Part shown: positions 1 through 64,000 of the stretch, one piece after another
Layout of the letters: each line of letters begins with the position of its first letter
Numbering within the stretch: position 1 is the stretch's first letter
DNA from: Halobacteriales archaeon QS_1_68_20
GTDB lineage: Archaea; Halobacteriota; Halobacteria; Halobacteriales; PXRE01
Assembly: GCA_003021085.1 (NCBI GenBank)
Contig: PXRE01000026.1
Location: 132,669-196,668 of the forward strand
Direction: 5' to 3'
Length of the DNA: 64,000 nucleotides
The notes under the pieces: generated by a model
What the model saw: only the letters and a program-made list of their open reading frames with translations
Databases searched by the model: none
What the model was told of the DNA's origin: nothing
Made by a program: the position numbers and the translations under genes

Positions 1-141
1 ACCGTCTCGCCCAGTTCGAATCCCCATCGGAGCACTCCACTCCCTCGTATTCTGTGGTTTCGGGCCGTGACGAGAACCTACTGCAGTAGCTATCGGGAGG
101 GATCTCCCAGCCCGGCGAGAAAGAACGGGATCTTGCAGTGA

Positions 142-918
142 TTACGAGTAGCTGGCGATCAGGACGTCGTGGTCCTCGCTGGTGCTGACCTCGACGTCGT
201 CACCGTACGCACCGGCCCTGATGTACTCGATCTTCCGTTCCACCCAGTCCTGATCGGTCTGCAGCGGGAACGCGAGCACCTGCTCGCCACCGTACACCCG
301 GACGTCGCCGTAGTTGTTGACCGTGAGTTCGGGGACGATCTCCCTGGACTCGGCCGTGGACTCGCCGTACTCCGGTCGCTTCGAGACGGTCTCCGCGGGC
401 AGTTCCAGGGTCGTCTCGCTGCCGACCCGGACCGTCCGGGAACGACCGCCCGCAGTCACCTGGACGTCGGGACCGGACCCGAACGAGACGTCGACCGCCG
501 GCTCCTGGTATGGTTCGTCGAGCAGCATGAAGTTCGGGCTGCGCCAGCTCGGGCTCGCATCGTGGTAGATGGTGGATATCTCCTCGCCAGCGAGGGTGGT
601 ATCGCCAGTCGCGTAGCTCCACCTGAACCCGGCCACGTCGTCGCCGTTTTCGAAGGGCTGCACGTTGCCGGTCTGGAGCCCCAGCACGCCGTTCGTTCCG
701 ACGACGTGCGTCGCACCGTCGTCGTGGTGCCCCATGGCCTTCGGATTACTCCCGTAGGTCAGGGTCACGTCGACGAAGTGGGTCTGGCCGAGGAAGTACT
801 CCGAGGAACGGCCGGCAGCCGCGAGCGTCGTACCGCTGAGGGTGTTCGCAGCCATCGCGCCCGACCCGACCACCTTGAGCACGTCACGCCGTGAGGAGTG
901 TCCGTTGTTGTCAGTCAT
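142..918 (-). CDS. Tat-signal secreted hypothetical protein
   Basis: 258-aa ORF. The N-terminus SSRRDVLKVVGSGAMAA is a twin-arginine motif followed by a hydrophobic stretch. Composition is acidic. It lies 15 nt downstream of, and co-oriented with, the Cys-rich ORF 934-1617. Confidence 0.75.
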   Translation of the reverse strand: MTDNNGHSSRRDVLKVVGSGAMAANTLSGTTLAAAGRSSEYFLGQTHFVDVTLTYGSNPKAMGHHDDGATHVVGTNGVLGLQTGNVQPFENGDDVAGFRWSYATGDTTLAGEEISTIYHDASPSWRSPNFMLLDEPYQEPAVDVSFGSGPDVQVTAGGRSRTVRVGSETTLELPAETVSKRPEYGESTAESREIVPELTVNNYGDVRVYGGEQVLAFPLQTDQDWVERKIEYIRAGAYGDDVEVSTSEDHDVLIASYS

Positions 919-933
919 TGTTGGGCACCTCTG

Positions 934-1617
934 TTAGGTTTCACACTGTCTCGAATACTTGATGCCGTCCTCCTCGCACCAGTTCAGCCACTTGTTCCCG
1001 CCACAGTCCGACTGATTGTGGTTGTCGTTGCAATCTCCGGAGGTCTTCTTGTCATCGTAGTTGATACACATCGGGGTCCGCTTGTAGTCCCCGTTGTAGT
1101 AGATGTCGTCGCCCAGAGCGTGGTCGCCTTCTCCGTTGGTGACCCACCGTTTTTCGGTGCACTCGCTGTCGTACGAGAGGTAGTTGTGGAACACCTCCTG
1201 CACCGCCACACCCTGGAACGCGTACTTATCACAAAAGTGGAACCAGTCGGTCTTCACGATCGCACTGAGGTCGGTGTTCCAGGCGTTGCCGTTGTGAACT
1301 GCGACGCTGGTGTGACAGCCGTGAACCAGAAGCCAGGACCCCCGGTCGGTCAGTCCCCGGTTCTCGCGCCAGTTTGTCCACTGGTCGAGGAGGCCGCTCC
1401 CGTCGCAGTCCAGGTTACAGGTGGTGTCGTACTCCTCGATCCGCCAGCCGTCGATCGATCCCGCGTTGTAGAGCTGTTTCAGTGCCTCCTCGACACCGCT
1501 GGCCGCGACGTTTCGTAGCGTGGTACCCACACCATCGCCCTTGCAGACGTGGACCACCATCGCGTCGCTACCGTACGAGTCGCCATCACCGTACGTTGAT
1601 ATGTGGGAATATCCCAT
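934..1617 (-). CDS. Cysteine-rich hypothetical protein, no recognisable signal peptide
   Basis: 227-aa ORF with an ATG start directly after an AT-rich tract. About 11 Cys, concentrated at the C-terminus (PMCINYDDKKTSGDCNDNHNQSDCGGNKWLNWCEEDGIKYSRQC). Codon usage is visibly lower in G+C than the neighbours. I recognise no family. Confidence 0.7.
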   Translation of the reverse strand: MGYSHISTYGDGDSYGSDAMVVHVCKGDGVGTTLRNVAASGVEEALKQLYNAGSIDGWRIEEYDTTCNLDCDGSGLLDQWTNWRENRGLTDRGSWLLVHGCHTSVAVHNGNAWNTDLSAIVKTDWFHFCDKYAFQGVAVQEVFHNYLSYDSECTEKRWVTNGEGDHALGDDIYYNGDYKRTPMCINYDDKKTSGDCNDNHNQSDCGGNKWLNWCEEDGIKYSRQCET

Positions 1618-1700
1618 GGGCCTTCGATGCAGACAATAAAAATAAAAATTTTGTTTCCGAGTATAATATTATGATTTTATATATTGTAATTGATATTGCC
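1618..1700 (-). promoter_or_regulatory. AT-rich upstream tract, putative TATA/BRE promoter for 934-1617
   Basis: The sequence caataaaaataaaaattttgtttccgagtataatattatgattttatatattgtaattgatatt is strikingly AT-rich in otherwise GC-rich DNA and lies immediately 5' of the ORF start. Confidence 0.45.
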
Positions 1701-1867
1701 TGAATGAAAGGTCTCCGGGATGGTGACCGGAGCGGAAAGCCGGCCCCAGGCCCGTCGGAAGTCGGGCTAACGTTCCCTTTCGGCTCGACCCGGTCCGACT
1801 CGGGACGTCGACACCAGACTGCCCGGCGACCACCACGCCTTTGTCCCGGACGGCCCCACCAGTACCC

Positions 1868-2806
1868 ATGGCAGACGATGGGCCGACGGGCCAGTCCGCC
1901 CTCGTGACGGGTGGGGCTGGCTTCATCGGCAGTCACCTCACGGACGCCCTCGTAGCGGACAACGACGTCACCGTCGTCGACGACCTCTCGAACGGCCGCC
2001 GGGATCGGGTCCCCGACGACGCGACGTTCGTCGAGGCAGACGTCGCCGACCGGGACGACCTCTCGGACCTGATGGCCGACGCCGACGTCGTCTTCCACCA
2101 GGCCGCCCAGGTCAGCGTCGACCGCTCCGTGGAGGCCCCTGTGGCGTCCCACGAGACCAACGTCGACGCCACGCTCGCGTTGCTGGAACTCGCCCGCGAA
2201 CACGACGTCCGGGTCGTCCTCGCGTCCAGTTGCGCCGTCTACGGCCAACCCGAGAGCGTCCCGCTGTCGGAGTCGGACCTGCTCGACCCCACCTCTCCGT
2301 ACGGCCTCGAGAAGTTGACCGTCGACCACTACGCCCGCCTGTACCACGACCTCTACGACCTGGAGACGGTCGCGCTCCGGTACTTCAACGTCTACGGCCC
2401 CGGGCAGGCCGGCGGGGACTACAGCGGCGTCATCAGCGTCTTCCTCGAGAAGGCCGCGGCGGGCGACCCGATCACCGTCCACGGCGACGGCACCCAGACC
2501 CGGGACTTCGTCCACGTCGAGGACGTCGTCCGTGCGAACCTGCTGGCCGCGACGACCGACCACGTCGGGGAGGCGTACAACGTCGGCACGGGCGAGTCCA
2601 TCTCCATCCGGGACCTGGCGGAACTGGTCCTCGACCTCACCGGCACCGACGCCGAGATCGTCCACACCGACGCCCGCCCGGGCGACATCCAGCACTCCCG
2701 CGCGGACGTCTCGAAGGCCCGCGAGCGCCTGGGGTACGACCCGACCGTCGCGTTCCGCGACGGACTCGATGGGACCGCAGACTGGCACCGGACCCGGCGG
2801 GAGTGA
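1868..2806 (+). CDS. NAD-dependent epimerase/dehydratase (UDP-sugar 4-epimerase-like, SDR family)
   Basis: Rossmann motif ALVTGGAGFIGSHL, catalytic YxxxK (SPYGLEK) and the usual epimerase length. The ATG at 1868 is preferred over the upstream TTG at 1841. Confidence 0.9.
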   Translation: MADDGPTGQSALVTGGAGFIGSHLTDALVADNDVTVVDDLSNGRRDRVPDDATFVEADVADRDDLSDLMADADVVFHQAAQVSVDRSVEAPVASHETNVDATLALLELAREHDVRVVLASSCAVYGQPESVPLSESDLLDPTSPYGLEKLTVDHYARLYHDLYDLETVALRYFNVYGPGQAGGDYSGVISVFLEKAAAGDPITVHGDGTQTRDFVHVEDVVRANLLAATTDHVGEAYNVGTGESISIRDLAELVLDLTGTDAEIVHTDARPGDIQHSRADVSKARERLGYDPTVAFRDGLDGTADWHRTRRE

Positions 2807-2891
2807 CGACCGGGACCCCGGTCCGGGGTGGCGGTCACGGCGAGACTGCCGCGTGCCACAGAGTATTGAACCCCGGCGGTCGACAGGGCAC

Positions 2892-5000
2892 ATGGTCGAC
2901 CCGATTCCAGCGGACGCCTTCTACGACCTGACGACGGTAACCGACGTCGCCGTCTCGCCCGGCGGCGACCGGGTCGCGTTCGTCGCCGACGAGTTCGACG
3001 CAGTGGAAGACGAGCGAGTGAGTTCCCTGTTCGTCGTCCCGACCGACGGGAGCCGGGACCCCCACCGCCTGACGCGGGCCTCCGAGGCCGGGGCACCGGC
3101 CTGGAGTCCCGACGGATCGAAACTGGGGTTCCTGGCCGCGCGAGAGACCGACGCCGAAATCCGGGTCACCCGCGACGACGGGACGGCGGACGACGAGTTT
3201 GCGACGGACGACGGGGACGACGGTGCGGACGACGAACCGGAATCCCAGTTGTGGGTGTTCGACCTCGAACGCGGCGGCGACGCCCGGCAGGTGACCGACC
3301 GTGACGACGGCGTCGACGAGTTCGACTGGGCGCCAGACGGCGAGCGAGTCGTGGTCGCCGCGCGGGACCCGACCGACGAGCAGCGGGAGTACCTGCAGCA
3401 GCGCCGCGAGGGCGGCCCGATAGAGACCGAACGCCTCCAGCACAAGTTCGACGGGAACGGGTGGCTGGACGACGTGCGGACCTACCTGTTCGTCGTCGAC
3501 GTCGAGCGCGGGGAGAGCGAGCGACTGGACGACGCCTACGGTGGCGGCGCGGTGGACGCGCGGACCGGCCTCCGGCCGGCCTGGGGTGCCGGCGACCGGA
3601 TCGCGTTCCTCTCGACCCGGACCGAGCGACCGGACGACTCTAGCGTGGTGGACGTCTACACCGTCGCTCCGGACGGGTCGGACTGCCGGCGACTCACCGA
3701 CGGCGACGTGATGGCCCACCGACTGGCATGGGGTTCGGACGGCGACCGCGTGGCGTTCACGGCCCGCCAACCGGACAACTGGTACGTCCCCAGCGAACTG
3801 TACGTCGGCGACCCGTCGGCCGGGACCTACGAGTCGGTCTCCGTGGGCCTGGACCGGACGGTCGGCCGGTCGCCACCCCAATGGGTCAACGACGGGACCC
3901 TGCTGGCGCTGGTGGGCGACGAGGGTCGAACCCGCATCTGTCGGTTCAGCGTCGACGGGTCCCCGGAGCGGGTGTTCCAGCACCAGTCCGCCGGCGAGTC
4001 GCTGTCGGACTTCGACGCCGCCGGTGGGACGCTGGCGTTCGTGACCTCGCTGCCGGGCGAGGGCGCCCACGTGTACGCGATGGACGCGGCGAGCGTCTCG
4101 GCCGGCCCGGACGACGCCGACCCGCGCACGCGCCTGACGACCCTGAACGACGACCTGGTCGACGCCTACCCGATGCCGGAGTGCCAGCGGGTGACCTTCG
4201 AGAGCGGGGGCGAGTCGCCCGCGTCGGCGGGGGAGACGGAGGACGGCGGTGCGACCGTCGAGGCGCTGGCGTACTACCCCCCGGACTTCGACCAGGACGA
4301 CCCCGACCCCCGGCCGCTGGTGCTGGACATCCACGGCGGACCGATGGCGTACGACGAACCGTCGTTCCGGTTCAAGGACGCTTACTTCACGTCGCGGGGG
4401 TACGTCGTCCTGAAGGTCAACTACCGGGGGAGCACGTCCTACGGCCGGGCGTTCTGCGAGGTGCTGAAGGGCGAGTGGGGGACCGTCGAGGTGGACGACC
4501 TCCAGGCCGGCGTGGACGAACTGGTCGACCGCGGGTGGGCCGACGCCGATCGCCTGTTCCCCACCGGATTCTCCCAGGGCGGGGTCAACACCGGGTACCT
4601 CGTGACCCGGGACGACCGCTGGGCCGCGGCGGCGGCCGAACACGGGGTCTACGACTACCGGTCGGCGTTCGGCACCGACGATTCGCACACCTGGTGGGAG
4701 GCGGACTTCGGCCTCCCCTGGGAGGACCCCGACGAGTACGACGACCACTCCATCGTCACCGACGTCGGCGAGGTGGAGACGCCGTTGCTGGTGACTGCGG
4801 GCGAGGCGGACTGGCGGTGTCCGCCCACCCAGGCCGAGCAACTGTACGTCTCCGTCCGCAAGCAGGGCGTGCCCGCGAAACTCGTCGTCTACCCGGACGA
4901 ACACCACAACGTCGGCGACCCCGACCGGGCGATCCACCGCCTGGAGGAACTGTCGGGGTGGTTCGAGCGGTTCGATCCGTCGAGCGACGGCGACGAGTGA
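2892..5000 (+). CDS. S9 family serine peptidase (prolyl oligopeptidase / acylaminoacyl-peptidase-like)
   Basis: Repeated W-D/P-DG motifs suggest an N-terminal beta-propeller. The C-terminal alpha/beta hydrolase part has the nucleophile motif GFSQGG. The ATG at 2892 (MVDPIPAD) is used; the upstream part of the 822-aa ORF is Arg/Pro-rich non-coding read-through. Confidence 0.9.
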   Translation: MVDPIPADAFYDLTTVTDVAVSPGGDRVAFVADEFDAVEDERVSSLFVVPTDGSRDPHRLTRASEAGAPAWSPDGSKLGFLAARETDAEIRVTRDDGTADDEFATDDGDDGADDEPESQLWVFDLERGGDARQVTDRDDGVDEFDWAPDGERVVVAARDPTDEQREYLQQRREGGPIETERLQHKFDGNGWLDDVRTYLFVVDVERGESERLDDAYGGGAVDARTGLRPAWGAGDRIAFLSTRTERPDDSSVVDVYTVAPDGSDCRRLTDGDVMAHRLAWGSDGDRVAFTARQPDNWYVPSELYVGDPSAGTYESVSVGLDRTVGRSPPQWVNDGTLLALVGDEGRTRICRFSVDGSPERVFQHQSAGESLSDFDAAGGTLAFVTSLPGEGAHVYAMDAASVSAGPDDADPRTRLTTLNDDLVDAYPMPECQRVTFESGGESPASAGETEDGGATVEALAYYPPDFDQDDPDPRPLVLDIHGGPMAYDEPSFRFKDAYFTSRGYVVLKVNYRGSTSYGRAFCEVLKGEWGTVEVDDLQAGVDELVDRGWADADRLFPTGFSQGGVNTGYLVTRDDRWAAAAAEHGVYDYRSAFGTDDSHTWWEADFGLPWEDPDEYDDHSIVTDVGEVETPLLVTAGEADWRCPPTQAEQLYVSVRKQGVPAKLVVYPDEHHNVGDPDRAIHRLEELSGWFERFDPSSDGDE

Positions 5001-5048
5001 ACTCCGACGCTCCCGAAAATTATTGTCTGCGGGGCTGTATTTCCCGTC

Positions 5049-6146
5049 ATGGACCGCGACGCCCTCCGGGACGAAGTCGAGGAGTGGGTACGAGAGGGGA
5101 TCATCACCGAGGCCCAGGCCGACGAGATCCTCGCCCGGTACGAGGCCGAGGAACCGGGTCGGTCCCGCGTCGTGCTGGCGCTCTCGCTACTGGGGGCCGC
5201 GCTCGTGCTGATCGGCGTCACGTGGTTCCTCGGCACGAACTGGTCGGACCTGTCCAGACCGGCGCGGGCGGTCGTGCTGGTCGGCGGTCCGGGACTGGCG
5301 TACGCTGGCGGCAGGGAGGCCTACGACAGGGACGCGGCCCGGATCGGTCACGCGCTGTGCGTCCTCGGGGCGGTCCTCGTCGGCCCCTCGGTGTTCCTGT
5401 TCGAGGAACTGCTCGCCGTCGCCGTCTCGTCCGAGTTGTTACTGCTCGCCTGGGCGGCCGTCGCGCTCCCGACCGGTCACGCGCTGGCGTCCCGGCCGGC
5501 GACCGGCCTGGGCCTGGCCGTCCTCGTCGGTCTCGTCGTCGACCTCGCGGATCCGTCCGATCCGGTCCTGGCCGCCGGTCCGTTCGGGGTGGTGCTGTTC
5601 GCCGTCGGGTACGCCCGGTCGGGGCGAGTGGCGTGGACCTATCGGGTCGGCGGCGCGGCCGTGACGCTGGGTGCGCTCGTCATGCTCACGACGATAGAGG
5701 GCCGCTTTGCCAGTTTTGACCTCGAACTGACGACGACGCTGGTCGCCGTCGCGGTCGGCGCGCTCGCGGCGACGGCGTGGCTCTCCACGGAACACGAGCG
5801 AGCGGGGTCCGCCTGGGCCGCCGCCGCGCTCGTAGCGCTCGGTGTGTCGGCCACTGCCGCGGTGCTGGCTCCCGGGACGGTTCCACGACTGCTCGCGTTC
5901 GGCGTGACCCACCTGTCAGCGCTGGCGGGCCTGTTCGCCACGGGCTACCTCGGCTTCCGGGCGCGCTCGCGGTCGCTGGTCGACCTCGCCGCCCTCGGGG
6001 GGTTGTTCCAGACGCTCTCGTTCGTCGGGTCGACGGTCGTCGACGCGCTGTCGGGGTCGCTCGCCCTCGTCGTCGCCGGCCTGATCCTGCTGGGCGTCGG
6101 TGCCGCGGTCGAACGTGGCCGACGGTCACTACTGGCCCACCTGTGA
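5049..6146 (+). CDS. Multi-pass membrane protein (DUF2157-like)
   Basis: A soluble N-terminal segment (REGIITEAQADEILARYE) is followed by about 10 hydrophobic helices. Confidence 0.8.
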   Translation: MDRDALRDEVEEWVREGIITEAQADEILARYEAEEPGRSRVVLALSLLGAALVLIGVTWFLGTNWSDLSRPARAVVLVGGPGLAYAGGREAYDRDAARIGHALCVLGAVLVGPSVFLFEELLAVAVSSELLLLAWAAVALPTGHALASRPATGLGLAVLVGLVVDLADPSDPVLAAGPFGVVLFAVGYARSGRVAWTYRVGGAAVTLGALVMLTTIEGRFASFDLELTTTLVAVAVGALAATAWLSTEHERAGSAWAAAALVALGVSATAAVLAPGTVPRLLAFGVTHLSALAGLFATGYLGFRARSRSLVDLAALGGLFQTLSFVGSTVVDALSGSLALVVAGLILLGVGAAVERGRRSLLAHL

Positions 6147-6175
6147 GGTTCGGCCGCCCCTGGCGAACGGTCGCG

Positions 6176-6940
6176 TCAGTCCGCGTCGGCGAGTTCGGGG
6201 TTCGGCGTGGCGGGGGCGACCAGCAACGTCCGGGCGACCATGACGGCCGCGAGGACGACCAGGCCGGCACACAGCAGGTACTCCGCGGTGAACCCGATGC
6301 GGTAGGCGATGGGCACGCCGACGATGGGGCCGAGCGTCGACTCGAAGTCGCCGAAGACGTTGTAGACGCCGCCGAGTTTGCCCACGTCGTCGGCGGGGCT
6401 GACGTCTCCCAGGTACGCGAGTAGCGGCGGGTTCGTGCCACCGACGCCGACGCCGACGAGGGTGACGCCCGCGAGCGTGCCGGCTAGCGTCGGTCGGACG
6501 GCGAGGACGACGAAGCCCAGGCCCAGCACCGACAGCGCCGGCATGGTGATAGACGCGCGGTTGTCGAGGGTGTCCGAATAGCGGCCGGCGGCGACTGTCG
6601 CCGCGCTGCTGGCGACAACCGACAGCGCCATGACGACGCCGCTGACGCCCGTCTCCGAGAACCCCGACAGTTCGACGCCGTTGGTCCCGGCGTACAGGAC
6701 GACCGTCGACAGGAGGACGCCCGCGAACAGGAACCGGACGGTCGTGTTGACCAGGCCGACCGACAGCACTCGCGTGTCCCGGCGGACGAGACCCGGAATC
6801 GCGCGGAGGCCGGCGGTCCGGTCCACGTCGGCCGAGAGGTCCGGGAGGACCGCCGCGGCGACGACTGCGGCGAACATGCCCGCGAACCCCGCCGCGAGGA
6901 ACGCCTCCCGGAAGCCGAGTTTCGCTTCAATATCTATCGC
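6176..6940 (-). pseudogene. MFS transporter, C-terminal half only (5'-truncated)
   Basis: The last ~235-255 aa of the 537-aa ORF form six hydrophobic helices resembling the second half of the intact MFS gene at 40561-41883. Upstream, the ORF reads through repeat DNA (Arg/Pro-rich). No N-terminal six-helix half is present. Confidence 0.6.
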
Positions 6941-7049
6941 CACGGCGCGCGCTGGCCCGCGTGTCGCCCCCGGCGACCGCGGGCCGACACCGCGCGAGGG
7001 ACGAGTAACGCGAGGAACGCCCGGAGGGCGTGACTGAGTAACGCAGTCG

Positions 7050-7295
7050 GCTGGGGAGGGGTGTGGATGCGGCTTGCGGGGTGGGACTGAGCCAGCGAGA
7101 GCGTCGCTCTCGCGACGTAAGGACCGCAGCGGAGCGAGGACCGCAGCGAGCCGCGCGAGTCGAGCGCGCGGGGGCTTTCTGGGTGTTGCTGACCACGGAA
7201 CCGTCGACTGAGTGTGTGCGGGGCTTTCTGCGTGTTGCCGGCAAAGAAACCGCCGACAGAGAGCGCGCGGGGGTTTTCTCCGTGTTGTTGACCGG
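7050..7295 (+). repeat. Composite interspersed repeat, copy 1 (palindrome plus three 49-50-bp tandem units)
   Basis: Shares four blocks with 31190-31445: gaggggtgtggatgcg (7056-7071), gagccagcgagagcgtcgctctcgcg (7089-7114, containing a perfect 19-nt palindrome), gcagcgagNcgcgcgagtcgagcgNgcgggggctttctgNgtgttg (7143-7188), and accgccgacagagag...gggggNtttc. The motif gcggggctttctgNgtgttg recurs at about 7168, 7218 and 7267. Confidence 0.85.
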
Positions 7296-7363
7296 AATCC
7301 AGTCCGTGGAGAACACGCCCGATCCTGAAAACGATTTTCAGCCCCGCCATCGAACACCCACAC

Positions 7364-7870
7364 ATGCACTTCGAGGTCGTCCAGGGCGACATCGCCGGGC
7401 AGTCCGCGGATGCTCTCGTCAACGCCGCGGGGACGAGTCTCGAGATGGGATCGGGCGTCGCTGGGGCGCTCCGCAGGGGGGCCGGCGAAGAGATCAGCGA
7501 GGAAGCGGTCTCGAGGGGGCCGGTCGACCTCGGGGCGGTCGCGGTCACCGACGCCTACGATCTGGACGCCGACAACGTGATCCACGCCGCCGCGATGCCC
7601 CACTACGGCGACCGGCAGGCGACCGAGGAGAGCATCCGCGAGGCGACCCGGAACACCCTCCGGGAGGCCGACGACCTGGGCTGTGAGTCGCTGGTGATCC
7701 CTGCGCTGGGGTGTGGTACCGCGGGGTTCGACCTCCGGGAGGGCGCCCGTTTCATCGCCGAGGAGATCGACGACTACGAACCCGAACACCTCGAGGACGT
7801 CCGGTTCATCGGGTACAGCGACGACGAGTACCGGACCATCCGCGAGGCGGCCGACGAGGTTCGCGGCTGA
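7364..7870 (+). CDS. Macro-domain protein (ADP-ribose binding / O-acetyl-ADP-ribose deacetylase-like)
   Basis: 168 aa with VQGDIAGQSADALVNAAGTSLEMGSGVAGAL and IPALGCGTAGF, both typical macro-domain motifs. Confidence 0.9.
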   Translation: MHFEVVQGDIAGQSADALVNAAGTSLEMGSGVAGALRRGAGEEISEEAVSRGPVDLGAVAVTDAYDLDADNVIHAAAMPHYGDRQATEESIREATRNTLREADDLGCESLVIPALGCGTAGFDLREGARFIAEEIDDYEPEHLEDVRFIGYSDDEYRTIREAADEVRG

Positions 7871-7873
7871 TCG

Positions 7874-7944
7874 CCGGGGAGGAGTGCACGGCTGATTCCC
7901 GGGAGGAGTGCACGGCTGGTCTCCCGGGGAGGGGTGACTGCCGG
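7874..7944 (+). repeat. Short 24-bp tandem repeat (2 copies plus a degenerate third)
   Basis: ccggggaggagtgcacggctg (7874-7894), cccgggaggagtgcacggctg (7898-7918) and cccggggaggggtgactgccgg (7923-7944), directly after the macro-domain stop codon. Confidence 0.8.
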
Positions 7945-7991
7945 CGACAGTCTGGAGGATTTATGTTCCGCCGGGGACACCTGACGACGAC

Positions 7992-8861
7992 ATGGTGCCG
8001 TCGTGGATCGTCGGCGCGCTCTCCTGGCTGGTCGGCGTCTTGCTGACGGTCCTCGGACTCGTGGGAACGCTGGTGTTCGGGATCCTCACGGTGATCACGC
8101 TCGGGAGCGTCTCGGCGGACGTCCGCCGGGCAGTACTGGGGGCGCGGCCCGCGAAGACCCCCAGCGACGTGACCGACGACACCGAGGGACTGACGAAGGT
8201 GACCGGGACCGTCTGGCCGGAGTACGAGACCGGCGTCGACCCCATCACGGACTACGAGTTCGTGCTCGCGACCCTCACCGAGGCCGAGCAGGAACCCACC
8301 GACGGCGACCTGACGGGCGAGTGGGACCGTGACGGCTGGGCGACCGCCTGCCACGAGTTCTATCTCGGGGAGGGGATGGACCGCCTGCCCGTCGGGCCGG
8401 GGCAACTGGACACCGACTCGCTGTCGGCGCTGGACCCCTCCGGGACGACCATCGTCCGGGAGGGCGGGTCCGTCCCGGAGGGAATCGTCGAGTTCGTAGC
8501 CACCTACGCCCACCTGGAGGAGTTGCGGACCTTCGCCGGCGAGTGGGTCGGCACCGCCTACGGGCAGGTGCTCGCCAAGGACGGCGACGAGTTGACCGTC
8601 GACTGGTACCCGACGGCGCCGGTCCGGACCCGCTTCCGGACCCGCACCGTCGAACCGGGCGAAACCGTCACGGTCGTCGGGACCGTCGTCAGGGACGGCC
8701 ACGAGACCATCGTCACCAACGACTCCGAGTACTTCGCCGTGTACGACGACGGCGGCCGGACGCTGTTGACCGAGGCACTGGACGACCTGGTCGGCCCGGT
8801 CGTCTTCCTCGTGCTCGTCGCGTCCGGCCTCTACGTGTCGCTGTTCTGGTTACTCCTGTAG
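7992..8861 (+). CDS. Membrane-anchored hypothetical protein (TM helices at both termini)
   Basis: 289 aa. Hydrophobic N-terminus (IVGALSWLVGVLLTVLGLVGTLVFGILTVITL) and C-terminus (VVFLVLVASGLYVSLFWLLL) flank an acidic soluble domain. Confidence 0.75.
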   Translation: MVPSWIVGALSWLVGVLLTVLGLVGTLVFGILTVITLGSVSADVRRAVLGARPAKTPSDVTDDTEGLTKVTGTVWPEYETGVDPITDYEFVLATLTEAEQEPTDGDLTGEWDRDGWATACHEFYLGEGMDRLPVGPGQLDTDSLSALDPSGTTIVREGGSVPEGIVEFVATYAHLEELRTFAGEWVGTAYGQVLAKDGDELTVDWYPTAPVRTRFRTRTVEPGETVTVVGTVVRDGHETIVTNDSEYFAVYDDGGRTLLTEALDDLVGPVVFLVLVASGLYVSLFWLLL

Positions 8862-8974
8862 CCCGACTCCGCTGGTTTCAGCGTCCCGCCCACGACGCGT
8901 CGGCGCTGGAGGAGGGCCGACTGATCGGCTACGGCGAGGACGCGTACGAGACCGTCCGCGAGGCGGTCCGGAAG

Positions 8975-9148
8975 CTACGTCGATGGGCGCATCTCGAAGG
9001 CTTCCCGCTCGACGACCTCGTCGGAGCCACAGTTGGAACAGGCGTCGACCTGTTCGTCGTACTCCGCCCCGCAGTTCGCGCACTCGAACCTGACTCTCGT
9101 CTCGGTCTGCGGGATCAACGCGTCCTTGGGTTTGTCTAGCAGGGCCAT
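8975..9148 (-). CDS. Small zinc-ribbon protein (57 aa, below the ORF-track cutoff)
   Basis: My manual translation gives MALLDKPKDALIPQTETRVRFECANCGAEYDEQVDACSNCGSDEVVEREAFEMRPST. It has two CxxC pairs, an ATG start and a TAG stop. Confidence 0.6.
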   Translation of the reverse strand: MALLDKPKDALIPQTETRVRFECANCGAEYDEQVDACSNCGSDEVVEREAFEMRPST

Positions 9149-9279
9149 CGGTCGTCGCTACGTGCCGGACGTGGATAAGACGTTCTCCGGTCTGGATGGC
9201 GTCGATCCGACTGCCGTCGAGTCCCGTGGGCGCGGCCGGAACGGACACTTTCATTACGGATCGGTTAGCCCCTCAACCA

Positions 9280-9856
9280 ATGGCGTCCCAGCGGCTCACG
9301 CTGTACGACATCGTCGTCGACCTCCTCCCCGGTGTGACTGCCATCCTGCTGTTCGCGCTGTTGCTTCCCGCTTCTTGGGTCAGAGGACTCCTCGGGAAGT
9401 TTCCGCTCGGATCGGCACTGGTCGTCCTGGCGCTGGGGTACGTCGTGGGGCGGTTGATCCACGCGATGGCGGCGCGGCCGGCGACGAAGAATCGAGTGCT
9501 CGGCGGGTTCGACCGGGGAATCTCGGAACGGATCGCGGAGGACCCAACGAAAAATCGACAGAGCGGTCGATCCGGGGGACCGGAACCTCTGGTTCACTAC
9601 CTTCGCAGCAGCCACCGTATACCTCTTGGCCTTGTCAGGTTACGTCGTCCTGAACGCGCTGGTGGAGATTGACGTTCCCTACGACCCGTTCTGGTTCCTG
9701 GTCTTCGATAGTCCGTTGACAGCCGGGATCGCAACCGCACTACTGATAGTGTTCCTCCTGTTCGTCTCGGCGATCGCCGGCGCGCGCCGTCTCGAATTCA
9801 ACCACCGCAAGACCCGGACGTCCGTCGACGACCTCCACCAGACGCTGTCCGATTAG
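9280..9856 (+). pseudogene. Membrane protein split by a +1 frameshift
   Basis: Frame 1 (MASQRLTLYDIVVDLLPGVTAILLF...) and frame 2 (...DRNLWFTTFAAATVYLLALSGYVVLNALVEID...) are both open across 9458-9672. The sensible join is at the A5 run near 9550-9555 (AEDPTK / KIDRAVDPGDRNLW). Confidence 0.5.
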
Positions 9857-9857
9857 T

Positions 9858-10835
9858 TCACTCGTGGCCGGACACCGGAACGGGTTCGTACGGTTCCTCC
9901 AGCCACTCGACGTCGGAGTCGTCGAGGTCCAGTTCCACCGCCTCCACGGCTTCCTCTAGGTGCTCGACGCTGGTCGTCCCCACGATCGGCGCGTCGACGG
10001 CGTCCTGTTCCAGGAGCCAGGCCAGGGCGATCTGGGCCATCGAGGCGTCGTACTCCTCTGCCAGCTCCTCCACGCGCTCGTTGATCTCTTCGCCGCCGCC
10101 CTCGGCGTAGGGATGCTCGTGCGCGTAGGTATCCGTCTCGCCACGGGTTGTCGACCGGAACTCCTCGTGGGGCCGCGCGAGGTAGCCCCGGGCCAGCGGA
10201 CTCCACGGCATCACGCCGATGCCTCCGCGCTCGCACAGCGGGAGCATCTCGCGTTCCTCCTCGCGGTAGACGAGGTTGTAGTGGTTCTGCATCGTCTGGA
10301 ACCGCTCCAGGCCCAGGCGGTCGCTGGTGTGGAGTGCCTCCGCGAACTGGTAGGCCCACATCGAGGACCCGCCGACGTATCTCGCCCGTCCCCGTCGCAC
10401 GGCGTCGTCCAGCGCCCGCAGGGTCTCCTCGATTGGCGTCTCGCCGTCCCAGCGGTGGATCTGGTAGAGGTCGACCGTCTCCATCCCCAGGCGGTCCAGG
10501 GAGTTCGCCAGTTCCTGCTCGATGGCCTTCCGCGAGAGGCCACCGGAGTTGGGGTTGTCCTCGTCCATCTGGAAGTAGCACTTCGTGGCGACGACCTGGC
10601 GGTCGCGGTCGTACTCCGCCAGTACGTCCCCGAGGACGCGCTCGCTCTCGCCGTTGGAGTACATGTTGGCGGTGTCGAAGAAGTCGATCCCCAGGTCGAT
10701 GGCGCGCTCGACCAGTTCCCGGCCCTCCTCCTCGTCCAGCACCCACTCGCGCCAGTCGCTGGTGCCGAAGCTCATACAGCCGAGACAGATGCGGCTGACG
10801 GTCGTGCCCGTACTGCCGAGGGTGGTGTACTCCAT
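9858..10835 (-). CDS. Aldo/keto reductase
   Basis: MEYTTLGSTGTTVSRICLGCMSFG ... GIDFFDTANMYSNGESERVLG is a typical AKR N-terminus. The ATG at 10835 is preferred over the TTG at 10862. Confidence 0.9.
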   Translation of the reverse strand: MEYTTLGSTGTTVSRICLGCMSFGTSDWREWVLDEEEGRELVERAIDLGIDFFDTANMYSNGESERVLGDVLAEYDRDRQVVATKCYFQMDEDNPNSGGLSRKAIEQELANSLDRLGMETVDLYQIHRWDGETPIEETLRALDDAVRRGRARYVGGSSMWAYQFAEALHTSDRLGLERFQTMQNHYNLVYREEEREMLPLCERGGIGVMPWSPLARGYLARPHEEFRSTTRGETDTYAHEHPYAEGGGEEINERVEELAEEYDASMAQIALAWLLEQDAVDAPIVGTTSVEHLEEAVEAVELDLDDSDVEWLEEPYEPVPVSGHE

Positions 10836-10922
10836 GGGCCGGTCGAAGGTGCGGACCGGCAAAAAGCTAGTCGCAGCGGCGAACCGCGACCCTTGCCGGC
10901 CGCGCCGGCGCCCGTTCGCCGC

Positions 10923-12380
10923 TCACTCCCGGCCGCGCCGGCGCACGTACCGCCACGCGCCCAGCGAGAGGCCGGCCAGCGCGGCCAGGGGACCGAAGCC
11001 CGGGCCGGACTCGTCGTCCGTCGGCGTCGGACTGCTCGTCGGCGTCGGAGTCGGTTCGGGCGTGGGGGTCGACTCGGGCGTCGGTTCCGGCGTCGGGGTC
11101 GGCTCCGGCGTGGGCGTCGGGGTCGGTTCCAGCGGCGGCATCCCTTCCTGGGTCCCCGGTTCGTCCGGGAACGTCATCACGGAGGCCTGTCCGCCGATGG
11201 GCACTGCGGAGTCCGTGGCGACAAAGTACTCACCCGGTTCGACGACCTGGGCAGTCCAGAAGCTCTTCTCCTCGGGGTTCCGCCAGTGGGCCAGCAGTTC
11301 GGGGTTCGCGGGGTCGCTCACGTCGTGGACCTTGACGCCGTCCTGGTACCACGAGGAGTACAGGCGGTCGCCGCGAATCTCGAAGTTGTGTGAGGTGGTC
11401 CAGGTGCCCGAGCCCTGGGTGGCGTCGTCCACGTCGGTCGCTTCGATGGTCGAGAGTTTCTGCGGCGAGGACGGGTCGCTGAGGTCCCAGAGGTCGATCC
11501 CTCCCGGACCGCCCTCGTCGGTGAGGTAGTTGACCTCCCAGGCCTCCGCGCCGACGGCGAAGAGGTCCCCGGTATCGTCGACGGCGGTGTAGTGGGCGTT
11601 GCCCGGCGGTTCCGTCCGCTCTTTGTCGGCCTCGTCGAGGACCAACTCCGCCAGTTCCTCGCGGGAGTGGTCCCCGAAGTGGGTCACGTACTCGGGGTTC
11701 GCTGGATCCGAGACGTCGAGAATCCAGGACCCGGCGTCCCAGTACGCCAGGTAGGCGAGACCGTCCTGGACGTAGAGGTCGTGGAGGGTGTACAGGTCGG
11801 AGTCGACGTCCTGCCAGGCCTCGTCGTGGTGCAGTAGCGACCACCGCGCCACGTGCTCCGGGTCGCCCCCGGAGACGTCCCAGATCATCACCGGGTTGCC
11901 GCGAGCGCTGTTGTTGGTCAGGTACACGTAATCGCCGTCGACGAACGCGTTGTGGATCGCGTGTTCGGTCTCCTGGACGGCGACCTGCTGGGGGTCGGCG
12001 GGGTCGCTTACGTCGTACACCACGAACGCGTACACGACGTTCTGGAGTTGGTTGGCCGGCCCCGCGACCACGAGCGTGTCGCCGTCGACCTTCACGTCGA
12101 AAATCTCCCGGAGGGGACCGCCCTCGACGTCCTCCAGCAGGCGCCGGCGGTCGGCCAGCACCTGCGGGTCGGCGGGGTCGGTGACGTCCACGGTGGCGAA
12201 CCCGGTCGTCGCCGCCACGTACGCCACCTCTCGGTCGTCCCCGAGGACGAGTTCCCTGGCACCTTCGAGTTCGACTTCCACGATCGGTCCGTACCCGTTC
12301 CCCGTCCCGGTCGTCACTGCGGCAGCGCCCCCGGCAGCCGCCACGGCGACGCCGGTTTGCAGGAACCGTCTGCGTCGCAT
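10923..12380 (-). CDS. Secreted LVIVD-repeat beta-propeller protein with Thr/Pro linker and PGF-CTERM anchor
   Basis: Tat signal MRRRRFLQTGVAVAAAGG. Repeated ...DVSDPANP... motifs. C-terminal PTPTPEPTPTPEPTPESTPTPEPTPTPT linker followed by GPGFGPLAALAGLSLGAWRYVRRRGRE, a PGF-CTERM archaeosortase signal. Confidence 0.85.
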   Translation of the reverse strand: MRRRRFLQTGVAVAAAGGAAAVTTGTGNGYGPIVEVELEGARELVLGDDREVAYVAATTGFATVDVTDPADPQVLADRRRLLEDVEGGPLREIFDVKVDGDTLVVAGPANQLQNVVYAFVVYDVSDPADPQQVAVQETEHAIHNAFVDGDYVYLTNNSARGNPVMIWDVSGGDPEHVARWSLLHHDEAWQDVDSDLYTLHDLYVQDGLAYLAYWDAGSWILDVSDPANPEYVTHFGDHSREELAELVLDEADKERTEPPGNAHYTAVDDTGDLFAVGAEAWEVNYLTDEGGPGGIDLWDLSDPSSPQKLSTIEATDVDDATQGSGTWTTSHNFEIRGDRLYSSWYQDGVKVHDVSDPANPELLAHWRNPEEKSFWTAQVVEPGEYFVATDSAVPIGGQASVMTFPDEPGTQEGMPPLEPTPTPTPEPTPTPEPTPESTPTPEPTPTPTSSPTPTDDESGPGFGPLAALAGLSLGAWRYVRRRGRE

Positions 12381-12414
12381 GGCCGACCGTTCGAGGGTCG
12401 AACGATAAATCCTG

Positions 12415-13461
12415 TTATACGTCGACACGCCGGGTCGCCGCCCGGAGACCCGCGACGGCGACCGCGGCGAGCACGACTGCGCCCGCCAGCGACGCGTAGG
12501 TCCCCGGGCCGGGGGTGCCGACCGCGAACCGCGCGACCACGTTCGGCGGGTTCTCGGGGAGCAACAGCGTCGCGCCGAACAGCACGAGCAGGCCCGAAGA
12601 GTACAGGAACTGCGCCAGTCGACGGTCCCGGAGGACGACGGCGACGCCCAGGCCCACGGCCGCGACGGCGGTCGCCAGCGCCGTCACGAACGCGAGCAAC
12701 TCGGGGACGTTGGCGACTTCGGTGCCGTTGAACCGCAACAGTGCGATCCACAGCGCTGCTTGGGCGGGCACGGGCAGGGCCGCCGCCAGCAACTTCCCGT
12801 CGACGATGGCCGACAGCGAGGTGGGCGACACCCGGAGGAGTTCGAGGGTGCCCCGCTCTATCTCCTCGGCCAGCGAGTCGACCGCCACCGACCCGCCGAT
12901 GAACACCGGCAGGAACAGCAACAGCGGCAGTAACACCGTGTACGTGAACCCGAAGTACGGGGTCGAATCGACCGTGTCCGGGAGCGGCACCGGCGTCCGC
13001 TCCAGGTGGGTCGACCGCTGGTCCCGCAGCGTCGTCTCGTACTCCTGGAGCAGGTCCCGCAACTCGACGACCACCATCGTCGTCCGGAACGACCCGTCCG
13101 GTGCCGTCACGTTCGCCTGGATGCGGCCGTCGTCTAACCGCTCGGTGAGGACGACGGTGTCGACGTCCCCGCGTTCGAACGCCTCCATCGCCGCTTCCCG
13201 GGTGTCGAACGGCTCTGCGGAGACGCCGTCGTCGTCCTGTGCCGCGGTCCGGAGTAACTCGGTCTCGTCGCCCGCGACGCCGACGTCCACGTCGTTGCCG
13301 CCCACCGACCCGGGATCGTACATCGACACGAGGCCGACCACCAGGAACGACGCGAACGCGGCGACGAACAGCTGGATGAGAAGCGCCAGCACGATGGTTT
13401 TCTCCTTGCGGAGCGACGCCAGTTCCCGCCGCGCGACGACGCGTCTGGGGCTACGCCACAA
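12415..13461 (-). CDS. ABC-2 type transporter permease
   Basis: N-terminal RRELASLRKEKTIVLALLIQLF, a large extracytoplasmic loop, then five C-terminal helices. The start is uncertain: a TTG at 13461 overlaps the upstream stop by 11 nt, and a GTG lies at 13539. Confidence 0.7.
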   Translation of the reverse strand: MWRSPRRVVARRELASLRKEKTIVLALLIQLFVAAFASFLVVGLVSMYDPGSVGGNDVDVGVAGDETELLRTAAQDDDGVSAEPFDTREAAMEAFERGDVDTVVLTERLDDGRIQANVTAPDGSFRTTMVVVELRDLLQEYETTLRDQRSTHLERTPVPLPDTVDSTPYFGFTYTVLLPLLLFLPVFIGGSVAVDSLAEEIERGTLELLRVSPTSLSAIVDGKLLAAALPVPAQAALWIALLRFNGTEVANVPELLAFVTALATAVAAVGLGVAVVLRDRRLAQFLYSSGLLVLFGATLLLPENPPNVVARFAVGTPGPGTYASLAGAVVLAAVAVAGLRAATRRVDV

Positions 13462-15238
13462 GGCTGACCACCACCAGGTTGTAGGTCGCGTGCAGTGCGA
13501 CCGCCGCCAGGTAGGTCGCCAGGTACCGCCGGGCCCCACGACTCGCGCCGACGGCGGTCGTCCCCGCCGTCACGACGTGGAGCGCCAGCGGCGCGAACAG
13601 CAACAGGACCGCCAGGCCCGCGTCCCCGGGGCCGGAGACGGTCGTGAACGCCGCCTCCCCGAGCGGGAGTTCCGGCAACTGGACGAGTCTGGCGATGGCG
13701 GTCAGTTTCTCGCCGAGGAAGAAGCCCAGGCCGCTTGCCGCGCCGACCGCCACCGCCGCGCCCGCGGACCGCTGGAACCGCTCGTGGACGTACCCCGCGT
13801 AGACGTGGACGCTCTTGGCGAGTTCCTCCACGGCCGCGATGGCGACCAGCAACAGGGGGATGGTCACCTCCAGCGGGAGCGCGTACAAAAGCGCGATCAA
13901 CAGCAGTTCCCCGACGAAGACGAACGGGATGAGCGCGGCGGTCACCGCGGCCACGCCCTTCGCCGAGCGGATGCGACTGGCGAAGGCGTCCAGCGCCTTC
14001 AGGTGGACCGGCCGCTGGGTGAACATGTCCTCCTCGCGGTAGACGCCGACGCCGAGCAGGAACAGCACCACGGCCGAGAGGTACAGCGGCAGGGTCGCGA
14101 ACAGGTACGCGCCGGGTGCGACGGCCTCGCCCAGCAGGTCCCTGACAACGACCGACAGCGGCGAGATGAGCGCGATGGGCGTCACCTCGGTGAACACCGC
14201 GGGCACGAACAGGAAGGCGGTCAGGCCGACGCTGATGGTCACCGTGAGGAAAGTCAACTCCTTGTAGGACCGTGCGAACATCGCCGCGACGAACGTCGAA
14301 GCGAGGAAGACCAGCGCGATGGGCACGACGGCGGCGATGGAGAGGGGGCCGCCCCCGACCCAGACCGCGGTGGCGACGGCGATGGCGATCATCACCGCGA
14401 AGTACGGGAGCGTCTTCCCGGCGACGATCTCCCCCGGGGACGCCGGTGAGACCAGCAGCAGTTCCCCCCTCCGGTCGATGCGCTCCCGGAGGACCGACGC
14501 GCCGTAGGCCTGGACGACGAAGTTCATCGGCACCACGAACAGGAACGCCAGCACGAGCGCACCGAACGGGAACGGCGGTTGGATGTCCCCGGGCGACCCT
14601 GACTGCCCGGAAGAGAACAGCGGTTGTCCCCCGACGTTCGGGAGCGACGAATCGCCCGTGCCGCCGGACGAGTCGCCGCCGGTTCCGCCCGGCGCCGTCG
14701 TGTCGCCGGACTGGCCACCGTCCGCCGGTCCGCCGTCGTCACCGCCGCTGGACGAGTCGCCGCCCCCGCCACCCACGTCGGCGGTCGTCTCGCCGTCGCG
14801 GGTCTCGTACACCAGGTTCACCTCGACGGGGAACGCGGCCGACTGGTTCGGTTCGCCGGCCAGCGTCCGGTCGTTGTACCGCAGGACGGTCGTCCGGAGT
14901 TCCGCGAGCGCGGCCCGGCCCTTGCGGTCGTTCCGGACGTGGATCGTCCCGCCGGAGATCAGCAGGTCGAGGTCGCCGGACTCGAACGCCGCCCGGTCTG
15001 GCTCCTCCACCACGAACGTCGGGTCGTCGCTGACCGGGCCGTGGAACGGGGTGTCCGGCGAGACGCCGACCCGGTAGAGGCCGGCGTCGTGGGTCACGTC
15101 GCCCCCGGCGACGGCCCCGCCGATGGCCCCCGCGACCACCAGCGCGAGGACCCCGGCCACGATCCGTCGCCTGTCGAGGGCCCCGGCCCCCTTCAGGACC
15201 TCCCAGCGGGCGATCCGCAGGACGGTGCTGGGGTTCAC
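13451..15238 (-). CDS. ABC-2 permease fused to a C-terminal PrsW-like intramembrane protease domain
   Basis: 595 aa. N-terminal LRIARWEVLK and ABC-2-like helices. Internal Gly/Asp/Ser-rich tract. The C-terminal helices carry AAVEELAKS (EExxK) and ALHATYN (HxxxN), motifs typical of PrsW-type proteases. It overlaps the ATPase gene by 4 nt. Confidence 0.8.
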   Translation of the reverse strand: MNPSTVLRIARWEVLKGAGALDRRRIVAGVLALVVAGAIGGAVAGGDVTHDAGLYRVGVSPDTPFHGPVSDDPTFVVEEPDRAAFESGDLDLLISGGTIHVRNDRKGRAALAELRTTVLRYNDRTLAGEPNQSAAFPVEVNLVYETRDGETTADVGGGGGDSSSGGDDGGPADGGQSGDTTAPGGTGGDSSGGTGDSSLPNVGGQPLFSSGQSGSPGDIQPPFPFGALVLAFLFVVPMNFVVQAYGASVLRERIDRRGELLLVSPASPGEIVAGKTLPYFAVMIAIAVATAVWVGGGPLSIAAVVPIALVFLASTFVAAMFARSYKELTFLTVTISVGLTAFLFVPAVFTEVTPIALISPLSVVVRDLLGEAVAPGAYLFATLPLYLSAVVLFLLGVGVYREEDMFTQRPVHLKALDAFASRIRSAKGVAAVTAALIPFVFVGELLLIALLYALPLEVTIPLLLVAIAAVEELAKSVHVYAGYVHERFQRSAGAAVAVGAASGLGFFLGEKLTAIARLVQLPELPLGEAAFTTVSGPGDAGLAVLLLFAPLALHVVTAGTTAVGASRGARRYLATYLAAVALHATYNLVVVSLVA

Positions 15239-16110
15239 GCTTCGCTGTCCTCCGCGGCGACGTCGAGGAAGATGTCCTCCAGGCTCGGTTCCACGGTCCG
15301 GATGTCCAGCACCTCGCCGTTCCGCTCTGTCGCTTGTTCGCGGACGGCCTCGACGCCGTCGAGGTCCTCGACGACCGTCCGGTAGCGCCCGTCGACCGCG
15401 ACGCTGTCCGAGACGGCGACGGAGGTGTACACCCGGTACTCGGTGGTGCCGTGGGTGTCCTGGATCTCTTCGACGGTCCCGCGGGCGACGACGTCCCCGC
15501 GATCCATGATGACCACCCGGTCGCAGACGTCCTCGACGTGGTAGAGGTTGTGCGCGGAGAACAGGACGGTCTTGCCTTCCGCGGCCAGTTCCCGGACGAA
15601 CTCCAGGACGTAGTTGGTCGTGACGGGGTCCAGGCCGCTGGCCGGTTCGTCGTAGATGAGCACGTCGGGATCGTTGACCAGCGACCGCGCGATGGCGACC
15701 TTCCGGGTCATCCCCTTCGAGAGGTCACCGATGGGGCGGTTCCGGACGTCCAGTTCGAGCTCGTCCAGGGACTCGTGGATGCGCCGGCCCGCCACCTCGC
15801 GGTCGACGCCGTAGAGGTCCGCGAAGAATCGCAGGTACGACAGCGGCGTCATCTCCTCGTACAGCGGCGACTCCTCCGGGAGGAAGCCCAGGTTCCGGCG
15901 CATCTCCGGGTCGGAGACGTCGTGGCCGGCGACCGTCGCCGTGCCGCGGGTCGGTTCCACGAGTCCGGCGAGCATCTTCAGCGTCGTGGTCTTGCCGGCG
16001 CCGTTCGGCCCGACGATGCCGAACACCTCGCCGGCGTCGACCGAGAACGTGCTCCCCGCGACGGCGACGACGCCGCGGTACTCCTTGCGGAGGTCCTCGA
16101 CTGTTATCAT
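15235..16110 (-). CDS. ABC transporter ATP-binding protein
   Basis: Walker A GPNGAGKTTTLKM, signature LSKGMTRKV, Walker B VLIYDEPASGLD. Confidence 0.93.
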   Translation of the reverse strand: MITVEDLRKEYRGVVAVAGSTFSVDAGEVFGIVGPNGAGKTTTLKMLAGLVEPTRGTATVAGHDVSDPEMRRNLGFLPEESPLYEEMTPLSYLRFFADLYGVDREVAGRRIHESLDELELDVRNRPIGDLSKGMTRKVAIARSLVNDPDVLIYDEPASGLDPVTTNYVLEFVRELAAEGKTVLFSAHNLYHVEDVCDRVVIMDRGDVVARGTVEEIQDTHGTTEYRVYTSVAVSDSVAVDGRYRTVVEDLDGVEAVREQATERNGEVLDIRTVEPSLEDIFLDVAAEDSEA

Positions 16111-16164
16111 TCGGCTGACGAGGGCGACGGAGCGGTTGCAGTTAAATCCAGTTGCCGCGGCCGG

Positions 16165-17709
16165 TCACCGGCCGCCGTCGGCGGCCATCTCGGCGGTCTC
16201 CTCGGCGGGCACGTCGTCGGCCATCGTCCGGAGACTCGACCAGAGGTGTTCCGCGCGTTCGGTGAGTTGCTGGCCCTGTTCGGAGACCTCCGACAGCGTG
16301 GCGGCCTGCTGTTCGGCCGCCGCGGCGACCGATTCGGCCTCCTCGGCGGTCTGGGCGTTGGTCGTCGAGATCTCCTGGACCATCGAGACCACCGACTGGA
16401 CCGACCGGGCCTGCTCGGCGGTGGCGTCGCTGATGTTCTGGATCCCGCCGTCGATGTCCTCAACGTAGTTGGCGATCTCCTCCAGGGCGTCGATGGCTTC
16501 CTCGGTGGTGTCGGCGCCCTTGAGGACCTGCTGGCGGGCGTCCTGAATGTCCTCGACCGCGTGGCCGGTGCGCGACTGGACGCCCTCGATGCGCTGTTCG
16601 ATCTCCTCAGCGGCCTGGCGGGTCTCCTCGGCGAGGTCCTTGACCTCGTCGGCGACGACCGCGAAGCCTTCGCCGGCCTCGCCGGCGCGGGCGGCCTCGA
16701 TGGAGGCGTTCAGCGCGAGGATGTTGGTCTGCTCGGCGATCTCGGAGATGAACTCCGTGATCTCGCCGATCTCGGTCATCTCGGCCTCCAGGGCCTCGAT
16801 CTCGGATGCGGTCTCCTCGATGCGGGTGACGACCTGCTGGGCCTGGTCGGCGGCGGCCTCCGCGGCGTGACTGCCGGCCTCGCCGGCCTGGGCGGCCCGT
16901 TCGGACTGGCTCGCGAGGTCGTCGGTGGAGGAGGCGACCTCCTCGGCGGTCGCCGAGAGGTTCTCGACCTCCGCGGAGATCTCCTCCAGCATCTCCCGCT
17001 GGCGGACCGTCCCCTCGGCGATCTCCTGGACGGAGTCGCTGATCGACTCGCTGGCCCGGCCCACCTCGTCGGTGTTCTCCTTGAACCGGGTCGTGTCGGT
17101 CGCCATCGTCCGCGCGTTCTCGATGGCGTCACCGAGCCGGGCTTCGAGGTCGGACAGCGACTCGTTGATGTCCTCGCCGATGGCCCGGAGCATCTCGCTC
17201 TCGGCCTCGGGATCGACGCGAGCGGAGAAGTCGCCCTCCGCGGCCGCGGCCAGCGCCTCGCAGTACTCGGGGACCTTCGTCTCCAGTTCTTCCTCCTGGC
17301 GCCGGACCTGCTCTCGCAACTGCTCGACCTCGCTGCGGGCCGCCTGGCGTTCGTCGTCCAGTTCGCGCATCCGGTCGCGGACGTCCGCGAGCGCGTCCGC
17401 CATCTCGTCGTCACCGTCGATGTCGACGTCGTGGTCGCCCGCCGCGAGACGGTCGGCGGCCTCCGCCAGCGAGTCCAGGGAGGTCGTCACCTGGGTCATC
17501 ACGACGGCGCCCACGGCCGCGACGGCCACCAGCGACGCGCCAGTGGTGACGAGCACGCCGACCGTACCGCCGAGGACGAACCCGCCGACGGCACCCGCGA
17601 CGACGAGGATCACGGCGCCAGCCAGCGTCGCGCCGATCAGCCCCTCAATGCCGTCACCGATGGCGTCCCACGGATCGTCGTCCGACCCGTCTTCGGTTCC
17701 GATATCCAT
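16165..17709 (-). CDS. Methyl-accepting chemotaxis transducer (Htr/MCP)
   Basis: Two N-terminal TM helices, a HAMP-like region and the highly conserved signalling hairpin EIAEQTNILALNASIEAARAGEAGEGFAVVADEVKDLAEET. The ATG at 17709 (MDIGTED) is preferred over the ORF-track start. Confidence 0.9.
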   Translation of the reverse strand: MDIGTEDGSDDDPWDAIGDGIEGLIGATLAGAVILVVAGAVGGFVLGGTVGVLVTTGASLVAVAAVGAVVMTQVTTSLDSLAEAADRLAAGDHDVDIDGDDEMADALADVRDRMRELDDERQAARSEVEQLREQVRRQEEELETKVPEYCEALAAAAEGDFSARVDPEAESEMLRAIGEDINESLSDLEARLGDAIENARTMATDTTRFKENTDEVGRASESISDSVQEIAEGTVRQREMLEEISAEVENLSATAEEVASSTDDLASQSERAAQAGEAGSHAAEAAADQAQQVVTRIEETASEIEALEAEMTEIGEITEFISEIAEQTNILALNASIEAARAGEAGEGFAVVADEVKDLAEETRQAAEEIEQRIEGVQSRTGHAVEDIQDARQQVLKGADTTEEAIDALEEIANYVEDIDGGIQNISDATAEQARSVQSVVSMVQEISTTNAQTAEEAESVAAAAEQQAATLSEVSEQGQQLTERAEHLWSSLRTMADDVPAEETAEMAADGGR

Positions 17710-17956
17710 ACGATAATAGGCGGAACAGACGGTGGTAAGCGTTTTGGCTGACAGTTCCCGAAAAATAGCACCTTCGACGCTCAGGCGACCCCGGTCAGGC
17801 CCCCGGGTCGGCCCCGGTCGTCGTGCCAAATTCGGCGACGGCGTACAGCACCCGTCCCACCAACAGGAGGACAACACCGCCAGCGACGACGTTCGCGGAC
17901 GAGCAGGCGTCTACGCTACGGCACGAACGGCAGTAGGAGAACGGGGTCGGGGCGGT

Positions 17957-18994
17957 TCAGTCGTACTTCTCGGGGTAGGCCTCGGCGAGCAGGTCGGGGT
18001 CGTCGAGCAGGCGTTCGCGGACGGGCGCGATCAGGCCCGCGATGGCGTCGGCGGCCGACGGCTTGAGGTCCGCGGGGTGGAGTTCGCCGTCCACGAAGTC
18101 CGCTTCGAGGCTCTCGTAGTCCTCGTAGACGATGTCGCCACCGTACTCGTCGGGACGTTCGACGACGAACGGCAGGTCCTCCCGGGCCTCCAGCACGGGG
18201 AACACGAGGTACTCAAGGTACTCCAGCACGCCGTTGTCATCGACTTCGCCGGCCGGGCAGTAGGCGCCTTCCAGTTTCTCAGCGACGGCGTCGGCGTCGT
18301 CCGTGAGCCAGATGCCGGAGTCGGCGTCGGAGGCGCTCATCTTGCCGCCCGAGAGTCCCGACAGAAGCGGCGCGAAGATGCAGACGGGCTTATCGTAGCC
18401 CCACTCCGGGAGTTCCTCGCGGGCGTACATGTAGATGCCGCGCTGGTCGATGCCGCCGTAGGCGACGTCGGCGTCCAGCGCCACGACGTCCAGTGACTGC
18501 ATCAGCGTGTACAGCAGGCCGCCGAGTTTGGGGTTGTCCGACTGCCGGACGACCTCGCTACCCGCCCGCTGTGCGCGGGAGATGGTGGTCTCGGCGGCCA
18601 TCCGGAGCAGGTCGAGTTCGTAGTCCGGGTCCAGTTCCAGGTCCCGTCCGCGGACGAACTCGATGGCGCCGGGGTCGGCCCCCGCCGCCTCGACCATCGC
18701 TTCGATGGCCGCCTGGTAGTAGGCGGTCCGGGCGTCCAGCAGGTCGAAGGGACTCTTCTCGTCGTCGAGGTGGGCGTGCAGGTCCGCGACCAGCACCTTC
18801 ACCTCCAGGCCCGCCCGGAGGAAGTCCGCCAGTTTCCGGATGGTGGTGAAGTGCCCGATGTGCATCTCGCCCGTCGGCGCGTAGCCGATGTACGCCGTGG
18901 GGTCGTCCCCGTCGAGGAGGTCCGCGAGTTCCTCCTCGGTGACCACCTCCTCGACGTTCCTTCTCACCAACAGCTTGCGCTCGGCCGTGTCCAT
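17957..18994 (-). CDS. tyrS: Tyrosine--tRNA ligase (archaeal type)
   Basis: Class I motifs: HIGH-like (GEMHIGHF) and KMSKS-like (GGKMSASD). The N-terminus ...LVRRNVEEVVTEEELADLL and the ~345-aa length are typical of archaeal TyrRS. Confidence 0.88.
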   Translation of the reverse strand: MDTAERKLLVRRNVEEVVTEEELADLLDGDDPTAYIGYAPTGEMHIGHFTTIRKLADFLRAGLEVKVLVADLHAHLDDEKSPFDLLDARTAYYQAAIEAMVEAAGADPGAIEFVRGRDLELDPDYELDLLRMAAETTISRAQRAGSEVVRQSDNPKLGGLLYTLMQSLDVVALDADVAYGGIDQRGIYMYAREELPEWGYDKPVCIFAPLLSGLSGGKMSASDADSGIWLTDDADAVAEKLEGAYCPAGEVDDNGVLEYLEYLVFPVLEAREDLPFVVERPDEYGGDIVYEDYESLEADFVDGELHPADLKPSAADAIAGLIAPVRERLLDDPDLLAEAYPEKYD

Positions 18995-19398
18995 ATTTCG
19001 CCTTCCGCCCGTCCGGGGTTAAATAGTTCGTTCCCGCACGGTCGACCGCCGGGTTGTCGTCACGCCCCGGTCCGTCGAAGTGACACTCCGGCGAGTACCG
19101 GCCCTCGCTGGCCGCAACCAGAACGGTTTTATTTGGTGACACTGAATTGAGAATTAATACCTGTGCAGGGGACTGGATCGACGACCGCGGCGGGGCCGCG
19201 TCCCGGCCCGGCCGCAAGCGTGGACGAGGTGGTACGGCGAGTGGAGCAGGACGGCGTCAGGGGACGTGGTCGTCCGACGGTCCGGCCGGCCGGAATCGCC
19301 CGGGTGGCCGGGGTCGAACGACCCCGTCGTGCCGTCGCCTTTATGGTACGTCGGGCAGTCAACCTATACACGGGAATCCGCCAGGAGTTGTCGTGAAC

Positions 19399-20007
19399 AT
19401 GGGAGACGATTCGAGCGGCGTGTTGGTAGTCGACGACGAACAGCGCTTGGCGGACCTCTTCGCACTGTGGCTCGACGACGAATGGGACGTATCTGTCGCC
19501 TACGACGGACAGGAGTGCCTGGAGAAACTCGACGACTCCATCGGCGTCGTCCTGCTGGACCGTCGGATGCCCGGGCTCTCCGGCGACGAGGTTCTCGAAG
19601 AGATCAGGGATCGCAACGCAAACGTCCGCGTCGTGATGGTGACGGCGGTCGACCCCGACTTCGACATCGTCGAGATGGGGTTCGACGACTACATCGTCAA
19701 GCCGGTCGACAAGGAGGACCTCGTCGGCATCGTGGAGAAGATGCAGTCCCGCGCCGAGTACGACGAGAACATCCGCCGGTACTACCGTCTGGCGTCGAAG
19801 AAGGCGCTTTTGGAGGCCGAGAAACCGACGCCGGAACTGGAGGACAGCGAGGAGTACCAGGCCCTGGTCGAGGAGTTCGAGGCCCTCGGCAACGAGGTCG
19901 ACCAGGCGGTCGAAGAACTGTCGACCCGCGAGGACTTCGCCAGTTCGTTCCGCGGGTTCGACGACGATGAGGACGTCGCCACGACCTTCGAGGACGACGA
20001 GGGGTAG
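19399..20007 (+). CDS. Response regulator with C-terminal HalX domain
   Basis: Receiver domain (VLVVDDEQRLADL ... VVLLDRRMPGLSGDEVL ... DDYIVKPV) followed by a coiled acidic tail typical of HalX. Only the last 202 aa of the 286-aa ORF are coding. Confidence 0.9.
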   Translation: MGDDSSGVLVVDDEQRLADLFALWLDDEWDVSVAYDGQECLEKLDDSIGVVLLDRRMPGLSGDEVLEEIRDRNANVRVVMVTAVDPDFDIVEMGFDDYIVKPVDKEDLVGIVEKMQSRAEYDENIRRYYRLASKKALLEAEKPTPELEDSEEYQALVEEFEALGNEVDQAVEELSTREDFASSFRGFDDDEDVATTFEDDEG

Positions 20008-20518
20008 TTATCCCCACTGCCGGTAGATCAGGTTCCGCTGTATCTCGTTTGCACCCTCGTAGATGACCGGAATCCGCGCGTCCCGGTAGAGGCGTGCGAT
20101 CCGTCGGTCGGTCAGGCTCGACCGTCCGCCGTGGAACTGCATCCCCTGCTCGGCGCAGTCGACCGCCGCCTCCGTCGCTTTCGTCTTCGCCAGGGCCGCC
20201 CAGAGGCCGGCCTCCTCGCCGGCCTCGACGCGTTCGGCCGCCCGGTAGGTCAGCGCGCGCGCTCTCGACGTCCAGGCGCATGTCCGCGAGGCCGTCCTGG
20301 ACCGCCTGGAAGTCGCCGATAGTCCGGCCGAACTCCTCGTGGATGTCCCGGGCCACGAGGCCCGCGTCCTGGGCGGCCTCGAGCACCTCCCAGGGATACT
20401 CACCGGACCTGAAGTACTCCTCGGCGTTCGGTGCGACGTGCTTGGCGGCGAACGCCCGGGCCTCGCGCTTGACGTCGCGAGCCCCCTCGGGGACGATGTC
20501 CTCGGTAAGCAGCTCCAC
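20008..20518 (-). pseudogene. Acyl-CoA dehydrogenase remnant (internal deletion plus frameshift)
   Basis: An N-terminal ~63 aa (ELLTEDIVPEGARDVKREARAFAAKHVAPNAEEYFRSGEYPWEVLEAAQDAGLVARDIHEEFG) is joined directly to the C-terminal domain (RTIGDFQAVQDGLADMRLDVESARA / LTYRAAE...YRDARIPVIYEGANEIQRNLI). The reading frame switches at a (GC)5 run at 20253-20262. Confidence 0.75.
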
Positions 20519-20653
20519 GTCCGCTGGTGGGCCGCTCGGACCTTTGGTCTGTCGGGTGCCCGGTGACGGTTCCAATCGGCTCCCGGGGCGCTTCGGACGC
20601 GCGCTCGCTCGTTCTGTCCGGCATGATTTGGGGGAGCAACCCCAAGGTGAACC

Positions 20654-21703
20654 GTGGCTCCAGAATCGTCCGAACGGTGTGGGTACCGGCTAGAGATCGG
20701 GTTACCGGGGCAGGACTTCCCGACCGAACCGTGTTCCAGACCCGCCTGGGAGGACTACGACCGCTGCGTCTGGCACGCGCCGGTCGACGGGAAGACCGCC
20801 GGGGAACTCACTGCGGAGGGGGAACCGGGGGACGACCTCGACGGGGCGTACCTCAAGGAGGCGTCGCTGGTCGGCGTGGACTGGCTCGCCGGGATGTCGC
20901 TGGTCGGTGCGGATCTGACCGACGCCGACGTCAACGGCGTGGACTTCTCGGACGCCGACCTCACGTTGGCGACCCTGACGAGCGTGAGCGCGATCAACGC
21001 CGACTTCACTGGCGCGAACCTCGAGGGCGCCATCTTCACGAACGCCGACATCAGGCGGGCGACCCTGGTGGACGCCCGCCTCAACGAGGCGGTGTTTACC
21101 GACGTTCACATCGACGACGGGACGGTGCTGGGCCAGGAGTCCGTCTACGACGGGGGGTCGGTCCGGCCGAAGCTGAGCGACGACCCCCCGCTGGCCGCGG
21201 CCGCCTGGACCTACCGGGAGTTCCAGCAGATATACAAGGAGAACGCCCTCCCGGGGGCCGCCCGGGACAACTACAACCGAGAGAAGGACGCCCGGCGACG
21301 TCTCGCGTGGTCACAGGCGGACTATGCCCCGGCGATCAAGTGGGAGCTCTCCCGGTGGGTGATGAACTACGGCAGCAGTCCCTACCGGGTGCTGCTCGTC
21401 TCGCTGGTCGTGATCGTGATCTCGGCGGTCCTGTTCCCCCTGACCGGGGGCATCCAGGAGGTCCAGGGCGACCGGGCGATCACGTACACCGTCGACGATC
21501 CACAGGCCGTCCCCACCTGGTGGCTCGGCCAGGTCCTGCTGAAGAGCTTCTACTTCAGCGTGATCACGTTCGCCACGCTGGGATACGGCGACATCCAGCC
21601 CATCGGCACCTCGGCGCGGATGCTGGCTGGCATCGAGACGATCCTCGGCTCCCTGCTGTCGGCGCTACTGGTGTTCGTGCTCGCCCGGAGCGTGACGTGG
21701 TGA
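20654..21703 (+). CDS. Pentapeptide-repeat domain fused to a two-TM potassium-channel pore
   Basis: Pentapeptide repeats ([63 protein letters not shown]). C-terminal helix, pore and helix with the selectivity filter TLGYGD (nt ~21575-21592). GTG start. Confidence 0.85.
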
Positions 21704-21724
21704 CGGACGGCCGGTCCTGGACGG

Positions 21725-23437
21725 TCAGTCGTCCTCGGGCGCGGCCTCCTCGGGCACCTTCCCCTCGACCAGCGACTCGTCGTCGTACTCCTCCCGGAGC
21801 ACCTTCTTGTCGAACTTGCCCGTTGCCGTCTTCGGGATCTCGTCGACGTACATCACGTCGTCGGGGACCCACCAGTCGGGGAACTCCTCGCGCACCATGG
21901 CAAGCACCTCGTCTTCGACGGTCGGCCGGTCGGCCTCGTCCGTCGGCACGACGAACGCGACGGGTCGCTCCTGCCAGCGGTCGTGGGGTACGCCGATGAC
22001 CGTTGCCTCCGCCACCCCGTCGTGGGCCATGATCGCGTTCTCCAGTTCGACCGAGGAGATCCACTCCCCGCCGGACTTGATGACGTCTTTCGCGCGGTCG
22101 ACGATCTTCAGGTAGCCGTCCTCGTCGACGGTCACGATGTCGCCGGTCTTCAACCAGCCATCCTCGAAGTCGGCCTCGTTGGCCTCCGGGCGGCGGTAGT
22201 ACTCCTGGGTTACCCAGGGGCCGCGAACCCACAGTTCGCCGAAGTCCTCGCCGTCGTCTCGCGGCTCTGCCGCTCGACTGTCCGCGGAGCGTCGCTCCGC
22301 GCTGTTCCACTCGACCTCCTCGCCGTTCTCGTCGATCACGCGGAACTCCAGGCCGGGGACCATCAGCCCCTGCTTCGTGCGCTTGTCCAGTTTCGTCCCC
22401 TCGTCGGCGTCTTGCAGGTCGCTCTTGAGGTGGGCGACCGAGCCGATGGGCGACATCTCGGTCATGCCCCAGGCGTGCAGGAGTTCGACGTCGTGCTCGT
22501 CGAACCAGCGGATCATCGCCTCCGGGGCGGCCGAGCCACCGACGACCACCCGTTCCAGGCTGGAGAGGTCCACCTCGTGCTCCTTGCAGTGTTCCATCAG
22601 GCCCAGCCACACCGTCGGCACGCCCGCCGTCAGCGTCACGCCTTCCTGTTCGATGAGCCCGGCGAGGTCCGCGGGGTCCGGCGACGGTCCCGGGTAGACG
22701 TGTTTCGATCCCGCCGCGGTCATCGAGAACGGGAACCCCCAGGCGTTGACGTGGAACATTGGCACCACGGGCATCACCACGTCGTCGTCGGCCGCGGGGA
22801 CGCCCTGCGGGGTGAGCGTCGCCATGGTGTGGCTCCAGAGCATCTGGTGGGTGTACTCGACGCCCTTCGGCTTGCCCGTCGTGCCGGAGGTGTAGCACAT
22901 CCCCGCTGGCTGGTCCTCGTCCAGGTCCGGCCAGTCGTAGGTGGCCGGGTGGCCCTCGACGAAGGATTCGTAGTCGACGACGGGTTCGAGGTCGGTGTGG
23001 GGGACCCTGTCGCCGGTGACGACGAACTGCTCGACGCTCTCGAACGCCTCGGGGTCGTAGGCGGCCTCGACCGCTTCCAGCAGGGTCGCGTCCACGAACA
23101 GCACCCGATCCTCGGCGTTCTCGACGATGTACTGGAGGTGGTGATCGGGCAACAGCGGGTTGATGGTGTGCAACTGGCTCCCGCGGTTCGGGACGGCGAA
23201 GTACGTCTCGAAGTGCCAGTGGTCGTTCCAGCACACCGTGCCCACGCGGTCGCCCTCCTCGACCCCGGCCTCGTCGAGCGCGTTGGCCAGTTGTGCGACC
23301 CGGTCGGCGTAGGCCGCGTAGTCGTACCGTTCGATGCCACCCGCGGTCCGGGAGACGATCTCCGTCTCCGGGTACAGGTGCTCCGCCCGCCAGAGGAACG
23401 GCCGGAGCGTCTGTGGTGCGCCACCAGGCATGTTCAT
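21725..23437 (-). CDS. Long-chain fatty acid--CoA ligase (AMP-forming acyl-CoA synthetase)
   Basis: AMP-binding motif [17 protein letters not shown], plus [32 protein letters not shown]. Confidence 0.92.
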
Positions 23438-23606
23438 TGGTATCGTCGACCGAAGCCGGTATCAGTGTTCGGCTACAGGTCGTCAAACTGAACGTTCGGA
23501 GACGGATTGTGCCGTCGTTAATCGACGGCGCGTCGGTCGTCGGCGCCTGGCTTCCGACGGTCGACCCCACCGGTCGACGCCTGCCGAGAGCGTCGAGAGG
23601 AGGTTG

Positions 23607-23963
23607 TCAGTAACCGACGCCGAGTCGGGAGTGGATCGCCTCGCCATCTTCGAGTTCGTCGACGAAGGCGATGGCGAAGTCCTCCATCGAGACGTAGCTC
23701 TCGCCGTCCTCGTCGACGTTCAGGCTGCCGGCGCCGCCCGTCCAGACCAGGCGGTCGACGCCCGCTTCGCGGAGTCCTTCGACGACCGCTTCGACCATCT
23801 CCAGGAGGACGCCGGGGTCCTGGTCCTCGGAGGGGCCGAGCGCCGAGGCGACCGCGTCGTGGCCCTCGGCCAACTCGGCGATGCGGTTGGCGTCGGTCGC
23901 TCCGTCGGAACGTGGTGCCGCCAGCGAAAGGTTCACCGTCGGCCGGTTCGGGGTGTCGGTCAT
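23607..23963 (-). pseudogene. NAD(P)H-binding (NmrA/YwnB-like) protein remnant lacking the Rossmann N-terminus
   Basis: 118 aa containing ...GHDAVASALG...AGVDRLVWTGGAGSL...MEDFAIAFVDELEDGEAIHSRL, which resembles the middle and C-terminal motifs of that family. No GxxGxxG motif is present. Its ATG shares the tetranucleotide CATG with the divergent pcp start. Confidence 0.4.
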
Positions 23964-24612
23964 GGCCGACGGGACGGTCCTGCTGACCGGGTACGAACCG
24001 TTCGACGACTTCGAGACGAACCCCAGCGAAGCGGTCGCGCAGGAACTCGACGGCGAGACGGTGGCCGGCCACCGGGTCGTGAGCGCGGTACTCCCCGTCG
24101 AGTTCGACGCCGCGGCAGACGCCGCAGTGCGTGCAATCGAGGACTTCGCCCCCGACATCGTCGTCGCCACCGGCCTCGCGGCCGGTCGGTCCGCGATCAG
24201 TGTCGAACGGGTCGGGATCAACGTGAACGACGCGCGTGGGACGCCGGACAACGCCGGGGCCGACCCCGAGAACGAGCGCATCGACCCGGACGGTGCCGAC
24301 GCCTACTTCGCGTCCCTCCCGGTCGCCCGCACCGTCGAGCGGTTGCTCGACCGCGGCGTCCCCGCCCGCCTCTCCAACACGGCGGGGACGCACCTCTGTA
24401 ACCACCTGCTGTACTCGCTCCGGGCGCACGCGGAGCGTGAGGGTCTGGAGCTCCCCGCGGGGTTCGTCCACCTGCCGGCGACGCCCGAGGTGGCCGTCCG
24501 CCAGGCCGACGACCCCGCCAGGGGCGGTAGCGTCCCGGCGAGCATGCCCCTCTCGATGCAGGTCGAGGGCGTCGGGACGGTCCTGGAGACGGCGGTCGAA
24601 GGGGCCGAGTAG
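23962..24612 (+). CDS. pcp: Pyrrolidone-carboxylate peptidase (pyroglutamyl-peptidase I)
   Basis: VLLTGYEPFDDFETNPSEAV at the N-terminus and catalytic Cys context NTAGTHLCNHLLY. Confidence 0.9.
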   Translation: MADGTVLLTGYEPFDDFETNPSEAVAQELDGETVAGHRVVSAVLPVEFDAAADAAVRAIEDFAPDIVVATGLAAGRSAISVERVGINVNDARGTPDNAGADPENERIDPDGADAYFASLPVARTVERLLDRGVPARLSNTAGTHLCNHLLYSLRAHAEREGLELPAGFVHLPATPEVAVRQADDPARGGSVPASMPLSMQVEGVGTVLETAVEGAE

Positions 24613-24636
24613 GTCGAAATAGTCCTCTGAGGGCGA

Positions 24637-25887
24637 TCAGGTCGCCAGGTCCGCAACCGTCCCCGCGAGGACCTGCGTGACCGTCGCGCAGTCGGCCCAG
24701 TCGGTCCACTCCCGCGGGTTGTGGGAGATGCCGTCCCGCGAGGGGGCGAAGAGGAGGGCGGCGTCCGTCTGCGTTGCCACGTGCATCGTGTCGTGGGCCG
24801 CACCGGAGGGCAGGTCTTTCGTCCCGATTCCGAGCCGATTGCCGGCGTCGTGAGCGGCGTTCCGGACGCGGTCGCTCATCGGCGCCGGGTCGACGACCAT
24901 CTCGCGGGCGAGGGTGGTCTCGACGCCGCGGGCGTCCGCGACGCGGGCGAGACTCTTCTCCACGCGGTCGGCCAGGGCGTCCATCGTCTCCCGGCGGACG
25001 TCCCGGACGTCGATACCCATCTCCACCTGCCCGGGGACGACGTTGGTCGCGTTCGGCTGGACGTCGACCGATCCGACCGTCGCCACTGCGGTTTCGCTGT
25101 CGGTGGCGACGACCTCCTGGGCGGCGCGCTCGACGTCCCCGACGACCTCGCTGGCGGCCGCGAGCGCGTCCCGGCGTTCGCCCATCGCGGTCGCGCCGGC
25201 GTGGTTCGCCTCGCCCTCGACGGTGGCCTCGTAGTGGGCGATGCCGGTGATGGTCGTCACGACGCCGACCGGGACGCCCGCCTCCTCCAGTGTCGTGTCC
25301 TGCTCGACGTGGAGTTCGAGCCACGCGTCCCACTCGCTCGCGTCGAGTCGCCCCTGGCCGAGGAAGTCGATGCTCGCTAGCGCCTCCCGCAGCGTCGTGC
25401 CGTCATCGTCCCGGAGCATCAGCGCCTCTTCGACCGCCTGGAGGCCGGCGGCCGCCGAGGACCCCAGGAGGCCGGAGGCGAACCGCTGGCCCTCCTCCTC
25501 GGTGAACGAGACGACGGTGATCGGTCGTGCCGGTTCGACGCCGGCGTCCTGCCTCGCCCGGACCGCCTCCAGGACCGCGTAGACGCCCAGCGGGCCGTCG
25601 AAGATACCGCCCTCCGGCACCGAGTCGAGGTGGCTCCCCGCCGCGACCGGGGCGGCGTCTGGATCGGCGCTCTCGGGGGTCCAGGTGCCCGCGATGTTGC
25701 CGACGCCGTCGACGGTCACGTCCAGGCCCGCGTCCTGCATGCGTTCGACGAGGTGCTGGCGGGCCCGGCGGTTGGCCTCGGTGCCCGTGTGGACGGTCCG
25801 GCCGCGGCCCGCGTCGGCGTCGATAGCCCCGAACTCGGCGTTGGCTTCGAGGTCCTGGCGCAACCGCGACTCGCTGACGGTTTCCAT
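24637..25887 (-). CDS. M20-family Zn-dependent amidohydrolase (N-carbamoyl-amino-acid / allantoate amidohydrolase-like)
   Basis: 416 aa with VDGVGNIAGTW, GSHLDSVPEGGIFDGPLGV, EEEGQRF and GAAHDTMH, typical of the Amidase_3/M20 hydantoinase-type family. Confidence 0.88.
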   Translation of the reverse strand: METVSESRLRQDLEANAEFGAIDADAGRGRTVHTGTEANRRARQHLVERMQDAGLDVTVDGVGNIAGTWTPESADPDAAPVAAGSHLDSVPEGGIFDGPLGVYAVLEAVRARQDAGVEPARPITVVSFTEEEGQRFASGLLGSSAAAGLQAVEEALMLRDDDGTTLREALASIDFLGQGRLDASEWDAWLELHVEQDTTLEEAGVPVGVVTTITGIAHYEATVEGEANHAGATAMGERRDALAAASEVVGDVERAAQEVVATDSETAVATVGSVDVQPNATNVVPGQVEMGIDVRDVRRETMDALADRVEKSLARVADARGVETTLAREMVVDPAPMSDRVRNAAHDAGNRLGIGTKDLPSGAAHDTMHVATQTDAALLFAPSRDGISHNPREWTDWADCATVTQVLAGTVADLAT

Positions 25888-25987
25888 GAGGGTTGGTACG
25901 TCGGTTCGAACCTGGGTCTTTCGGCGGTGGGGTCGCTCCGTCGGCCGCGGATTCGTGGGCGGGGTCGGGACTCGTCGGTCCCAAAGG

Positions 25988-26000
25988 AAACGTATTTGAG
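25988..26000 (+). promoter_or_regulatory. Putative TATA box for tRNA-Lys
   Basis: aaacgtatttgag is centred about 27-30 nt upstream of the first tRNA nucleotide, the usual archaeal spacing. Confidence 0.45.
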
Positions 26001-26025
26001 GGGCGCTCGGTAATTCAGAGTGCGA

Positions 26026-26099
26026 GGGCCGGTAGCTCAGTCAGGGAGAGCGACGGACTCTTAATCCGTCGGTCGGGGGTTCAAATCCCTCCCGGCCCG
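26026..26099 (+). tRNA. tRNA-Lys (anticodon CUU)
   Basis: Manual cloverleaf: acceptor gggccgg/ccggccc, D-arm gctcagtcagggagagc, anticodon stem acgga/tccgt with loop ctCTTaa, T-arm gggggttcaaatccctc, discriminator g. 74 nt, no intron, no encoded CCA. Confidence 0.88.
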
Positions 26100-26206
26100 T
26101 GCAACGAGACGGTGAGCGGCGCGAACCGTCGAGTGAACCGGCCCGGCGGATTTGAACCCGGGGAGACGCAGCCCGCGCAACGAAGTGAGCAGGAACGTCT
26201 CCACTC

Positions 26207-26228
26207 GGTTCAAATCCCTCCCGGCCCG
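26207..26228 (+). repeat. Partial duplicate of tRNA-Lys 3' end (copy 2, 22/22 identical)
   Basis: ggttcaaatccctcccggcccg repeats tRNA positions 26078-26099 exactly. No matching 5' acceptor or T-stem strand lies upstream, so it is not a tRNA. Confidence 0.85.
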
Positions 26229-26370
26229 CTTCTCAATCATCTTCCTTGCGAGCGACCGCCATAGGCGTGTCGCGAGCACTCACACGTGAAGCGGCCTCGG
26301 GGGATTCGACCCCGGCCAGTCGCAGCCCGGAACGGCGCGAAGCGCCGCACGCCCGGACCGTCCGGTACTC

Positions 26371-26392
26371 GGTTCAAATCCTTCCCGGCCCG
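26371..26392 (+). repeat. Partial duplicate of tRNA-Lys 3' end (copy 3, 21/22 identical)
   Basis: ggttcaaatccttcccggcccg. Like copy 2 it is preceded by actc and followed by c, and the ~70-90 nt upstream of copies 2 and 3 are homologous to each other. Confidence 0.85.
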
Positions 26393-26586
26393 CACGTTGT
26401 TATTACACTATCTGCCTACTCACATCCGGTTTCTTCAGGTCACTTATATGCTCTCCGCGACTATATAAGGGAGTTCCACGAACGTCTCGCCCGGTCAGTA
26501 GATACCGCCTATAGGCGCTGCCACGATAGCCTCACCAGCGGCTCACGACCGTCACCTCCAGTAACAGTTCAGCGACTACCCGGGAA

Positions 26587-27495
26587 TCACAGCAGCCCCG
26601 TCTTCTGCAGCTTCATGAGGTCCTCGGTGTCGAGCGTCTTCCCCTCTTTGAACTTCTCGTAGATCTCCTCGGCCTCTTCGCGGGCCTTCTCCTTCTCCTT
26701 CTCGCGCTCGGCCTTGCGCTCTTCCTCTTCCTGGCGGTCGAGTTCGCGCAGGCGCTTCTGGACGCGGACGAAGTCCTCGTGGTGCCGGTCCGCGGCCTCC
26801 TGGGCCTCGACGAACTTCTCGTGCATCTCGTCGGCCTCGTCGCGGATGTCGTCGGCCTCGCGGTAGGCCTCGATCATCTGGTTGTGGTGCTCCTGGGCCT
26901 GGTCCGCGAGTTCGGTCACCTTCTGGTGGTGCTTGGAGGCCTCAGAGCGGACCTGCTCGGCCTTCTCCTTGAGGTCGTCCAGTTCCTCGTTCTGTTCGAG
27001 CTTCTCTTTTTTCTGCTGGAGCTGCTCGCGCTTGTCCTCGATCTTCTCGATGAGTTCGCGCTCGTCCTCCGTCGAGAGGACCTCCGTCTGCTGTTTGAAC
27101 TCCAGGTCCTCGATCTCGCTTTTCAGCTCGTCGATGGACTTGCCCTCGTCGAGCTTGAGGTCGCGCTTGAGGTCCTCGACCTCGTCGAACAGTTCGTTCG
27201 CCTTCGCGTTCAGTTCGTTGCGGACCTCCTTGTGCTCCTGGACGCGCTCGTTGAGCACGTCGCGCTTCTCGCGGTGTTCCTGGGCCTCGTCGACCTTCTC
27301 GCGCGTCTTGGCATTCAGGTCGTCGCGCTCGCTCGCCCGCGCGGACGCCTTCTGGTTGAGTTCGTTTCGTCGGTCCCGGAGCTGTCCCGCGAGCTTGATG
27401 AGCTCGCCTTTGGACTTCTCCTGGAGGTCGTCGTCGGTTACCGCTACGTTCTTCGATTCGTCGATCGATTCGAATTCGGCCTCTGCCTGTGCCAT
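26587..27495 (-). CDS. Conserved archaeal coiled-coil protein
   Basis: 302 aa, extremely Glu/Lys/Asp/Arg-rich heptad-like sequence (…ELNAKANELFDEVEDLKRDLK…). The ATG at 27495 (MAQAEAEF) is used. Confidence 0.85.
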   Translation of the reverse strand: MAQAEAEFESIDESKNVAVTDDDLQEKSKGELIKLAGQLRDRRNELNQKASARASERDDLNAKTREKVDEAQEHREKRDVLNERVQEHKEVRNELNAKANELFDEVEDLKRDLKLDEGKSIDELKSEIEDLEFKQQTEVLSTEDERELIEKIEDKREQLQQKKEKLEQNEELDDLKEKAEQVRSEASKHHQKVTELADQAQEHHNQMIEAYREADDIRDEADEMHEKFVEAQEAADRHHEDFVRVQKRLRELDRQEEEERKAEREKEKEKAREEAEEIYEKFKEGKTLDTEDLMKLQKTGLL

Positions 27496-27881
27496 GATTT
27501 TACCTCTGTGCCATCCGCCTTCCGGCAACGCTCGCAGCCGGGGCTGCTCGGTGGTTGCAGCCGTCCGGTCGAGGAGAACTCCCTGTCATCTGTCGAGCGA
27601 TACCGCCAACGCCGGAGGCGTTATGGTATACCGATTTACTATCGGTGTTGATTTAAAATTTGCGGTGAGCGACACCTTGCAAGCAGTTGGCAAACGCCGT
27701 GGAACGACCGTGTAAACGGTTCGCAAGGGTCCCCGCCGTGGTATAAAGGGATACGGTCGCTACTGATCGTACTGTCACTCCCCGTCCGCCAGAACCGATA
27801 GACTCCAGCCTCGTCGACGGTAGTCGGTCGACGCCGAAAACATCGGTCGCCTCGAAACAGTCGACGACCGACGGCGGCCGT

Positions 27882-29741
27882 TCAGAGTCGATACCGGTTC
27901 TCGACGGTCCGGTCGGGTAGCGACAGCGTCAGCGTGACGACGTCGGCGTCGCCGGGAATCGTCACCGTCGGACCGGCAGACCGCTCGAAGGCGTCGACTG
28001 CAACCTGGTCTTCGCCCGCTTGCTCGCCCGCCTGCCAGGTGAGCGTCCCCGAGACCGAATCGCCGGTGTCGTTGACGACGGTGGTCTCGACTTCACCCGG
28101 TGACGGCGGGGCCGAGAGCGTCGCCTGGACGGGTTCGTAGGCGTCGGCCACGGCGTCGAAGGCGGTCTTCTCGGTCCCGTCGCTGGCGAGCACGCCCATG
28201 CCACCGCCGACGTCGGCGTCCCGGAGTGCGTACGTGGCCATCGCGTGACTCCCGCGGCGGCGCAGGGACTCCGCGACGGTCTTGACCACGTTCGCCTGGT
28301 AGGCCTGGGACGCCTCGACACCGTCGGTGACGTGTGCGTCGTGCTTCCGGCGGTCCAGGCCGGCGACGTCACCGTCCTCGTCGGTCGCTAGCGCGCCGGC
28401 CCCGAACTCGCTGACGACCTCCCCGAGCGACGGGTTGCGGTCGAGCAACCAGTCCACGTCTGCCGCCTTCCCGTAGTCCCACCCGGGGTAGAGGTGTGCC
28501 GCGTCGGGGTCGGTTCCGAGCGGCCCGGCGACCGGGAACACGACGGCGTCGTCGGGGAACGCCCCGGCGACGGACTCGTCGGGCGTGGCGTTGTAGTCCG
28601 AGCGCCAGACCCGCCAGCGGATGCGATACCGCGCGGTCCGGCCCGACCCGACCGGGTCTTCGAAAGCCGTCCGCGGGCCGTCGTGGACGCCGTACATGCC
28701 GACGCTCGGGTGCTGCCCGTAGCGCCGCTGGAGGATCGCGGCGAGGGTCTTCGCCCGGCCGACGTCGTAGCCGCCCGGGCCGGTCAGCGGGAGGTCCTGG
28801 AAGACCAGCAGGCCGGCCTCGTCGCAGGCGCTGTGGAACTCGTGAGATGGAACGTGCGCGTGTGCCCGCACGAAGTTCGCGTTGGCCTCGACGGCCCGGT
28901 CCACGTCGTCTTCCGGGTCTCCGCCCGGCAGGCGGTTGAACCCGCGCAACCGGATGCGCCGGCCGTTGACGAGGAAGCCGTCCTCGTCGCGTTCGACGGT
29001 GCGCAGCCCGGTCGAACGGGTCACCTCCTGGCCGCGGAACCGGACGCTGACCTCGTAGCGGTGCTGGGGGCCGTGGCCCCGCGGGTACCAGTAGCGCGGT
29101 TCGTCCAGCTCGATCGTGTGCTCGACCGTGGTGGTACCGCCCGCCGCTGCCGTGACGGGCGCCTGTTCCATCAGGCCGCTCCCCCGGAACCCGCCCGGGC
29201 GAAGCGAGAAGGTGACCGAGTCATCGATGGCCTCGGCGGCGTCGACCGTCGCCCGGATGTCGAAGCCGACGGGGTCGGTCAGGCGCGGCCGCACGTCCAC
29301 GTCGGTCACGGCGGCCGGTCCGATCCCCTCGACTTCGGCCCCCCAGTGGATGCCCGGCACGCTCGTCTCGGCGGGAACGGCGTCCGTCTCGAAGACGCCG
29401 CCGAACCGGTCGTCCGGGGACCGACACTCCACGACCAGTTCGTTGTCGGCTTCGGGTTCGAAGCGGAATCGGGCGGGCTCGAAGTAGGTGTCGTGGGTCC
29501 CCAGGAGGTCCCCGTTGAGCCAGATCCGGGCGCGAGCGTAGAGACCCTTCAGCGTCAGCAGCGCCCGCGGCTGGTCGCCGTCCCGGGGATCGGGGAATCG
29601 CGTCCGATAGGCGACGGTGTCGGCGCCGGCGAACCGGCCTGCCGGTCCCGGTACCTCGACGGCCGTCCACTCGTCGGCGGCGGGCGGGGACGCCCCCGTC
29701 GCCCCCTCGACCTCCGCCGCCGACCACTCGTCAAGCGTCAT
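27882..29741 (-). CDS. Glycoside hydrolase family 2-like protein
   Basis: 619 aa starting at the ATG at 29741. It has sugar-binding and Ig-like regions and TIM-barrel-like segments (LVNGRRIRLRGFNR, NFVRAHAHVPSHEFHSACDEAGLLVFQDLPL). The upstream 115 codons of the ORF are not protein-like. Confidence 0.8.
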   Translation of the reverse strand: MTLDEWSAAEVEGATGASPPAADEWTAVEVPGPAGRFAGADTVAYRTRFPDPRDGDQPRALLTLKGLYARARIWLNGDLLGTHDTYFEPARFRFEPEADNELVVECRSPDDRFGGVFETDAVPAETSVPGIHWGAEVEGIGPAAVTDVDVRPRLTDPVGFDIRATVDAAEAIDDSVTFSLRPGGFRGSGLMEQAPVTAAAGGTTTVEHTIELDEPRYWYPRGHGPQHRYEVSVRFRGQEVTRSTGLRTVERDEDGFLVNGRRIRLRGFNRLPGGDPEDDVDRAVEANANFVRAHAHVPSHEFHSACDEAGLLVFQDLPLTGPGGYDVGRAKTLAAILQRRYGQHPSVGMYGVHDGPRTAFEDPVGSGRTARYRIRWRVWRSDYNATPDESVAGAFPDDAVVFPVAGPLGTDPDAAHLYPGWDYGKAADVDWLLDRNPSLGEVVSEFGAGALATDEDGDVAGLDRRKHDAHVTDGVEASQAYQANVVKTVAESLRRRGSHAMATYALRDADVGGGMGVLASDGTEKTAFDAVADAYEPVQATLSAPPSPGEVETTVVNDTGDSVSGTLTWQAGEQAGEDQVAVDAFERSAGPTVTIPGDADVVTLTLSLPDRTVENRYRL

Positions 29742-29832
29742 CGCCCGAAACAGCGACCGGGACTGAAATAAGGCTTTACTATGCCGACGACGACCCAGAA
29801 CCCACTTCTGGGAGCCCCGCACACCGGGGATC

Positions 29833-30249
29833 ATGGAGGAGACGATTCGCTGTCGCGGCCACGAACACGTCAGTGCCGCCCACGAGAGCACCTGGGAGGT
29901 GACCACCGACGACTGGTTGACGCCGGCGGGCGACTGCATTCTGGGGATCGAGGCCGACCGCGCGCCCGCGGACTTCGACTCCGAATTCGTGGCGGCCTGC
30001 CAGGACGGCGATGCCACGATAACTGCGACCCTGGAAGTCGACGGGCACGAGGCGACCGTCGTCGGCCGGGGCGGCCCCGACCTCACCTTCGACAGCGACC
30101 GGAGCGCCGTCGCCCGGACGAGCGACTACGTGGACGACCGGACCGTGCTGGTCCGGGCCGACGCCGCGGCCGGTGACCTCGACCGCGCGCTGGCCGACGC
30201 GCTGGCCGACGGCGCCGACCTGACGGTGACGTTCACCGTCGAGCCATGA
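29833..30249 (+). CDS. DUF371 domain protein
   Basis: 138 aa. IRCRGHEHVSAAHESTWEVTTDDWLTPAGDCILGI is characteristic of the archaeal DUF371 family. Confidence 0.8.
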   Translation: MEETIRCRGHEHVSAAHESTWEVTTDDWLTPAGDCILGIEADRAPADFDSEFVAACQDGDATITATLEVDGHEATVVGRGGPDLTFDSDRSAVARTSDYVDDRTVLVRADAAAGDLDRALADALADGADLTVTFTVEP

Positions 30250-30372
30250 CCGCGCAAGCGCCACAGCGCGGGCCACGACGCACAGTACCGGCGGGTACGG
30301 CTCCGTCGGCCGGGACGCGTGGCAGTCGCGTAACAGAATAATTTAGTTTCGCGGGGTGCCTCGTGTGAGGAA

Positions 30373-31170
30373 ATGACGACGAGCGATCACCACAAGGCGG
30401 CGGCGCGTCACGCCTGGTCGACGGGTCGGTACCCGTCGCTGGCGCCGAACCTCTTGCCCGCGGTGGCGAGGCTCGTCAACGCCGCGGGGGTCGAACCGGA
30501 GGACGCGGTGCTGGACGTGGGGTGTGGGACGGGCAACGCCGCGCTGACCGCCCGGCGGACCGGCGCGGACGTGGTCGGCGTCGACCTGGCCAGGCGGATG
30601 CTCGAACTGGCGGGCGAGAACGTCGCGGTCGCCGGCGCGACCGACGTCGACCTGCTGGAGGGCGACGCGGAACACCTCCCGTTCCGGGACGGGGCCTTCG
30701 ACGTGACGGTGTCGAACTTCGGTCACGTCTTCGCCCCGGACGCGGAGGCGGCGGGGCGGGAACTCGTGAGGGTCGTCCGGTCTGGCGGCCGGGTCGCGTT
30801 CACCGCGTGGTCGCCGGACGGCCTCGTCGGCCGGTTGACCGAGGTGCTCACGGACCACGTCGACGCGGCGGTCGAGGACCCGTGGGCGCACCTCCGCTGG
30901 GGCGACCCATCGGCCGTGAGGTCGTGGTTGCCCGGGACCCGCGACGTCAGGTTCTCCCGGCGAATCGCCCAGTTCAGGTACGCGTCCCCAGCGCACTTCT
31001 GGCGGGAGTTCGCCGAGGAGTCCGGCCCGCTGGCCCCGGTGGTCGGTCGGCTGGAGGCCGTCGACGCCCGCCGGGCACTCCGGGACGACGCCGTCGCCAC
31101 CCTGGAGGAGTGGTTCGCGGACAACGCCATCAGCGTCGAGTACCTGCAGGTGCGCGCCGTGGTGGACTGA
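30373..31170 (+). CDS. Class I SAM-dependent methyltransferase
   Basis: Motif I VLDVGCGTGNAALTA and FDVTVSNFGHVF. A TATA-like aataatttag lies about 30 nt upstream. Confidence 0.9.
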   Translation: MTTSDHHKAAARHAWSTGRYPSLAPNLLPAVARLVNAAGVEPEDAVLDVGCGTGNAALTARRTGADVVGVDLARRMLELAGENVAVAGATDVDLLEGDAEHLPFRDGAFDVTVSNFGHVFAPDAEAAGRELVRVVRSGGRVAFTAWSPDGLVGRLTEVLTDHVDAAVEDPWAHLRWGDPSAVRSWLPGTRDVRFSRRIAQFRYASPAHFWREFAEESGPLAPVVGRLEAVDARRALRDDAVATLEEWFADNAISVEYLQVRAVVD

Positions 31171-31189
31171 GCGGCTCTGCACAATGAAT

Positions 31190-31445
31190 TCGGTGAGGGG
31201 TGTGGATGCGAGCGGCGGGGCGGGACCGAAAGGGGCCGCGGGCTCGACGACGCCCGGCGACGTTCCCGCGAACGACCGTGAGCGGGAGCCAGCGAGAGCG
31301 TCGCTCTCGCGCGGGAAGCACCGCAGGCCACAGGCCGAGGAGCGCAGCGAGACGCGCGAGTCGAGCGTGCGGGGGCTTTCTGCGTGTTGGCGTCCAAACT
31401 ACCGCCGACAGAGAGCCCGCGGGGGCTTTCGAGGCGTTTCGGACG
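31190..31445 (+). repeat. Composite interspersed repeat, copy 2 (palindrome plus two 50-bp tandem units)
   Basis: Same blocks and orientation as 7050-7295: gaggggtgtggatgcg (31195-31210), gagccagcgagagcgtcgctctcgcg (31286-31311, palindrome 31292-31310), and gcagcgagacgcgcgagtcgagcgtgcgggggctttctgcgtgttg (31344-31389). The gcgggggctttc unit occurs again at 31419. Confidence 0.85.
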
Positions 31446-31480
31446 AACGATTCAAGCCCCCGGGGACTGAAACGCCACGT

Positions 31481-31711
31481 ATGTCCGAGGACGGCCGCCG
31501 CCTGAGCACGCTGGGCCTGGCAAGCCTGCTCGCGCTGTGCTGTGTGAGCATCACGGCCCTGATCGGTGGCGCGACGGCGGTCGGCGGTGCGGCCGGTGCC
31601 ACCGCGGTCGCCACGGGCGCCAGCGGGGCACGCGCGCTCGTGATCACCCTCGGCGTCACTGGGGTCACGTTGGCGCCCATCTACGCCGTCTGGCGCTGGC
31701 GCGGGAACTGA
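31481..31711 (+). CDS. Small membrane protein with CC motif
   Basis: 76 aa: MSEDGRRLSTLGLASLLALCCVSITALIGG...LAPIYAVWRWRGN. Two predicted helices and an ATG start. The upstream part of the 175-aa ORF lies in repeat DNA. Confidence 0.55.
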   Translation: MSEDGRRLSTLGLASLLALCCVSITALIGGATAVGGAAGATAVATGASGARALVITLGVTGVTLAPIYAVWRWRGN

Positions 31712-31759
31712 ACGGCCGACTCCGCCGCAGTTTTTACGGTCCGGACCCTGCCAACGCGC

Positions 31760-32641
31760 ATGAGCGACGACGACGCGGCGGGCTACCCCGACGAGGACGA
31801 CCCGACGGCCGCCGCGAACGCGGACGCCGAACCGGACGTGAACATCAGCGGCGGGAATCCGGATGGCTGGACGGCCGCCGACTTCGCGGCCGGCGAACCG
31901 GCCACCCGCGCGGAGGCGGTCGTCGACCGCCTGGGCGAACTGTACTGGCAGAAGACCTACGGCGGCCAGGACGCCTTCGAATGCCTCGTTCGGACGGTCC
32001 TGAGCCAGAACACCAGCGACAAGGCCAGCCAGCCGGCCCACGACGCGCTGATGGACCGCTACGGCCCTGAGGCCCCCGAGGCGGCGACGGAGGACCTCGC
32101 GGAGACCCTCGCCGGGGCCGACCGCGCGGAACTGGCCGACCTGATCCGGCCGGCGGGCCTGTACAACCAGAAGTCCGAGACCATCCAGCGACTCGCCGAG
32201 CGCGTCCTCGCGGAGTACGGCGGCGCGGACGCCTTCGACGAGTTCGTCGAGCGCGAGGACCCAGCAACCGTCCGGGGGGTCCTCCTGGAGATGAACGGCG
32301 TCGGTCCGAAGACCGCCGATTGCGTGCTACTGTTCTCGGGCGGCCGCGGCGGGGTCTTCCCGGTGGACACGCACGTCCACCGCATCTATCGACGGCTTGG
32401 GATCGCGCCCCTTGACGCCGACCACGAGGCGGTTCGCGCGGTGCTGGAGCGAGACGTCCCGGCCGAGAAGTGCGGATTTGGGCATACTGCGACGATTCAA
32501 TTCGGGCGGGAGTATTGCACTGCCCGAAAGCCTGCCTGTCTTGAAGGGCCAGAAGCATGCCCCCTCTACGACCTTTGCGACCGAATTGGGGTATCTCCTG
32601 AGACGGGGGACGTCGTTGACCCTGCCGAAACCGTTGATTGA
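31760..32641 (+). CDS. nth: Endonuclease III-like DNA glycosylase (HhH-GPD, Fe-S cluster)
   Basis: LVRTVLSQNTSDKAS, the HhH element MNGVGPKTADCVLLF, VFPVDTHVHRI and a C-terminal Cys cluster CTARKPACLEGPEACPLYDLC. It has an acidic N-terminal extension. Confidence 0.88.
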   Translation: MSDDDAAGYPDEDDPTAAANADAEPDVNISGGNPDGWTAADFAAGEPATRAEAVVDRLGELYWQKTYGGQDAFECLVRTVLSQNTSDKASQPAHDALMDRYGPEAPEAATEDLAETLAGADRAELADLIRPAGLYNQKSETIQRLAERVLAEYGGADAFDEFVEREDPATVRGVLLEMNGVGPKTADCVLLFSGGRGGVFPVDTHVHRIYRRLGIAPLDADHEAVRAVLERDVPAEKCGFGHTATIQFGREYCTARKPACLEGPEACPLYDLCDRIGVSPETGDVVDPAETVD

Positions 32642-32799
32642 GAGCTTCTATTCATATCAAGACGAACCAGATCTGCCTGCCATTCCCCTCCCTCCTCGTG
32701 GGCGTCCACCACTGCGATTCCCTCCTTTTCTGCTCCATTCACGAGGCGGAACACTCGAACACTGTACCTCTGTTCATAGTTTCCAGGGAAATACTCCAT
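32566..32799 (-). CDS. Hypothetical small ORF in low-G+C island, possibly a gene fragment
   Basis: 77-aa ORF (MEYFPGNYEQRYSVRVFRLVNGAEKEGIAVVDAHEEGGEWQ...). Its frame stays open ~40 codons upstream without a start codon. Its 3' end overlaps the nth gene. Confidence 0.3.
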   Translation of the reverse strand: MEYFPGNYEQRYSVRVFRLVNGAEKEGIAVVDAHEEGGEWQADLVRLDMNRSSQSTVSAGSTTSPVSGDTPIRSQRS

Positions 32800-32828
32800 C
32801 TTGTCGGTCGGATGTATACCTTTGAGAG

Positions 32829-33002
32829 TCAGATCTGCCCCTCTCGGCCGAACACACTCCTCTCTCGTATCCTCAAACCCTCTGACGGCCCCTCGCTCCC
32901 GCTTCGTAGTCCCTCGGGAATGTCATCTTCACTCATGTTCATGGAATGCACAAAGAGGGAGTATAGTTGCTTCCCATTCGTCGAGCGCATACCTCCCTCC
33001 AT
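32829..33002 (-). CDS. Hypothetical 57-aa ORF in low-G+C island, doubtful
   Basis: My manual translation is MEGGMRSTNGKQLYSLFVHSMNMSEDDIPEGLRSGSEGPSEGLRIRERSVFGREGQI. A neighbouring frame also carries protein-like pieces interrupted by stops, which suggests decay. Confidence 0.2.
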   Translation of the reverse strand: MEGGMRSTNGKQLYSLFVHSMNMSEDDIPEGLRSGSEGPSEGLRIRERSVFGREGQI

Positions 33003-33025
33003 CAAAATTAAGTTACGGAGGAGGA

Positions 33026-33232
33026 TTACGGAGGGTCCACAGGGGGTGAGTATTGACCAAAGCCATGAGAGACGTCCTCCTCCTCGATGATGTTCTCCAT
33101 CTTGGTAACGATAGCATCAATTCGGTCATTCTCCCGTATATTGGTCTGCTCCCCTTCATCGTCAGCCGCTTCGTAGGTGTCAGCCAGTTCGTCGTAGGCG
33201 GCTTCCGCTATCGGGTTCTTCTCCGACGTCAT
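33026..33232 (-). CDS. Small acidic hypothetical protein
   Basis: 68 aa with an ATG start: MTSEKNPIAEAAYDELADTYEAADDEGEQTNIRENDRIDAIVTKMENIIEEEDV. Lower G+C than the backbone. Confidence 0.4.
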   Translation of the reverse strand: MTSEKNPIAEAAYDELADTYEAADDEGEQTNIRENDRIDAIVTKMENIIEEEDVSHGFGQYSPPVDPP

Positions 33233-33370
33233 GCGGTGGCGTTCTCCGGTCGTCGATAAGAGGTGTGGGCCTTCACCGACACTGCCGACCGTGGAGTTCT
33301 CCGCGGCCGTCGACCACGCGTATGTGGGCGGAAAACTAGCCGTCAGTGCCAGCCGCCGGACGACTGGGAG

Positions 33371-33571
33371 TTACCTCGCGTGCACGTCGGCGGCGTTTCC
33401 GGGTCGGTCGTCGTTCGCGGGGTTGGCGCTCCCGTCGAGGTTCGGGTTCATCAGGTAGGCGTTCTCCGACCCGGTCTGGGGGTCGTCGTCGTAGTGCGGA
33501 CCGCTGGGGCCGGCGACCTGGTTGCACGCCGGGTTGTGCGCCGTCGCACTGCCGACGAACGCCAGCGCCAC
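33371..33571 (-). CDS. Small putative secreted peptide, start uncertain
   Basis: 66-aa ORF. The open frame upstream encodes ...TRRSRLVVYAVVASLVALAFVGSATA, which looks like a signal peptide, but no ATG/GTG/TTG precedes the GTG at 33571. Confidence 0.3.
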   Translation of the reverse strand: MALAFVGSATAHNPACNQVAGPSGPHYDDDPQTGSENAYLMNPNLDGSANPANDDRPGNAADVHAR

Positions 33572-33762
33572 CAGCGACGCGACGACCGCGTAGACGACGA
33601 GTCGGGACCGTCGGGTGGCGAGCGTCCGTCCGGTTGACCTCGATCGCGTTGCGAGCGGTCCTAACGCCGGATTTCGCTTTGTTCGTCGCAGGTTATCTCG
33701 TCAAAGCAGTTTCTAACGAGGGACGCGAACAAACGCCCGACTGCGCCGGCCTGATGCTCGGA

Positions 33763-33978
33763 TCACAGGGTCAACAGCGCGACGGCGAGCACGGCGAACC
33801 CGACGCCGGCGGCGTCCCGGAGCGACAGCGTCTCCCCGAAGACGGCGACGCCGGTCAGGTAGGAGACGATCATGGCGACCTCAGGGGGGATGGTCCTGGT
33901 CGCGACGTTGGCGAGTGCGGCCCAGAGGCCCCGGGCGAGCATGACGACCAGCCCCGGTTGCACGGCTGTCGGTGACAT
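33763..33978 (-). CDS. Two-helix membrane protein resembling the C-terminal end of a DMT/EamA or SMR transporter, possible fragment
   Basis: 71 aa from the ATG at 33978: ...IPPEVAMIVSYLTGVAVFGETLSLRDAAGVGFAVLAVALLTL, typical of the last helices of EamA/SMR proteins. Confidence 0.45.
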   Translation of the reverse strand: MSPTAVQPGLVVMLARGLWAALANVATRTIPPEVAMIVSYLTGVAVFGETLSLRDAAGVGFAVLAVALLTL

Positions 33979-34015
33979 ACCCGTGACGAAGCGGAGGCCG
34001 GTCCTGAACGTTTCG

Positions 34016-34549
34016 TCAGTGCGCGGGCGATTCGGCGGGCGCTTCCATGCCCGTGATTCGGAGGACGAGACTGTTGGAGGTGTCGTCGACGCCGTCGACC
34101 TCACCGCGGACGACCAGTTTCGAGAGGGGCGTGGGCCCGACCGCGACTTCGTCGCCCTCCTCGAAGTCCGAAACCGATCCCTGGACGTACACCTCGGCGC
34201 GGCAGAGTTCCGGGTGGTGGACGCTAGAGAGGTTGATCTGTTCGACGTTCAGGCCGGGCAGTTGCTCGCCGTCCCGGCTGATCCGGACCTCGGCGGGTTC
34301 GTCCATCCGCTGGACGTCCAGCGCTTCGTAGGCTCCGGCGGTCGGCTTGTACCCGCCCTTGGGGCCGGGGACGCCTTCGACGAGCTGGAGGGCCTTCAGA
34401 CTCTGCATCTGGTTCCGGATGGTCCCGGGGTTGCGGTCGACCTCCTCCGCGATGTCCTCGCCTTTGATGGGTTCGTCGGTCTGGCGGTGGAGGTTTACCA
34501 GGGCGGTGAGGATAGTTTGCTGGCTGGACGTCAGTTCAATGGATGACAT
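34016..34549 (-). CDS. Winged-helix transcriptional regulator with C-terminal beta-rich domain
   Basis: The N-terminus SSQQTILTALVNLHRQTDEPIKGEDIAEEVDRNPGTIRNQMQSLKALQLVEGVPGPKGGYKPT is an HTH/wHTH pattern conserved in haloarchaeal regulators. Confidence 0.8.
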   Translation of the reverse strand: MSSIELTSSQQTILTALVNLHRQTDEPIKGEDIAEEVDRNPGTIRNQMQSLKALQLVEGVPGPKGGYKPTAGAYEALDVQRMDEPAEVRISRDGEQLPGLNVEQINLSSVHHPELCRAEVYVQGSVSDFEEGDEVAVGPTPLSKLVVRGEVDGVDDTSNSLVLRITGMEAPAESPAH

Positions 34550-34668
34550 ATTGGTCGAACGTTCGGTGCATATTTCCTTAAATGCGGCGGATGCCCACGC
34601 CAGGGTTTGGTTTCCCAGGAGGGGAGACCGGCACCGATTTCAGTCGGCCGCCCCTCGATTCGAACAGC

Positions 34669-35592
34669 ATGCAGGACAAGCGTGTGCTCGTTACCGGGGG
34701 TGCGGGGTTCGTCGGGTCGAACCTCGCCAACTACCTGGCCGCCGCCAACGACGTCGTCGCGGTCGACGACCTGTATCTCGGGACGCCGGAGAACCTCTCC
34801 GGGGACGTGGAGTTCGTCGAGGCGTCCGTACTGGACGACGACCTCCCGACCGACGTCGACGTCGTGTTCCACATCGCGGCGTTGTCCTCGTACATGATGC
34901 ACGAGGACGACCCCACCCGCGGGGCGCGGGTCAACGTCGAGGGGTTCGTCAACACCGTCGACCAGGCCCGCCAGGACGGGTGTGAGACCGTCGTCTACGC
35001 CTCTACTTCGTCCATCTACGGCGACCGGACCGAACCCTCGCCGGAGTCGATGGCCGCGGAGGCCAACACCGGCTACGAGGCGTCGAAACTCGCCCGCGAA
35101 CGCTACGCCGAGTACTTCCACAACCACTACGACCTGTCGATGGCCGGGATGCGTTTCTTCTCGGTCTACCAGGGGATGGAGGCGGGCGCCGAAGCGCACA
35201 AGGGCGAGTACGCGAACCTCATCGCGCAGTTCGCCGACGACGTCGCCAACGGGCGCCGTCCCGAGATCTGGGGCGACGGCTCCCACAGGCGGGACTTCAC
35301 CCACGTCGACGACGTGGTCCGCGGACTCGAACTCGCGGCAGACCACGAACTGAACGGCATCTACAACCTCGGGACCGGCGAACAGTACACCATCAACCAC
35401 CTCGTCGAGCGACTTAACGACATCCTCGGGACCGACGTCGAACCGGTGTACGAGGGCAACCCCATCCCGGAGGACGTGTTCGTCCACGCGACGATGGCTG
35501 ATCCCTCGAAGATGAAGGAGGCCACCGGCTGGGAGCCCCAAATCGACTTCGAGGAAGGTCTCCGGCGGGTCTGCGAACCGTACCTCGACTGA
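34669..35592 (+). CDS. NAD-dependent epimerase/dehydratase (second copy in window)
   Basis: VLVTGGAGFVGSNLANYL, YxxxK (TGYEASK). The ATG at 34669 is preferred over the upstream ORF start. Confidence 0.9.
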   Translation: MQDKRVLVTGGAGFVGSNLANYLAAANDVVAVDDLYLGTPENLSGDVEFVEASVLDDDLPTDVDVVFHIAALSSYMMHEDDPTRGARVNVEGFVNTVDQARQDGCETVVYASTSSIYGDRTEPSPESMAAEANTGYEASKLARERYAEYFHNHYDLSMAGMRFFSVYQGMEAGAEAHKGEYANLIAQFADDVANGRRPEIWGDGSHRRDFTHVDDVVRGLELAADHELNGIYNLGTGEQYTINHLVERLNDILGTDVEPVYEGNPIPEDVFVHATMADPSKMKEATGWEPQIDFEEGLRRVCEPYLD

Positions 35593-35595
35593 GTC

Positions 35596-36117
35596 CTAGC
35601 CGGGGCCGTCGACCTCCAGTTCGACCTCGCGGCGCTCGCCTTCGAGGTCCGCGACCACGCGCTCGACGACCCTGCGGGCCTCGCGCTCGGCCAGCGGCGA
35701 CACCTTCTCGATTACCCAGTCCATCGAGACGAGGACCGGCAGGTCCAGCGAGGCGTCCCGCGCGGAGTCCGGGTCGTACTCGACGTGGAACGTGATGCGA
35801 CTGGCGTGGTCCTCGTCGGGCGGGCACTCCTCGGGCGCGGGCTCGACGATCCAGCTCCCCTCCGCGTCCAGCCCCCCTTCCAGCGTCCAGTCGATCCGTT
35901 CGGGCGGGTCGAGGTCGATCACCCGCGACCGCGCCGTGTACGAGAGCTTCCACCACCCCAGCACGAGGTCGTACCGCGTCCCGACGCCGCCGTCGCCGTC
36001 CTGGCGGACGGTCTCCAGATACGCGGAGTACTCGGCGTACCCGGGGAAGTCCCGAAGGAAGTCGTAGGCCTCCTTCGGGGGAATGTAGACGACCGTGCTG
36101 ACGTCGAGTTCTTCCAC
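35596..36117 (-). CDS. SRPBCC (polyketide cyclase/dehydrase-like) family protein
   Basis: 173 aa with the usual N-terminus (STVVYIPPKEAYDFLRDFPGYAEYS) and a pattern consistent with a beta-grip fold. Confidence 0.8.
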   Translation of the reverse strand: MEELDVSTVVYIPPKEAYDFLRDFPGYAEYSAYLETVRQDGDGGVGTRYDLVLGWWKLSYTARSRVIDLDPPERIDWTLEGGLDAEGSWIVEPAPEECPPDEDHASRITFHVEYDPDSARDASLDLPVLVSMDWVIEKVSPLAEREARRVVERVVADLEGERREVELEVDGPG

Positions 36118-36307
36118 ACCGCCAACTCGCGCGCGGCGGACAAGAAGGTTCGGGGGAGGAGGCGACCGTTACCTCGGAGTCGACCGTCCGCACGTGAGAG
36201 GCACTGCCGCCGCGAGAAAGCCGTCCCTGCTCCGACTCCCCGGGATATCCGTTCCGAAACGCATTTGGTACGCTCACCTGATTGCACGGTAAGACGTGGT
36301 TACGACG

Positions 36308-37591
36308 ATGGCTCGCCAGCAAGCGGACACGAGAGAGGGGGTACCGCGGTTCCTGCGAGCAGTGCTCACAGTCGGCGTCGTCGTCGGGCTGTTGATCCCG
36401 GTCTACTTCTTCCTGTTCGCGGAGGTGACGCCGCTGGCGTGGGACTTCCGGGCGTACCACCTCGCCGCGGAGACCGCCCTGGCCGGCGAGCAGTTCGTTG
36501 GCGTCCGGCCGGAGGTAGGCAACGGCGTCTACGTCTACCCGCCGCTGGTCGTGTTGCTGTTCGTCCCCTACGCGCTGATCGGCGGCTGGTTCGGTACGTT
36601 CCTGCTCCAGTCGGCGCTGAACCTGGCGCTGGGCGTTGCCCTCGCCTGGTTGATCCTCCGGGTGGTCGAGAACCGTCTCGGGCACCCCCTGTCGAATCTG
36701 GACCGGGGCCTGCTCGCCGCGTTCGTGCTGGCCAGTACGTACCCGATGATCGCACTCGGGCAGGGCCAGGTCGACCACGCAGTCTCGCTCGCGCTGTTGC
36801 TGGGGTTCGTCTGGCTAGAGCGGGGCGAACAGCAGAAGAGCGGTCTCGCGTTCGCGTTCGCCGCCGTGGTGAAGGTGTTCCCGGTGTTCGTCGGCGTCTG
36901 GCTCCTGTACCGCCGGGCGTGGCGAGCCATCGCGACCGCGGCCGCGGCCGGACTGGCGGCCGTGACGACGAGTTTCCTCCTGTTCGGCGTCGAGACCCAC
37001 GTCAGGTACCTGGAGTTCCTGCTGAACGAGCGGAGTCGGGTCAGCGAGTTCAGCGGCGAACTCGCGCCGGACTTCTTCGGGTTGACGCTGAGTCGCCCGC
37101 TGTCGGTGCTGTTGCCCCAGGTCGACCCCTCGCTGTACTCGCCCATCGCGGCGGTGCTGTTCGCGCCCGTCCTCTGGTTGCTGTACTCCCGCTCGGAGAC
37201 GTTCGAGGACCGTCTCGTCGCGTTCCTCGGGACGCTGATCGGCGTGCTGATCGTCTCGCCCGCCTCGAACCCCAACCACGTCCTGTTCCTGTACTTCCCG
37301 ATGGTGACGCTGGCGTTCGTGCTCGCCCACCGGCGGAGCGGACGTCTCGTCCTCGGCGGCATCCTGGCGATGAGTTTCCCCATCCACTTCACGCACATCG
37401 ACCGCATGATGGAACTCGGGGGCGTCTCCACCGGGTCCCGCGCGACGGTGATGACCGTGGTCGAACCGGTGCTGTCGTTCGGAACGGTCACGCTGTACGG
37501 CCTGCTGTTCGTGCTGGCGGGGTGTGTCGCCTACGCGCTCCAGGACGGCCGGGGCCAGACCACCCCCCAGGGCGTCGAGCAACCGGACTGA
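36308..37591 (+). CDS. Integral membrane glycosyltransferase (GT87 / DUF2029-like)
   Basis: More than 10 TM helices, with YVYPPLVVLLFVPYAL and FAAVVKVFPVFVGVWLL typical of DUF2029 mannosyltransferase-like proteins. Start at the ATG at 36308 or the GTG at 36296. Confidence 0.8.
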   Translation: MARQQADTREGVPRFLRAVLTVGVVVGLLIPVYFFLFAEVTPLAWDFRAYHLAAETALAGEQFVGVRPEVGNGVYVYPPLVVLLFVPYALIGGWFGTFLLQSALNLALGVALAWLILRVVENRLGHPLSNLDRGLLAAFVLASTYPMIALGQGQVDHAVSLALLLGFVWLERGEQQKSGLAFAFAAVVKVFPVFVGVWLLYRRAWRAIATAAAAGLAAVTTSFLLFGVETHVRYLEFLLNERSRVSEFSGELAPDFFGLTLSRPLSVLLPQVDPSLYSPIAAVLFAPVLWLLYSRSETFEDRLVAFLGTLIGVLIVSPASNPNHVLFLYFPMVTLAFVLAHRRSGRLVLGGILAMSFPIHFTHIDRMMELGGVSTGSRATVMTVVEPVLSFGTVTLYGLLFVLAGCVAYALQDGRGQTTPQGVEQPD

Positions 37592-37648
37592 CGACGCCCG
37601 TCACCGGGTTTCGCGCGCTATTTGTACCGGGCCGTCCAACCTCGGGGC

Positions 37649-38380
37649 ATGACCGACCACGACGTGATCGTCGTCGGCGGGGGCGTGGCGGGCCTGTCGG
37701 CGGCCACGTTCACCGCGAGACACGACTTCGAAACGACGGTGATCGACGCCGGGGATGCGATCCTCCGGCGTAACGCCCACCTGGAGAACTTCCCCGGGTT
37801 CCCCGCGGGCGTGAACGCCCGCCTCCTGCTCGCGATGATGCGCGACCAGGCCGAGCGGTCCGGGTGCCCGGTCGTCGAGGCGGACGTCACCAGCGTCGAA
37901 GAGACCGACGGGGAGTTCGCCGTCGAGACCGCCGGAGGCGACCGCTACCGGTCGCGGTACGTCGTCGCCGCGACGAAGAACGAGGTCGACTACCTGGATC
38001 CGGTGGAGGGCGTCGGGATCGTCGACCGGGGCAAGACGTTCGTGGACTGCGACGAACACGGCCGGACCGGCGTCGACGGCCTGTACGCCGCCGGTCGCCT
38101 GGCGGGCAAACCCCACCAGGCCGTCGTTTCCGCCGGTCACGGCGCCGAGGTCGCCGTGACGTTGCTGGAGGACGACGACGCCCCGTTCTACCACGACTGG
38201 GTCGCTCCCGAGGGCTACTTCACGGGCCGTGACCGCGAGGTGCCACCGGGGTGCGAGGAGATCGACGACGAGGAGTTCCGGCGCCGCGAGGCGACGTCGC
38301 TCGAGGTCCTCCGGGCGTACGTTTCCGACCCGTATCCAGAGGGGCCGCGCCGGCACCCCAGCCTCCGGGACGCCGAGTGA
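37649..38380 (+). CDS. FAD-dependent pyridine nucleotide-disulfide oxidoreductase (thioredoxin-reductase-like)
   Basis: Dinucleotide fold HDVIVVGGGVAGLSAATFTAR and a C-terminal GLYAAGRLAG motif. Confidence 0.88.
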   Translation: MTDHDVIVVGGGVAGLSAATFTARHDFETTVIDAGDAILRRNAHLENFPGFPAGVNARLLLAMMRDQAERSGCPVVEADVTSVEETDGEFAVETAGGDRYRSRYVVAATKNEVDYLDPVEGVGIVDRGKTFVDCDEHGRTGVDGLYAAGRLAGKPHQAVVSAGHGAEVAVTLLEDDDAPFYHDWVAPEGYFTGRDREVPPGCEEIDDEEFRRREATSLEVLRAYVSDPYPEGPRRHPSLRDAE

Positions 38381-38733
38381 CCCGTCCGGGGACCGTATTC
38401 AGGACTTCTTCTCGGTCCCGTTCGCCTGATACCAAACGATGGGGTAATCCGCTTACGTGTCTCGGTCCCCAACGTCGATACGGGCGCTACCTGCCGCCAG
38501 CCCCGCCGCTCACTCCCGCTTCCCACATCCCGAGCCTGGTTCGTATATCGTCCCGGTACCCGATGCTACCCGTCTAGCACCGGTCAGGAGAGGTCTGGCG
38601 CGAACCGTGCGGTTCGCGCCGCCCATGGGAGAGAAGTGTCCGTCGCCGGTCGGTCGGCCGGCGACGGGACGTATCTTCGATTCGCCCGGCAAGAGTTTTG
38701 TGGCGATTCGCGGACGCCGCCTGCGATTTCGGC

Positions 38734-39312
38734 TCACTCCCCGTCGTCGAACCGTTCGGCAGCCGTCTCGAAGTCCATCTCGGCGAGTTCCTGGCTCCGG
38801 CGGCCCTCCGTCTCGGCCAGCGCCTCGGGGTCCGGCCCCACGTCGTCGTCGAGCCGCGCCCAGGACTTGTGGACCTTCGCGTGGCACCACCGACAGAGGT
38901 AGACCGTGATCTCGTGGCCCAGGTTCTCCCCGTCGTTCGCGTCACCGGAACGCAACGCGTTCCGGTTGCTCGATGGACTCTGTCCATCGGCGTAGGAGAG
39001 GTGGTGTTCCTCCAGCAGTGGCCGGTCGTCGGAGTGGGCCATCCGCCGTTCTTCGAGGCCACAGCGGACGCACTCCCGGTCGGTCGCCCGCGAGCGGAAG
39101 TGCGGGCACTCGGCCCACTCGCCGTCGCCGTCCTCGGAGACGACGGGACAGCGGAACTCCGCCCCCCTGCGCTCGCGTGCGAACTCGGGGTCCTGCTCGG
39201 GGTGCTCGAAGGCGAACCGGCAGCGGCCGTCGTCGGTGACGTGGTCGCAGACCTCGACGTGCTCGTAGGGGTCGTCGACCCCGACGCGGGGATCGTCCGG
39301 CGGGTCCACCAT
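38734..39312 (-). CDS. Cys-rich HNH-type endonuclease-like protein
   Basis: CxxC-type pairs (CDHVTDDGRC, CPVV...CPHF, CVRCG), then EEHHLSY ... CRWCHAKVH, which resembles an HNH beta-beta-alpha-metal finger. Acidic tail. The ATG at 39312 (MVDPPDD) is used. Confidence 0.7.
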   Translation of the reverse strand: MVDPPDDPRVGVDDPYEHVEVCDHVTDDGRCRFAFEHPEQDPEFARERRGAEFRCPVVSEDGDGEWAECPHFRSRATDRECVRCGLEERRMAHSDDRPLLEEHHLSYADGQSPSSNRNALRSGDANDGENLGHEITVYLCRWCHAKVHKSWARLDDDVGPDPEALAETEGRRSQELAEMDFETAAERFDDGE

Positions 39313-39610
39313 CGTCGAGACGTTGTCGGTGGATGGTACTTGAAGGTGTGTTTCGGTACATCGCGAGTCCACCAGCCAGCGCTGGACCCGTTACGCCTCG
39401 AACCAGCCGGTCGGCCGAAGTCCCAACAGGTCCACCCTGAACGTCTTCGGACCCTCGACCGGTGGCGCGTAGCGGAGTTGCCCGTCGTCGACGTGAAGTC
39501 GACCGATCGTCCGAAAACGTTCCCGCCGACACACCGGCCGGAGAGCTGGATCAGCCAGCGAAACGATACCGGCCGACAGTCACGTCAGGTCGGCGGAGTC
39601 CTGCCCCTCG

Positions 39611-40288
39611 TTACCAGCAATCGTACTCGTCCTGACAGACGTCCCAGCAGCTATCCGGCGGATGGCAGTCCTCGCCCCAGGGGTCACAGTAATCGATCCA
39701 GTTATCCCAGTAACAATAACTGTCACAGCAGTAGATCTTTCGGTGGTACGGAACACAGTCGTCGTCGTAATCGCTGTCGTACTTGCAGTCGGGCGCGTAA
39801 CACTCCGTACAGACCGATTCGACGCTCACTTCGCCGGACGTCCGGTCCGGATCGACGATCCGCTTTCCGGCTTCGTCCTCGACGATTGCATAGGCGTCCT
39901 CCGACTGGGGATTCACGTACATCCGTACGTCCCGTGCCGGTGACTCGACCCGCATGGTTATCAGCGGCTCCCAGCCCTGTTCGGTTGGAATCACGTCGAC
40001 GACGACGTCACCAGCAGTCGATTCTTGCGCACCGGACGTGACGTGATCGACGATCTCCCCGTCGTCCAGGTACCGATTCCGCCGCAAGTAACTGACCAGA
40101 TCCTGCCCGTGTTCGGTAACGGCCTCACTCAGATCCGCGGTCGAGGCGTACTTACTCCTGGCCTCCTGAATGCTGGGTGAGAACTCGGATTTCTTCGTGC
40201 TCGCTCCGGAGGTGGCCCCGGCACCGATGCCGAAGAACGTTGCTGTCGCAGAGCCCTTCTTCAGCAGCTCACGTCTATTCAGACGCAT
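39611..40288 (-). CDS. Tat-signal precursor with cysteine-rich acidic C-terminal peptide (halocin-like architecture)
   Basis: 225 aa. MRLNRRELLKKGSATATFFGIGAG is a twin-arginine signal. The last ~66 aa contain 12 Cys (CTECYAPDCKYDSDYDDDCVPYHRKIYCCDSYCYWDNWIDYCDPWGEDCHPPDSCWDVCQDEYDCW). Low-G+C codon usage and an AT-rich upstream tract. Confidence 0.8.
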   Translation of the reverse strand: MRLNRRELLKKGSATATFFGIGAGATSGASTKKSEFSPSIQEARSKYASTADLSEAVTEHGQDLVSYLRRNRYLDDGEIVDHVTSGAQESTAGDVVVDVIPTEQGWEPLITMRVESPARDVRMYVNPQSEDAYAIVEDEAGKRIVDPDRTSGEVSVESVCTECYAPDCKYDSDYDDDCVPYHRKIYCCDSYCYWDNWIDYCDPWGEDCHPPDSCWDVCQDEYDCW

Positions 40289-40345
40289 ATTCTGAGTTAA
40301 TTCTACTTTAGTTAAATAATATTTGATATACAGTAGTTAATCAGA
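40289..40345 (-). promoter_or_regulatory. AT-rich upstream tract, putative promoter of 39611-40288
   Basis: attctgagttaattctactttagttaaataatatttgatatacagtagttaatcag lies directly 5' of the ATG. It is the most AT-rich stretch in this part of the window. Confidence 0.45.
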
Positions 40346-40560
40346 ATACTCCTCGAGAATTACGATCCGCGTTGAAGGCGTGTCCGCGTTCGCATACGCC
40401 TGAACCGTCTTCCGCCGAGCTCGTCCGCCGACCGTTACCCTCCAGCCCGGTCGTGTAGGGTCCCGGCGACCGGAATCGACCGCGCCATCCGCCGATAGTT
40501 CGCTGGGGACGCCCCGGCCGTCGGCCACGGTAACGGCCGCTTTCCCAACCCTATTCCGCG

Positions 40561-41883
40561 GTGGGTTCGAATAACGAGCATGGCGCTGTCGGGGGAGCGG
40601 GCGTGACGTCGACCCGACTCGGCGTCGATCCGCAGGTGCTGACGCTGGCGGTCGCCCGCATGACCGAGTCGGTCGGCAACTCGTTTCTGATCGTCGTCCT
40701 GCCGCTGTTCATCGGGAGCGACGCGGTCACGGGAGCGACGTTCGGCCTCACCGAGGTCGCGCTCACCGGGGTCGTCCTCTCGCTGTTCGGGTTCGTCAAC
40801 AGCCCCCTGCAACCGTTCACCGGCCGCCTCTCGGATCGGACCGGCCGTCGGAAGGTGTTCGTGCTGGCCGGCCTGGTGCTCATCGGGACCGCGAGTTTCT
40901 CGTACTCGCTGGCCTCCGAATACTGGCACCTCGTCGGACTGCGCGTGCTCCAGGGGGTCGCGGGCGCGTTGATCATCCCGACGACCGTGGCGCTGGTCAA
41001 CGACCTGGCGACGTCGACCAACCGCGGCGGGAACATGGGAACCTACAACACGTTCCGCCTGGTCGGGTTCGGCGTCGGCCCCATCGCGGCCGGTGCCGTC
41101 GTCGCCGCGGGCCCGTACGTCCTCGACCTGGGCCTCGTCCGTGCCCGGGTGAGCGGGTTCGACGCCGCCTTCTACTTCGCCACGACGACGGCGACCCTCA
41201 GTTTCTTCCTCGTCCTGTTCCTGATCCGCGACCCCGAGGTCGACCCGCCAGGGGACGACGACAGCGCACTGGAGGGCATCGCGGTCCGGGACCGGTCCGG
41301 CAGGGGAGTCCTCGACCCCGTATTCGCGCTCGGCGCGGTCACGTTCTTCATGGCCATCGGCGTCGCCCTGTTCGCCACACTCGGGGACGTCGTCAACGAG
41401 CGTCTCGACCAGGGGCCGACGCTGTTCGGCCTGCAGTTCGCCGCGTTCGTCCTGGCCCAGATCCTGTTGCAGGCGCCCATCGGGCGCGCGACGGACTTCT
41501 ACGGCCGCAAGCGGTTCATCGTGGCCGGGACGGTACTGCTGGTCCCGGCCACCTTCGTCCAGGGGATCATCTACGACCCCTGGCTGATGTTCGCCGCGAG
41601 GTTCGTGCAGGGGGTCGCGGGCGCGATGGTGTTCGCCCCTGCCCTCGCGCTGGCGGGCGACCTGGCACCGGAAGGACGCTCGGGGTCGACGCTGTCCGTG
41701 CTGACGATGGCGTTCGGGTTCGGCGTCGCGTTCGGCCCGCTGGCGTCCGGATTCCTCGTCTCCTTCGGGTTCGTCGTCCCGTTCGCGTTCGGTGCGGTCC
41801 TCGCGGCCGTCGGTACCGTCCTCGTCTGGACGCAGGTCGAGGAGACGGTCACGCCGGCCAGGGCGCCGGCGTCCGCGGATTGA
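40561..41883 (+). CDS. MFS transporter (12 TM)
   Basis: 440 aa with two six-helix halves. Motif A-like GRLSDRTGRRKV and a second-half GRATDFYGRKR. GTG start. Confidence 0.88.
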   Translation: MGSNNEHGAVGGAGVTSTRLGVDPQVLTLAVARMTESVGNSFLIVVLPLFIGSDAVTGATFGLTEVALTGVVLSLFGFVNSPLQPFTGRLSDRTGRRKVFVLAGLVLIGTASFSYSLASEYWHLVGLRVLQGVAGALIIPTTVALVNDLATSTNRGGNMGTYNTFRLVGFGVGPIAAGAVVAAGPYVLDLGLVRARVSGFDAAFYFATTTATLSFFLVLFLIRDPEVDPPGDDDSALEGIAVRDRSGRGVLDPVFALGAVTFFMAIGVALFATLGDVVNERLDQGPTLFGLQFAAFVLAQILLQAPIGRATDFYGRKRFIVAGTVLLVPATFVQGIIYDPWLMFAARFVQGVAGAMVFAPALALAGDLAPEGRSGSTLSVLTMAFGFGVAFGPLASGFLVSFGFVVPFAFGAVLAAVGTVLVWTQVEETVTPARAPASAD

Positions 41884-41950
41884 CTGTCGACCCCCGGAGC
41901 CACGGTGCTGGACCCCCGGCACGGGGGCGACCCTTCCGGTCGGATCGGCG

Positions 41951-42375
41951 TTACCCCGTTCGCCGTTCGGTCGTCGCCGACGGTGCCGGCAGCGTGATCG
42001 TGAACGTGGTTGCCTCACCGGGTTCGGACTCGACCCCGACGTCGCCGCCGTGGCGCTCGACGATGCGCTTGCACAGCGCCAGGCCGATGCCGGTCCCCTC
42101 GTGTTCGTCCCTGGTGTGGAGTCGCTGGAACAACTCGAAGATCCGGTCCACGTCGTCGGGGTCGATGCCGACTCCCTCGTCGCTGACGGCGACGGCCACC
42201 TCCCCATCGCCCGTCCGCTGGGCGGAGACGGTCACCCACGGCGTCGTCGGCAGTCGTGTCGTCGGTCGTTACGAGTCGTCGTCCGTCCGCTGGGCGGAGA
42301 CGGTCACCCACGGGGGGTCGTCCCCGCTGTAGGTCAGTGCGTTGCCCAGCAGGTTCTGGAACACCTGGCGCAACT
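41951..42375 (-). pseudogene. Histidine kinase remnant (HATPase_c only) disrupted by a 72-bp duplication
   Basis: N-box [28 protein letters not shown] is followed by an in-frame TAA inside duplicated DNA. The sequence then resumes [41 protein letters not shown]...[18 protein letters not shown] (G1/G2 boxes). No HisKA or sensor part lies upstream. Confidence 0.75.
42211..42313. repeat. 31-bp perfect direct repeat (period 72 bp) inside the kinase remnant
   Basis: ccgtccgctgggcggagacggtcacccacgg occurs at 42211-42241 and again at 42283-42313. Confidence 0.9.
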
Positions 42376-42791
42376 GTTTCCAGGCCGGTCTCTATCAACA
42401 GGAGCGCGACCGCTAGTTGGACGCCCCTGGCGACCGGGTCCCCGAGGTACCGCTCGAGGTGGCCCGGCGACCCCGTGAGGCCGAGACCGAGCAACGTCAC
42501 GCCGGCGAGCATACCGGCCACCAGGAACTCGCCGGTCCCGATGGCGCCGGCGAGCAGGAGGCCAGCCAGGGCCTTCATCGGTTCGACCGACAGCGGGACG
42601 CCGTAGTACAGCCCCCAGGCCACCTGGAACCCGCCGAACCACAGCAACATCGCCGCCGCCGAGCGGTCGGTCAACGCCGCGACCGCGACCACGATGGGCA
42701 GGACCGTAACCGAACCCCCTATCGCGCCGGTCAGGTCGCCGCGGTCGACTCCCGGGAGGGCCGAACGGAATTTCCTCGTCGAACCGGCCAT
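42376..42791 (-). pseudogene. Sulfate/molybdate transporter (MFS_MOT1-like) N-terminal fragment
   Basis: From the ATG at 42791: ...GAIGGSVTVLPIVVAVAAL...GVPLSVEPMKALAGLLLAGAI..., a PxxPMK motif typical of MOT1-type transporters. Only ~140 aa are present before the frame runs into the kinase remnant without a stop. Confidence 0.55.
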
Positions 42792-42896
42792 CGACGCCGG
42801 GTTGTGCCCCGAGACGGTTATTCGTTTGCGTGACCACCGCCGGTTTCGGTTCCGAGAAACGTAACTACGTGCGGTCACGACGGGGGTGGCGGCGGT

Positions 42897-44534
42897 TCAG
42901 GCCAGCAGGTCCCGGAGGGCCCCCCTGACCTGCGTTCGCGCCCGGCCGGGGTGCGGGAGGCCGAGGCGGTAGCGGACCCGGTCCTGGGCCTTCAGCGGCT
43001 CGAAGATGGACGGCTCTGACAGCTCCCACACTCGACACCGCTGCGCGGTCGAGCCGGCGTCGTCCAGCACTGCGTTGGCCGCCCGGCGGCCCGCCTCGTC
43101 GGCGGCTTCCATCGACGCGAGGTCGGTGTTCGTCCGGGCGTAGTCGCCGGCGATGTAGAGGTTCGGCACCTCGGGGTCGGCCGGCGGCCGGTGTTTCAGC
43201 GCCCCGACGGTGTTCACCAGCAGGGGCGCGTCGTTCTCGACGCCGTCGTCGGTCTGCCGCAGTTCGGGGTCGAGGAACCAGTCGACCACGAGGTCTTCGT
43301 GCAGGCGCTCGCGGCCCTCGCGGTTGAGGTGCGCGCACAGTTGCGTCCACACTTCCTCGCGGATCTCCCCGGGCGTACACTCCTTCGCCGGTTTGCCGTA
43401 CACGCGCCCGGGTTCGTTCCAGTCCGAGACGATGACCGAGAGCACGCCCTCCACCTCGCCGTCGCCGCGCTCCCGGAGGTCGCAATTCCAGAACTGCGCC
43501 TGCGAGATGGCCGTCAGCGCCCACGGCGAGTCCACGAACAGCTGGTGGCCCGCGACGACGGGCACGTCCTCCCGGAGGTAGAACTGGATCCCGTTCATCC
43601 AGGCCGTCTCCAGGTGCCTGATGCCGGCCAGCGACGGCGCGGCCCGCCGGAGGTCCTCGGTGAGCAGGTCGACGGCAACCTCGACGGGCACCGCGAGGAC
43701 GTACCGGTCGGCGGTGACCCGCTCGCGGTCGCCGCCGTGGTCGACGGTCGCACCCGCGATTCGGTGGCCCGACAGTTCGAGGTCGGTCACCCTGGCACCG
43801 GTGACGACGTCGGCGCCCAGCGATTCGACGTGTTCGCGCCAGGGCTGGAGCCACACCTCGCTCGTCGGGCCGTCGAGGATGCGTTCGGTCTCCACGCGGG
43901 GGTCGAGCTGGCCGACGAGCAACTGGGCGTACACCCGGCCGACGGTCCGGGCGCTGGCGCGGCGTGGCTGGATGGCGACCAGCGCCTGGGTGGGTTCGAC
44001 GAGTTGCGCCCGGTAACCGTCGCTCATCCGGTCGGCTTCGAGGAAGTCCCACCAGGTCACCTCGTCCAGTTCCTTCCGGCGGCGGCGCTCGCAGGAGGTC
44101 AGCAGTTCCAGCATCCGCTCGGTGTAGAAGGCGGCTTCGCGCGGCGGCACCTCGCCGCCGGCCGGCCGGATCCGGCTGAACCACTCGCCGAGGGTGTCCG
44201 GCGTCCCCACGTCGGCCCTGCGGTGGTCGCCGTGGATGCGGGCCACCAGCGTCCGCTCGGTCGGGACGAGGTGGTCCGCGACGGTCCGGCCGTCGCCGTC
44301 GGGAATCCGCTCCATGGTGTCGATCACGTGCCGGTAGAACCCCGGGAAAAAGCGGAAGCCGTGTTCGCCCGGCAGTGGCGGATCCCCGGTTCCCGGGACC
44401 GGGACGCTCCGTGCTTTCCCCCCGACGCGCTCGCCGGCCTCGTACACGGTCACGTCGAACCCCCGTCGTGAGAGTTCGTGGGCCGCGGTGAGGCCGGCGA
44501 CACCGCCGCCCAGGACGGCCACCCGTTCGGTCAC
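42897..44534 (-). CDS. FAD-dependent oxidoreductase (amine oxidase / phytoene desaturase superfamily)
   Basis: N-terminal RVAVLGGGVAGLTAAHELSRRGFDVTVYEAGERVGGKARS and C-terminal NLYIAGDYART. GTG start. Confidence 0.88.
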   Translation of the reverse strand: MTERVAVLGGGVAGLTAAHELSRRGFDVTVYEAGERVGGKARSVPVPGTGDPPLPGEHGFRFFPGFYRHVIDTMERIPDGDGRTVADHLVPTERTLVARIHGDHRRADVGTPDTLGEWFSRIRPAGGEVPPREAAFYTERMLELLTSCERRRRKELDEVTWWDFLEADRMSDGYRAQLVEPTQALVAIQPRRASARTVGRVYAQLLVGQLDPRVETERILDGPTSEVWLQPWREHVESLGADVVTGARVTDLELSGHRIAGATVDHGGDRERVTADRYVLAVPVEVAVDLLTEDLRRAAPSLAGIRHLETAWMNGIQFYLREDVPVVAGHQLFVDSPWALTAISQAQFWNCDLRERGDGEVEGVLSVIVSDWNEPGRVYGKPAKECTPGEIREEVWTQLCAHLNREGRERLHEDLVVDWFLDPELRQTDDGVENDAPLLVNTVGALKHRPPADPEVPNLYIAGDYARTNTDLASMEAADEAGRRAANAVLDDAGSTAQRCRVWELSEPSIFEPLKAQDRVRYRLGLPHPGRARTQVRGALRDLLA

Positions 44535-44617
44535 ACCTGGCCTAGGGACGGCGGCGTGGAAAACGTTGCGCCGGCCGGTTCGGAACTCTTAGGGCCGGCC
44601 CGGGCCAGGTGCCGGAC

Positions 44618-45592
44618 ATGGACGCCATCGTTGCCCGGGAGGTGGTCAAACGGTACGGGTCGACCGTCGCCCTCGACGGCGTCTCGCTGTCGGTCGGGGC
44701 CGGCGAGGTGTTCGGCCTCATCGGCCCGAACGGCGCCGGGAAGACGACGCTGGTCCGGGCGCTGACCGGGACGACCGACCCGGACGAGGGGGAGGTCGCC
44801 CTGTTGGAGGAGTCCCCCCGGTCGGTCGGCCGGGACAGGATCGGTCTGCTTCCCCAGGCGTTCCTGCCCGCCGACCGCCTGACGGCACGGGAACTCGTCG
44901 CGTACTACGCGGGCCTGTACGACGACGCCCGGGACCCCGACGCCGTGCTTGCGGACGTGGGCCTGACCGACGCCGCCGACACCCGCTACGAGGACCTCTC
45001 CGGCGGCCAGCAGCGGCGGGCCTGCGTCGGGACCGCCCTGGTCAACGACCCCGAGGTGCTGTTCCTGGACGAACCGACGACGGGCATCGACCCCGCCGGC
45101 CGGCGGGCGCTGTGGGGCCTGCTGGAGGACCTCGCCGCGTGCGGGACGACCATCCTGCTGACGACCCACTACATGGAGGAGGCCGAACGACTGGCCGACC
45201 GCGTCGGCCTCCTCGCGGGCGGCGAGTTGCTCGCCGTCGGCACGCCCGCGGAACTGATCGACGAGTACGGCGGCGAGTCCCGGGTCGAGATCGAGACGGC
45301 GGGGCAGTCGACCGGAGCGGACGCCGCCGACGCGCCCCAACTCGCGGCGGACGCGGCGCCCCTCGACGAGTACACCGTCGAGGTGCGTGGGCAGGGCCTC
45401 GTCGTCCGCGGGGTCGGTCCCCGGGAGATCGGCGACGTGGTGGATGCCCTGGCGACTGCCAGCGTCGAGTACGAGTCGCTGACCTGGGCCGAACCCGACC
45501 TGGAGGACGTCTACCTGAACCTCTCGGGCGAGGGGGACGCGACCAGCGACTCCCGGCCACGGGAAGCGATTGCGGGAGGTGACCACCAGTGA
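44618..45592 (+). CDS. ABC transporter ATP-binding protein
   Basis: Walker A GPNGAGKTTLVRAL, signature LSGGQQRR, Walker B VLFLDEPTTGID. Start at the ATG at 44618 or the GTG at 44609. Confidence 0.9.
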   Translation: MDAIVAREVVKRYGSTVALDGVSLSVGAGEVFGLIGPNGAGKTTLVRALTGTTDPDEGEVALLEESPRSVGRDRIGLLPQAFLPADRLTARELVAYYAGLYDDARDPDAVLADVGLTDAADTRYEDLSGGQQRRACVGTALVNDPEVLFLDEPTTGIDPAGRRALWGLLEDLAACGTTILLTTHYMEEAERLADRVGLLAGGELLAVGTPAELIDEYGGESRVEIETAGQSTGADAADAPQLAADAAPLDEYTVEVRGQGLVVRGVGPREIGDVVDALATASVEYESLTWAEPDLEDVYLNLSGEGDATSDSRPREAIAGGDHQ

Positions 45593-46332
45593 GTCGGTAC
45601 GCACGGGTCCGGGCCGCCTCGGGGGCGGCCTGGCGGGCGTTCGTCCGGCGGCGGGTCGCGGTCTTCTTCACGTTCTTCTTCCCCGCCATCCTCGTGGTCA
45701 TCTTCGGCGCGCTCGTCCGGACGGGCGCGGGCGGGACCGGCCTGTTCGTCCGCGAGGCGGACTACTACGTCGCCGGCTACCTGGCCGTGGTCGTGTTGCA
45801 GACGCCGCTGTCGCGGGTGTCCAGCGAGGTGGCCCGCCACCGCGAGGGCAACCGCTTCGAGAAACTGGCGACGACGCCGCTGACCCGCGCGGAGTGGTTG
45901 CTCGCCCAGACGCTGGTCAACGTGGTGCTGGTCGGGGTCGCCGCCGTCATCATCCTGGCGCTGGTGACGGCGTCGACCGGTGCCTCCCCTGCACTGTCGC
46001 CAGCCCTCGCGCTCGCCGTCGCCGCCGGGACGGCCCTGTTCTGCGGGTTCGGGGCGCTGCTCGGGCGCCTGGCCGACTCCCAGGACGGCGCCATCACCGC
46101 GGCGAACGCGGTCGGTCTGCCGTTGCTGTTCCTCTCGGAGACGTTCGTTCCGCCGGTGATGCTCCCTGCGTGGTTCCGCCCGCTCCTCTCGTTGTCGCCG
46201 CTGACGTACTTCTCGCGGGCGGCCCGTACGGCGACGGCCGGTGAAGGCGCAGGAATCGCGCTCGCGGTCCTGGTCGCGCTGTCCGTCGGGTTCTTCCTCG
46301 CCGGGGCGCTGGCCATCCCGCGAACGGACTGA
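45589..46332 (+). CDS. ABC-2 type transporter permease
   Basis: 247 aa with six hydrophobic helices. The GTG start overlaps the ATPase stop by 4 nt (GTGA). Confidence 0.88.
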   Translation: MSRYARVRAASGAAWRAFVRRRVAVFFTFFFPAILVVIFGALVRTGAGGTGLFVREADYYVAGYLAVVVLQTPLSRVSSEVARHREGNRFEKLATTPLTRAEWLLAQTLVNVVLVGVAAVIILALVTASTGASPALSPALALAVAAGTALFCGFGALLGRLADSQDGAITAANAVGLPLLFLSETFVPPVMLPAWFRPLLSLSPLTYFSRAARTATAGEGAGIALAVLVALSVGFFLAGALAIPRTD

Positions 46333-46385
46333 CGCCGTCCGCCCACGCCCTGCCTTCATACTGCAGGCGTCCCACTCACCACCAG

Positions 46386-46835
46386 ATGGACGGGACCCGG
46401 GTCGCGGGCTATCGCGAACGCGTTCGGGACTCCCTCCGGTTGGCGTTCGCGGAGGGTCACCCCCTGCACGTCGTCGCGGCGAGTTTCTCGCTGGGGGTGT
46501 TCGTGACGACGCTGCCGAACCTCGGCGGCGCCATCCCGCTACTCGGGTGGATCGGCTATCGCTTCGAACGAGCCAACCGCCTGGCGCTTCTGGCCGCACT
46601 CGCGGTCCTGAACCCGCTGGTGAAGGCCGCCGTGTACGTGGCGAGTTTCGTCCTGGGGTCGGCGTTGCTCGGCCCGGTCCCGGGGATCACGCGCGCCGAC
46701 GTGGGACTGGATGCCGGCCCCGCCGTTCTCACTCGCCTGCTGCTCGGCAACGTCGTCATCGCGGTCCTGCTGGCGGTAGTCGGCTACGTGGTCGCCTACC
46801 GGGCCGCCGGGACGTACCGGCGGCGGACGGGTTGA
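46386..46835 (+). CDS. DUF2062-like membrane protein
   Basis: 149 aa. SPHxxA-like N-terminal element (GHPLHVVAASFSLGVFVTTLP) and three helices. Confidence 0.75.
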   Translation: MDGTRVAGYRERVRDSLRLAFAEGHPLHVVAASFSLGVFVTTLPNLGGAIPLLGWIGYRFERANRLALLAALAVLNPLVKAAVYVASFVLGSALLGPVPGITRADVGLDAGPAVLTRLLLGNVVIAVLLAVVGYVVAYRAAGTYRRRTG

Positions 46836-47071
46836 GGGCACGGCGTGACCGTCACGGTCGCACCCCCGCGGTGTTCCGCCTCGCTACTCGACGGTAATCT
46901 CGCCGCAGGGCGAGGGTCGTTCAGCGAGTGCGACCCGGGTTCTCGGCCATTCGAGCACCGTCCACCGGACCCCCTGCGACCGGGGGTTTCCGTAAGCGTG
47001 ATACGCCGGCCGCGGGAACGTCCGAGTATGAGCGCCGGCCCAGAACCGACGAGTGGACGCCACGCCGACCC

Positions 47072-48124
47072 ATGACGGCCGACGCGACCGAGGAGGCCGA
47101 GCAACTCCTCTCGGACCTGCTCGCCGGCGAGCAACGGGCGCTGGCGAGGGCGATCAGCAAGATCGAGGACCGCCGGCCGGGGTACCGCGACCTCGTCGCC
47201 GGCCTGCACGAGCACACCGGCGGCGCGACGGTGATCGGCGTCACCGGCAGTCCGGGCGCCGGCAAGTCGACGCTGGTCGACAAACTCTCGGCGGCCTACC
47301 GGGAGCAGGGGCTGACGGTCGGCATCATCGCCGTCGACCCCGCCTCGCCCTTTACCGGCGGCGCCGTCCTCGGCGACCGCATCCGGATGGGGTCGACCGT
47401 CGGCGACATGGACGTGTTCGTCCGGTCGATGAGCGCCCGTGGGACCCTCGGCGGCCTCTCGACCGCGACCACGGACGCCATCCGGGCGCTGGACGCCTTC
47501 GGCAAGGACGTGATCGTCATCGAGACGGTCGGCGCCGGTCAGAACGAGGTCGACGTCGTCCGGACCGCCGACACCGTCGCCGTCCTCGTTCAGCCAGGGA
47601 GCGGCGACGACATCCAGACGCTGAAGGCCGGGATTCTGGAGATCGCGGACGTGTTCGTCGTCAACAAGGCGGACATGGACGGCGCGGACCGTACCGTCCA
47701 GGAACTCACCGAGATGGTCCAGCACTCCGTCGGCGGGCACGTCGAAACGTCGGGCCACCACGGCCCCGGCGTCGACGAGGAGGTCGAACTGGAGGGGACC
47801 GAGGACCGCGAGTGGGTCCCGCCCATCGTGGAGACGACCGCCACCTCCGGCGAGGGGGTCGAGGACCTCGTGGACGCGTTCGAGGCGCACCGCAAATACC
47901 TCGAAGCGTCCGGCGAACTTGAGGAGCAGGCCCGGACCCGTTACGCCGAGGAGATCCGCGCGCTCCTGCGGGCGGACCTCGGCGACCTCATCGAGCGCGA
48001 GATCGAGGACCGCGGCGGCATGGACGACCTCGTCGAGCAGGTTCGAAAGCGGGAGACCGACCCCTACACCGTCGTCGACTCCGTGGTCGAACCGATCGCG
48101 GAGTGCGTCGAGGACGAGGGCTGA
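47072..48124 (+). CDS. meaB: Methylmalonyl-CoA mutase-associated G3E GTPase (MeaB/ArgK)
   Basis: RALARAISKIED, P-loop GVTGSPGAGKSTLVDKL, GDRIRM, ETVGAGQNE and VVNKAD motifs. The ATG at 47072 is used. Confidence 0.9.
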   Translation: MTADATEEAEQLLSDLLAGEQRALARAISKIEDRRPGYRDLVAGLHEHTGGATVIGVTGSPGAGKSTLVDKLSAAYREQGLTVGIIAVDPASPFTGGAVLGDRIRMGSTVGDMDVFVRSMSARGTLGGLSTATTDAIRALDAFGKDVIVIETVGAGQNEVDVVRTADTVAVLVQPGSGDDIQTLKAGILEIADVFVVNKADMDGADRTVQELTEMVQHSVGGHVETSGHHGPGVDEEVELEGTEDREWVPPIVETTATSGEGVEDLVDAFEAHRKYLEASGELEEQARTRYAEEIRALLRADLGDLIEREIEDRGGMDDLVEQVRKRETDPYTVVDSVVEPIAECVEDEG

Positions 48125-48172
48125 ACCTGCCGTTGACGCTTTTTCGCTTCGCAAGGCCGGTCGGTCACTCGG

Positions 48173-49015
48173 CTACTCGGGAACCCGCGCCACTGCCAGG
48201 AAGTGCCCCGACAGGTCGGCGGCCATCCGGTCCCCGCGGAGTTCGCGCACGGCTGCGCGGATCGCTTCGCGGTGGCCCTCGTCGAGTTCGTCGAAGTCCT
48301 GGCGCCGCTGTGAGACGACGCTCTCTAGGCCGGACACCGTCTCGACGGACAGTCCCGCGTCCGCCAGCAGGTCCTCCAGTTCCGCGACGCGGAACAGGTG
48401 CATCGGCGGGGCCGTCGGTTCGCGGTCGACCCCGTCGAGCAGGTCGGCGTCGTAGTCGCCCGACCGGGCGAGCGCCGGGAGCAGTTCCGTCTCGTCTTCC
48501 GCCGGCGGGATCGTCCCCGCGAACCGGACGACGGTCTGCAACGCCGCCAGCAGTCCCATGACCGAGACGAACACGGGGCCGCCGGGAGCGGTCACTCGCC
48601 GGAGTTCCTGCGCTCCCGCTCGCCTGCCCGATTCCTCCAGGACGTGCGACAGCGGGCCGCCGAGACAGAGGGTCGCATCGAAGGCGTCGGCGTCGTGGGG
48701 CAAGTCCCTGCCGTCGCCGACCGCCGTCGTAACCCGCGACTCGAAGCCGTGTTCGGCCGCCTTCGACGCCGCCAGTTCGACCTGCCGTTCGCTCGGGTCG
48801 ACGAGGACGACCTCGTACCCCCGTTCGGCGAGCCAGACGCTGTACCGGCCCGCACCGCCGCCGACGTCGAGGACGTCGCCTTCGGCCGGGAGGTGGTCCT
48901 CCAGGAAGTGGCCCGTCTCCTCGACCTCCAGTTCGTGGTAGAAACTTCGCTCCAGGCGCTCCCACTCGCGTTCCCCGGACTCGTCGTAGTGACGAACCGG
49001 GTCGAAGTCGTTCAT
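48173..49015 (-). CDS. Class I SAM-dependent methyltransferase
   Basis: Motif I DVLDVGGGAGRYSVWLAERGYEVVLVDPS. The ATG at 49015 (MNDFDPV) is used. Confidence 0.88.
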   Translation of the reverse strand: MNDFDPVRHYDESGEREWERLERSFYHELEVEETGHFLEDHLPAEGDVLDVGGGAGRYSVWLAERGYEVVLVDPSERQVELAASKAAEHGFESRVTTAVGDGRDLPHDADAFDATLCLGGPLSHVLEESGRRAGAQELRRVTAPGGPVFVSVMGLLAALQTVVRFAGTIPPAEDETELLPALARSGDYDADLLDGVDREPTAPPMHLFRVAELEDLLADAGLSVETVSGLESVVSQRRQDFDELDEGHREAIRAAVRELRGDRMAADLSGHFLAVARVPE

Positions 49016-49166
49016 GCAGGGCGTTCGTCGCTGGAATCCAACCCCGTTGTGATCGTGCAGACGGATCTGCGAGACGGCCGGAACCGTCGATTGACGGGGC
49101 GTCCTCGCCCGGAAATCGGGGTCCCGAGGCCCCATCTCTAAGGTCCCTCGTGGCATACTCCCACGT

Positions 49167-50105
49167 ATGAAGCTCCGACGCCTCGCCGCCGCGACGGTCG
49201 GAGTCGCCGGTGCCGCCGCCCTCGGGAACCGCGCCCTGCGAGCGAAGGCCGACGAACTGGACCCCGCCCTCCCCGGCCAGACCGGTACCTTCCGCTGGCG
49301 GGGGTTCGACGTCTCCTACGCGGAGGGCGGCGACCCCGAGGATCAGGACCTCCTGTTGCTCCACGGCGTCCACGCCACGGCGACCAACAAGGAGTTCGAC
49401 CGCGTGTTCGACCGCCTCGCGGAGACCTACCACGTCGTCGCCCCGGACCTGCCGGGGTTCGGCCTGTCGGACCGGCCGCCGCTACTGTACTCCGCGTCGC
49501 TGTACCGGTCGTTCGTCACGGACTTCGCCCGCGACGTCACCGACGACGCCATCTGCATGGCCTCGTCGCTGTCGGGGGCTTACGCGGCGGCCGCCCAGGC
49601 GGACGCGGCCCCGTTCTCCCGACTCGTCCTCGTCGCGCCTGTCGGCGACACCGGCCCGAAGCGGGCGTGGCTCCGGACGCTGTTCCGGACGCCGGTCGTC
49701 GGGACGGCGCTGTTCAACGGCATGGCGAGCAAGCCCGCCATCTGGTACTTCAGCGACCGCGAGTCCGTCGTCGACACCGCGACGATCACCGCCGAGGACG
49801 TCGACTACTACTGGCGGACGGCCCACCAGCAGGGCGTGCGGTTTGCACCCGCGTCGTTCGTCAGCGGCTATCTCGACGTGGAACGGGACCTGGGCGACCT
49901 CCTTGCGGACGTGGACGTGCCGGTCACCCTCGTCTGGGGCCGGGAGTCGCCGTTCCCGCCGCTGTCGGCCGGGCGGGAACTCGCCAGGTACGCCGACGTG
50001 CGCCTCGTGGTGATCGACGAGGCGAAACTGCTGCCGCACCACGAACACCCCGACGTGTTCATCGACGCGCTGGCGGACGAACTGCCCGCGGTCGTCGGGG
50101 AGTGA
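49167..50105 (+). CDS. Alpha/beta hydrolase fold protein
   Basis: LLLLHGVHATATNKEF oxyanion region, nucleophile-elbow-like ASSLSGAY and a C-terminal HHEHP. Confidence 0.85.
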   Translation: MKLRRLAAATVGVAGAAALGNRALRAKADELDPALPGQTGTFRWRGFDVSYAEGGDPEDQDLLLLHGVHATATNKEFDRVFDRLAETYHVVAPDLPGFGLSDRPPLLYSASLYRSFVTDFARDVTDDAICMASSLSGAYAAAAQADAAPFSRLVLVAPVGDTGPKRAWLRTLFRTPVVGTALFNGMASKPAIWYFSDRESVVDTATITAEDVDYYWRTAHQQGVRFAPASFVSGYLDVERDLGDLLADVDVPVTLVWGRESPFPPLSAGRELARYADVRLVVIDEAKLLPHHEHPDVFIDALADELPAVVGE

Positions 50106-50224
50106 TAGAGATACGAGCACATACCCCCGTCTTCCCGTGAGTGACGAGTGTTCCGACGCACTGTCGGAACCGAGGAACGAACAGACGGGGGTTGAGCGGA
50201 CAGCATAGTGTGACACTCCACCGT

Positions 50225-50900
50225 TCTATTGCACTGCCGGCAAGACCTACGTCACCGCCAAGAGACGGCTGCAGAAGCGCGGCAGTGAACGGATCGCGGA
50301 GTCCTACGGTGACGCACTGTGAGACCGAATTGACGACGTGTTCCACCGTGTAACCCGCGAGGTCGTGGACTACGCCGAGTCCGTCGAGAACCCGGTGTTG
50401 GTGCTGGAAGACGTGACGTACATCCGCGAGACCATGGACTACGACGAGTACATGAACCGGCGGTTGCACGGCTGGGGCTTTGCCAGGCTCCACGCACAGA
50501 TTCGCTACAAAGCCGCCGAGAAGGGGATTCCCGTCGAGACGGTGAATCCCCGCAACACGTCGAAAGGCGTGCCACGCCTGCGGTGAACACGGGTACCGAC
50601 CACGACAGGCGACGTTCAGATGCTCGAACGACGGCTGTTGGGTCGGTGAGTATCAAGCCGAGGTAAATGGGGCGATACACATTGCAGACCGCTACCGTAG
50701 TGGAGAGAGTCACCGCCAAAGCGCGCGGGCTTCCCGGCAGAAGGCCGGTGACGATGTCGAGAAACATCGAAGGTTTTTCGACCATTGGAACTCTTCGATT
50801 TCCAAGAACTCGGCTACGGATGGGGCCTCTTTGACCGGGCCACAAGACAGCCAAGCCGATGCTGAAACCCAGCAGACGACGCTTGGAACGTATGCGTCTT
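50225..50900 (+). pseudogene. tnpB: tnpB (RNA-guided endonuclease of IS200/IS605) C-terminal remnant
   Basis: ...KRRLQKRGSERIAESYGDAL*(TGA at 50320)DRIDDVFHRVTREVVDYAESVENPVLVLEDVTYIRE...NRRLHGWGFARLHAQIRYKAAEKGIPVETVNPRNTSK. A frameshift then leads to CHACGEHGYRPRQATFRCSNDGCWVGEYQAEVNGAIHIADRY (Zn finger and RuvC-III-like). The N-terminal half is absent. Confidence 0.75.
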
Positions 50901-50985
50901 GAAACCAACAGGCCGCAACGCTGGGCCTGAAATCCCGTGGCGGGATTCCTCCGCGTTCACGCGGAGGAGGAGGTCAATAGTAGGG
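50700..50985 (+). ncRNA. Possible omega-RNA (reRNA) scaffold region of the decayed tnpB element
   Basis: In IS200/IS605 elements the guide RNA is encoded over the tnpB 3' end and the right end. This stretch keeps two perfect hairpins while the ORF itself is broken. Assigned by position only. Confidence 0.3.
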
Positions 50986-51186
50986 GAGTTCGTCTTTGGT
51001 CCTCGGACGGGGTCACTCGGTCAGGTCGGCCAGGGGGTTGACTCGGACGCGCTAGCAACAACCGGGCACTAGGGGAAGCCTCACGCCTCCCCAACCGTGC
51101 GGCCGGCACCGGCGGCCGACCCCCGACCATCGCACCAATCCGAGGACTCCTGCTGCTCACTACGAGTCAGAAGTCGAAAACCCGCC

Positions 51187-51579
51187 TCAGCGCGGGCGGA
51201 AGACGACGACCGGTTCGTCGTCGGTCGCGCTCTCGTCGACGTCGACGGTGACGACCATCCCGGCGTCGACGTTCTCCGGCGATACGTCGCGGACCTGGCC
51301 GGTGATGGCCACGTCACCGAACGTGGCGATGGCGATGGCGTAGGGCGCGTCGTCTTCGAACCGCGGCGACGCGACGTGGGTCACGCTGTAGGTCTCGATC
51401 TCGCCGGACGCCGGGAGCGGTTCTTCCGCCAGTCCGCCGGCGCCACACTCCGGGCAGATGCGCCGCGGCGGTAGCGACCCGTGGCCCTCGGGGCAGACCA
51501 GGTGGTAGCCCTCGCCCGCCGCGATGGCGTCGATCCACTCGTCGTATCCCTGGTTGGGGTACTCGCTCGGGTCCGTCAT
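51187..51579 (-). CDS. Zn-ribbon / OB-fold protein (DUF35), thiolase partner
   Basis: 130 aa with CPEGHGSLPPRRICPECG (rubredoxin-like) and then an OB-fold segment. It lies immediately downstream of the thiolase gene, the conserved archaeal pairing. Confidence 0.88.
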   Translation of the reverse strand: MTDPSEYPNQGYDEWIDAIAAGEGYHLVCPEGHGSLPPRRICPECGAGGLAEEPLPASGEIETYSVTHVASPRFEDDAPYAIAIATFGDVAITGQVRDVSPENVDAGMVVTVDVDESATDDEPVVVFRPR

Positions 51580-51625
51580 TCTGCCACCTCCGGAGCGGAG
51601 CTCCGGCGTCCTCGCATTCGCAAGC

Positions 51626-52792
51626 TCATGCGACCACCTCCAGCACGTGGACGACGCAACTGGCCACGGTCCCGCCGGCGTTGTGGGCGACGCCCACCTC
51701 GGCGTCCGGCACGGCGTCGCTGTTGACGTGGTCGCCCCGGAGGAGCTTGGTCAGTTCCGCGAGCTGGCTCGCACCCGTCGCACCGACCGGGTGGCCCTTC
51801 GCCTTCAGGCCGCCCGAGAGGTTGACGGGCCGGTCGCCGTCCGCGGTCGTCTCGCCGCGCCGGGCCGCGCCGATTCCCTCGCCGGGGCCGTAGAAGCCCA
51901 GCGACTCCAGCGCCAGCACCTCCGCGATGGTGAAGCAGTCGTGGACCTCCGCGAGGTCCACGTCGCCCGGCACGACGCCCGCGTCGGTGTAGGCCTGCTC
52001 GGCGGCCTCCTCCGCCGCGGGCGTGCGGACGTAGGATTCCCTATCGTGGAGGGCCATGCGGTCGCCGGCCTGTCCAGTCCCGGTCACGGCGACGGGGGCG
52101 TCCAGGTCGTGTTCCTCGGCGTACTCCTCGCTGGTCAACACGGTCGCGCTCGCCCCGTCGCTGATCGGACACGAGTCGTACAGGCCCAGCGGCGAGGAGA
52201 CCATCGGCGCCTCCAGCACGTCCTCGACGGTGATGGCCCGCTGGTACTGCGCCGTCTCGTTGCCCAGCGCGTTTTCGTGGTTCTTGACGGCGACGTGCGC
52301 GAGGTCCTCGCGGTCGCCGCCGAACTCCTGGAAGTACGCCCGCGCCATCAGGGCGTACGCGCCCGGGAAGGTGACGCCGGCCCGGACCTCGTGGAGTTCG
52401 TCGGCGGCGATCGCCAGGCCCTCGGTGGCCCCCGCAGTGCCCATGTTGTTCATCCGCTCCATCCCGCCGGCGACGATGACGTCGGCGTCGCCGTGTTCGA
52501 TGGCGCGGACGGCCTCGCGGGCGGCCGCGCCGCTCGAGGCGCACGCGGTCTCGTAGCGGGTCGCCTGGCAGTCCAGGCCCGCCGCCTCGGCCATCAGCGG
52601 CCCCTGGTGGGACTGGTGCTCGGCGAGCGACCCCATGAAGTTGCCGTAGTGCAACGCTTCGACGTCCGCCCGCTGGACGCCGGCGTCCGAGACGGCCATC
52701 CCGGCGGCCTCGGCGAACATGTCCCGGCCCGTCCGTTCGGGATGGTTCCCGAAGTGGGTGAGGCCCACGCCGGCAATGCGTACGTCTGTCAT
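51626..52792 (-). CDS. Thiolase (acetyl-CoA C-acetyltransferase family)
   Basis: 388 aa. Active-site Cys context (TRYETACASSGAA) and C-terminal GATGASQ / NAGGTVASCVVHVL motifs. Confidence 0.92.
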   Translation of the reverse strand: MTDVRIAGVGLTHFGNHPERTGRDMFAEAAGMAVSDAGVQRADVEALHYGNFMGSLAEHQSHQGPLMAEAAGLDCQATRYETACASSGAAAREAVRAIEHGDADVIVAGGMERMNNMGTAGATEGLAIAADELHEVRAGVTFPGAYALMARAYFQEFGGDREDLAHVAVKNHENALGNETAQYQRAITVEDVLEAPMVSSPLGLYDSCPISDGASATVLTSEEYAEEHDLDAPVAVTGTGQAGDRMALHDRESYVRTPAAEEAAEQAYTDAGVVPGDVDLAEVHDCFTIAEVLALESLGFYGPGEGIGAARRGETTADGDRPVNLSGGLKAKGHPVGATGASQLAELTKLLRGDHVNSDAVPDAEVGVAHNAGGTVASCVVHVLEVVA

Positions 52793-52898
52793 ACCATAGC
52801 CTAGGTACTCCAGCAGATAAAAGGCGTCCGTTAAGCGATTAACGTCGCGGGATCGGTGACCTTACCGCGAGTCGAGCGAACCAGGTGCCCGCGGCGGC

Positions 52899-53825
52899 TC
52901 AGCCCGCCGAGAGCAACTCCTCCAGGCGTCGTTCGACGTCCTCGACCTCCTCGCGGATCCGCCGGCCCTTCTCCTCGTCCAGTTCCTCCAGGCGGTCGAC
53001 CAATCCCTGCAGGCGGGAGTACTTCTCGTCCTCGTCGACGCCGGTCTTCTGGGGGTACACCTGTTCGTCCACCTCGAAGACCTCGGACTCGTCCACGTCG
53101 GTCACCGCGACCACCACGTCCAGCTTGTCCGGGTCGACGCCCAGCACCCACTCGTGGGGGACGCCGTGGTCGTCCAGCGCGTCCAGGACCGCCTCGTCGT
53201 CCTTCGGCCGCCGCCGCTCGCGGGTTGTCCGGGTGACGGTCCCGAACCGGCCGTGGAGTCGCTGGCCCGGCCCCATCCGTTGCAGCAGCGGGTCCCCCAC
53301 GTCCCGGCGCAACCGGCCGGCACCGCGCTGGACGTCCGACAGGAGCACGTAGAGGTCGGTCAACCGCTCGGTGGACAGCGATTCGGGGCCGGTGGCGTCG
53401 ACCTTCCCGAGGACGTCGGCCAGCAGCATCGCGTCGTCGTGGATCCGCTCGGGGCGCGTCCGGGCTTCGGAGGGCGAGCGGCGAAACGGGGACTCGCCCT
53501 CGCTGGCGTCCTCCGACCGCGCGAGCGATCCCTCGTCGGCTTCGTAGTCGGGCGAGAGACTCAGCACGGCGGCGTACGGTTCGACGCCTGGGGCCAGGTC
53601 CGCCAGGCCGATGGTCTCGTCGTCCAGGCGGTCGGCGACGACCTCGAACTGTTCGCGCCACAGCGACCGCTCCTCGTCGCTGTCGGCGAACCGCACGACG
53701 AAGCGGTCGCCGAACGCCGCGACGACCCTGAACGATCGCTCGGAGACGGGCGTGACGAGTTCGGACCCCGGCTGGAGGCGTTCGACGACCTTCCTGAGGT
53801 CCTGCCAGAAGGTATCGGGCGGCAT
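52899..53825 (-). CDS. Conserved acidic hypothetical protein
   Basis: 308 aa with coherent acidic haloarchaeal composition, an ATG start and a coiled C-terminus (EELDEEKGRRIREEVEDVERRLEELL). I recognise no family. Confidence 0.7.
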   Translation of the reverse strand: MPPDTFWQDLRKVVERLQPGSELVTPVSERSFRVVAAFGDRFVVRFADSDEERSLWREQFEVVADRLDDETIGLADLAPGVEPYAAVLSLSPDYEADEGSLARSEDASEGESPFRRSPSEARTRPERIHDDAMLLADVLGKVDATGPESLSTERLTDLYVLLSDVQRGAGRLRRDVGDPLLQRMGPGQRLHGRFGTVTRTTRERRRPKDDEAVLDALDDHGVPHEWVLGVDPDKLDVVVAVTDVDESEVFEVDEQVYPQKTGVDEDEKYSRLQGLVDRLEELDEEKGRRIREEVEDVERRLEELLSAG

Positions 53826-53915
53826 ACTAGGCCGTAGGGCGCGACGCAGGTAAAGCGTGGCCTCGCCCCGGGTGGAGAGTCGCGGAACGGCAGAAGAAGG
53901 TCGTCAGCGCGCGAT

Positions 53916-54353
53916 TCAGACGATGGCGCTGAACGGCCCCTCGATCAGGTGGAACAGGGCCTGGTAGGCCGCGTACAGTAGCACCAGCACCGCGGCGGTG
54001 ATGGCCCCATTCGGCGCGTCCAGGGGGTCGCCCTTGCGGGCCTCGACCTTGCGGGCCTCGAACTCGAAGAAGTCGGTGATGACCAGGCCGATCACCAGCA
54101 CGGACATGACGGTCCCGCCGTGGGGTTCGACGCTGGCGTAGTAGAACGAACTCAGCAGCAACAGCACGTTCGTCACCTCGTGGAACGTGCTTCGGGTGAC
54201 CTCTTCGGCGTCTTCGGACGCATCGGCCTGCCTGACGTGTCTCCCGTGGGCGACCCGTCTCGTGACGAAGTTGACGAGTACGAGCACGAGGATTATGTAC
54301 TCGACGTACGGCCCCAGCGCGTCGAGCGGGCCGAGCAACTGCAGTGGTTCCAT
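53916..54353 (-). CDS. Membrane protein (4 helices), hypothetical
   Basis: 145 aa with alternating hydrophobic helices (YVEYIILVLVLVNFV, NVLLLLSSFYYA, VMSVLVIGLVITDFF, AITAAVLVLLYAAY). Confidence 0.75.
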   Translation of the reverse strand: MEPLQLLGPLDALGPYVEYIILVLVLVNFVTRRVAHGRHVRQADASEDAEEVTRSTFHEVTNVLLLLSSFYYASVEPHGGTVMSVLVIGLVITDFFEFEARKVEARKGDPLDAPNGAITAAVLVLLYAAYQALFHLIEGPFSAIV

Positions 54354-54377
54354 ACCCGCAACTGCGGCGTTCGCCCA

Positions 54378-55136
54378 TTAGAGTTTTTCCAATCCCGACG
54401 CCGCCGCGAACCCGTCGCTCCCGGGAACCCGGAACAACCGGAGGTGCTCGCCCAGTCCCAGGTGGACCGTCTCGCCGGGGGTGACGGATTTCCACTCGCG
54501 GTCGTCGACGACCACCGACACCGGTTCGTCCCGGTGGACGTTCACTGAGACGGACGCGAGGTCCAGCACCCAGTGGTCGGCGTCGGTGACGAACGGCGCC
54601 ACGGGGACGACCGCGCCCACGTCCGTCCCGGGTTCGACGACCGGGCCGCCGACGTCGTTCGCGTAGCCGTAACTCCCCGCCGGCGTGGCGACGACGACGC
54701 CGTCCGCCCGGAAGCGTGCGACCCGCCGGTCGTCGGCCAGCACCTCGTACTCGGAGATCTGGGCCGCCTCGGCCGTGACGAGTGCGACGTCGAACAGCGC
54801 GGCCGTCTCCTCGCCGTCCACGCGAACCGACGCCATCCGCCGGGTCGCTTCGACGGCATCGCCGGCCAGGACGGACTGGACGGCGTCGGTCGCCTCCGCA
54901 GGCGAGACGGAGGCGACGCCGCGACCGGCGGCCACCGGCAGGACGGGCCCGTCGACGCCCGCCCGGACGAGTTCCAGCAGTGCGGACTCCCCACCCGCCA
55001 CGAACCACGCCGGGTCGGCGGCCAGCACGTCGGACACGGACCCCGTGACGGCGTCGCCGTCCAGAACCGCCGCCACGTCCCCGACGCCCGTTCCGACCAC
55101 GCCGACCGTCGGACCGTCCGTACCCTCCTGGGCCAT
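54378..55136 (-). CDS. NAD kinase-like protein (ATP-NAD kinase family)
   Basis: GESALLELVR...PVLPV (GGDG-like region degenerate) and ADGVVVATPAGSYGYANDVGGPVVEPG, which resembles the NAD-kinase STPTGSTAY motif. Confidence 0.7.
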   Translation of the reverse strand: MAQEGTDGPTVGVVGTGVGDVAAVLDGDAVTGSVSDVLAADPAWFVAGGESALLELVRAGVDGPVLPVAAGRGVASVSPAEATDAVQSVLAGDAVEATRRMASVRVDGEETAALFDVALVTAEAAQISEYEVLADDRRVARFRADGVVVATPAGSYGYANDVGGPVVEPGTDVGAVVPVAPFVTDADHWVLDLASVSVNVHRDEPVSVVVDDREWKSVTPGETVHLGLGEHLRLFRVPGSDGFAAASGLEKL

Positions 55137-55237
55137 CGTCCCGCCGTTGGGAGGCCGGAGGCCATAAGGCCCGGGGTTGTCGGTTTGCCCCGGCCGGACG
55201 GTTTAAGTCGGTCGCACCCTCAAGGCGGGTCGACGGG

Positions 55238-56419
55238 ATGACCGACTCCGAGACGGAAACGGCCGATCCGACCGACGGACCCGGGACGGAGGCGCCGCCC
55301 ACCACCGGGAGCGCGCCAGCCGAACCCTCACCGACCGCCGGGTCCGCCGACCCCGCGTCCGCCGAGAGCGACGACTCCTCGTCGGTCACCGGGACCGACG
55401 ACCGCGACACGACTACCGGGGCCGCCGAGGGGGCGGTCGCCGAACCCGACGGATCCACGGCCGCCGAGGGCGTAGACGGCGAGGAGTCGGGTACGAACGA
55501 GCCAGCCGGTCCAGCGCCGAGCGACGCCTTCGGCGCGCTGGGCAACGAGGTCCGGATGGGCGTCCTCCGGGAACTCGCGGCCGCCGAGCGCGAGGTCGGC
55601 GACGACGACGTCGGCGACGACGAGACCAGCGGCCTGCGGACGTTCTCGGACCTCTTCGAGGCCTCCGACGCGGACACCTCCGCGGGGTTCGCCTACCACC
55701 TCCGGCAACTGGACGGCCACTACGTCCGGAAGGTCGAAGACGACGAGGCGTGGTACGAACTCACCTACGCGGGCCGGAAGGTCGCCAGGGCCATCGCCGG
55801 GGGGACGTTCACCGACAGCGTCACGCGGGACGCGGTCCCGGTCGAGGACCCCTGCCCCTTCTGCGAGACCGAGGCGCTTGAACTGCGCTCCGCCGACAAC
55901 TACACCTCGGTCGCGTGCCGGGACTGCGAGCGCCGCCTGCTTACGTTACCGTTCCCGCCAGGGGGCCACCGCTCGCACGACGACGCCGACCTCCCGCGAG
56001 CGTTCGACCGCCACCACCGCCACCGCATCGCGCTGATGGCCGACGGCGTCTGCCCGGAGTGCGGTGCAGCCGTCGAGGGATCGGTCGAGCGCCCGCCCGA
56101 GAATCTCCGGGAGCGACTGCCCGAGGACGCCGAGCGCGTCTGGCTGGCGATGACCTGCGAGTCGTGTGGCCACCGCCTCCGGTGTCCGGTCACGCTCTCG
56201 GTGCTGGGCCACCCGGCGGTGGTGTCGTTCTACCGCGACCACGACGAGGACGTCCGCGAGCGTCCGCTGTGGAACGTCGGCGCGGAGTGGCGCGAGACGG
56301 TCGTCTCCACGGAGCCCTGGTGCGTGCTCGTCTCGACGCGACTGGACGAAGACGTGCTGGACCTCTTCCTGGATCAGGAGGGGACCGTGGTCGCGACGCG
56401 ACGGTCGACGGTCGAGTAA
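55238..56419 (+). CDS. Winged-helix (ArsR-like) DNA-binding protein with acidic N-terminal tail and C-terminal Zn-finger domain
   Basis: AFGALGNEVRMGVLRELA...FAYHLRQLDGHYVRK (wHTH). Cys pairs CPFCE...CRDCE, CPECG and CESCG. Confidence 0.78.
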   Translation: MTDSETETADPTDGPGTEAPPTTGSAPAEPSPTAGSADPASAESDDSSSVTGTDDRDTTTGAAEGAVAEPDGSTAAEGVDGEESGTNEPAGPAPSDAFGALGNEVRMGVLRELAAAEREVGDDDVGDDETSGLRTFSDLFEASDADTSAGFAYHLRQLDGHYVRKVEDDEAWYELTYAGRKVARAIAGGTFTDSVTRDAVPVEDPCPFCETEALELRSADNYTSVACRDCERRLLTLPFPPGGHRSHDDADLPRAFDRHHRHRIALMADGVCPECGAAVEGSVERPPENLRERLPEDAERVWLAMTCESCGHRLRCPVTLSVLGHPAVVSFYRDHDEDVRERPLWNVGAEWRETVVSTEPWCVLVSTRLDEDVLDLFLDQEGTVVATRRSTVE

Positions 56420-56450
56420 CCTCGCCGTCCCTCGACGATTCCTGGGGCAG

Positions 56451-57170
56451 TTACAACTCGGCCAGCACGTCCGACAGGCGGTCGCCCCCGAGGGTCTCGA
56501 CGCGGTCAGCCGTCACCACGGCCCCGGCGACCGTCTCGGGGCCGAGGTCGTCCTCGGTCGTCCCGGCCAGCGCCCGCAGGCCGAGGTCGAGGCCGTCGTC
56601 CACCGTCAGTTCCTCGGTGTACTCCTCCTCCAGGTGCGAGACGATTTCGGCACCGTCGGCCCCGATGGCGGTCGCGTGCCACTCGTAGGGGGTCCCCGAG
56701 GGGTCGGTCTCGTAGAGGCGGGCCTCGCCGGTGTCGGGGTCGATGCCGCCGACGAGCAGGGCGGTGCCGTACGGCCGGGCGCCGCCGGTCTGGGTGTACT
56801 CCTGGACGTGGTCGGTGATGGCCTTCGCCAGGGGTTCGACCCCCATCGGTTCACCGTAGCGCAGGCGCTCGCGCTGGGCGACGCGCCTGGCCAGGTCGAC
56901 CAGTTTCCGGGCGTCGGCGGCGTGGCCCGCGCTCGCAACCGCGAGGTGGTCGTCGACCCGGTGGAGTTTCTCGACGCTGTCCTGGACGACCAGCGGCGAC
57001 CGCTGGCGGGTGCGAGCGAGGAGCACCACACCGTCGTCGGTCGTCAGGCCGACGCTGGGCGACCCGCGCTCGACGGCCTCGCGGGCGTACTCGACCTGGT
57101 AGAGGCGGCCGTCCGGCGAGAAGATGGTGATCCCGCGGTCGTAGGCCTGCTGCTGGTTGCCGCCGTTCAT
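56451..57170 (-). CDS. psmA: Proteasome subunit alpha
   Basis: AYDRGITIFSPDGRLYQVEYAREAV is the alpha-subunit signature. Confidence 0.95.
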   Translation of the reverse strand: MNGGNQQQAYDRGITIFSPDGRLYQVEYAREAVERGSPSVGLTTDDGVVLLARTRQRSPLVVQDSVEKLHRVDDHLAVASAGHAADARKLVDLARRVAQRERLRYGEPMGVEPLAKAITDHVQEYTQTGGARPYGTALLVGGIDPDTGEARLYETDPSGTPYEWHATAIGADGAEIVSHLEEEYTEELTVDDGLDLGLRALAGTTEDDLGPETVAGAVVTADRVETLGGDRLSDVLAEL

Positions 57171-57907
57171 GCTGCCACCTCCCCGTCCGCGAGCGCCGAC
57201 GGGTCGTCGAACTCCTCGATTTCGACGCCCTCGCCCGTTATGGTCGCCACCGACAGGCCATTCCCGCTGGCGGCGTCGCGCTCGTTCGCGCTCTCGATGG
57301 CCCGGGCGGCACTGCGAGTCGCTTCACCGACCGTCGCGTCGGGGTCGTACTCGCGTTCGAGAACGCCGTAGGCCAGTTGCATGCCGCTCCCGGTGGCCGC
57401 GTAGTCGTCGGCCATGACGCCGCCGCCGGCGTCCAGCGAGAACACCGCGGACCCCTCCTCGTCCAGGCCACCGAGGACCGGGGAGACGTGGAGGGGGGCG
57501 CTCCGCAGGAGGTTACCCGCCAGCGTCGACAGCGCGTCGATGCTCATCCGTTCGTCCCTGCGGGCCTCGTAGAGGTCGGTCTCCGCCCGCAGGTTACGGG
57601 TGAACGACTGGATGTGCCCCACGGCACCGGACAGCGCCATCGCGGCGGTCGGGTGGACCTGCTCGATCTTCAGCATCCCCTTGTTCGAGACGAACCGGCC
57701 ACCCAGACTGGCACGGCGGTCGGCACCGAGCACGACCGCGTCGTCGGTCGTCAATCCGACGACGGTCGTGCCCGTCTCCACCGCGCCGGCCGGGAGTTCG
57801 CCGCCGGCCGCAAACTGTTCGTTAGTCGATAGTTCCTGTGCGTCCGTCGGCCCGAGGGCTCCGGCGGTGAACTCGCCGTACCCAGCGGGGGTATCTCTCG
57901 ACGGCAT
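57167..57907 (-). CDS. psmB: Proteasome subunit beta (with propeptide)
   Basis: A propeptide is followed by the GTTVVGL processing/active-site Thr context, then ADRRASLGGRFVSNK. Its stop overlaps the psmA start by 4 nt. Confidence 0.93.
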   Translation of the reverse strand: MPSRDTPAGYGEFTAGALGPTDAQELSTNEQFAAGGELPAGAVETGTTVVGLTTDDAVVLGADRRASLGGRFVSNKGMLKIEQVHPTAAMALSGAVGHIQSFTRNLRAETDLYEARRDERMSIDALSTLAGNLLRSAPLHVSPVLGGLDEEGSAVFSLDAGGGVMADDYAATGSGMQLAYGVLEREYDPDATVGEATRSAARAIESANERDAASGNGLSVATITGEGVEIEEFDDPSALADGEVAA

Positions 57908-57942
57908 GGATTGTCCTCGGGCCCACGTGGGGATAAGTATTA

Positions 57943-57960
57943 GCTAAAATATAATTTAGC
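57943..57960 (-). promoter_or_regulatory. AT-rich near-palindromic TATA region upstream of psmB
   Basis: gctaaaatataatttagc (8 of 9 positions pair as a palindrome) lies 35-55 nt upstream of the psmB start. Confidence 0.4.
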
Positions 57961-58006
57961 CGGGTCGGTGGGGGGCCGGTCGTTGCCGGAGTCCGGGACG
58001 GGGGCC

Positions 58007-59089
58007 TTACGGCGAGAACTCTCCGCGGTGATGACGCTCAGCGAGCATCGCCGCGTACTCGGCGTGTGCCGGCAGGTCGGACTCCAGCCCCGCCTCCGTC
58101 CTGTGGCGGTGGAGGTCCGCCCAGACCGTCCCGAGCATGAACGCCGCGTGCGCCAGGTAGAACGACCCGTCGTCGACGGTGATGCCGGTCTCCGCCTCGT
58201 AGCGCGCGAACATCTCCTGTCGGGTGGGACTGCCGGGTTCGTTCGTGAACGGCGCGAGGCCGTGTGCGTTCGCGTCCCGAAGTGGCTCGATCACGTCGTC
58301 GTCGTACTTCCGCTCGAGTTCGTCCAGCGGCGGTGACGGGTCGCCGTCGTCCCGCCAGCGCAACAACAGGTACCCGAGTTCCGTCAGCGGATCCGCTAGC
58401 ATCGCCGTCTCCCAGTCGAGGACGCCGCCGACTTCGGGCCGGTCCGTCCCCACGAACAGGAGGTTGCTCGGGCGGTAGTCCCCGTGGACGAGGGCCGTCT
58501 CGTGGTCGGCCGGCGCGTTCCGGCGGAGCCAGTCCCCGACCGACCTGAGCTTCGGATACTCCGGGCCGGTCGTCCGCTTTACCTCCTCGAGGCGGTCGAA
58601 CGCGTGCTCGAGTTCGTCCAGCGGGCTCTCGTAGTCACAGACGCCCTCGAACTGTTCGACGTCGAGGGTGTGAATCTCGGCCAGCGTCTCGATCAGGCGG
58701 TCGGCAATCGCCCCCCGCGACTCCGGATCCCGGAACCGTTCGGGGAGCGGCGATCCCAGGGGCACCGAACTCCCGTCGAGGTACGTCGTGAGGAAGAAGG
58801 GAGCATCGAGGACCGACTCGTCCTCGCAGAACAGCACGGGCGACGGCGCCGGGACCGCGGTGTCGTCCAGTCGTTCGAGCAGTTCGTACTCCCGTCGCAG
58901 GTCGTTGAACCGTTCGGTGTCCCGCAACTCGGTGGGCCGCCGCAGGACGTACCGGTCGTCGTCCGTCTCGACGGCGACCGACAGGTTGAGGCCGTCGTGG
59001 AGGACCTCGATCCCGGTCACGGCCGCGTCCAGTTCCGCCGCGAGGAACGATTCGAGGGCGCCGGCGTCGACGTCCGCAGATTCGGCCAT
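58007..59089 (-). CDS. Phosphotransferase family protein (APH/ChoK-like kinase)
   Basis: Brenner motif LVHGDYRPSNLLF and VLDWETAMLADP. Confidence 0.88.
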   Translation of the reverse strand: MAESADVDAGALESFLAAELDAAVTGIEVLHDGLNLSVAVETDDDRYVLRRPTELRDTERFNDLRREYELLERLDDTAVPAPSPVLFCEDESVLDAPFFLTTYLDGSSVPLGSPLPERFRDPESRGAIADRLIETLAEIHTLDVEQFEGVCDYESPLDELEHAFDRLEEVKRTTGPEYPKLRSVGDWLRRNAPADHETALVHGDYRPSNLLFVGTDRPEVGGVLDWETAMLADPLTELGYLLLRWRDDGDPSPPLDELERKYDDDVIEPLRDANAHGLAPFTNEPGSPTRQEMFARYEAETGITVDDGSFYLAHAAFMLGTVWADLHRHRTEAGLESDLPAHAEYAAMLAERHHRGEFSP

Positions 59090-59161
59090 ACGCCAGGAAC
59101 CGCCCGGCCGGTCATAAACTCACGGTGGACGGTTCCGGGGGCGTCACCGCCTCGGGACCGT

Positions 59162-60472
59162 TCACTCGTCGTAGGGCCACTCGTCCATCAACTTCATCGC
59201 GGCGTCTTTGTCCTCGTCTTCCAGGGCGGCCGCGATCTCCTCGGGGTCCTTGCGGTCGACGTCGAAGGACTCCTCGGCGAGGTGGACGGTCAACTCGGTC
59301 AGCAGGATGGCCTGCTCGCGGAGGTCCCTCGATTCGAGTTTGTCGAGCGTGTCCGCGTAGGTGTGGCCCCACCCGCGGCCCTCGCTTCCCGCCTCGCTCA
59401 TGACGTGGTACCCCGGGACGCCCCACCTGACGAACGGCCAGTGGTCGCTGTGGGGTCCCTGCTGGGGAATCGCCTTCACGGGGTGGTCGAACCGGTCTGC
59501 CACCGTCTCGGCCGCCTCGGCCAGGTCCTCGAACCCGTGGGTCGTGAACGAGAGGGTCCGCCCGCGGACCACGCCGTCGTTGTTGACGATGGCCCCGATG
59601 GAGTCCAGGTCGGCCTCCTCGGCGTGGACGCTGGACCCGACGAGGCCGACCTCCTCGGCACCGTAGGCGACGAAGTGCACCCTGGTGTCGAGTTCGTCCT
59701 CGCGGGCCGCCAGGGCGCTGGCCATCTCGACGACCATCGCGGTGCCCGCGCCGTTGTCCATCGCGCCCTCGGCGATGTCGTGGGCGTCGACGTGGCTGGT
59801 CACCAGCACCTGTTCGTCGGTATCCGGGCCGAGTTCGGCGTGAACGTTCTGGCTCGTTGCATCGTGGACGTCGGCGTCCACGGACACCTCGACCTGCTCG
59901 CCGTCGAACCGGCGGGCCAGGCGGGACCCGACCTCCTTACTGACGCCGACGGCCGGGACCTCGCCGATGGGGTCGTCGTCGGTCCCGACGCTGCCGGTCG
60001 GCGGGAGACACCCCTCGACGTGGTTGCGGTAAATGAACGCGACAGCGCCGCCGTCGACCGCGCGGTAGTACTTCTCGGTCCGGTGGATGTAGCGGTCGTA
60101 CCAGTCCGGGACGAAACTGTCGGCCATGACGACCTTGCCCTCCAGGTCGGCCTCCTCGAAGTCCTCGGGGAGGCCGTACCCGAGGTCGACCAGTTCCGCC
60201 TCGACGGTGCCCGGCGGACTTCGCGGGAGCGCGATGCAGTCCTGCACGGTGTCGCCCGCGACGATCTCGCTGTCGCCCCGGGTCCAGCCCTGGATGTCGA
60301 ACTCCGACAGGCGGGCGTCGCGGGCGCCCGCCTCCGCGAGTGCGTCCCGGGTCAGTTCTGCCGCCTCTCGCTCGCCGTCGCTGCCGGCCATGCGGTTGCC
60401 GACGTCGACCAGGTCTTCGAGGTGATCCCAACCCGCTGTACTCGTGAAGACGTCGCCGATCCAGTCGGTCAC
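59162..60472 (-). CDS. M28 family metallopeptidase
   Basis: Zn ligand contexts (VTSHVDAHD, DNGAGTAMVVEMA, FVAYGAEEVGLVGS, HSDHWPF). Confidence 0.88.
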   Translation of the reverse strand: MTDWIGDVFTSTAGWDHLEDLVDVGNRMAGSDGEREAAELTRDALAEAGARDARLSEFDIQGWTRGDSEIVAGDTVQDCIALPRSPPGTVEAELVDLGYGLPEDFEEADLEGKVVMADSFVPDWYDRYIHRTEKYYRAVDGGAVAFIYRNHVEGCLPPTGSVGTDDDPIGEVPAVGVSKEVGSRLARRFDGEQVEVSVDADVHDATSQNVHAELGPDTDEQVLVTSHVDAHDIAEGAMDNGAGTAMVVEMASALAAREDELDTRVHFVAYGAEEVGLVGSSVHAEEADLDSIGAIVNNDGVVRGRTLSFTTHGFEDLAEAAETVADRFDHPVKAIPQQGPHSDHWPFVRWGVPGYHVMSEAGSEGRGWGHTYADTLDKLESRDLREQAILLTELTVHLAEESFDVDRKDPEEIAAALEDEDKDAAMKLMDEWPYDE

Positions 60473-60635
60473 TCCTGGCAGTCCAACCGCGTGGCCCCTA
60501 ACGGTTGTGGAATCCTCACACGACTGCCGATTCGCGGCCGCCCCGTCTCCGGCACTGCTTCTCGACGGACGACCGCCGACGGGTCGTCGATTGGGCCGCC
60601 GTCAGGGCCCGTAATGCTGACGTACCTTCGATGGA

Positions 60636-60647
60636 GTATTTAAATAC
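60636..60647. promoter_or_regulatory. Perfect palindromic TATA-like element between divergent genes
   Basis: gtatttaaatac is its own reverse complement. It lies ~85 nt upstream of the E1-alpha ATG and ~165 nt upstream of the M28 peptidase start. Confidence 0.35.
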
Positions 60648-60730
60648 GGTGAAGGGTAGTCGGAAATTCAGATAGCGTCCGATGTTTTATGGATGGATAG
60701 GCCCATCTATCTACGAAGGGTCGATACTCG

Positions 60731-61783
60731 ATGTCCACCGACGCCCCAGACGTGACGACCGTCATGGACGCCCCGGACGGCGCGGGTTCCGGCCCGCGAC
60801 CGTTCGAACTGGTCGAGCGACTGTACCGCCAGCAGGTACTCGCCCGGACGCTCGACCGCAAGGCGGTAAAACTCAACCGCCAGGGGCGACTCGGGACGTA
60901 CGCGCCGCTGGCCGGCCACGAGGCCATCCAGGTCGGTGCCGCGGCGGCGCTGTCGGCGGACGACTGGTGTCTCCCGACCTACCGCGACCACGCGATGTAC
61001 CTGACCCGCGGGTTCGGCGTCGAGGACGTCCTCGAACACCTCAACGGGCGAGGAAACTACGTCGACCGGGCCGACGGCGACGTCCGGACGTTCCCGCCGG
61101 CCATCCCGGTCGCTACCCAGGTCCCCCACGCGGCCGGCATCGGGATGGCCGCCGACTACCTCGGCGCCGACGCCGCGGCGCTGGTCAGTTTCGGCGACGG
61201 TGCCACCAGCGAGGGCGACTTCCACGAGGGCATGAACTTCGCGGGCGTGTTCGAGGCGCCCGTCGTCTTCCTCTGCCAGAACAACCAGTACGCGATCAGC
61301 GTCCCCGTCGAACGGCAGACCGCCAGCGCGACCATCGCCCAGAAGGCCCAGGCATACGGCTTCGACGGCGTCCGCGTCGACGGCACCGACGTGCTGGCCG
61401 TCTACGACGTCGTATCAGAGGCGCTGGCGGACGCGAAGGCGGGCGAGGGCCCGACGCTGATCGAAGCAGTCACCTACCGCCGGGGAGCCCACACCACGAC
61501 CGACGACCCCGGGCGATACCGTGAGGACGAGGAGGGCGAGCAATGGGAGGACCCGGTCGAGGTCACCCGCGAGTACCTGACCGAGCACCACGGCTGGGAC
61601 GACGACGACGAGGAGCGCGTCCGGGGGTGGGCCGACGAGCTGATCGCGACTGCCGTCGAGGCGGTCGAGGACACGCCCGACCCCGACCCGGAGGCGATGT
61701 TCTCGTACGTCTACGCCCGCGACCACCGGCGACTCTCCCGGCAACGCGGCGCCATCGTCGACGACCCCGACCTCGTCCGCTGA
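60731..61783 (+). CDS. 2-oxoacid dehydrogenase E1 component, alpha subunit (TPP-dependent)
   Basis: YRDHAMYLTRG and the TPP-binding GDGATSEGDFHEGMNFAGV...FLCQNNQYAIS. Confidence 0.9.
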   Translation: MSTDAPDVTTVMDAPDGAGSGPRPFELVERLYRQQVLARTLDRKAVKLNRQGRLGTYAPLAGHEAIQVGAAAALSADDWCLPTYRDHAMYLTRGFGVEDVLEHLNGRGNYVDRADGDVRTFPPAIPVATQVPHAAGIGMAADYLGADAAALVSFGDGATSEGDFHEGMNFAGVFEAPVVFLCQNNQYAISVPVERQTASATIAQKAQAYGFDGVRVDGTDVLAVYDVVSEALADAKAGEGPTLIEAVTYRRGAHTTTDDPGRYREDEEGEQWEDPVEVTREYLTEHHGWDDDDEERVRGWADELIATAVEAVEDTPDPDPEAMFSYVYARDHRRLSRQRGAIVDDPDLVR

Positions 61784-61800
61784 TCGGATGCGGAGTGAAA

Positions 61801-61826
61801 CTTTTTTTACGATTAGGCGCTTTTTC
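61801..61826 (+). terminator. Oligo-T tracts; may be a terminator of the E1-alpha gene and/or a TATA region for the next gene
   Basis: ctttttttacgattaggcgctttttcc contains T7 and T5 runs within 45 nt after the stop codon and ~10-30 nt before the next ATG. The role is ambiguous. Confidence 0.35.
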
Positions 61827-61834
61827 CGCAATAC

Positions 61835-62899
61835 ATGCGGGACGTGCTCGAAGAGTGGAAGCCGGTCGTCGACGGGACCATAGAGGACGTTTTTCCCCGG
61901 GACGTGTCCCGGGAGCATCTCGAATCGTACTTCGGTGAAGCACGGTACGGGTACGACGTCGAATCCATCCAGGCTTCGATCGTCGACCCGGTCTGGGATC
62001 TGCTGGACCGCGGCGGCAAGCGCTGGCGGCCCGTCATCTTCCTCCTGTTCGTCGACGCGTTCGGGGAGGACCCCGAGGAGTACCTCCCGTACGCGACGAT
62101 CCCCGAGTTGATACACAACGGCACCATCATCGTCGACGACATCGAGGACGGTGCCGAGATGCGCCGGGGCGAACCCGCACTGCACCACATCTACGGCGTC
62201 GACGTCGCGCTGAACGCCGGTAACGCCCTGTACTTCGTCCCGTTGAAGATCCTCTCGAAAGACCCCGTGGGCATCGACGACGAGGACCGTCTCCGGGCGT
62301 ACGACATGTTGATGCACGAGATGAACCGCACCCACCTCGGCCAGGGAGTCGACATCGACTGGCACAACGACCCCGGCCGGTCGGTCGCCGAGGTGGAGTA
62401 CCTCGAGATGTGCGCCTGCAAGACGGGGTGTCTGGCCCGACTGGCGGCGCAACTGGCGGCCATCGTCACCGGGCAGTCCCGCGAGACCCAGCAACGGGTG
62501 GCCGACTACGCCGAACTCATGAGCCTCGCGTTCCAGATCAACGACGACATTCTCGACGTCGAGCACTCCCTCGACCGGGCAGGGGACTTCGGCAAGGCGT
62601 TCGGCAACGACGTCCGCGAGGGCAAGACCACGCTTTTGGTCATCCACGCCGTCGAGAACTCCTCCGGGGAGGACGCCGAGAAACTGCTGGACATCCTGGC
62701 GGCCGACGAGAACACCGACGAGGAGATATCCGAGGCCATCCGGATCATCGACGAGAGCGGCGCCATCGAGCAAGCCCGCGAGCGGGCGTTCGACCTGGCC
62801 GAGGAGGCCCGCCAGAGCCTCGAGGGCCTGGACCTGGATCCGGAACCCCGGGAGCGCCTGGAGGCGTTCGCCCGGTTCGTCGTCGAACGCGAAGTCTGA
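61835..62899 (+). CDS. idsA: Polyprenyl diphosphate synthase (geranylgeranyl/farnesylgeranyl type)
   Basis: First Asp-rich motif IIVDDIEDGAEMRRG and second motif QINDDILD. Confidence 0.92.
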   Translation: MRDVLEEWKPVVDGTIEDVFPRDVSREHLESYFGEARYGYDVESIQASIVDPVWDLLDRGGKRWRPVIFLLFVDAFGEDPEEYLPYATIPELIHNGTIIVDDIEDGAEMRRGEPALHHIYGVDVALNAGNALYFVPLKILSKDPVGIDDEDRLRAYDMLMHEMNRTHLGQGVDIDWHNDPGRSVAEVEYLEMCACKTGCLARLAAQLAAIVTGQSRETQQRVADYAELMSLAFQINDDILDVEHSLDRAGDFGKAFGNDVREGKTTLLVIHAVENSSGEDAEKLLDILAADENTDEEISEAIRIIDESGAIEQARERAFDLAEEARQSLEGLDLDPEPRERLEAFARFVVEREV

Positions 62900-64000
62900 T
62901 TACAGCGACAGCGCGTTCCGTACGTCCCGGACGCCGGCGTCGCCCGCCTCAGCAGCGAGGGTGAAAAACTGGTTCGGCCCGACGACCTCGAACTCGTCGT
63001 CCAGTTTCTCGACCAGTTCCACCACGTCGGCGATGGTCAACGAGTGGGCGGTAACGTGGACCGGGACGAACAGCGGTCTGTCGTCCCAGCGGTCGGCGAG
63101 GCCCTCCAGGGGCTTCAGCAGGTCCGAGACGGACCCGCGTGCGTGGTGGCCGAGCGGTAGTGCCGTCGGGAGCCAGCACAGTTCGCGGTCCGTGCCGCGG
63201 TCGAACGTCTGCGGTTTCGTCGTGCCCCGGACGTACCCCTCCATCACGCCGTCGAGTTGCCCGCCGACGTGTTCGCGGTACTTCCGTGCGCTCCGGCCGT
63301 CCGGTTTCATCACGGTCGTCTCGGTCAAACCGACCCGGGCGAACGCCTCCTTCGTCGACGCCAGCACCTCGTCGAGGTCGGGGCCGTGCTCGCCCATCCG
63401 TCCGGGGTAGAAGTACGCCACCCCCGAGGGGCCGCCGACGAAGTGGTCGTTCTCCGTGGCCGTCGCCTGGAAGTAATCGAGGATGCCAGGTCCGAGGTCC
63501 GCCAACAGCGGCGGCATCTCCCAGCCGAAGGGGACGTCGCCGCGCTCGGGCAACAGCCACTGACCACCCTGTGCGCGCCGCAACAGGAAGTTCAGCGAGT
63601 CGCCGTCCGACAGGACGAACGTGAGGTAGATCTTGTCCTCGAGCGGTGGCGTCTCGCGGTGCTCGCCAGCGCGCTCGCGGAAGCGCGCGACGGCGTCGCC
63701 CGGCGGGTCGAACCGCGAGTGGAAGGACATGTTCGCGGCGTACGTGGAGGCGCCGATGGCCAGCTGGCCGTGCTCGGAGAGGTGGCCGATGTGGTTGCCC
63801 TCGGAGTCGCCGCCCCGGCCGGTGTGCCACCCGAAGACGATGCCCTGGTCGTCCATCTCCGCGAGGATGCGGTCCTTGAGGTCCCGCTCGCGCTCGTTGC
63901 CGCCGCTGGCCAGGTCCACGAAGAAGCCGTTCTCGGCGACGGTGAAGTCTCGCGCCCGGTTGGAGGTGTAGAAGTCGTTGACCGGCGGGGCCTGCCCGAA
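62900..64000 (-). CDS. GxGYxYP-family putative glycoside hydrolase (5' end beyond window)
   Basis: Motif GGPSGVAYFYPG. The frame stays open upstream of the listed GTG at 63919 to the window edge (FGQAPPVNDFYTSNRARDFTVAENGFFVDLASGG...), so the gene is partial here. Confidence 0.78.
   Translation of the reverse strand, partial: FGQAPPVNDFYTSNRARDFTVAENGFFVDLASGGNERERDLKDRILAEMDDQGIVFGWHTGRGGDSEGNHIGHLSEHGQLAIGASTYAANMSFHSRFDPPGDAVARFRERAGEHRETPPLEDKIYLTFVLSDGDSLNFLLRRAQGGQWLLPERGDVPFGWEMPPLLADLGPGILDYFQATATENDHFVGGPSGVAYFYPGRMGEHGPDLDEVLASTKEAFARVGLTETTVMKPDGRSARKYREHVGGQLDGVMEGYVRGTTKPQTFDRGTDRELCWLPTALPLGHHARGSVSDLLKPLEGLADRWDDRPLFVPVHVTAHSLTIADVVELVEKLDDEFEVVGPNQFFTLAAEAGDAGVRDVRNALSL

Follow-up and report, generated by a model that had tools for sequence, protein, structure and literature searches.

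The open reading frame (ORF) at positions 39611 to 40288 on the minus strand of the 64,000-nucleotide stretch of DNA that we analyzed (hereafter, the window) encodes a 225-aa protein that, as sequence comparisons support, belongs to an undescribed haloarchaeal family built from a twin-arginine (Tat) signal, an alpha/beta N-domain, and a C-domain with an even number of Cys. We hold with moderate confidence that the locus is a horizontally acquired single-gene cassette encoding a Tat-secreted, disulfide-rich, halocin-type effector, which would serve in antagonism or in recognition. Its resemblance to a halocin is best read as an analogy and not as shared sequence, with both cleavage and activity putative. 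The source organism is an uncultured member of the Halobacteriales from halite, whose closest named genera are Halorussus and Haladaptatus.

The features of the locus are the following:

39611..40288, minus strand: precursor or secreted-protein gene by ORF call (225 aa, ATG start, stop codon 39611-39613)
40199..40288, minus strand: signal peptide of the twin-arginine type (residues 1 to ~30), with NRRELLKK, an uncharged h-region, and an inferred cleavage site
39818..40198, minus strand: Cys-free acidic N-domain, about residues 31-157, modeled as four helices and then a five-stranded sheet
39614..39817, minus strand: acidic, aromatic-rich mini-domain with 12 Cys (residues 158-225), proposed to be the effector module locked by disulfides
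40289..40350, minus strand: promoter tract rich in A+T, in which TTATTTAA, a TATA-like element read from the sequence, occupies 40312-40319 (-31..-24 relative to the ATG)
40288..40348, no strand: imperfect inverted repeat around the TATA-like element (40288-40304 / 40332-40348; 17 nt, 76% complementary), from a repeat search
39313..40607, no strand: stretch without a counterpart in the closest related genome, 1295 bp versus 215 bp in MAG contig CAYTAG010000091.1 (tblastn, blastn)

The gene, its promoter tract, and its genomic setting

Judging by its conservation, the ORF, which the earlier note had placed at the same positions and with the same length, is real and more than a chance reading frame, since 21 distant homologs share its length and layout and a 99.6% identical strain variant retains all of its Cys. 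The strain variants differ at three protein sites, namely, A25T in the signal, K171R, and one extra Asp in the C-domain.

The earlier note had also described a patch of about half G+C and an extremely AT-rich tract upstream of the gene. The dip is present, with a gene of 59.0% G+C set in flanks of ~69%, but "about half" applies only to a 300-nt segment over the promoter, which at 52.7% G+C is the sole drop near that level. A clearer signal than overall G+C comes from GC3, which is 0.735 in the gene versus 0.87 to 0.92 in five neighboring genes. The AT-rich tract was readily confirmed: the 80 nt upstream of the ATG have a G+C content of 27.5%, in a genome of ~69%. Within this tract, TTATTTAA lies as far from the ATG as a TATA box usually lies from the start in haloarchaea, and the position of the element implies an mRNA that would be leaderless or nearly so. 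The inverted repeat that brackets this element is a possible regulator site. None of the RNA runs that we searched for the gene's sequence contain it.

The gene's neighbors in the window encode an MFS transporter, a DUF7097 protein, an FAD oxidoreductase, and a GT87 glycosyltransferase. In the closest metagenome-assembled genome (MAG), the orthologous MFS gene (85% identical, tblastn) sits directly beside the DUF7097 gene and our gene is missing, such that an indel of ~1.08 kb between these two neighbors holds the gene together with its promoter. The genes of the relatives likewise tend to have a lower G+C content than their flanks. Given this indel, the atypical GC3, and the low G+C of the relatives, the best reading is that the gene was probably acquired horizontally as a single-gene insertion. 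The insertion showed neither direct repeats at its flanks nor transposon ends, we saw no presence/absence polymorphism of the gene in the halite runs, and in two halite metagenome runs the read depth of the gene equaled that of its flanks. The 64-kb window offers no apparent candidate for an immunity gene, which counts against a halocin-type reading.

The family and its two domains

An exhaustive phmmer search of 1.84 billion representative proteins returned 22 matches at E ≤ 1e-3, with the query included, and all but one of these are 208 to 273 aa long and match over nearly their full length. The 21 distant relatives are unannotated and carry no family assignment, and each forms a singleton or near-singleton cluster found on a single contig or a few. 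No match emerged when the protein and each of its halves were scanned against Pfam, NCBIfam, PHROGs, and PADLOC. A word-indexed protein search recovered only the query itself from the single sequence, five proteins from the family alignment (A1, with the query as its first sequence), and none from the C-domain alignment, and our searches of genome contigs, metagenome contigs, viral contigs, and plasmids for close relatives found none. The family alignment is too divergent for pattern-based locus finding. A literature search, whose coverage did not extend to the paper of Makarova et al. (2019) on archaeal conflict systems, found no description of the family. The claim of the earlier note that this would be a new family thus stands, in that 21 relatives share the layout and no family library matches it. 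A frameshifted copy of a family member is present in Haladaptatus litoreus.

At the N-terminus of the protein, MRLNRRELLKK precedes a run of 20 uncharged residues (GSATATFFGIGAGATSGAST). The RR pair is kept in 20 of the 22 family members, the remaining two of which look N-terminally truncated, and weak matches to Pfam TAT_signal occur in 6 of the 22. Given this motif, the conservation of RR, and the Pfam matches, we assign the signal to the Tat pathway, as the earlier note had done from the motif, although the NCBIfam TAT_signal model TIGR01409, whose cutoff is passed by relative P0020, is silent on the query itself. The protein has no lipobox Cys and no recognizable C-terminal anchor (it ends in ...DEYDCW), and we infer that it is soluble and Tat-exported.

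AF2 predicts the N-domain with pLDDT values of 85 to 93 over residues 41 to 150. With a mean pairwise identity of 22.6% in the family, it is more conserved than the C-domain, where 10.6% identity remains once the Cys columns are set aside. Relative P0004 joins a near-identical Tat signal directly to a 48%-identical Cys domain, and P0026 also has no N-domain; both recur in four assemblies. Because P0004 consists of a signal and a Cys domain only, the N-domain is evidently dispensable. The AF2 model of the full-length protein is one compact object (pTM 0.70), and for this reason the Cys domain may remain attached to the N-domain instead of being released. Foldseek searches with the full model against PDB and BFVD returned nothing at E ≤ 1e-3, and a sequence-profile search of PDB gave noise at the level of Tat signals only.

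All of the Cys in the protein, exactly 12, fall within residues 160 to 224, in a domain that also holds 18 Asp and Glu and 14 aromatic residues. Modeled in isolation (pLDDT 83, pTM 0.67), the C-domain is predicted to form three long strands and a helix, for which Foldseek found nothing in PDB at E ≤ 1e-3; the top fold matches were cystatins, at a nonsignificant level (TM ~0.4, E > 2). Across the family, the C-domain contains 8, 10, 12, 14, 16, or 18 Cys, an even number in 22 of 22 members (binomial chance ~2e-7 by our own arithmetic), and members hold at most one Cys outside it. Since this even-Cys rule is strict across the family, the Cys are probably paired in disulfides. In the domain alignment (A3), the Cys at positions 3, 11, 31, 35, and 51 are invariant and those at positions 30 and 44 nearly so, and the query, with its 12 Cys, conforms to the family scaffold C-x(5-8)-C ... 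CC-x3-C ... C ... C. Counts, models, and family conservation therefore agree with the three-part layout, ending in a 12-Cys segment of ~66 aa, that the earlier note had drawn.

Another Cys-rich ORF, at 934-1617 on the minus strand, had been linked to the 225-aa protein through the short motif W-x-[ND]-[WY]-C-[ED]. The motif does occur in both, but kinship did not hold up: pairwise BLASTP gave E = 1.5 and the family profiles found no match, a resemblance at the level of chance.

Comparison with halocins and alternative readings

Antagonism is widespread among haloarchaea and mostly unexplained at the gene level, and the halocin genes with an assigned sequence are, to our knowledge, few (H4, S8/R1, and C8). 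The closest likeness in layout is to the HalC8-like precursors, also haloarchaeal, which carry a Tat signal and whose 10 Cys are confined to the last 90 aa. These precursors and the 225-aa protein have in common the signal, a Cys-free N part of 120 to 200 aa, and a C-terminal peptide of 60 to 76 aa that contains every Cys, in even number (10 in HalC8-like proteins and 12 here), and both groups of genes sit in variable or accessory DNA. A match in layout to the halocin C8 precursor is what the earlier note had proposed. In the published model for ProC8, Tat export is followed by cleavage into HalI and a 76-aa peptide (bioRxiv 10.64898/2026.07.27.741052). Unlike in the ProC8 layout, the N-domain may be absent in the new family (P0004), and the halR, halU, and ABC transporter genes that are characteristic of halC8 loci have no counterpart near our gene, beside which we found neither a regulator nor an ABC transporter. 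In the phmmer search, only proteins of the family layout were returned at E ≤ 1e-3 from a collection in which we assume H4- and S8-type proteins to be present.

The same layout recurs in KU306_RS16960 of the Haloferax larsenii plasmid pHl5678-1, which has a Tat signal, 190 Cys-free residues, and 10 Cys in its last 60 aa, and which is annotated merely as a twin-arginine signal domain protein. By hhalign it is homologous neither to the new family nor to HalC8, and in being hydrophobic and rich in Gly and Ala its peptide resembles HalC8, not the acidic tail of the 225-aa protein. Effectors of the conotoxin and defensin style combine a conserved Cys framework with near-random residues between the Cys and a more conserved pro-region. 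The new family resembles these scaffolds in all three respects, but it is archaeal, Tat-exported, and acidic instead of cationic, with a predicted fold that has no PDB neighbor. As described in PMC12893001, HFX_0892 (HapP) of Haloferax mediterranei is a secreted precursor whose antagonism depends on proteolysis outside the cell, which shows that halocin-like precursors can do without a maturation enzyme of their own. Unlike the C-terminal module proposed here, its active part is an alpha-helical N-terminal fragment (PMC12893001), and the word "cysteine" is absent from the text of that paper.

It is possible, in principle, that the shared layout reflects descent, with the 225-aa protein an extremely diverged true member of the halocin C8 superfamily whose N-domain would be a remote HalI homolog giving immunity. 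The two groups share the order of their parts, an N-domain of helices and then strands, and a DUF8054 neighbor, and full-length profiles of the family and of HalC8-like proteins aligned in hhalign with a probability of 80% (E = 1.4e-5). That apparent similarity proved to be a signal-peptide artifact, gone once the Tat signal was trimmed (probability 0.3% for N versus N and 0.03% for C versus C). Pfam PF22862 (Hac8_like_N) matches none of the 22 members at E ≤ 10, whereas it matches three control HalC8-like proteins at 1e-44 to 3e-51, and TIGR04449 (halocin C8, hydrophobic, 10 Cys) matches a control HalC8-like protein at 4.9e-12 and not the query at E ≤ 10. These results agree with the earlier note, which had seen no similarity to HalC8. 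The peptides also have opposite chemistry, acidic and aromatic-rich here and hydrophobic and Gly/Ala-rich in HalC8, and the supposed immunity part is missing in P0004, which argues against an obligatory immunity role for the N part, as once suggested. We consider common descent improbable. Another reading, that MFS transporter and Cys-rich protein form a functional pair for export or self-protection, came from the earlier note, which was right about the gene itself: a complete MFS gene (40561-41883, plus strand; Pfam MFS_1, E = 2.5e-57) is divergent from our ORF across 272 bp, an arrangement also present in the strain variant and a second assembly. The partnership fared less well, given that the closest MAG has the MFS gene beside DUF7097 without our gene, that no MFS gene lies in nine further contexts (eight for additional members of the family and one for the frameshifted Haladaptatus litoreus copy), that the MFS gene has a host-typical GC3 of 0.92 versus 0.735, and that a Tat substrate needs no MFS transporter for export. 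This pairing appears largely refuted by the genomic comparison, making it the least probable of the readings considered here, and the locus model is accordingly corrected from an MFS-linked pair to a single-gene insertion.

The remaining alternatives concern what the Cys domain does. Tat substrates are often cofactor proteins, and the very high Cys density of the tail, with many Asp, Glu, and His close by, could suggest a metal- or cofactor-binding protein in which the Cys ligate Fe-S clusters or metal ions in the manner of a metallothionein or ferredoxin. This is very unlikely, though, since disulfides, and not metal sites, would be expected to give an even Cys count in every one of the 22 members, Cys number (8 to 18) and spacing vary without a conserved motif of the CxxCxxCxxxC type, and no metal-binding family in Pfam or NCBIfam is matched. 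A more substantial possibility, which we nonetheless regard as a minority one, is that the protein is secreted but neither cleaved nor antagonistic, a two-domain protein whose disulfide domain would be a stable binding module acting with the N-domain, for instance, in adhesion to mineral or cell surfaces, in protease inhibition, or in a signal- or pheromone-like function. Consistent with this are the compactness of the full-length model, the linker (P-x3-EDG-x), which is conserved only modestly, the lack of a protease gene near the locus and of an apparent immunity gene, and the nonsignificant best fold matches of the C-domain to cystatins. Against it, P0004 suggests that the Cys module can work without the N-domain; molecules of conflict or recognition more typically show such extreme divergence, variable Cys number, patchy singletons, and horizontal insertion than housekeeping binders do; and adjacency to DUF8054 is shared with HalC8-like loci.

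Proposed mode of action and a possible wider class

We therefore return to the reading of a secreted, halocin-type effector, with which the evolutionary behavior of the family fits: a C-domain that is hypervariable around its Cys scaffold, a distribution in singleton clusters, atypical codons, and the indel are what would be expected of a secreted conflict or recognition effector. In the mechanism that we propose, the gene would be transcribed from its own AT-rich TATA promoter into a near-leaderless mRNA, and its product would be exported through the Tat pathway by the RR signal, as the motif and its conservation in the family suggest. A difficulty for this mechanism is that Tat export of a six-disulfide domain requires oxidation either before or after transport, for which HalC8 is a precedent. 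The C-terminal module of ~66 aa, its predicted fold held by six disulfides, would form an autonomous mini-domain of three strands plus a helix; it would be the functional and rapidly diversifying part of the protein, and it most likely acts extracellularly, its target being other microbes or a surface component that varies. The conserved N-domain would then be a carrier or pro-domain, assisting folding, Tat proofreading, or latency of the module, and not an indispensable immunity protein, and the adjoining MFS transporter would be an older, unrelated neighbor.

A further sequence family with ProC8-like architecture is thereby added, along with a rule for recognizing such proteins, namely, an RR signal, an N part without Cys, and Cys that are even in number and occur only in the final 50 to 85 residues, which would aid the mining and testing of archaeal antimicrobials or recognition molecules. 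Only tentatively, and with more doubt than confidence, we suggest that haloarchaea may hold a broad class of Tat-exported C-terminal cysteine-knot effectors, in which unrelated peptides (the HalC8, Hfx. larsenii, and acidic types) serve as interchangeable warheads on Cys-free carriers, often beside DUF8054 as a possible shared immunity, maturation, or sensing part. Were this the case, the family described here would represent a new class of halocin, and its fold would be new.

The association of DUF8054 with Cys-rich precursors is itself only suggestive, because DUF8054 genes occur in many other contexts: 9 of 10 sampled plasmid DUF8054 loci are without a Cys-rich precursor. The 64-kb window contains no DUF8054 gene. 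In a cross-locus BLAST of neighboring ORFs, DUF8054 was the only one to recur. The gene, which encodes a membrane protein, divergently adjoins family members P0012 and P0020 and is likewise divergent from KU306_RS16960, and it lies at most 1.2 kb from the HalC8-like gene in 11 of the 14 plasmid records that list both, which span two lineages, Haloferax and Halobacterium. We point to it as an accessory gene that HalC8-type loci may have in common.

Composition and genomic setting of the candidate gene

The locus that the earlier note proposed as halocin-type, with an MFS transporter as partner, contains the following features.

39611-40288, minus strand: candidate ORF, 225 aa, ATG start
40312-40319, -31 to -24 from the candidate ATG: TATA-like element TTATTTAA, a sequence reading
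40561-41883, plus strand: MFS gene, divergent from the candidate gene, with 272 bp between them

We found the protein to have the three parts described: a Tat-type N-terminus (MRLNRRELLKK, then 20 uncharged residues), an N-domain that is Cys-free over residues ~31 to 157, and a C-domain in which residues 160-224 include 12 Cys, 18 Asp+Glu, and 14 aromatic residues. The dip in G+C is also real, although "about half G+C" was too low: the gene has 59.0% G+C compared to ~69% in its surroundings, and the minimum of 52.7% is reached only in its promoter window. GC3 is the sharper anomaly (0.735 versus 0.87-0.92 across five adjoining genes). The upstream tract is very AT-rich, as had been noted (27.5% G+C over 80 nt), and the position of the TATA-like element, which is bracketed by an imperfect inverted repeat, fits a haloarchaeal TATA box and would imply a near-leaderless transcript. 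As a whole, the earlier observation stands, apart from two small corrections.

The source of the sequence is a halite metagenome, where it was found in two runs at a depth equal to that of its flanks, one run containing a variant longer by a single Asp codon; no RNA run was found to contain it. The downstream DUF7097 gene product best matches that of an uncultured Halobacteriales MAG (79% identity), followed by Halorussus and Haladaptatus species (~60-69%). The MAG carries orthologs of the MFS (85%) and DUF7097 genes on one contig, with 215 bp between them, whereas the non-homologous gap in the window spans 1295 bp (39313-40607) and holds the candidate gene and its promoter. The gene is thus atypical in composition and an indel relative to the MAG. 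Given this difference and the deviant GC3, we read it as a horizontally inserted single gene (~1.1 kb), or else as one lost in the related MAG; no target-site duplication was found flanking it.

A family of relatives with a variable Cys-rich domain

A word-indexed protein search matched only the candidate itself, but an exhaustive phmmer search of 1.84 billion cluster representatives returned 21 further proteins at E<=1e-3. Almost all members lie on 1-6 kb contigs from hypersaline metagenomes, their 90% clusters contain one or two sequences each, and the relatives carry no annotation except "hypothetical protein." A Pfam scan matched no family apart from weak TAT_signal hits, and viral contigs, PHROG models, and defense-system models gave no match. 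Twenty of the 21 relatives (208-273 aa) align end to end and share the three parts. The remaining one, P0004 (97 aa), joins a near-identical signal (MRSNRREILKKSAATATILGIGAGA...) straight to a Cys domain that is 48% identical, and it or its 120-aa gene-call variant was found in four independent assemblies. The gene and family are therefore real and the C-domain is modular, independent of the N-domain, which is dispensable.

The C-domain contains 8, 10, 12, 14, 16, or 18 Cys, an even number in all 22 members (~2 in 10 million by chance parity, by our own arithmetic), with at most one Cys elsewhere. A core scaffold of C-x(5-8)-C ... CC-x3-C ... C ... C varies little or not at all, while the loops of the domain are hypervariable: identity outside the Cys columns is 10.6%, essentially random, compared to 22.6% in the N-domain. 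AlphaFold2 with the family alignment modeled the N-domain confidently as a five-stranded sheet preceded by four helices (pLDDT 85-93; pTM 0.70 for the whole protein). Prediction of the C-terminal segment, which the earlier note had suggested, gave three long strands and a C-terminal helix even in isolation (pLDDT 83, pTM 0.67). Foldseek at E<=1e-3 found no match for the full model in PDB or BFVD or for the C-domain in PDB, and a PDB sequence-profile search gave signal-peptide-level noise alone.

Several members differ in setting. P0017, the sole basic one (C-domain pI 8.2), is present on 11 contigs that come from several hypersaline samples, and it adjoins a DDE transposase, a TumE/HVO_A0114 pair, and an 84-aa SecY-like fragment (L007-L012). 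About 110 bp downstream of the P0004 gene is encoded a 104-aa protein (L003 1173-1487 and L019 8052-8366) with a Tat-lipoprotein-like N-terminus (KRRAYLRGSGGALGFGLLAGC), which could be a partner of the form lacking an N-domain or provide immunity to it. The cultured isolate Haladaptatus litoreus CGMCC 1.7737 carries a member (L036 8004-8746, minus strand), 1.6 kb from its DUF7097 gene, that is split by a frameshift near the N-domain end (between ...ELKVVLFP and VVPELGESSATLRPGG...), with a 10-Cys domain continuing in another frame; either the copy is a pseudogene or the frameshift is a sequencing error.

Relation to halocin C8 and proposed function

As controls for halocin C8 (HalC8), we used annotated "halocin C8-like domain-containing proteins" of haloarchaeal plasmids (Hfx. 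volcanii pHV4, Hbt. salinarum pHSAL1, and Hfx. larsenii). These match Pfam PF22862 at 1e-44 to 3e-51, and the Hfx. volcanii protein, the only control scanned, matches NCBIfam TIGR04449 at 4.9e-12. Like the candidate, they begin with a Tat signal and confine their Cys, 10 in number, to the final 90 residues, a closely analogous architecture.

The sole recurring neighbor of the family is a membrane protein, divergent upstream of the relatives P0012 and P0020, with precomputed Pfam hits to DUF8054. It has an N-terminal RFRQPEYTGxNRCxPCT, hydrophobic segments, YLRGYLxPxTPxLTKRY, and a C-terminal zinc ribbon. Its homolog HVO_RS03240 (34% identity, E 4e-25) is the next gene downstream from the HalC8-like gene of Hfx. 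volcanii, and a DUF8054 gene or fragment lies <=1.2 kb from a HalC8-like gene in 11 of the 14 plasmid records listing both, which represent two lineages, Haloferax and Halobacterium.

L013 4329-5021; L021 1624-2490; L017 1-87; 60 plasmid records: DUF8054-type genes (EYTGxNRCxxCT motif, TM segments, C-terminal zinc ribbon)
L061 2480-3361, minus strand: KU306_RS16960, Haloferax larsenii pHl5678-1, divergent from a DUF8054 gene

DUF8054 is not specific to such loci, since nine of ten DUF8054 plasmid loci sampled away from HalC8-like genes lacked a nearby Cys-rich precursor. The tenth, in Hfx. larsenii, adjoins KU306_RS16960, a Tat protein of 293 aa whose final 60 residues form a hydrophobic, Gly/Ala-rich segment with 10 Cys. 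It matches neither TIGR04449 nor PF22862, is homologous to neither HalC8 nor the new family, and probably represents a third class of precursors resembling those of halocins. Still, DUF8054 genes adjoin three unrelated precursors of the "Tat plus C-terminal even-Cys" type in five independent cases, which are unlikely to be accidental, and they support a functional analogy of the new family with HalC8-type systems. The 64-kb window contains no DUF8054 gene, and none of the sources consulted presents DUF8054-type proteins as a halocin-locus component.

Could the likeness instead reflect true remote homology to HalC8? Comparing the full-length profiles yielded a probability of 80%, but once the Tat signals had been trimmed, the N-domains scored 0.3% and the C-domains 0.03%. 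PF22862 was absent from the candidate and all relatives, and TIGR04449 from the candidate, even at E<=10, so the candidate lacks two defining features of the HalC8 family. Together these results uphold the earlier claim of "no similarity" to HalC8 and make remote homology improbable. The expectation of a new family was borne out: it is uncharacterized, its layout resembles that of the HalC8 precursor (ProC8), and its evolution bears the marks of a secreted effector.

We give about an even chance to the candidate being a halocin-type effector. The protein would be exported via the Tat pathway, its C-domain would be locked by six disulfides as an autonomous mini-domain fold, and it would act extracellularly as a diversifying effector. 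A secreted binder, neither cleaved nor antagonistic, seems somewhat unlikely. A metal-binding protein is very doubtful, because even Cys counts throughout the family are expected of full disulfide pairing and not of metal ligation. The MFS transporter had been suggested to serve export or self-protection; however, the MAG has the MFS gene without the candidate gene beside it, so the transporter gene is independent of the candidate. Moreover, in nine further contexts (eight other members and one frameshifted copy), which vary from a DDE transposase with a TumE/HVO_A0114 pair to ABC peptide-transport genes and glycosyltransferases, an MFS neighbor was never seen. Functional pairing is thus extremely unlikely, and the transporter is an unrelated neighbor. 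Overall, the earlier interpretation is partly supported.

Other features of the window

A second Cys-containing ORF had been linked to the candidate by a shared W-x-[ND]-[WY]-C-[ED] motif.

934-1617, minus strand: second Cys-containing ORF, 227 aa, in a low-G+C stretch (58.5% G+C, GC3 0.80), AT-rich upstream tract
142-918, minus strand: 258-aa protein with a clear RR signal (SRRDVLKVVGSGAMAA), directly after ORF 934-1617

The motif is at chance level: BLASTP between the two proteins gave a nonsignificant E of 1.5, and the family profiles do not match ORF 934-1617. This ORF has no signal peptide. Neither it nor ORF 142-918 had a match in Pfam, NCBIfam, PHROGs, or PADLOC, and the two may form another small accessory cassette.

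Between the MFS and FAD oxidoreductase genes, a 94-aa ORF (41951-42235, minus strand) consists of a HATPase_c fragment alone, a histidine kinase remnant, and the adjacent intergenic region carries an indel of ~120 bp between two strain variants. Further patches of low G+C lie at 9001-10000, 32001-35000, and 50001-51000. A tRNA-Lys(CTT) gene (26026-26099) borders a 2-kb stretch (26001-28000) of 61-63% G+C, compared to ~70% for the genome, which may be an integration site.
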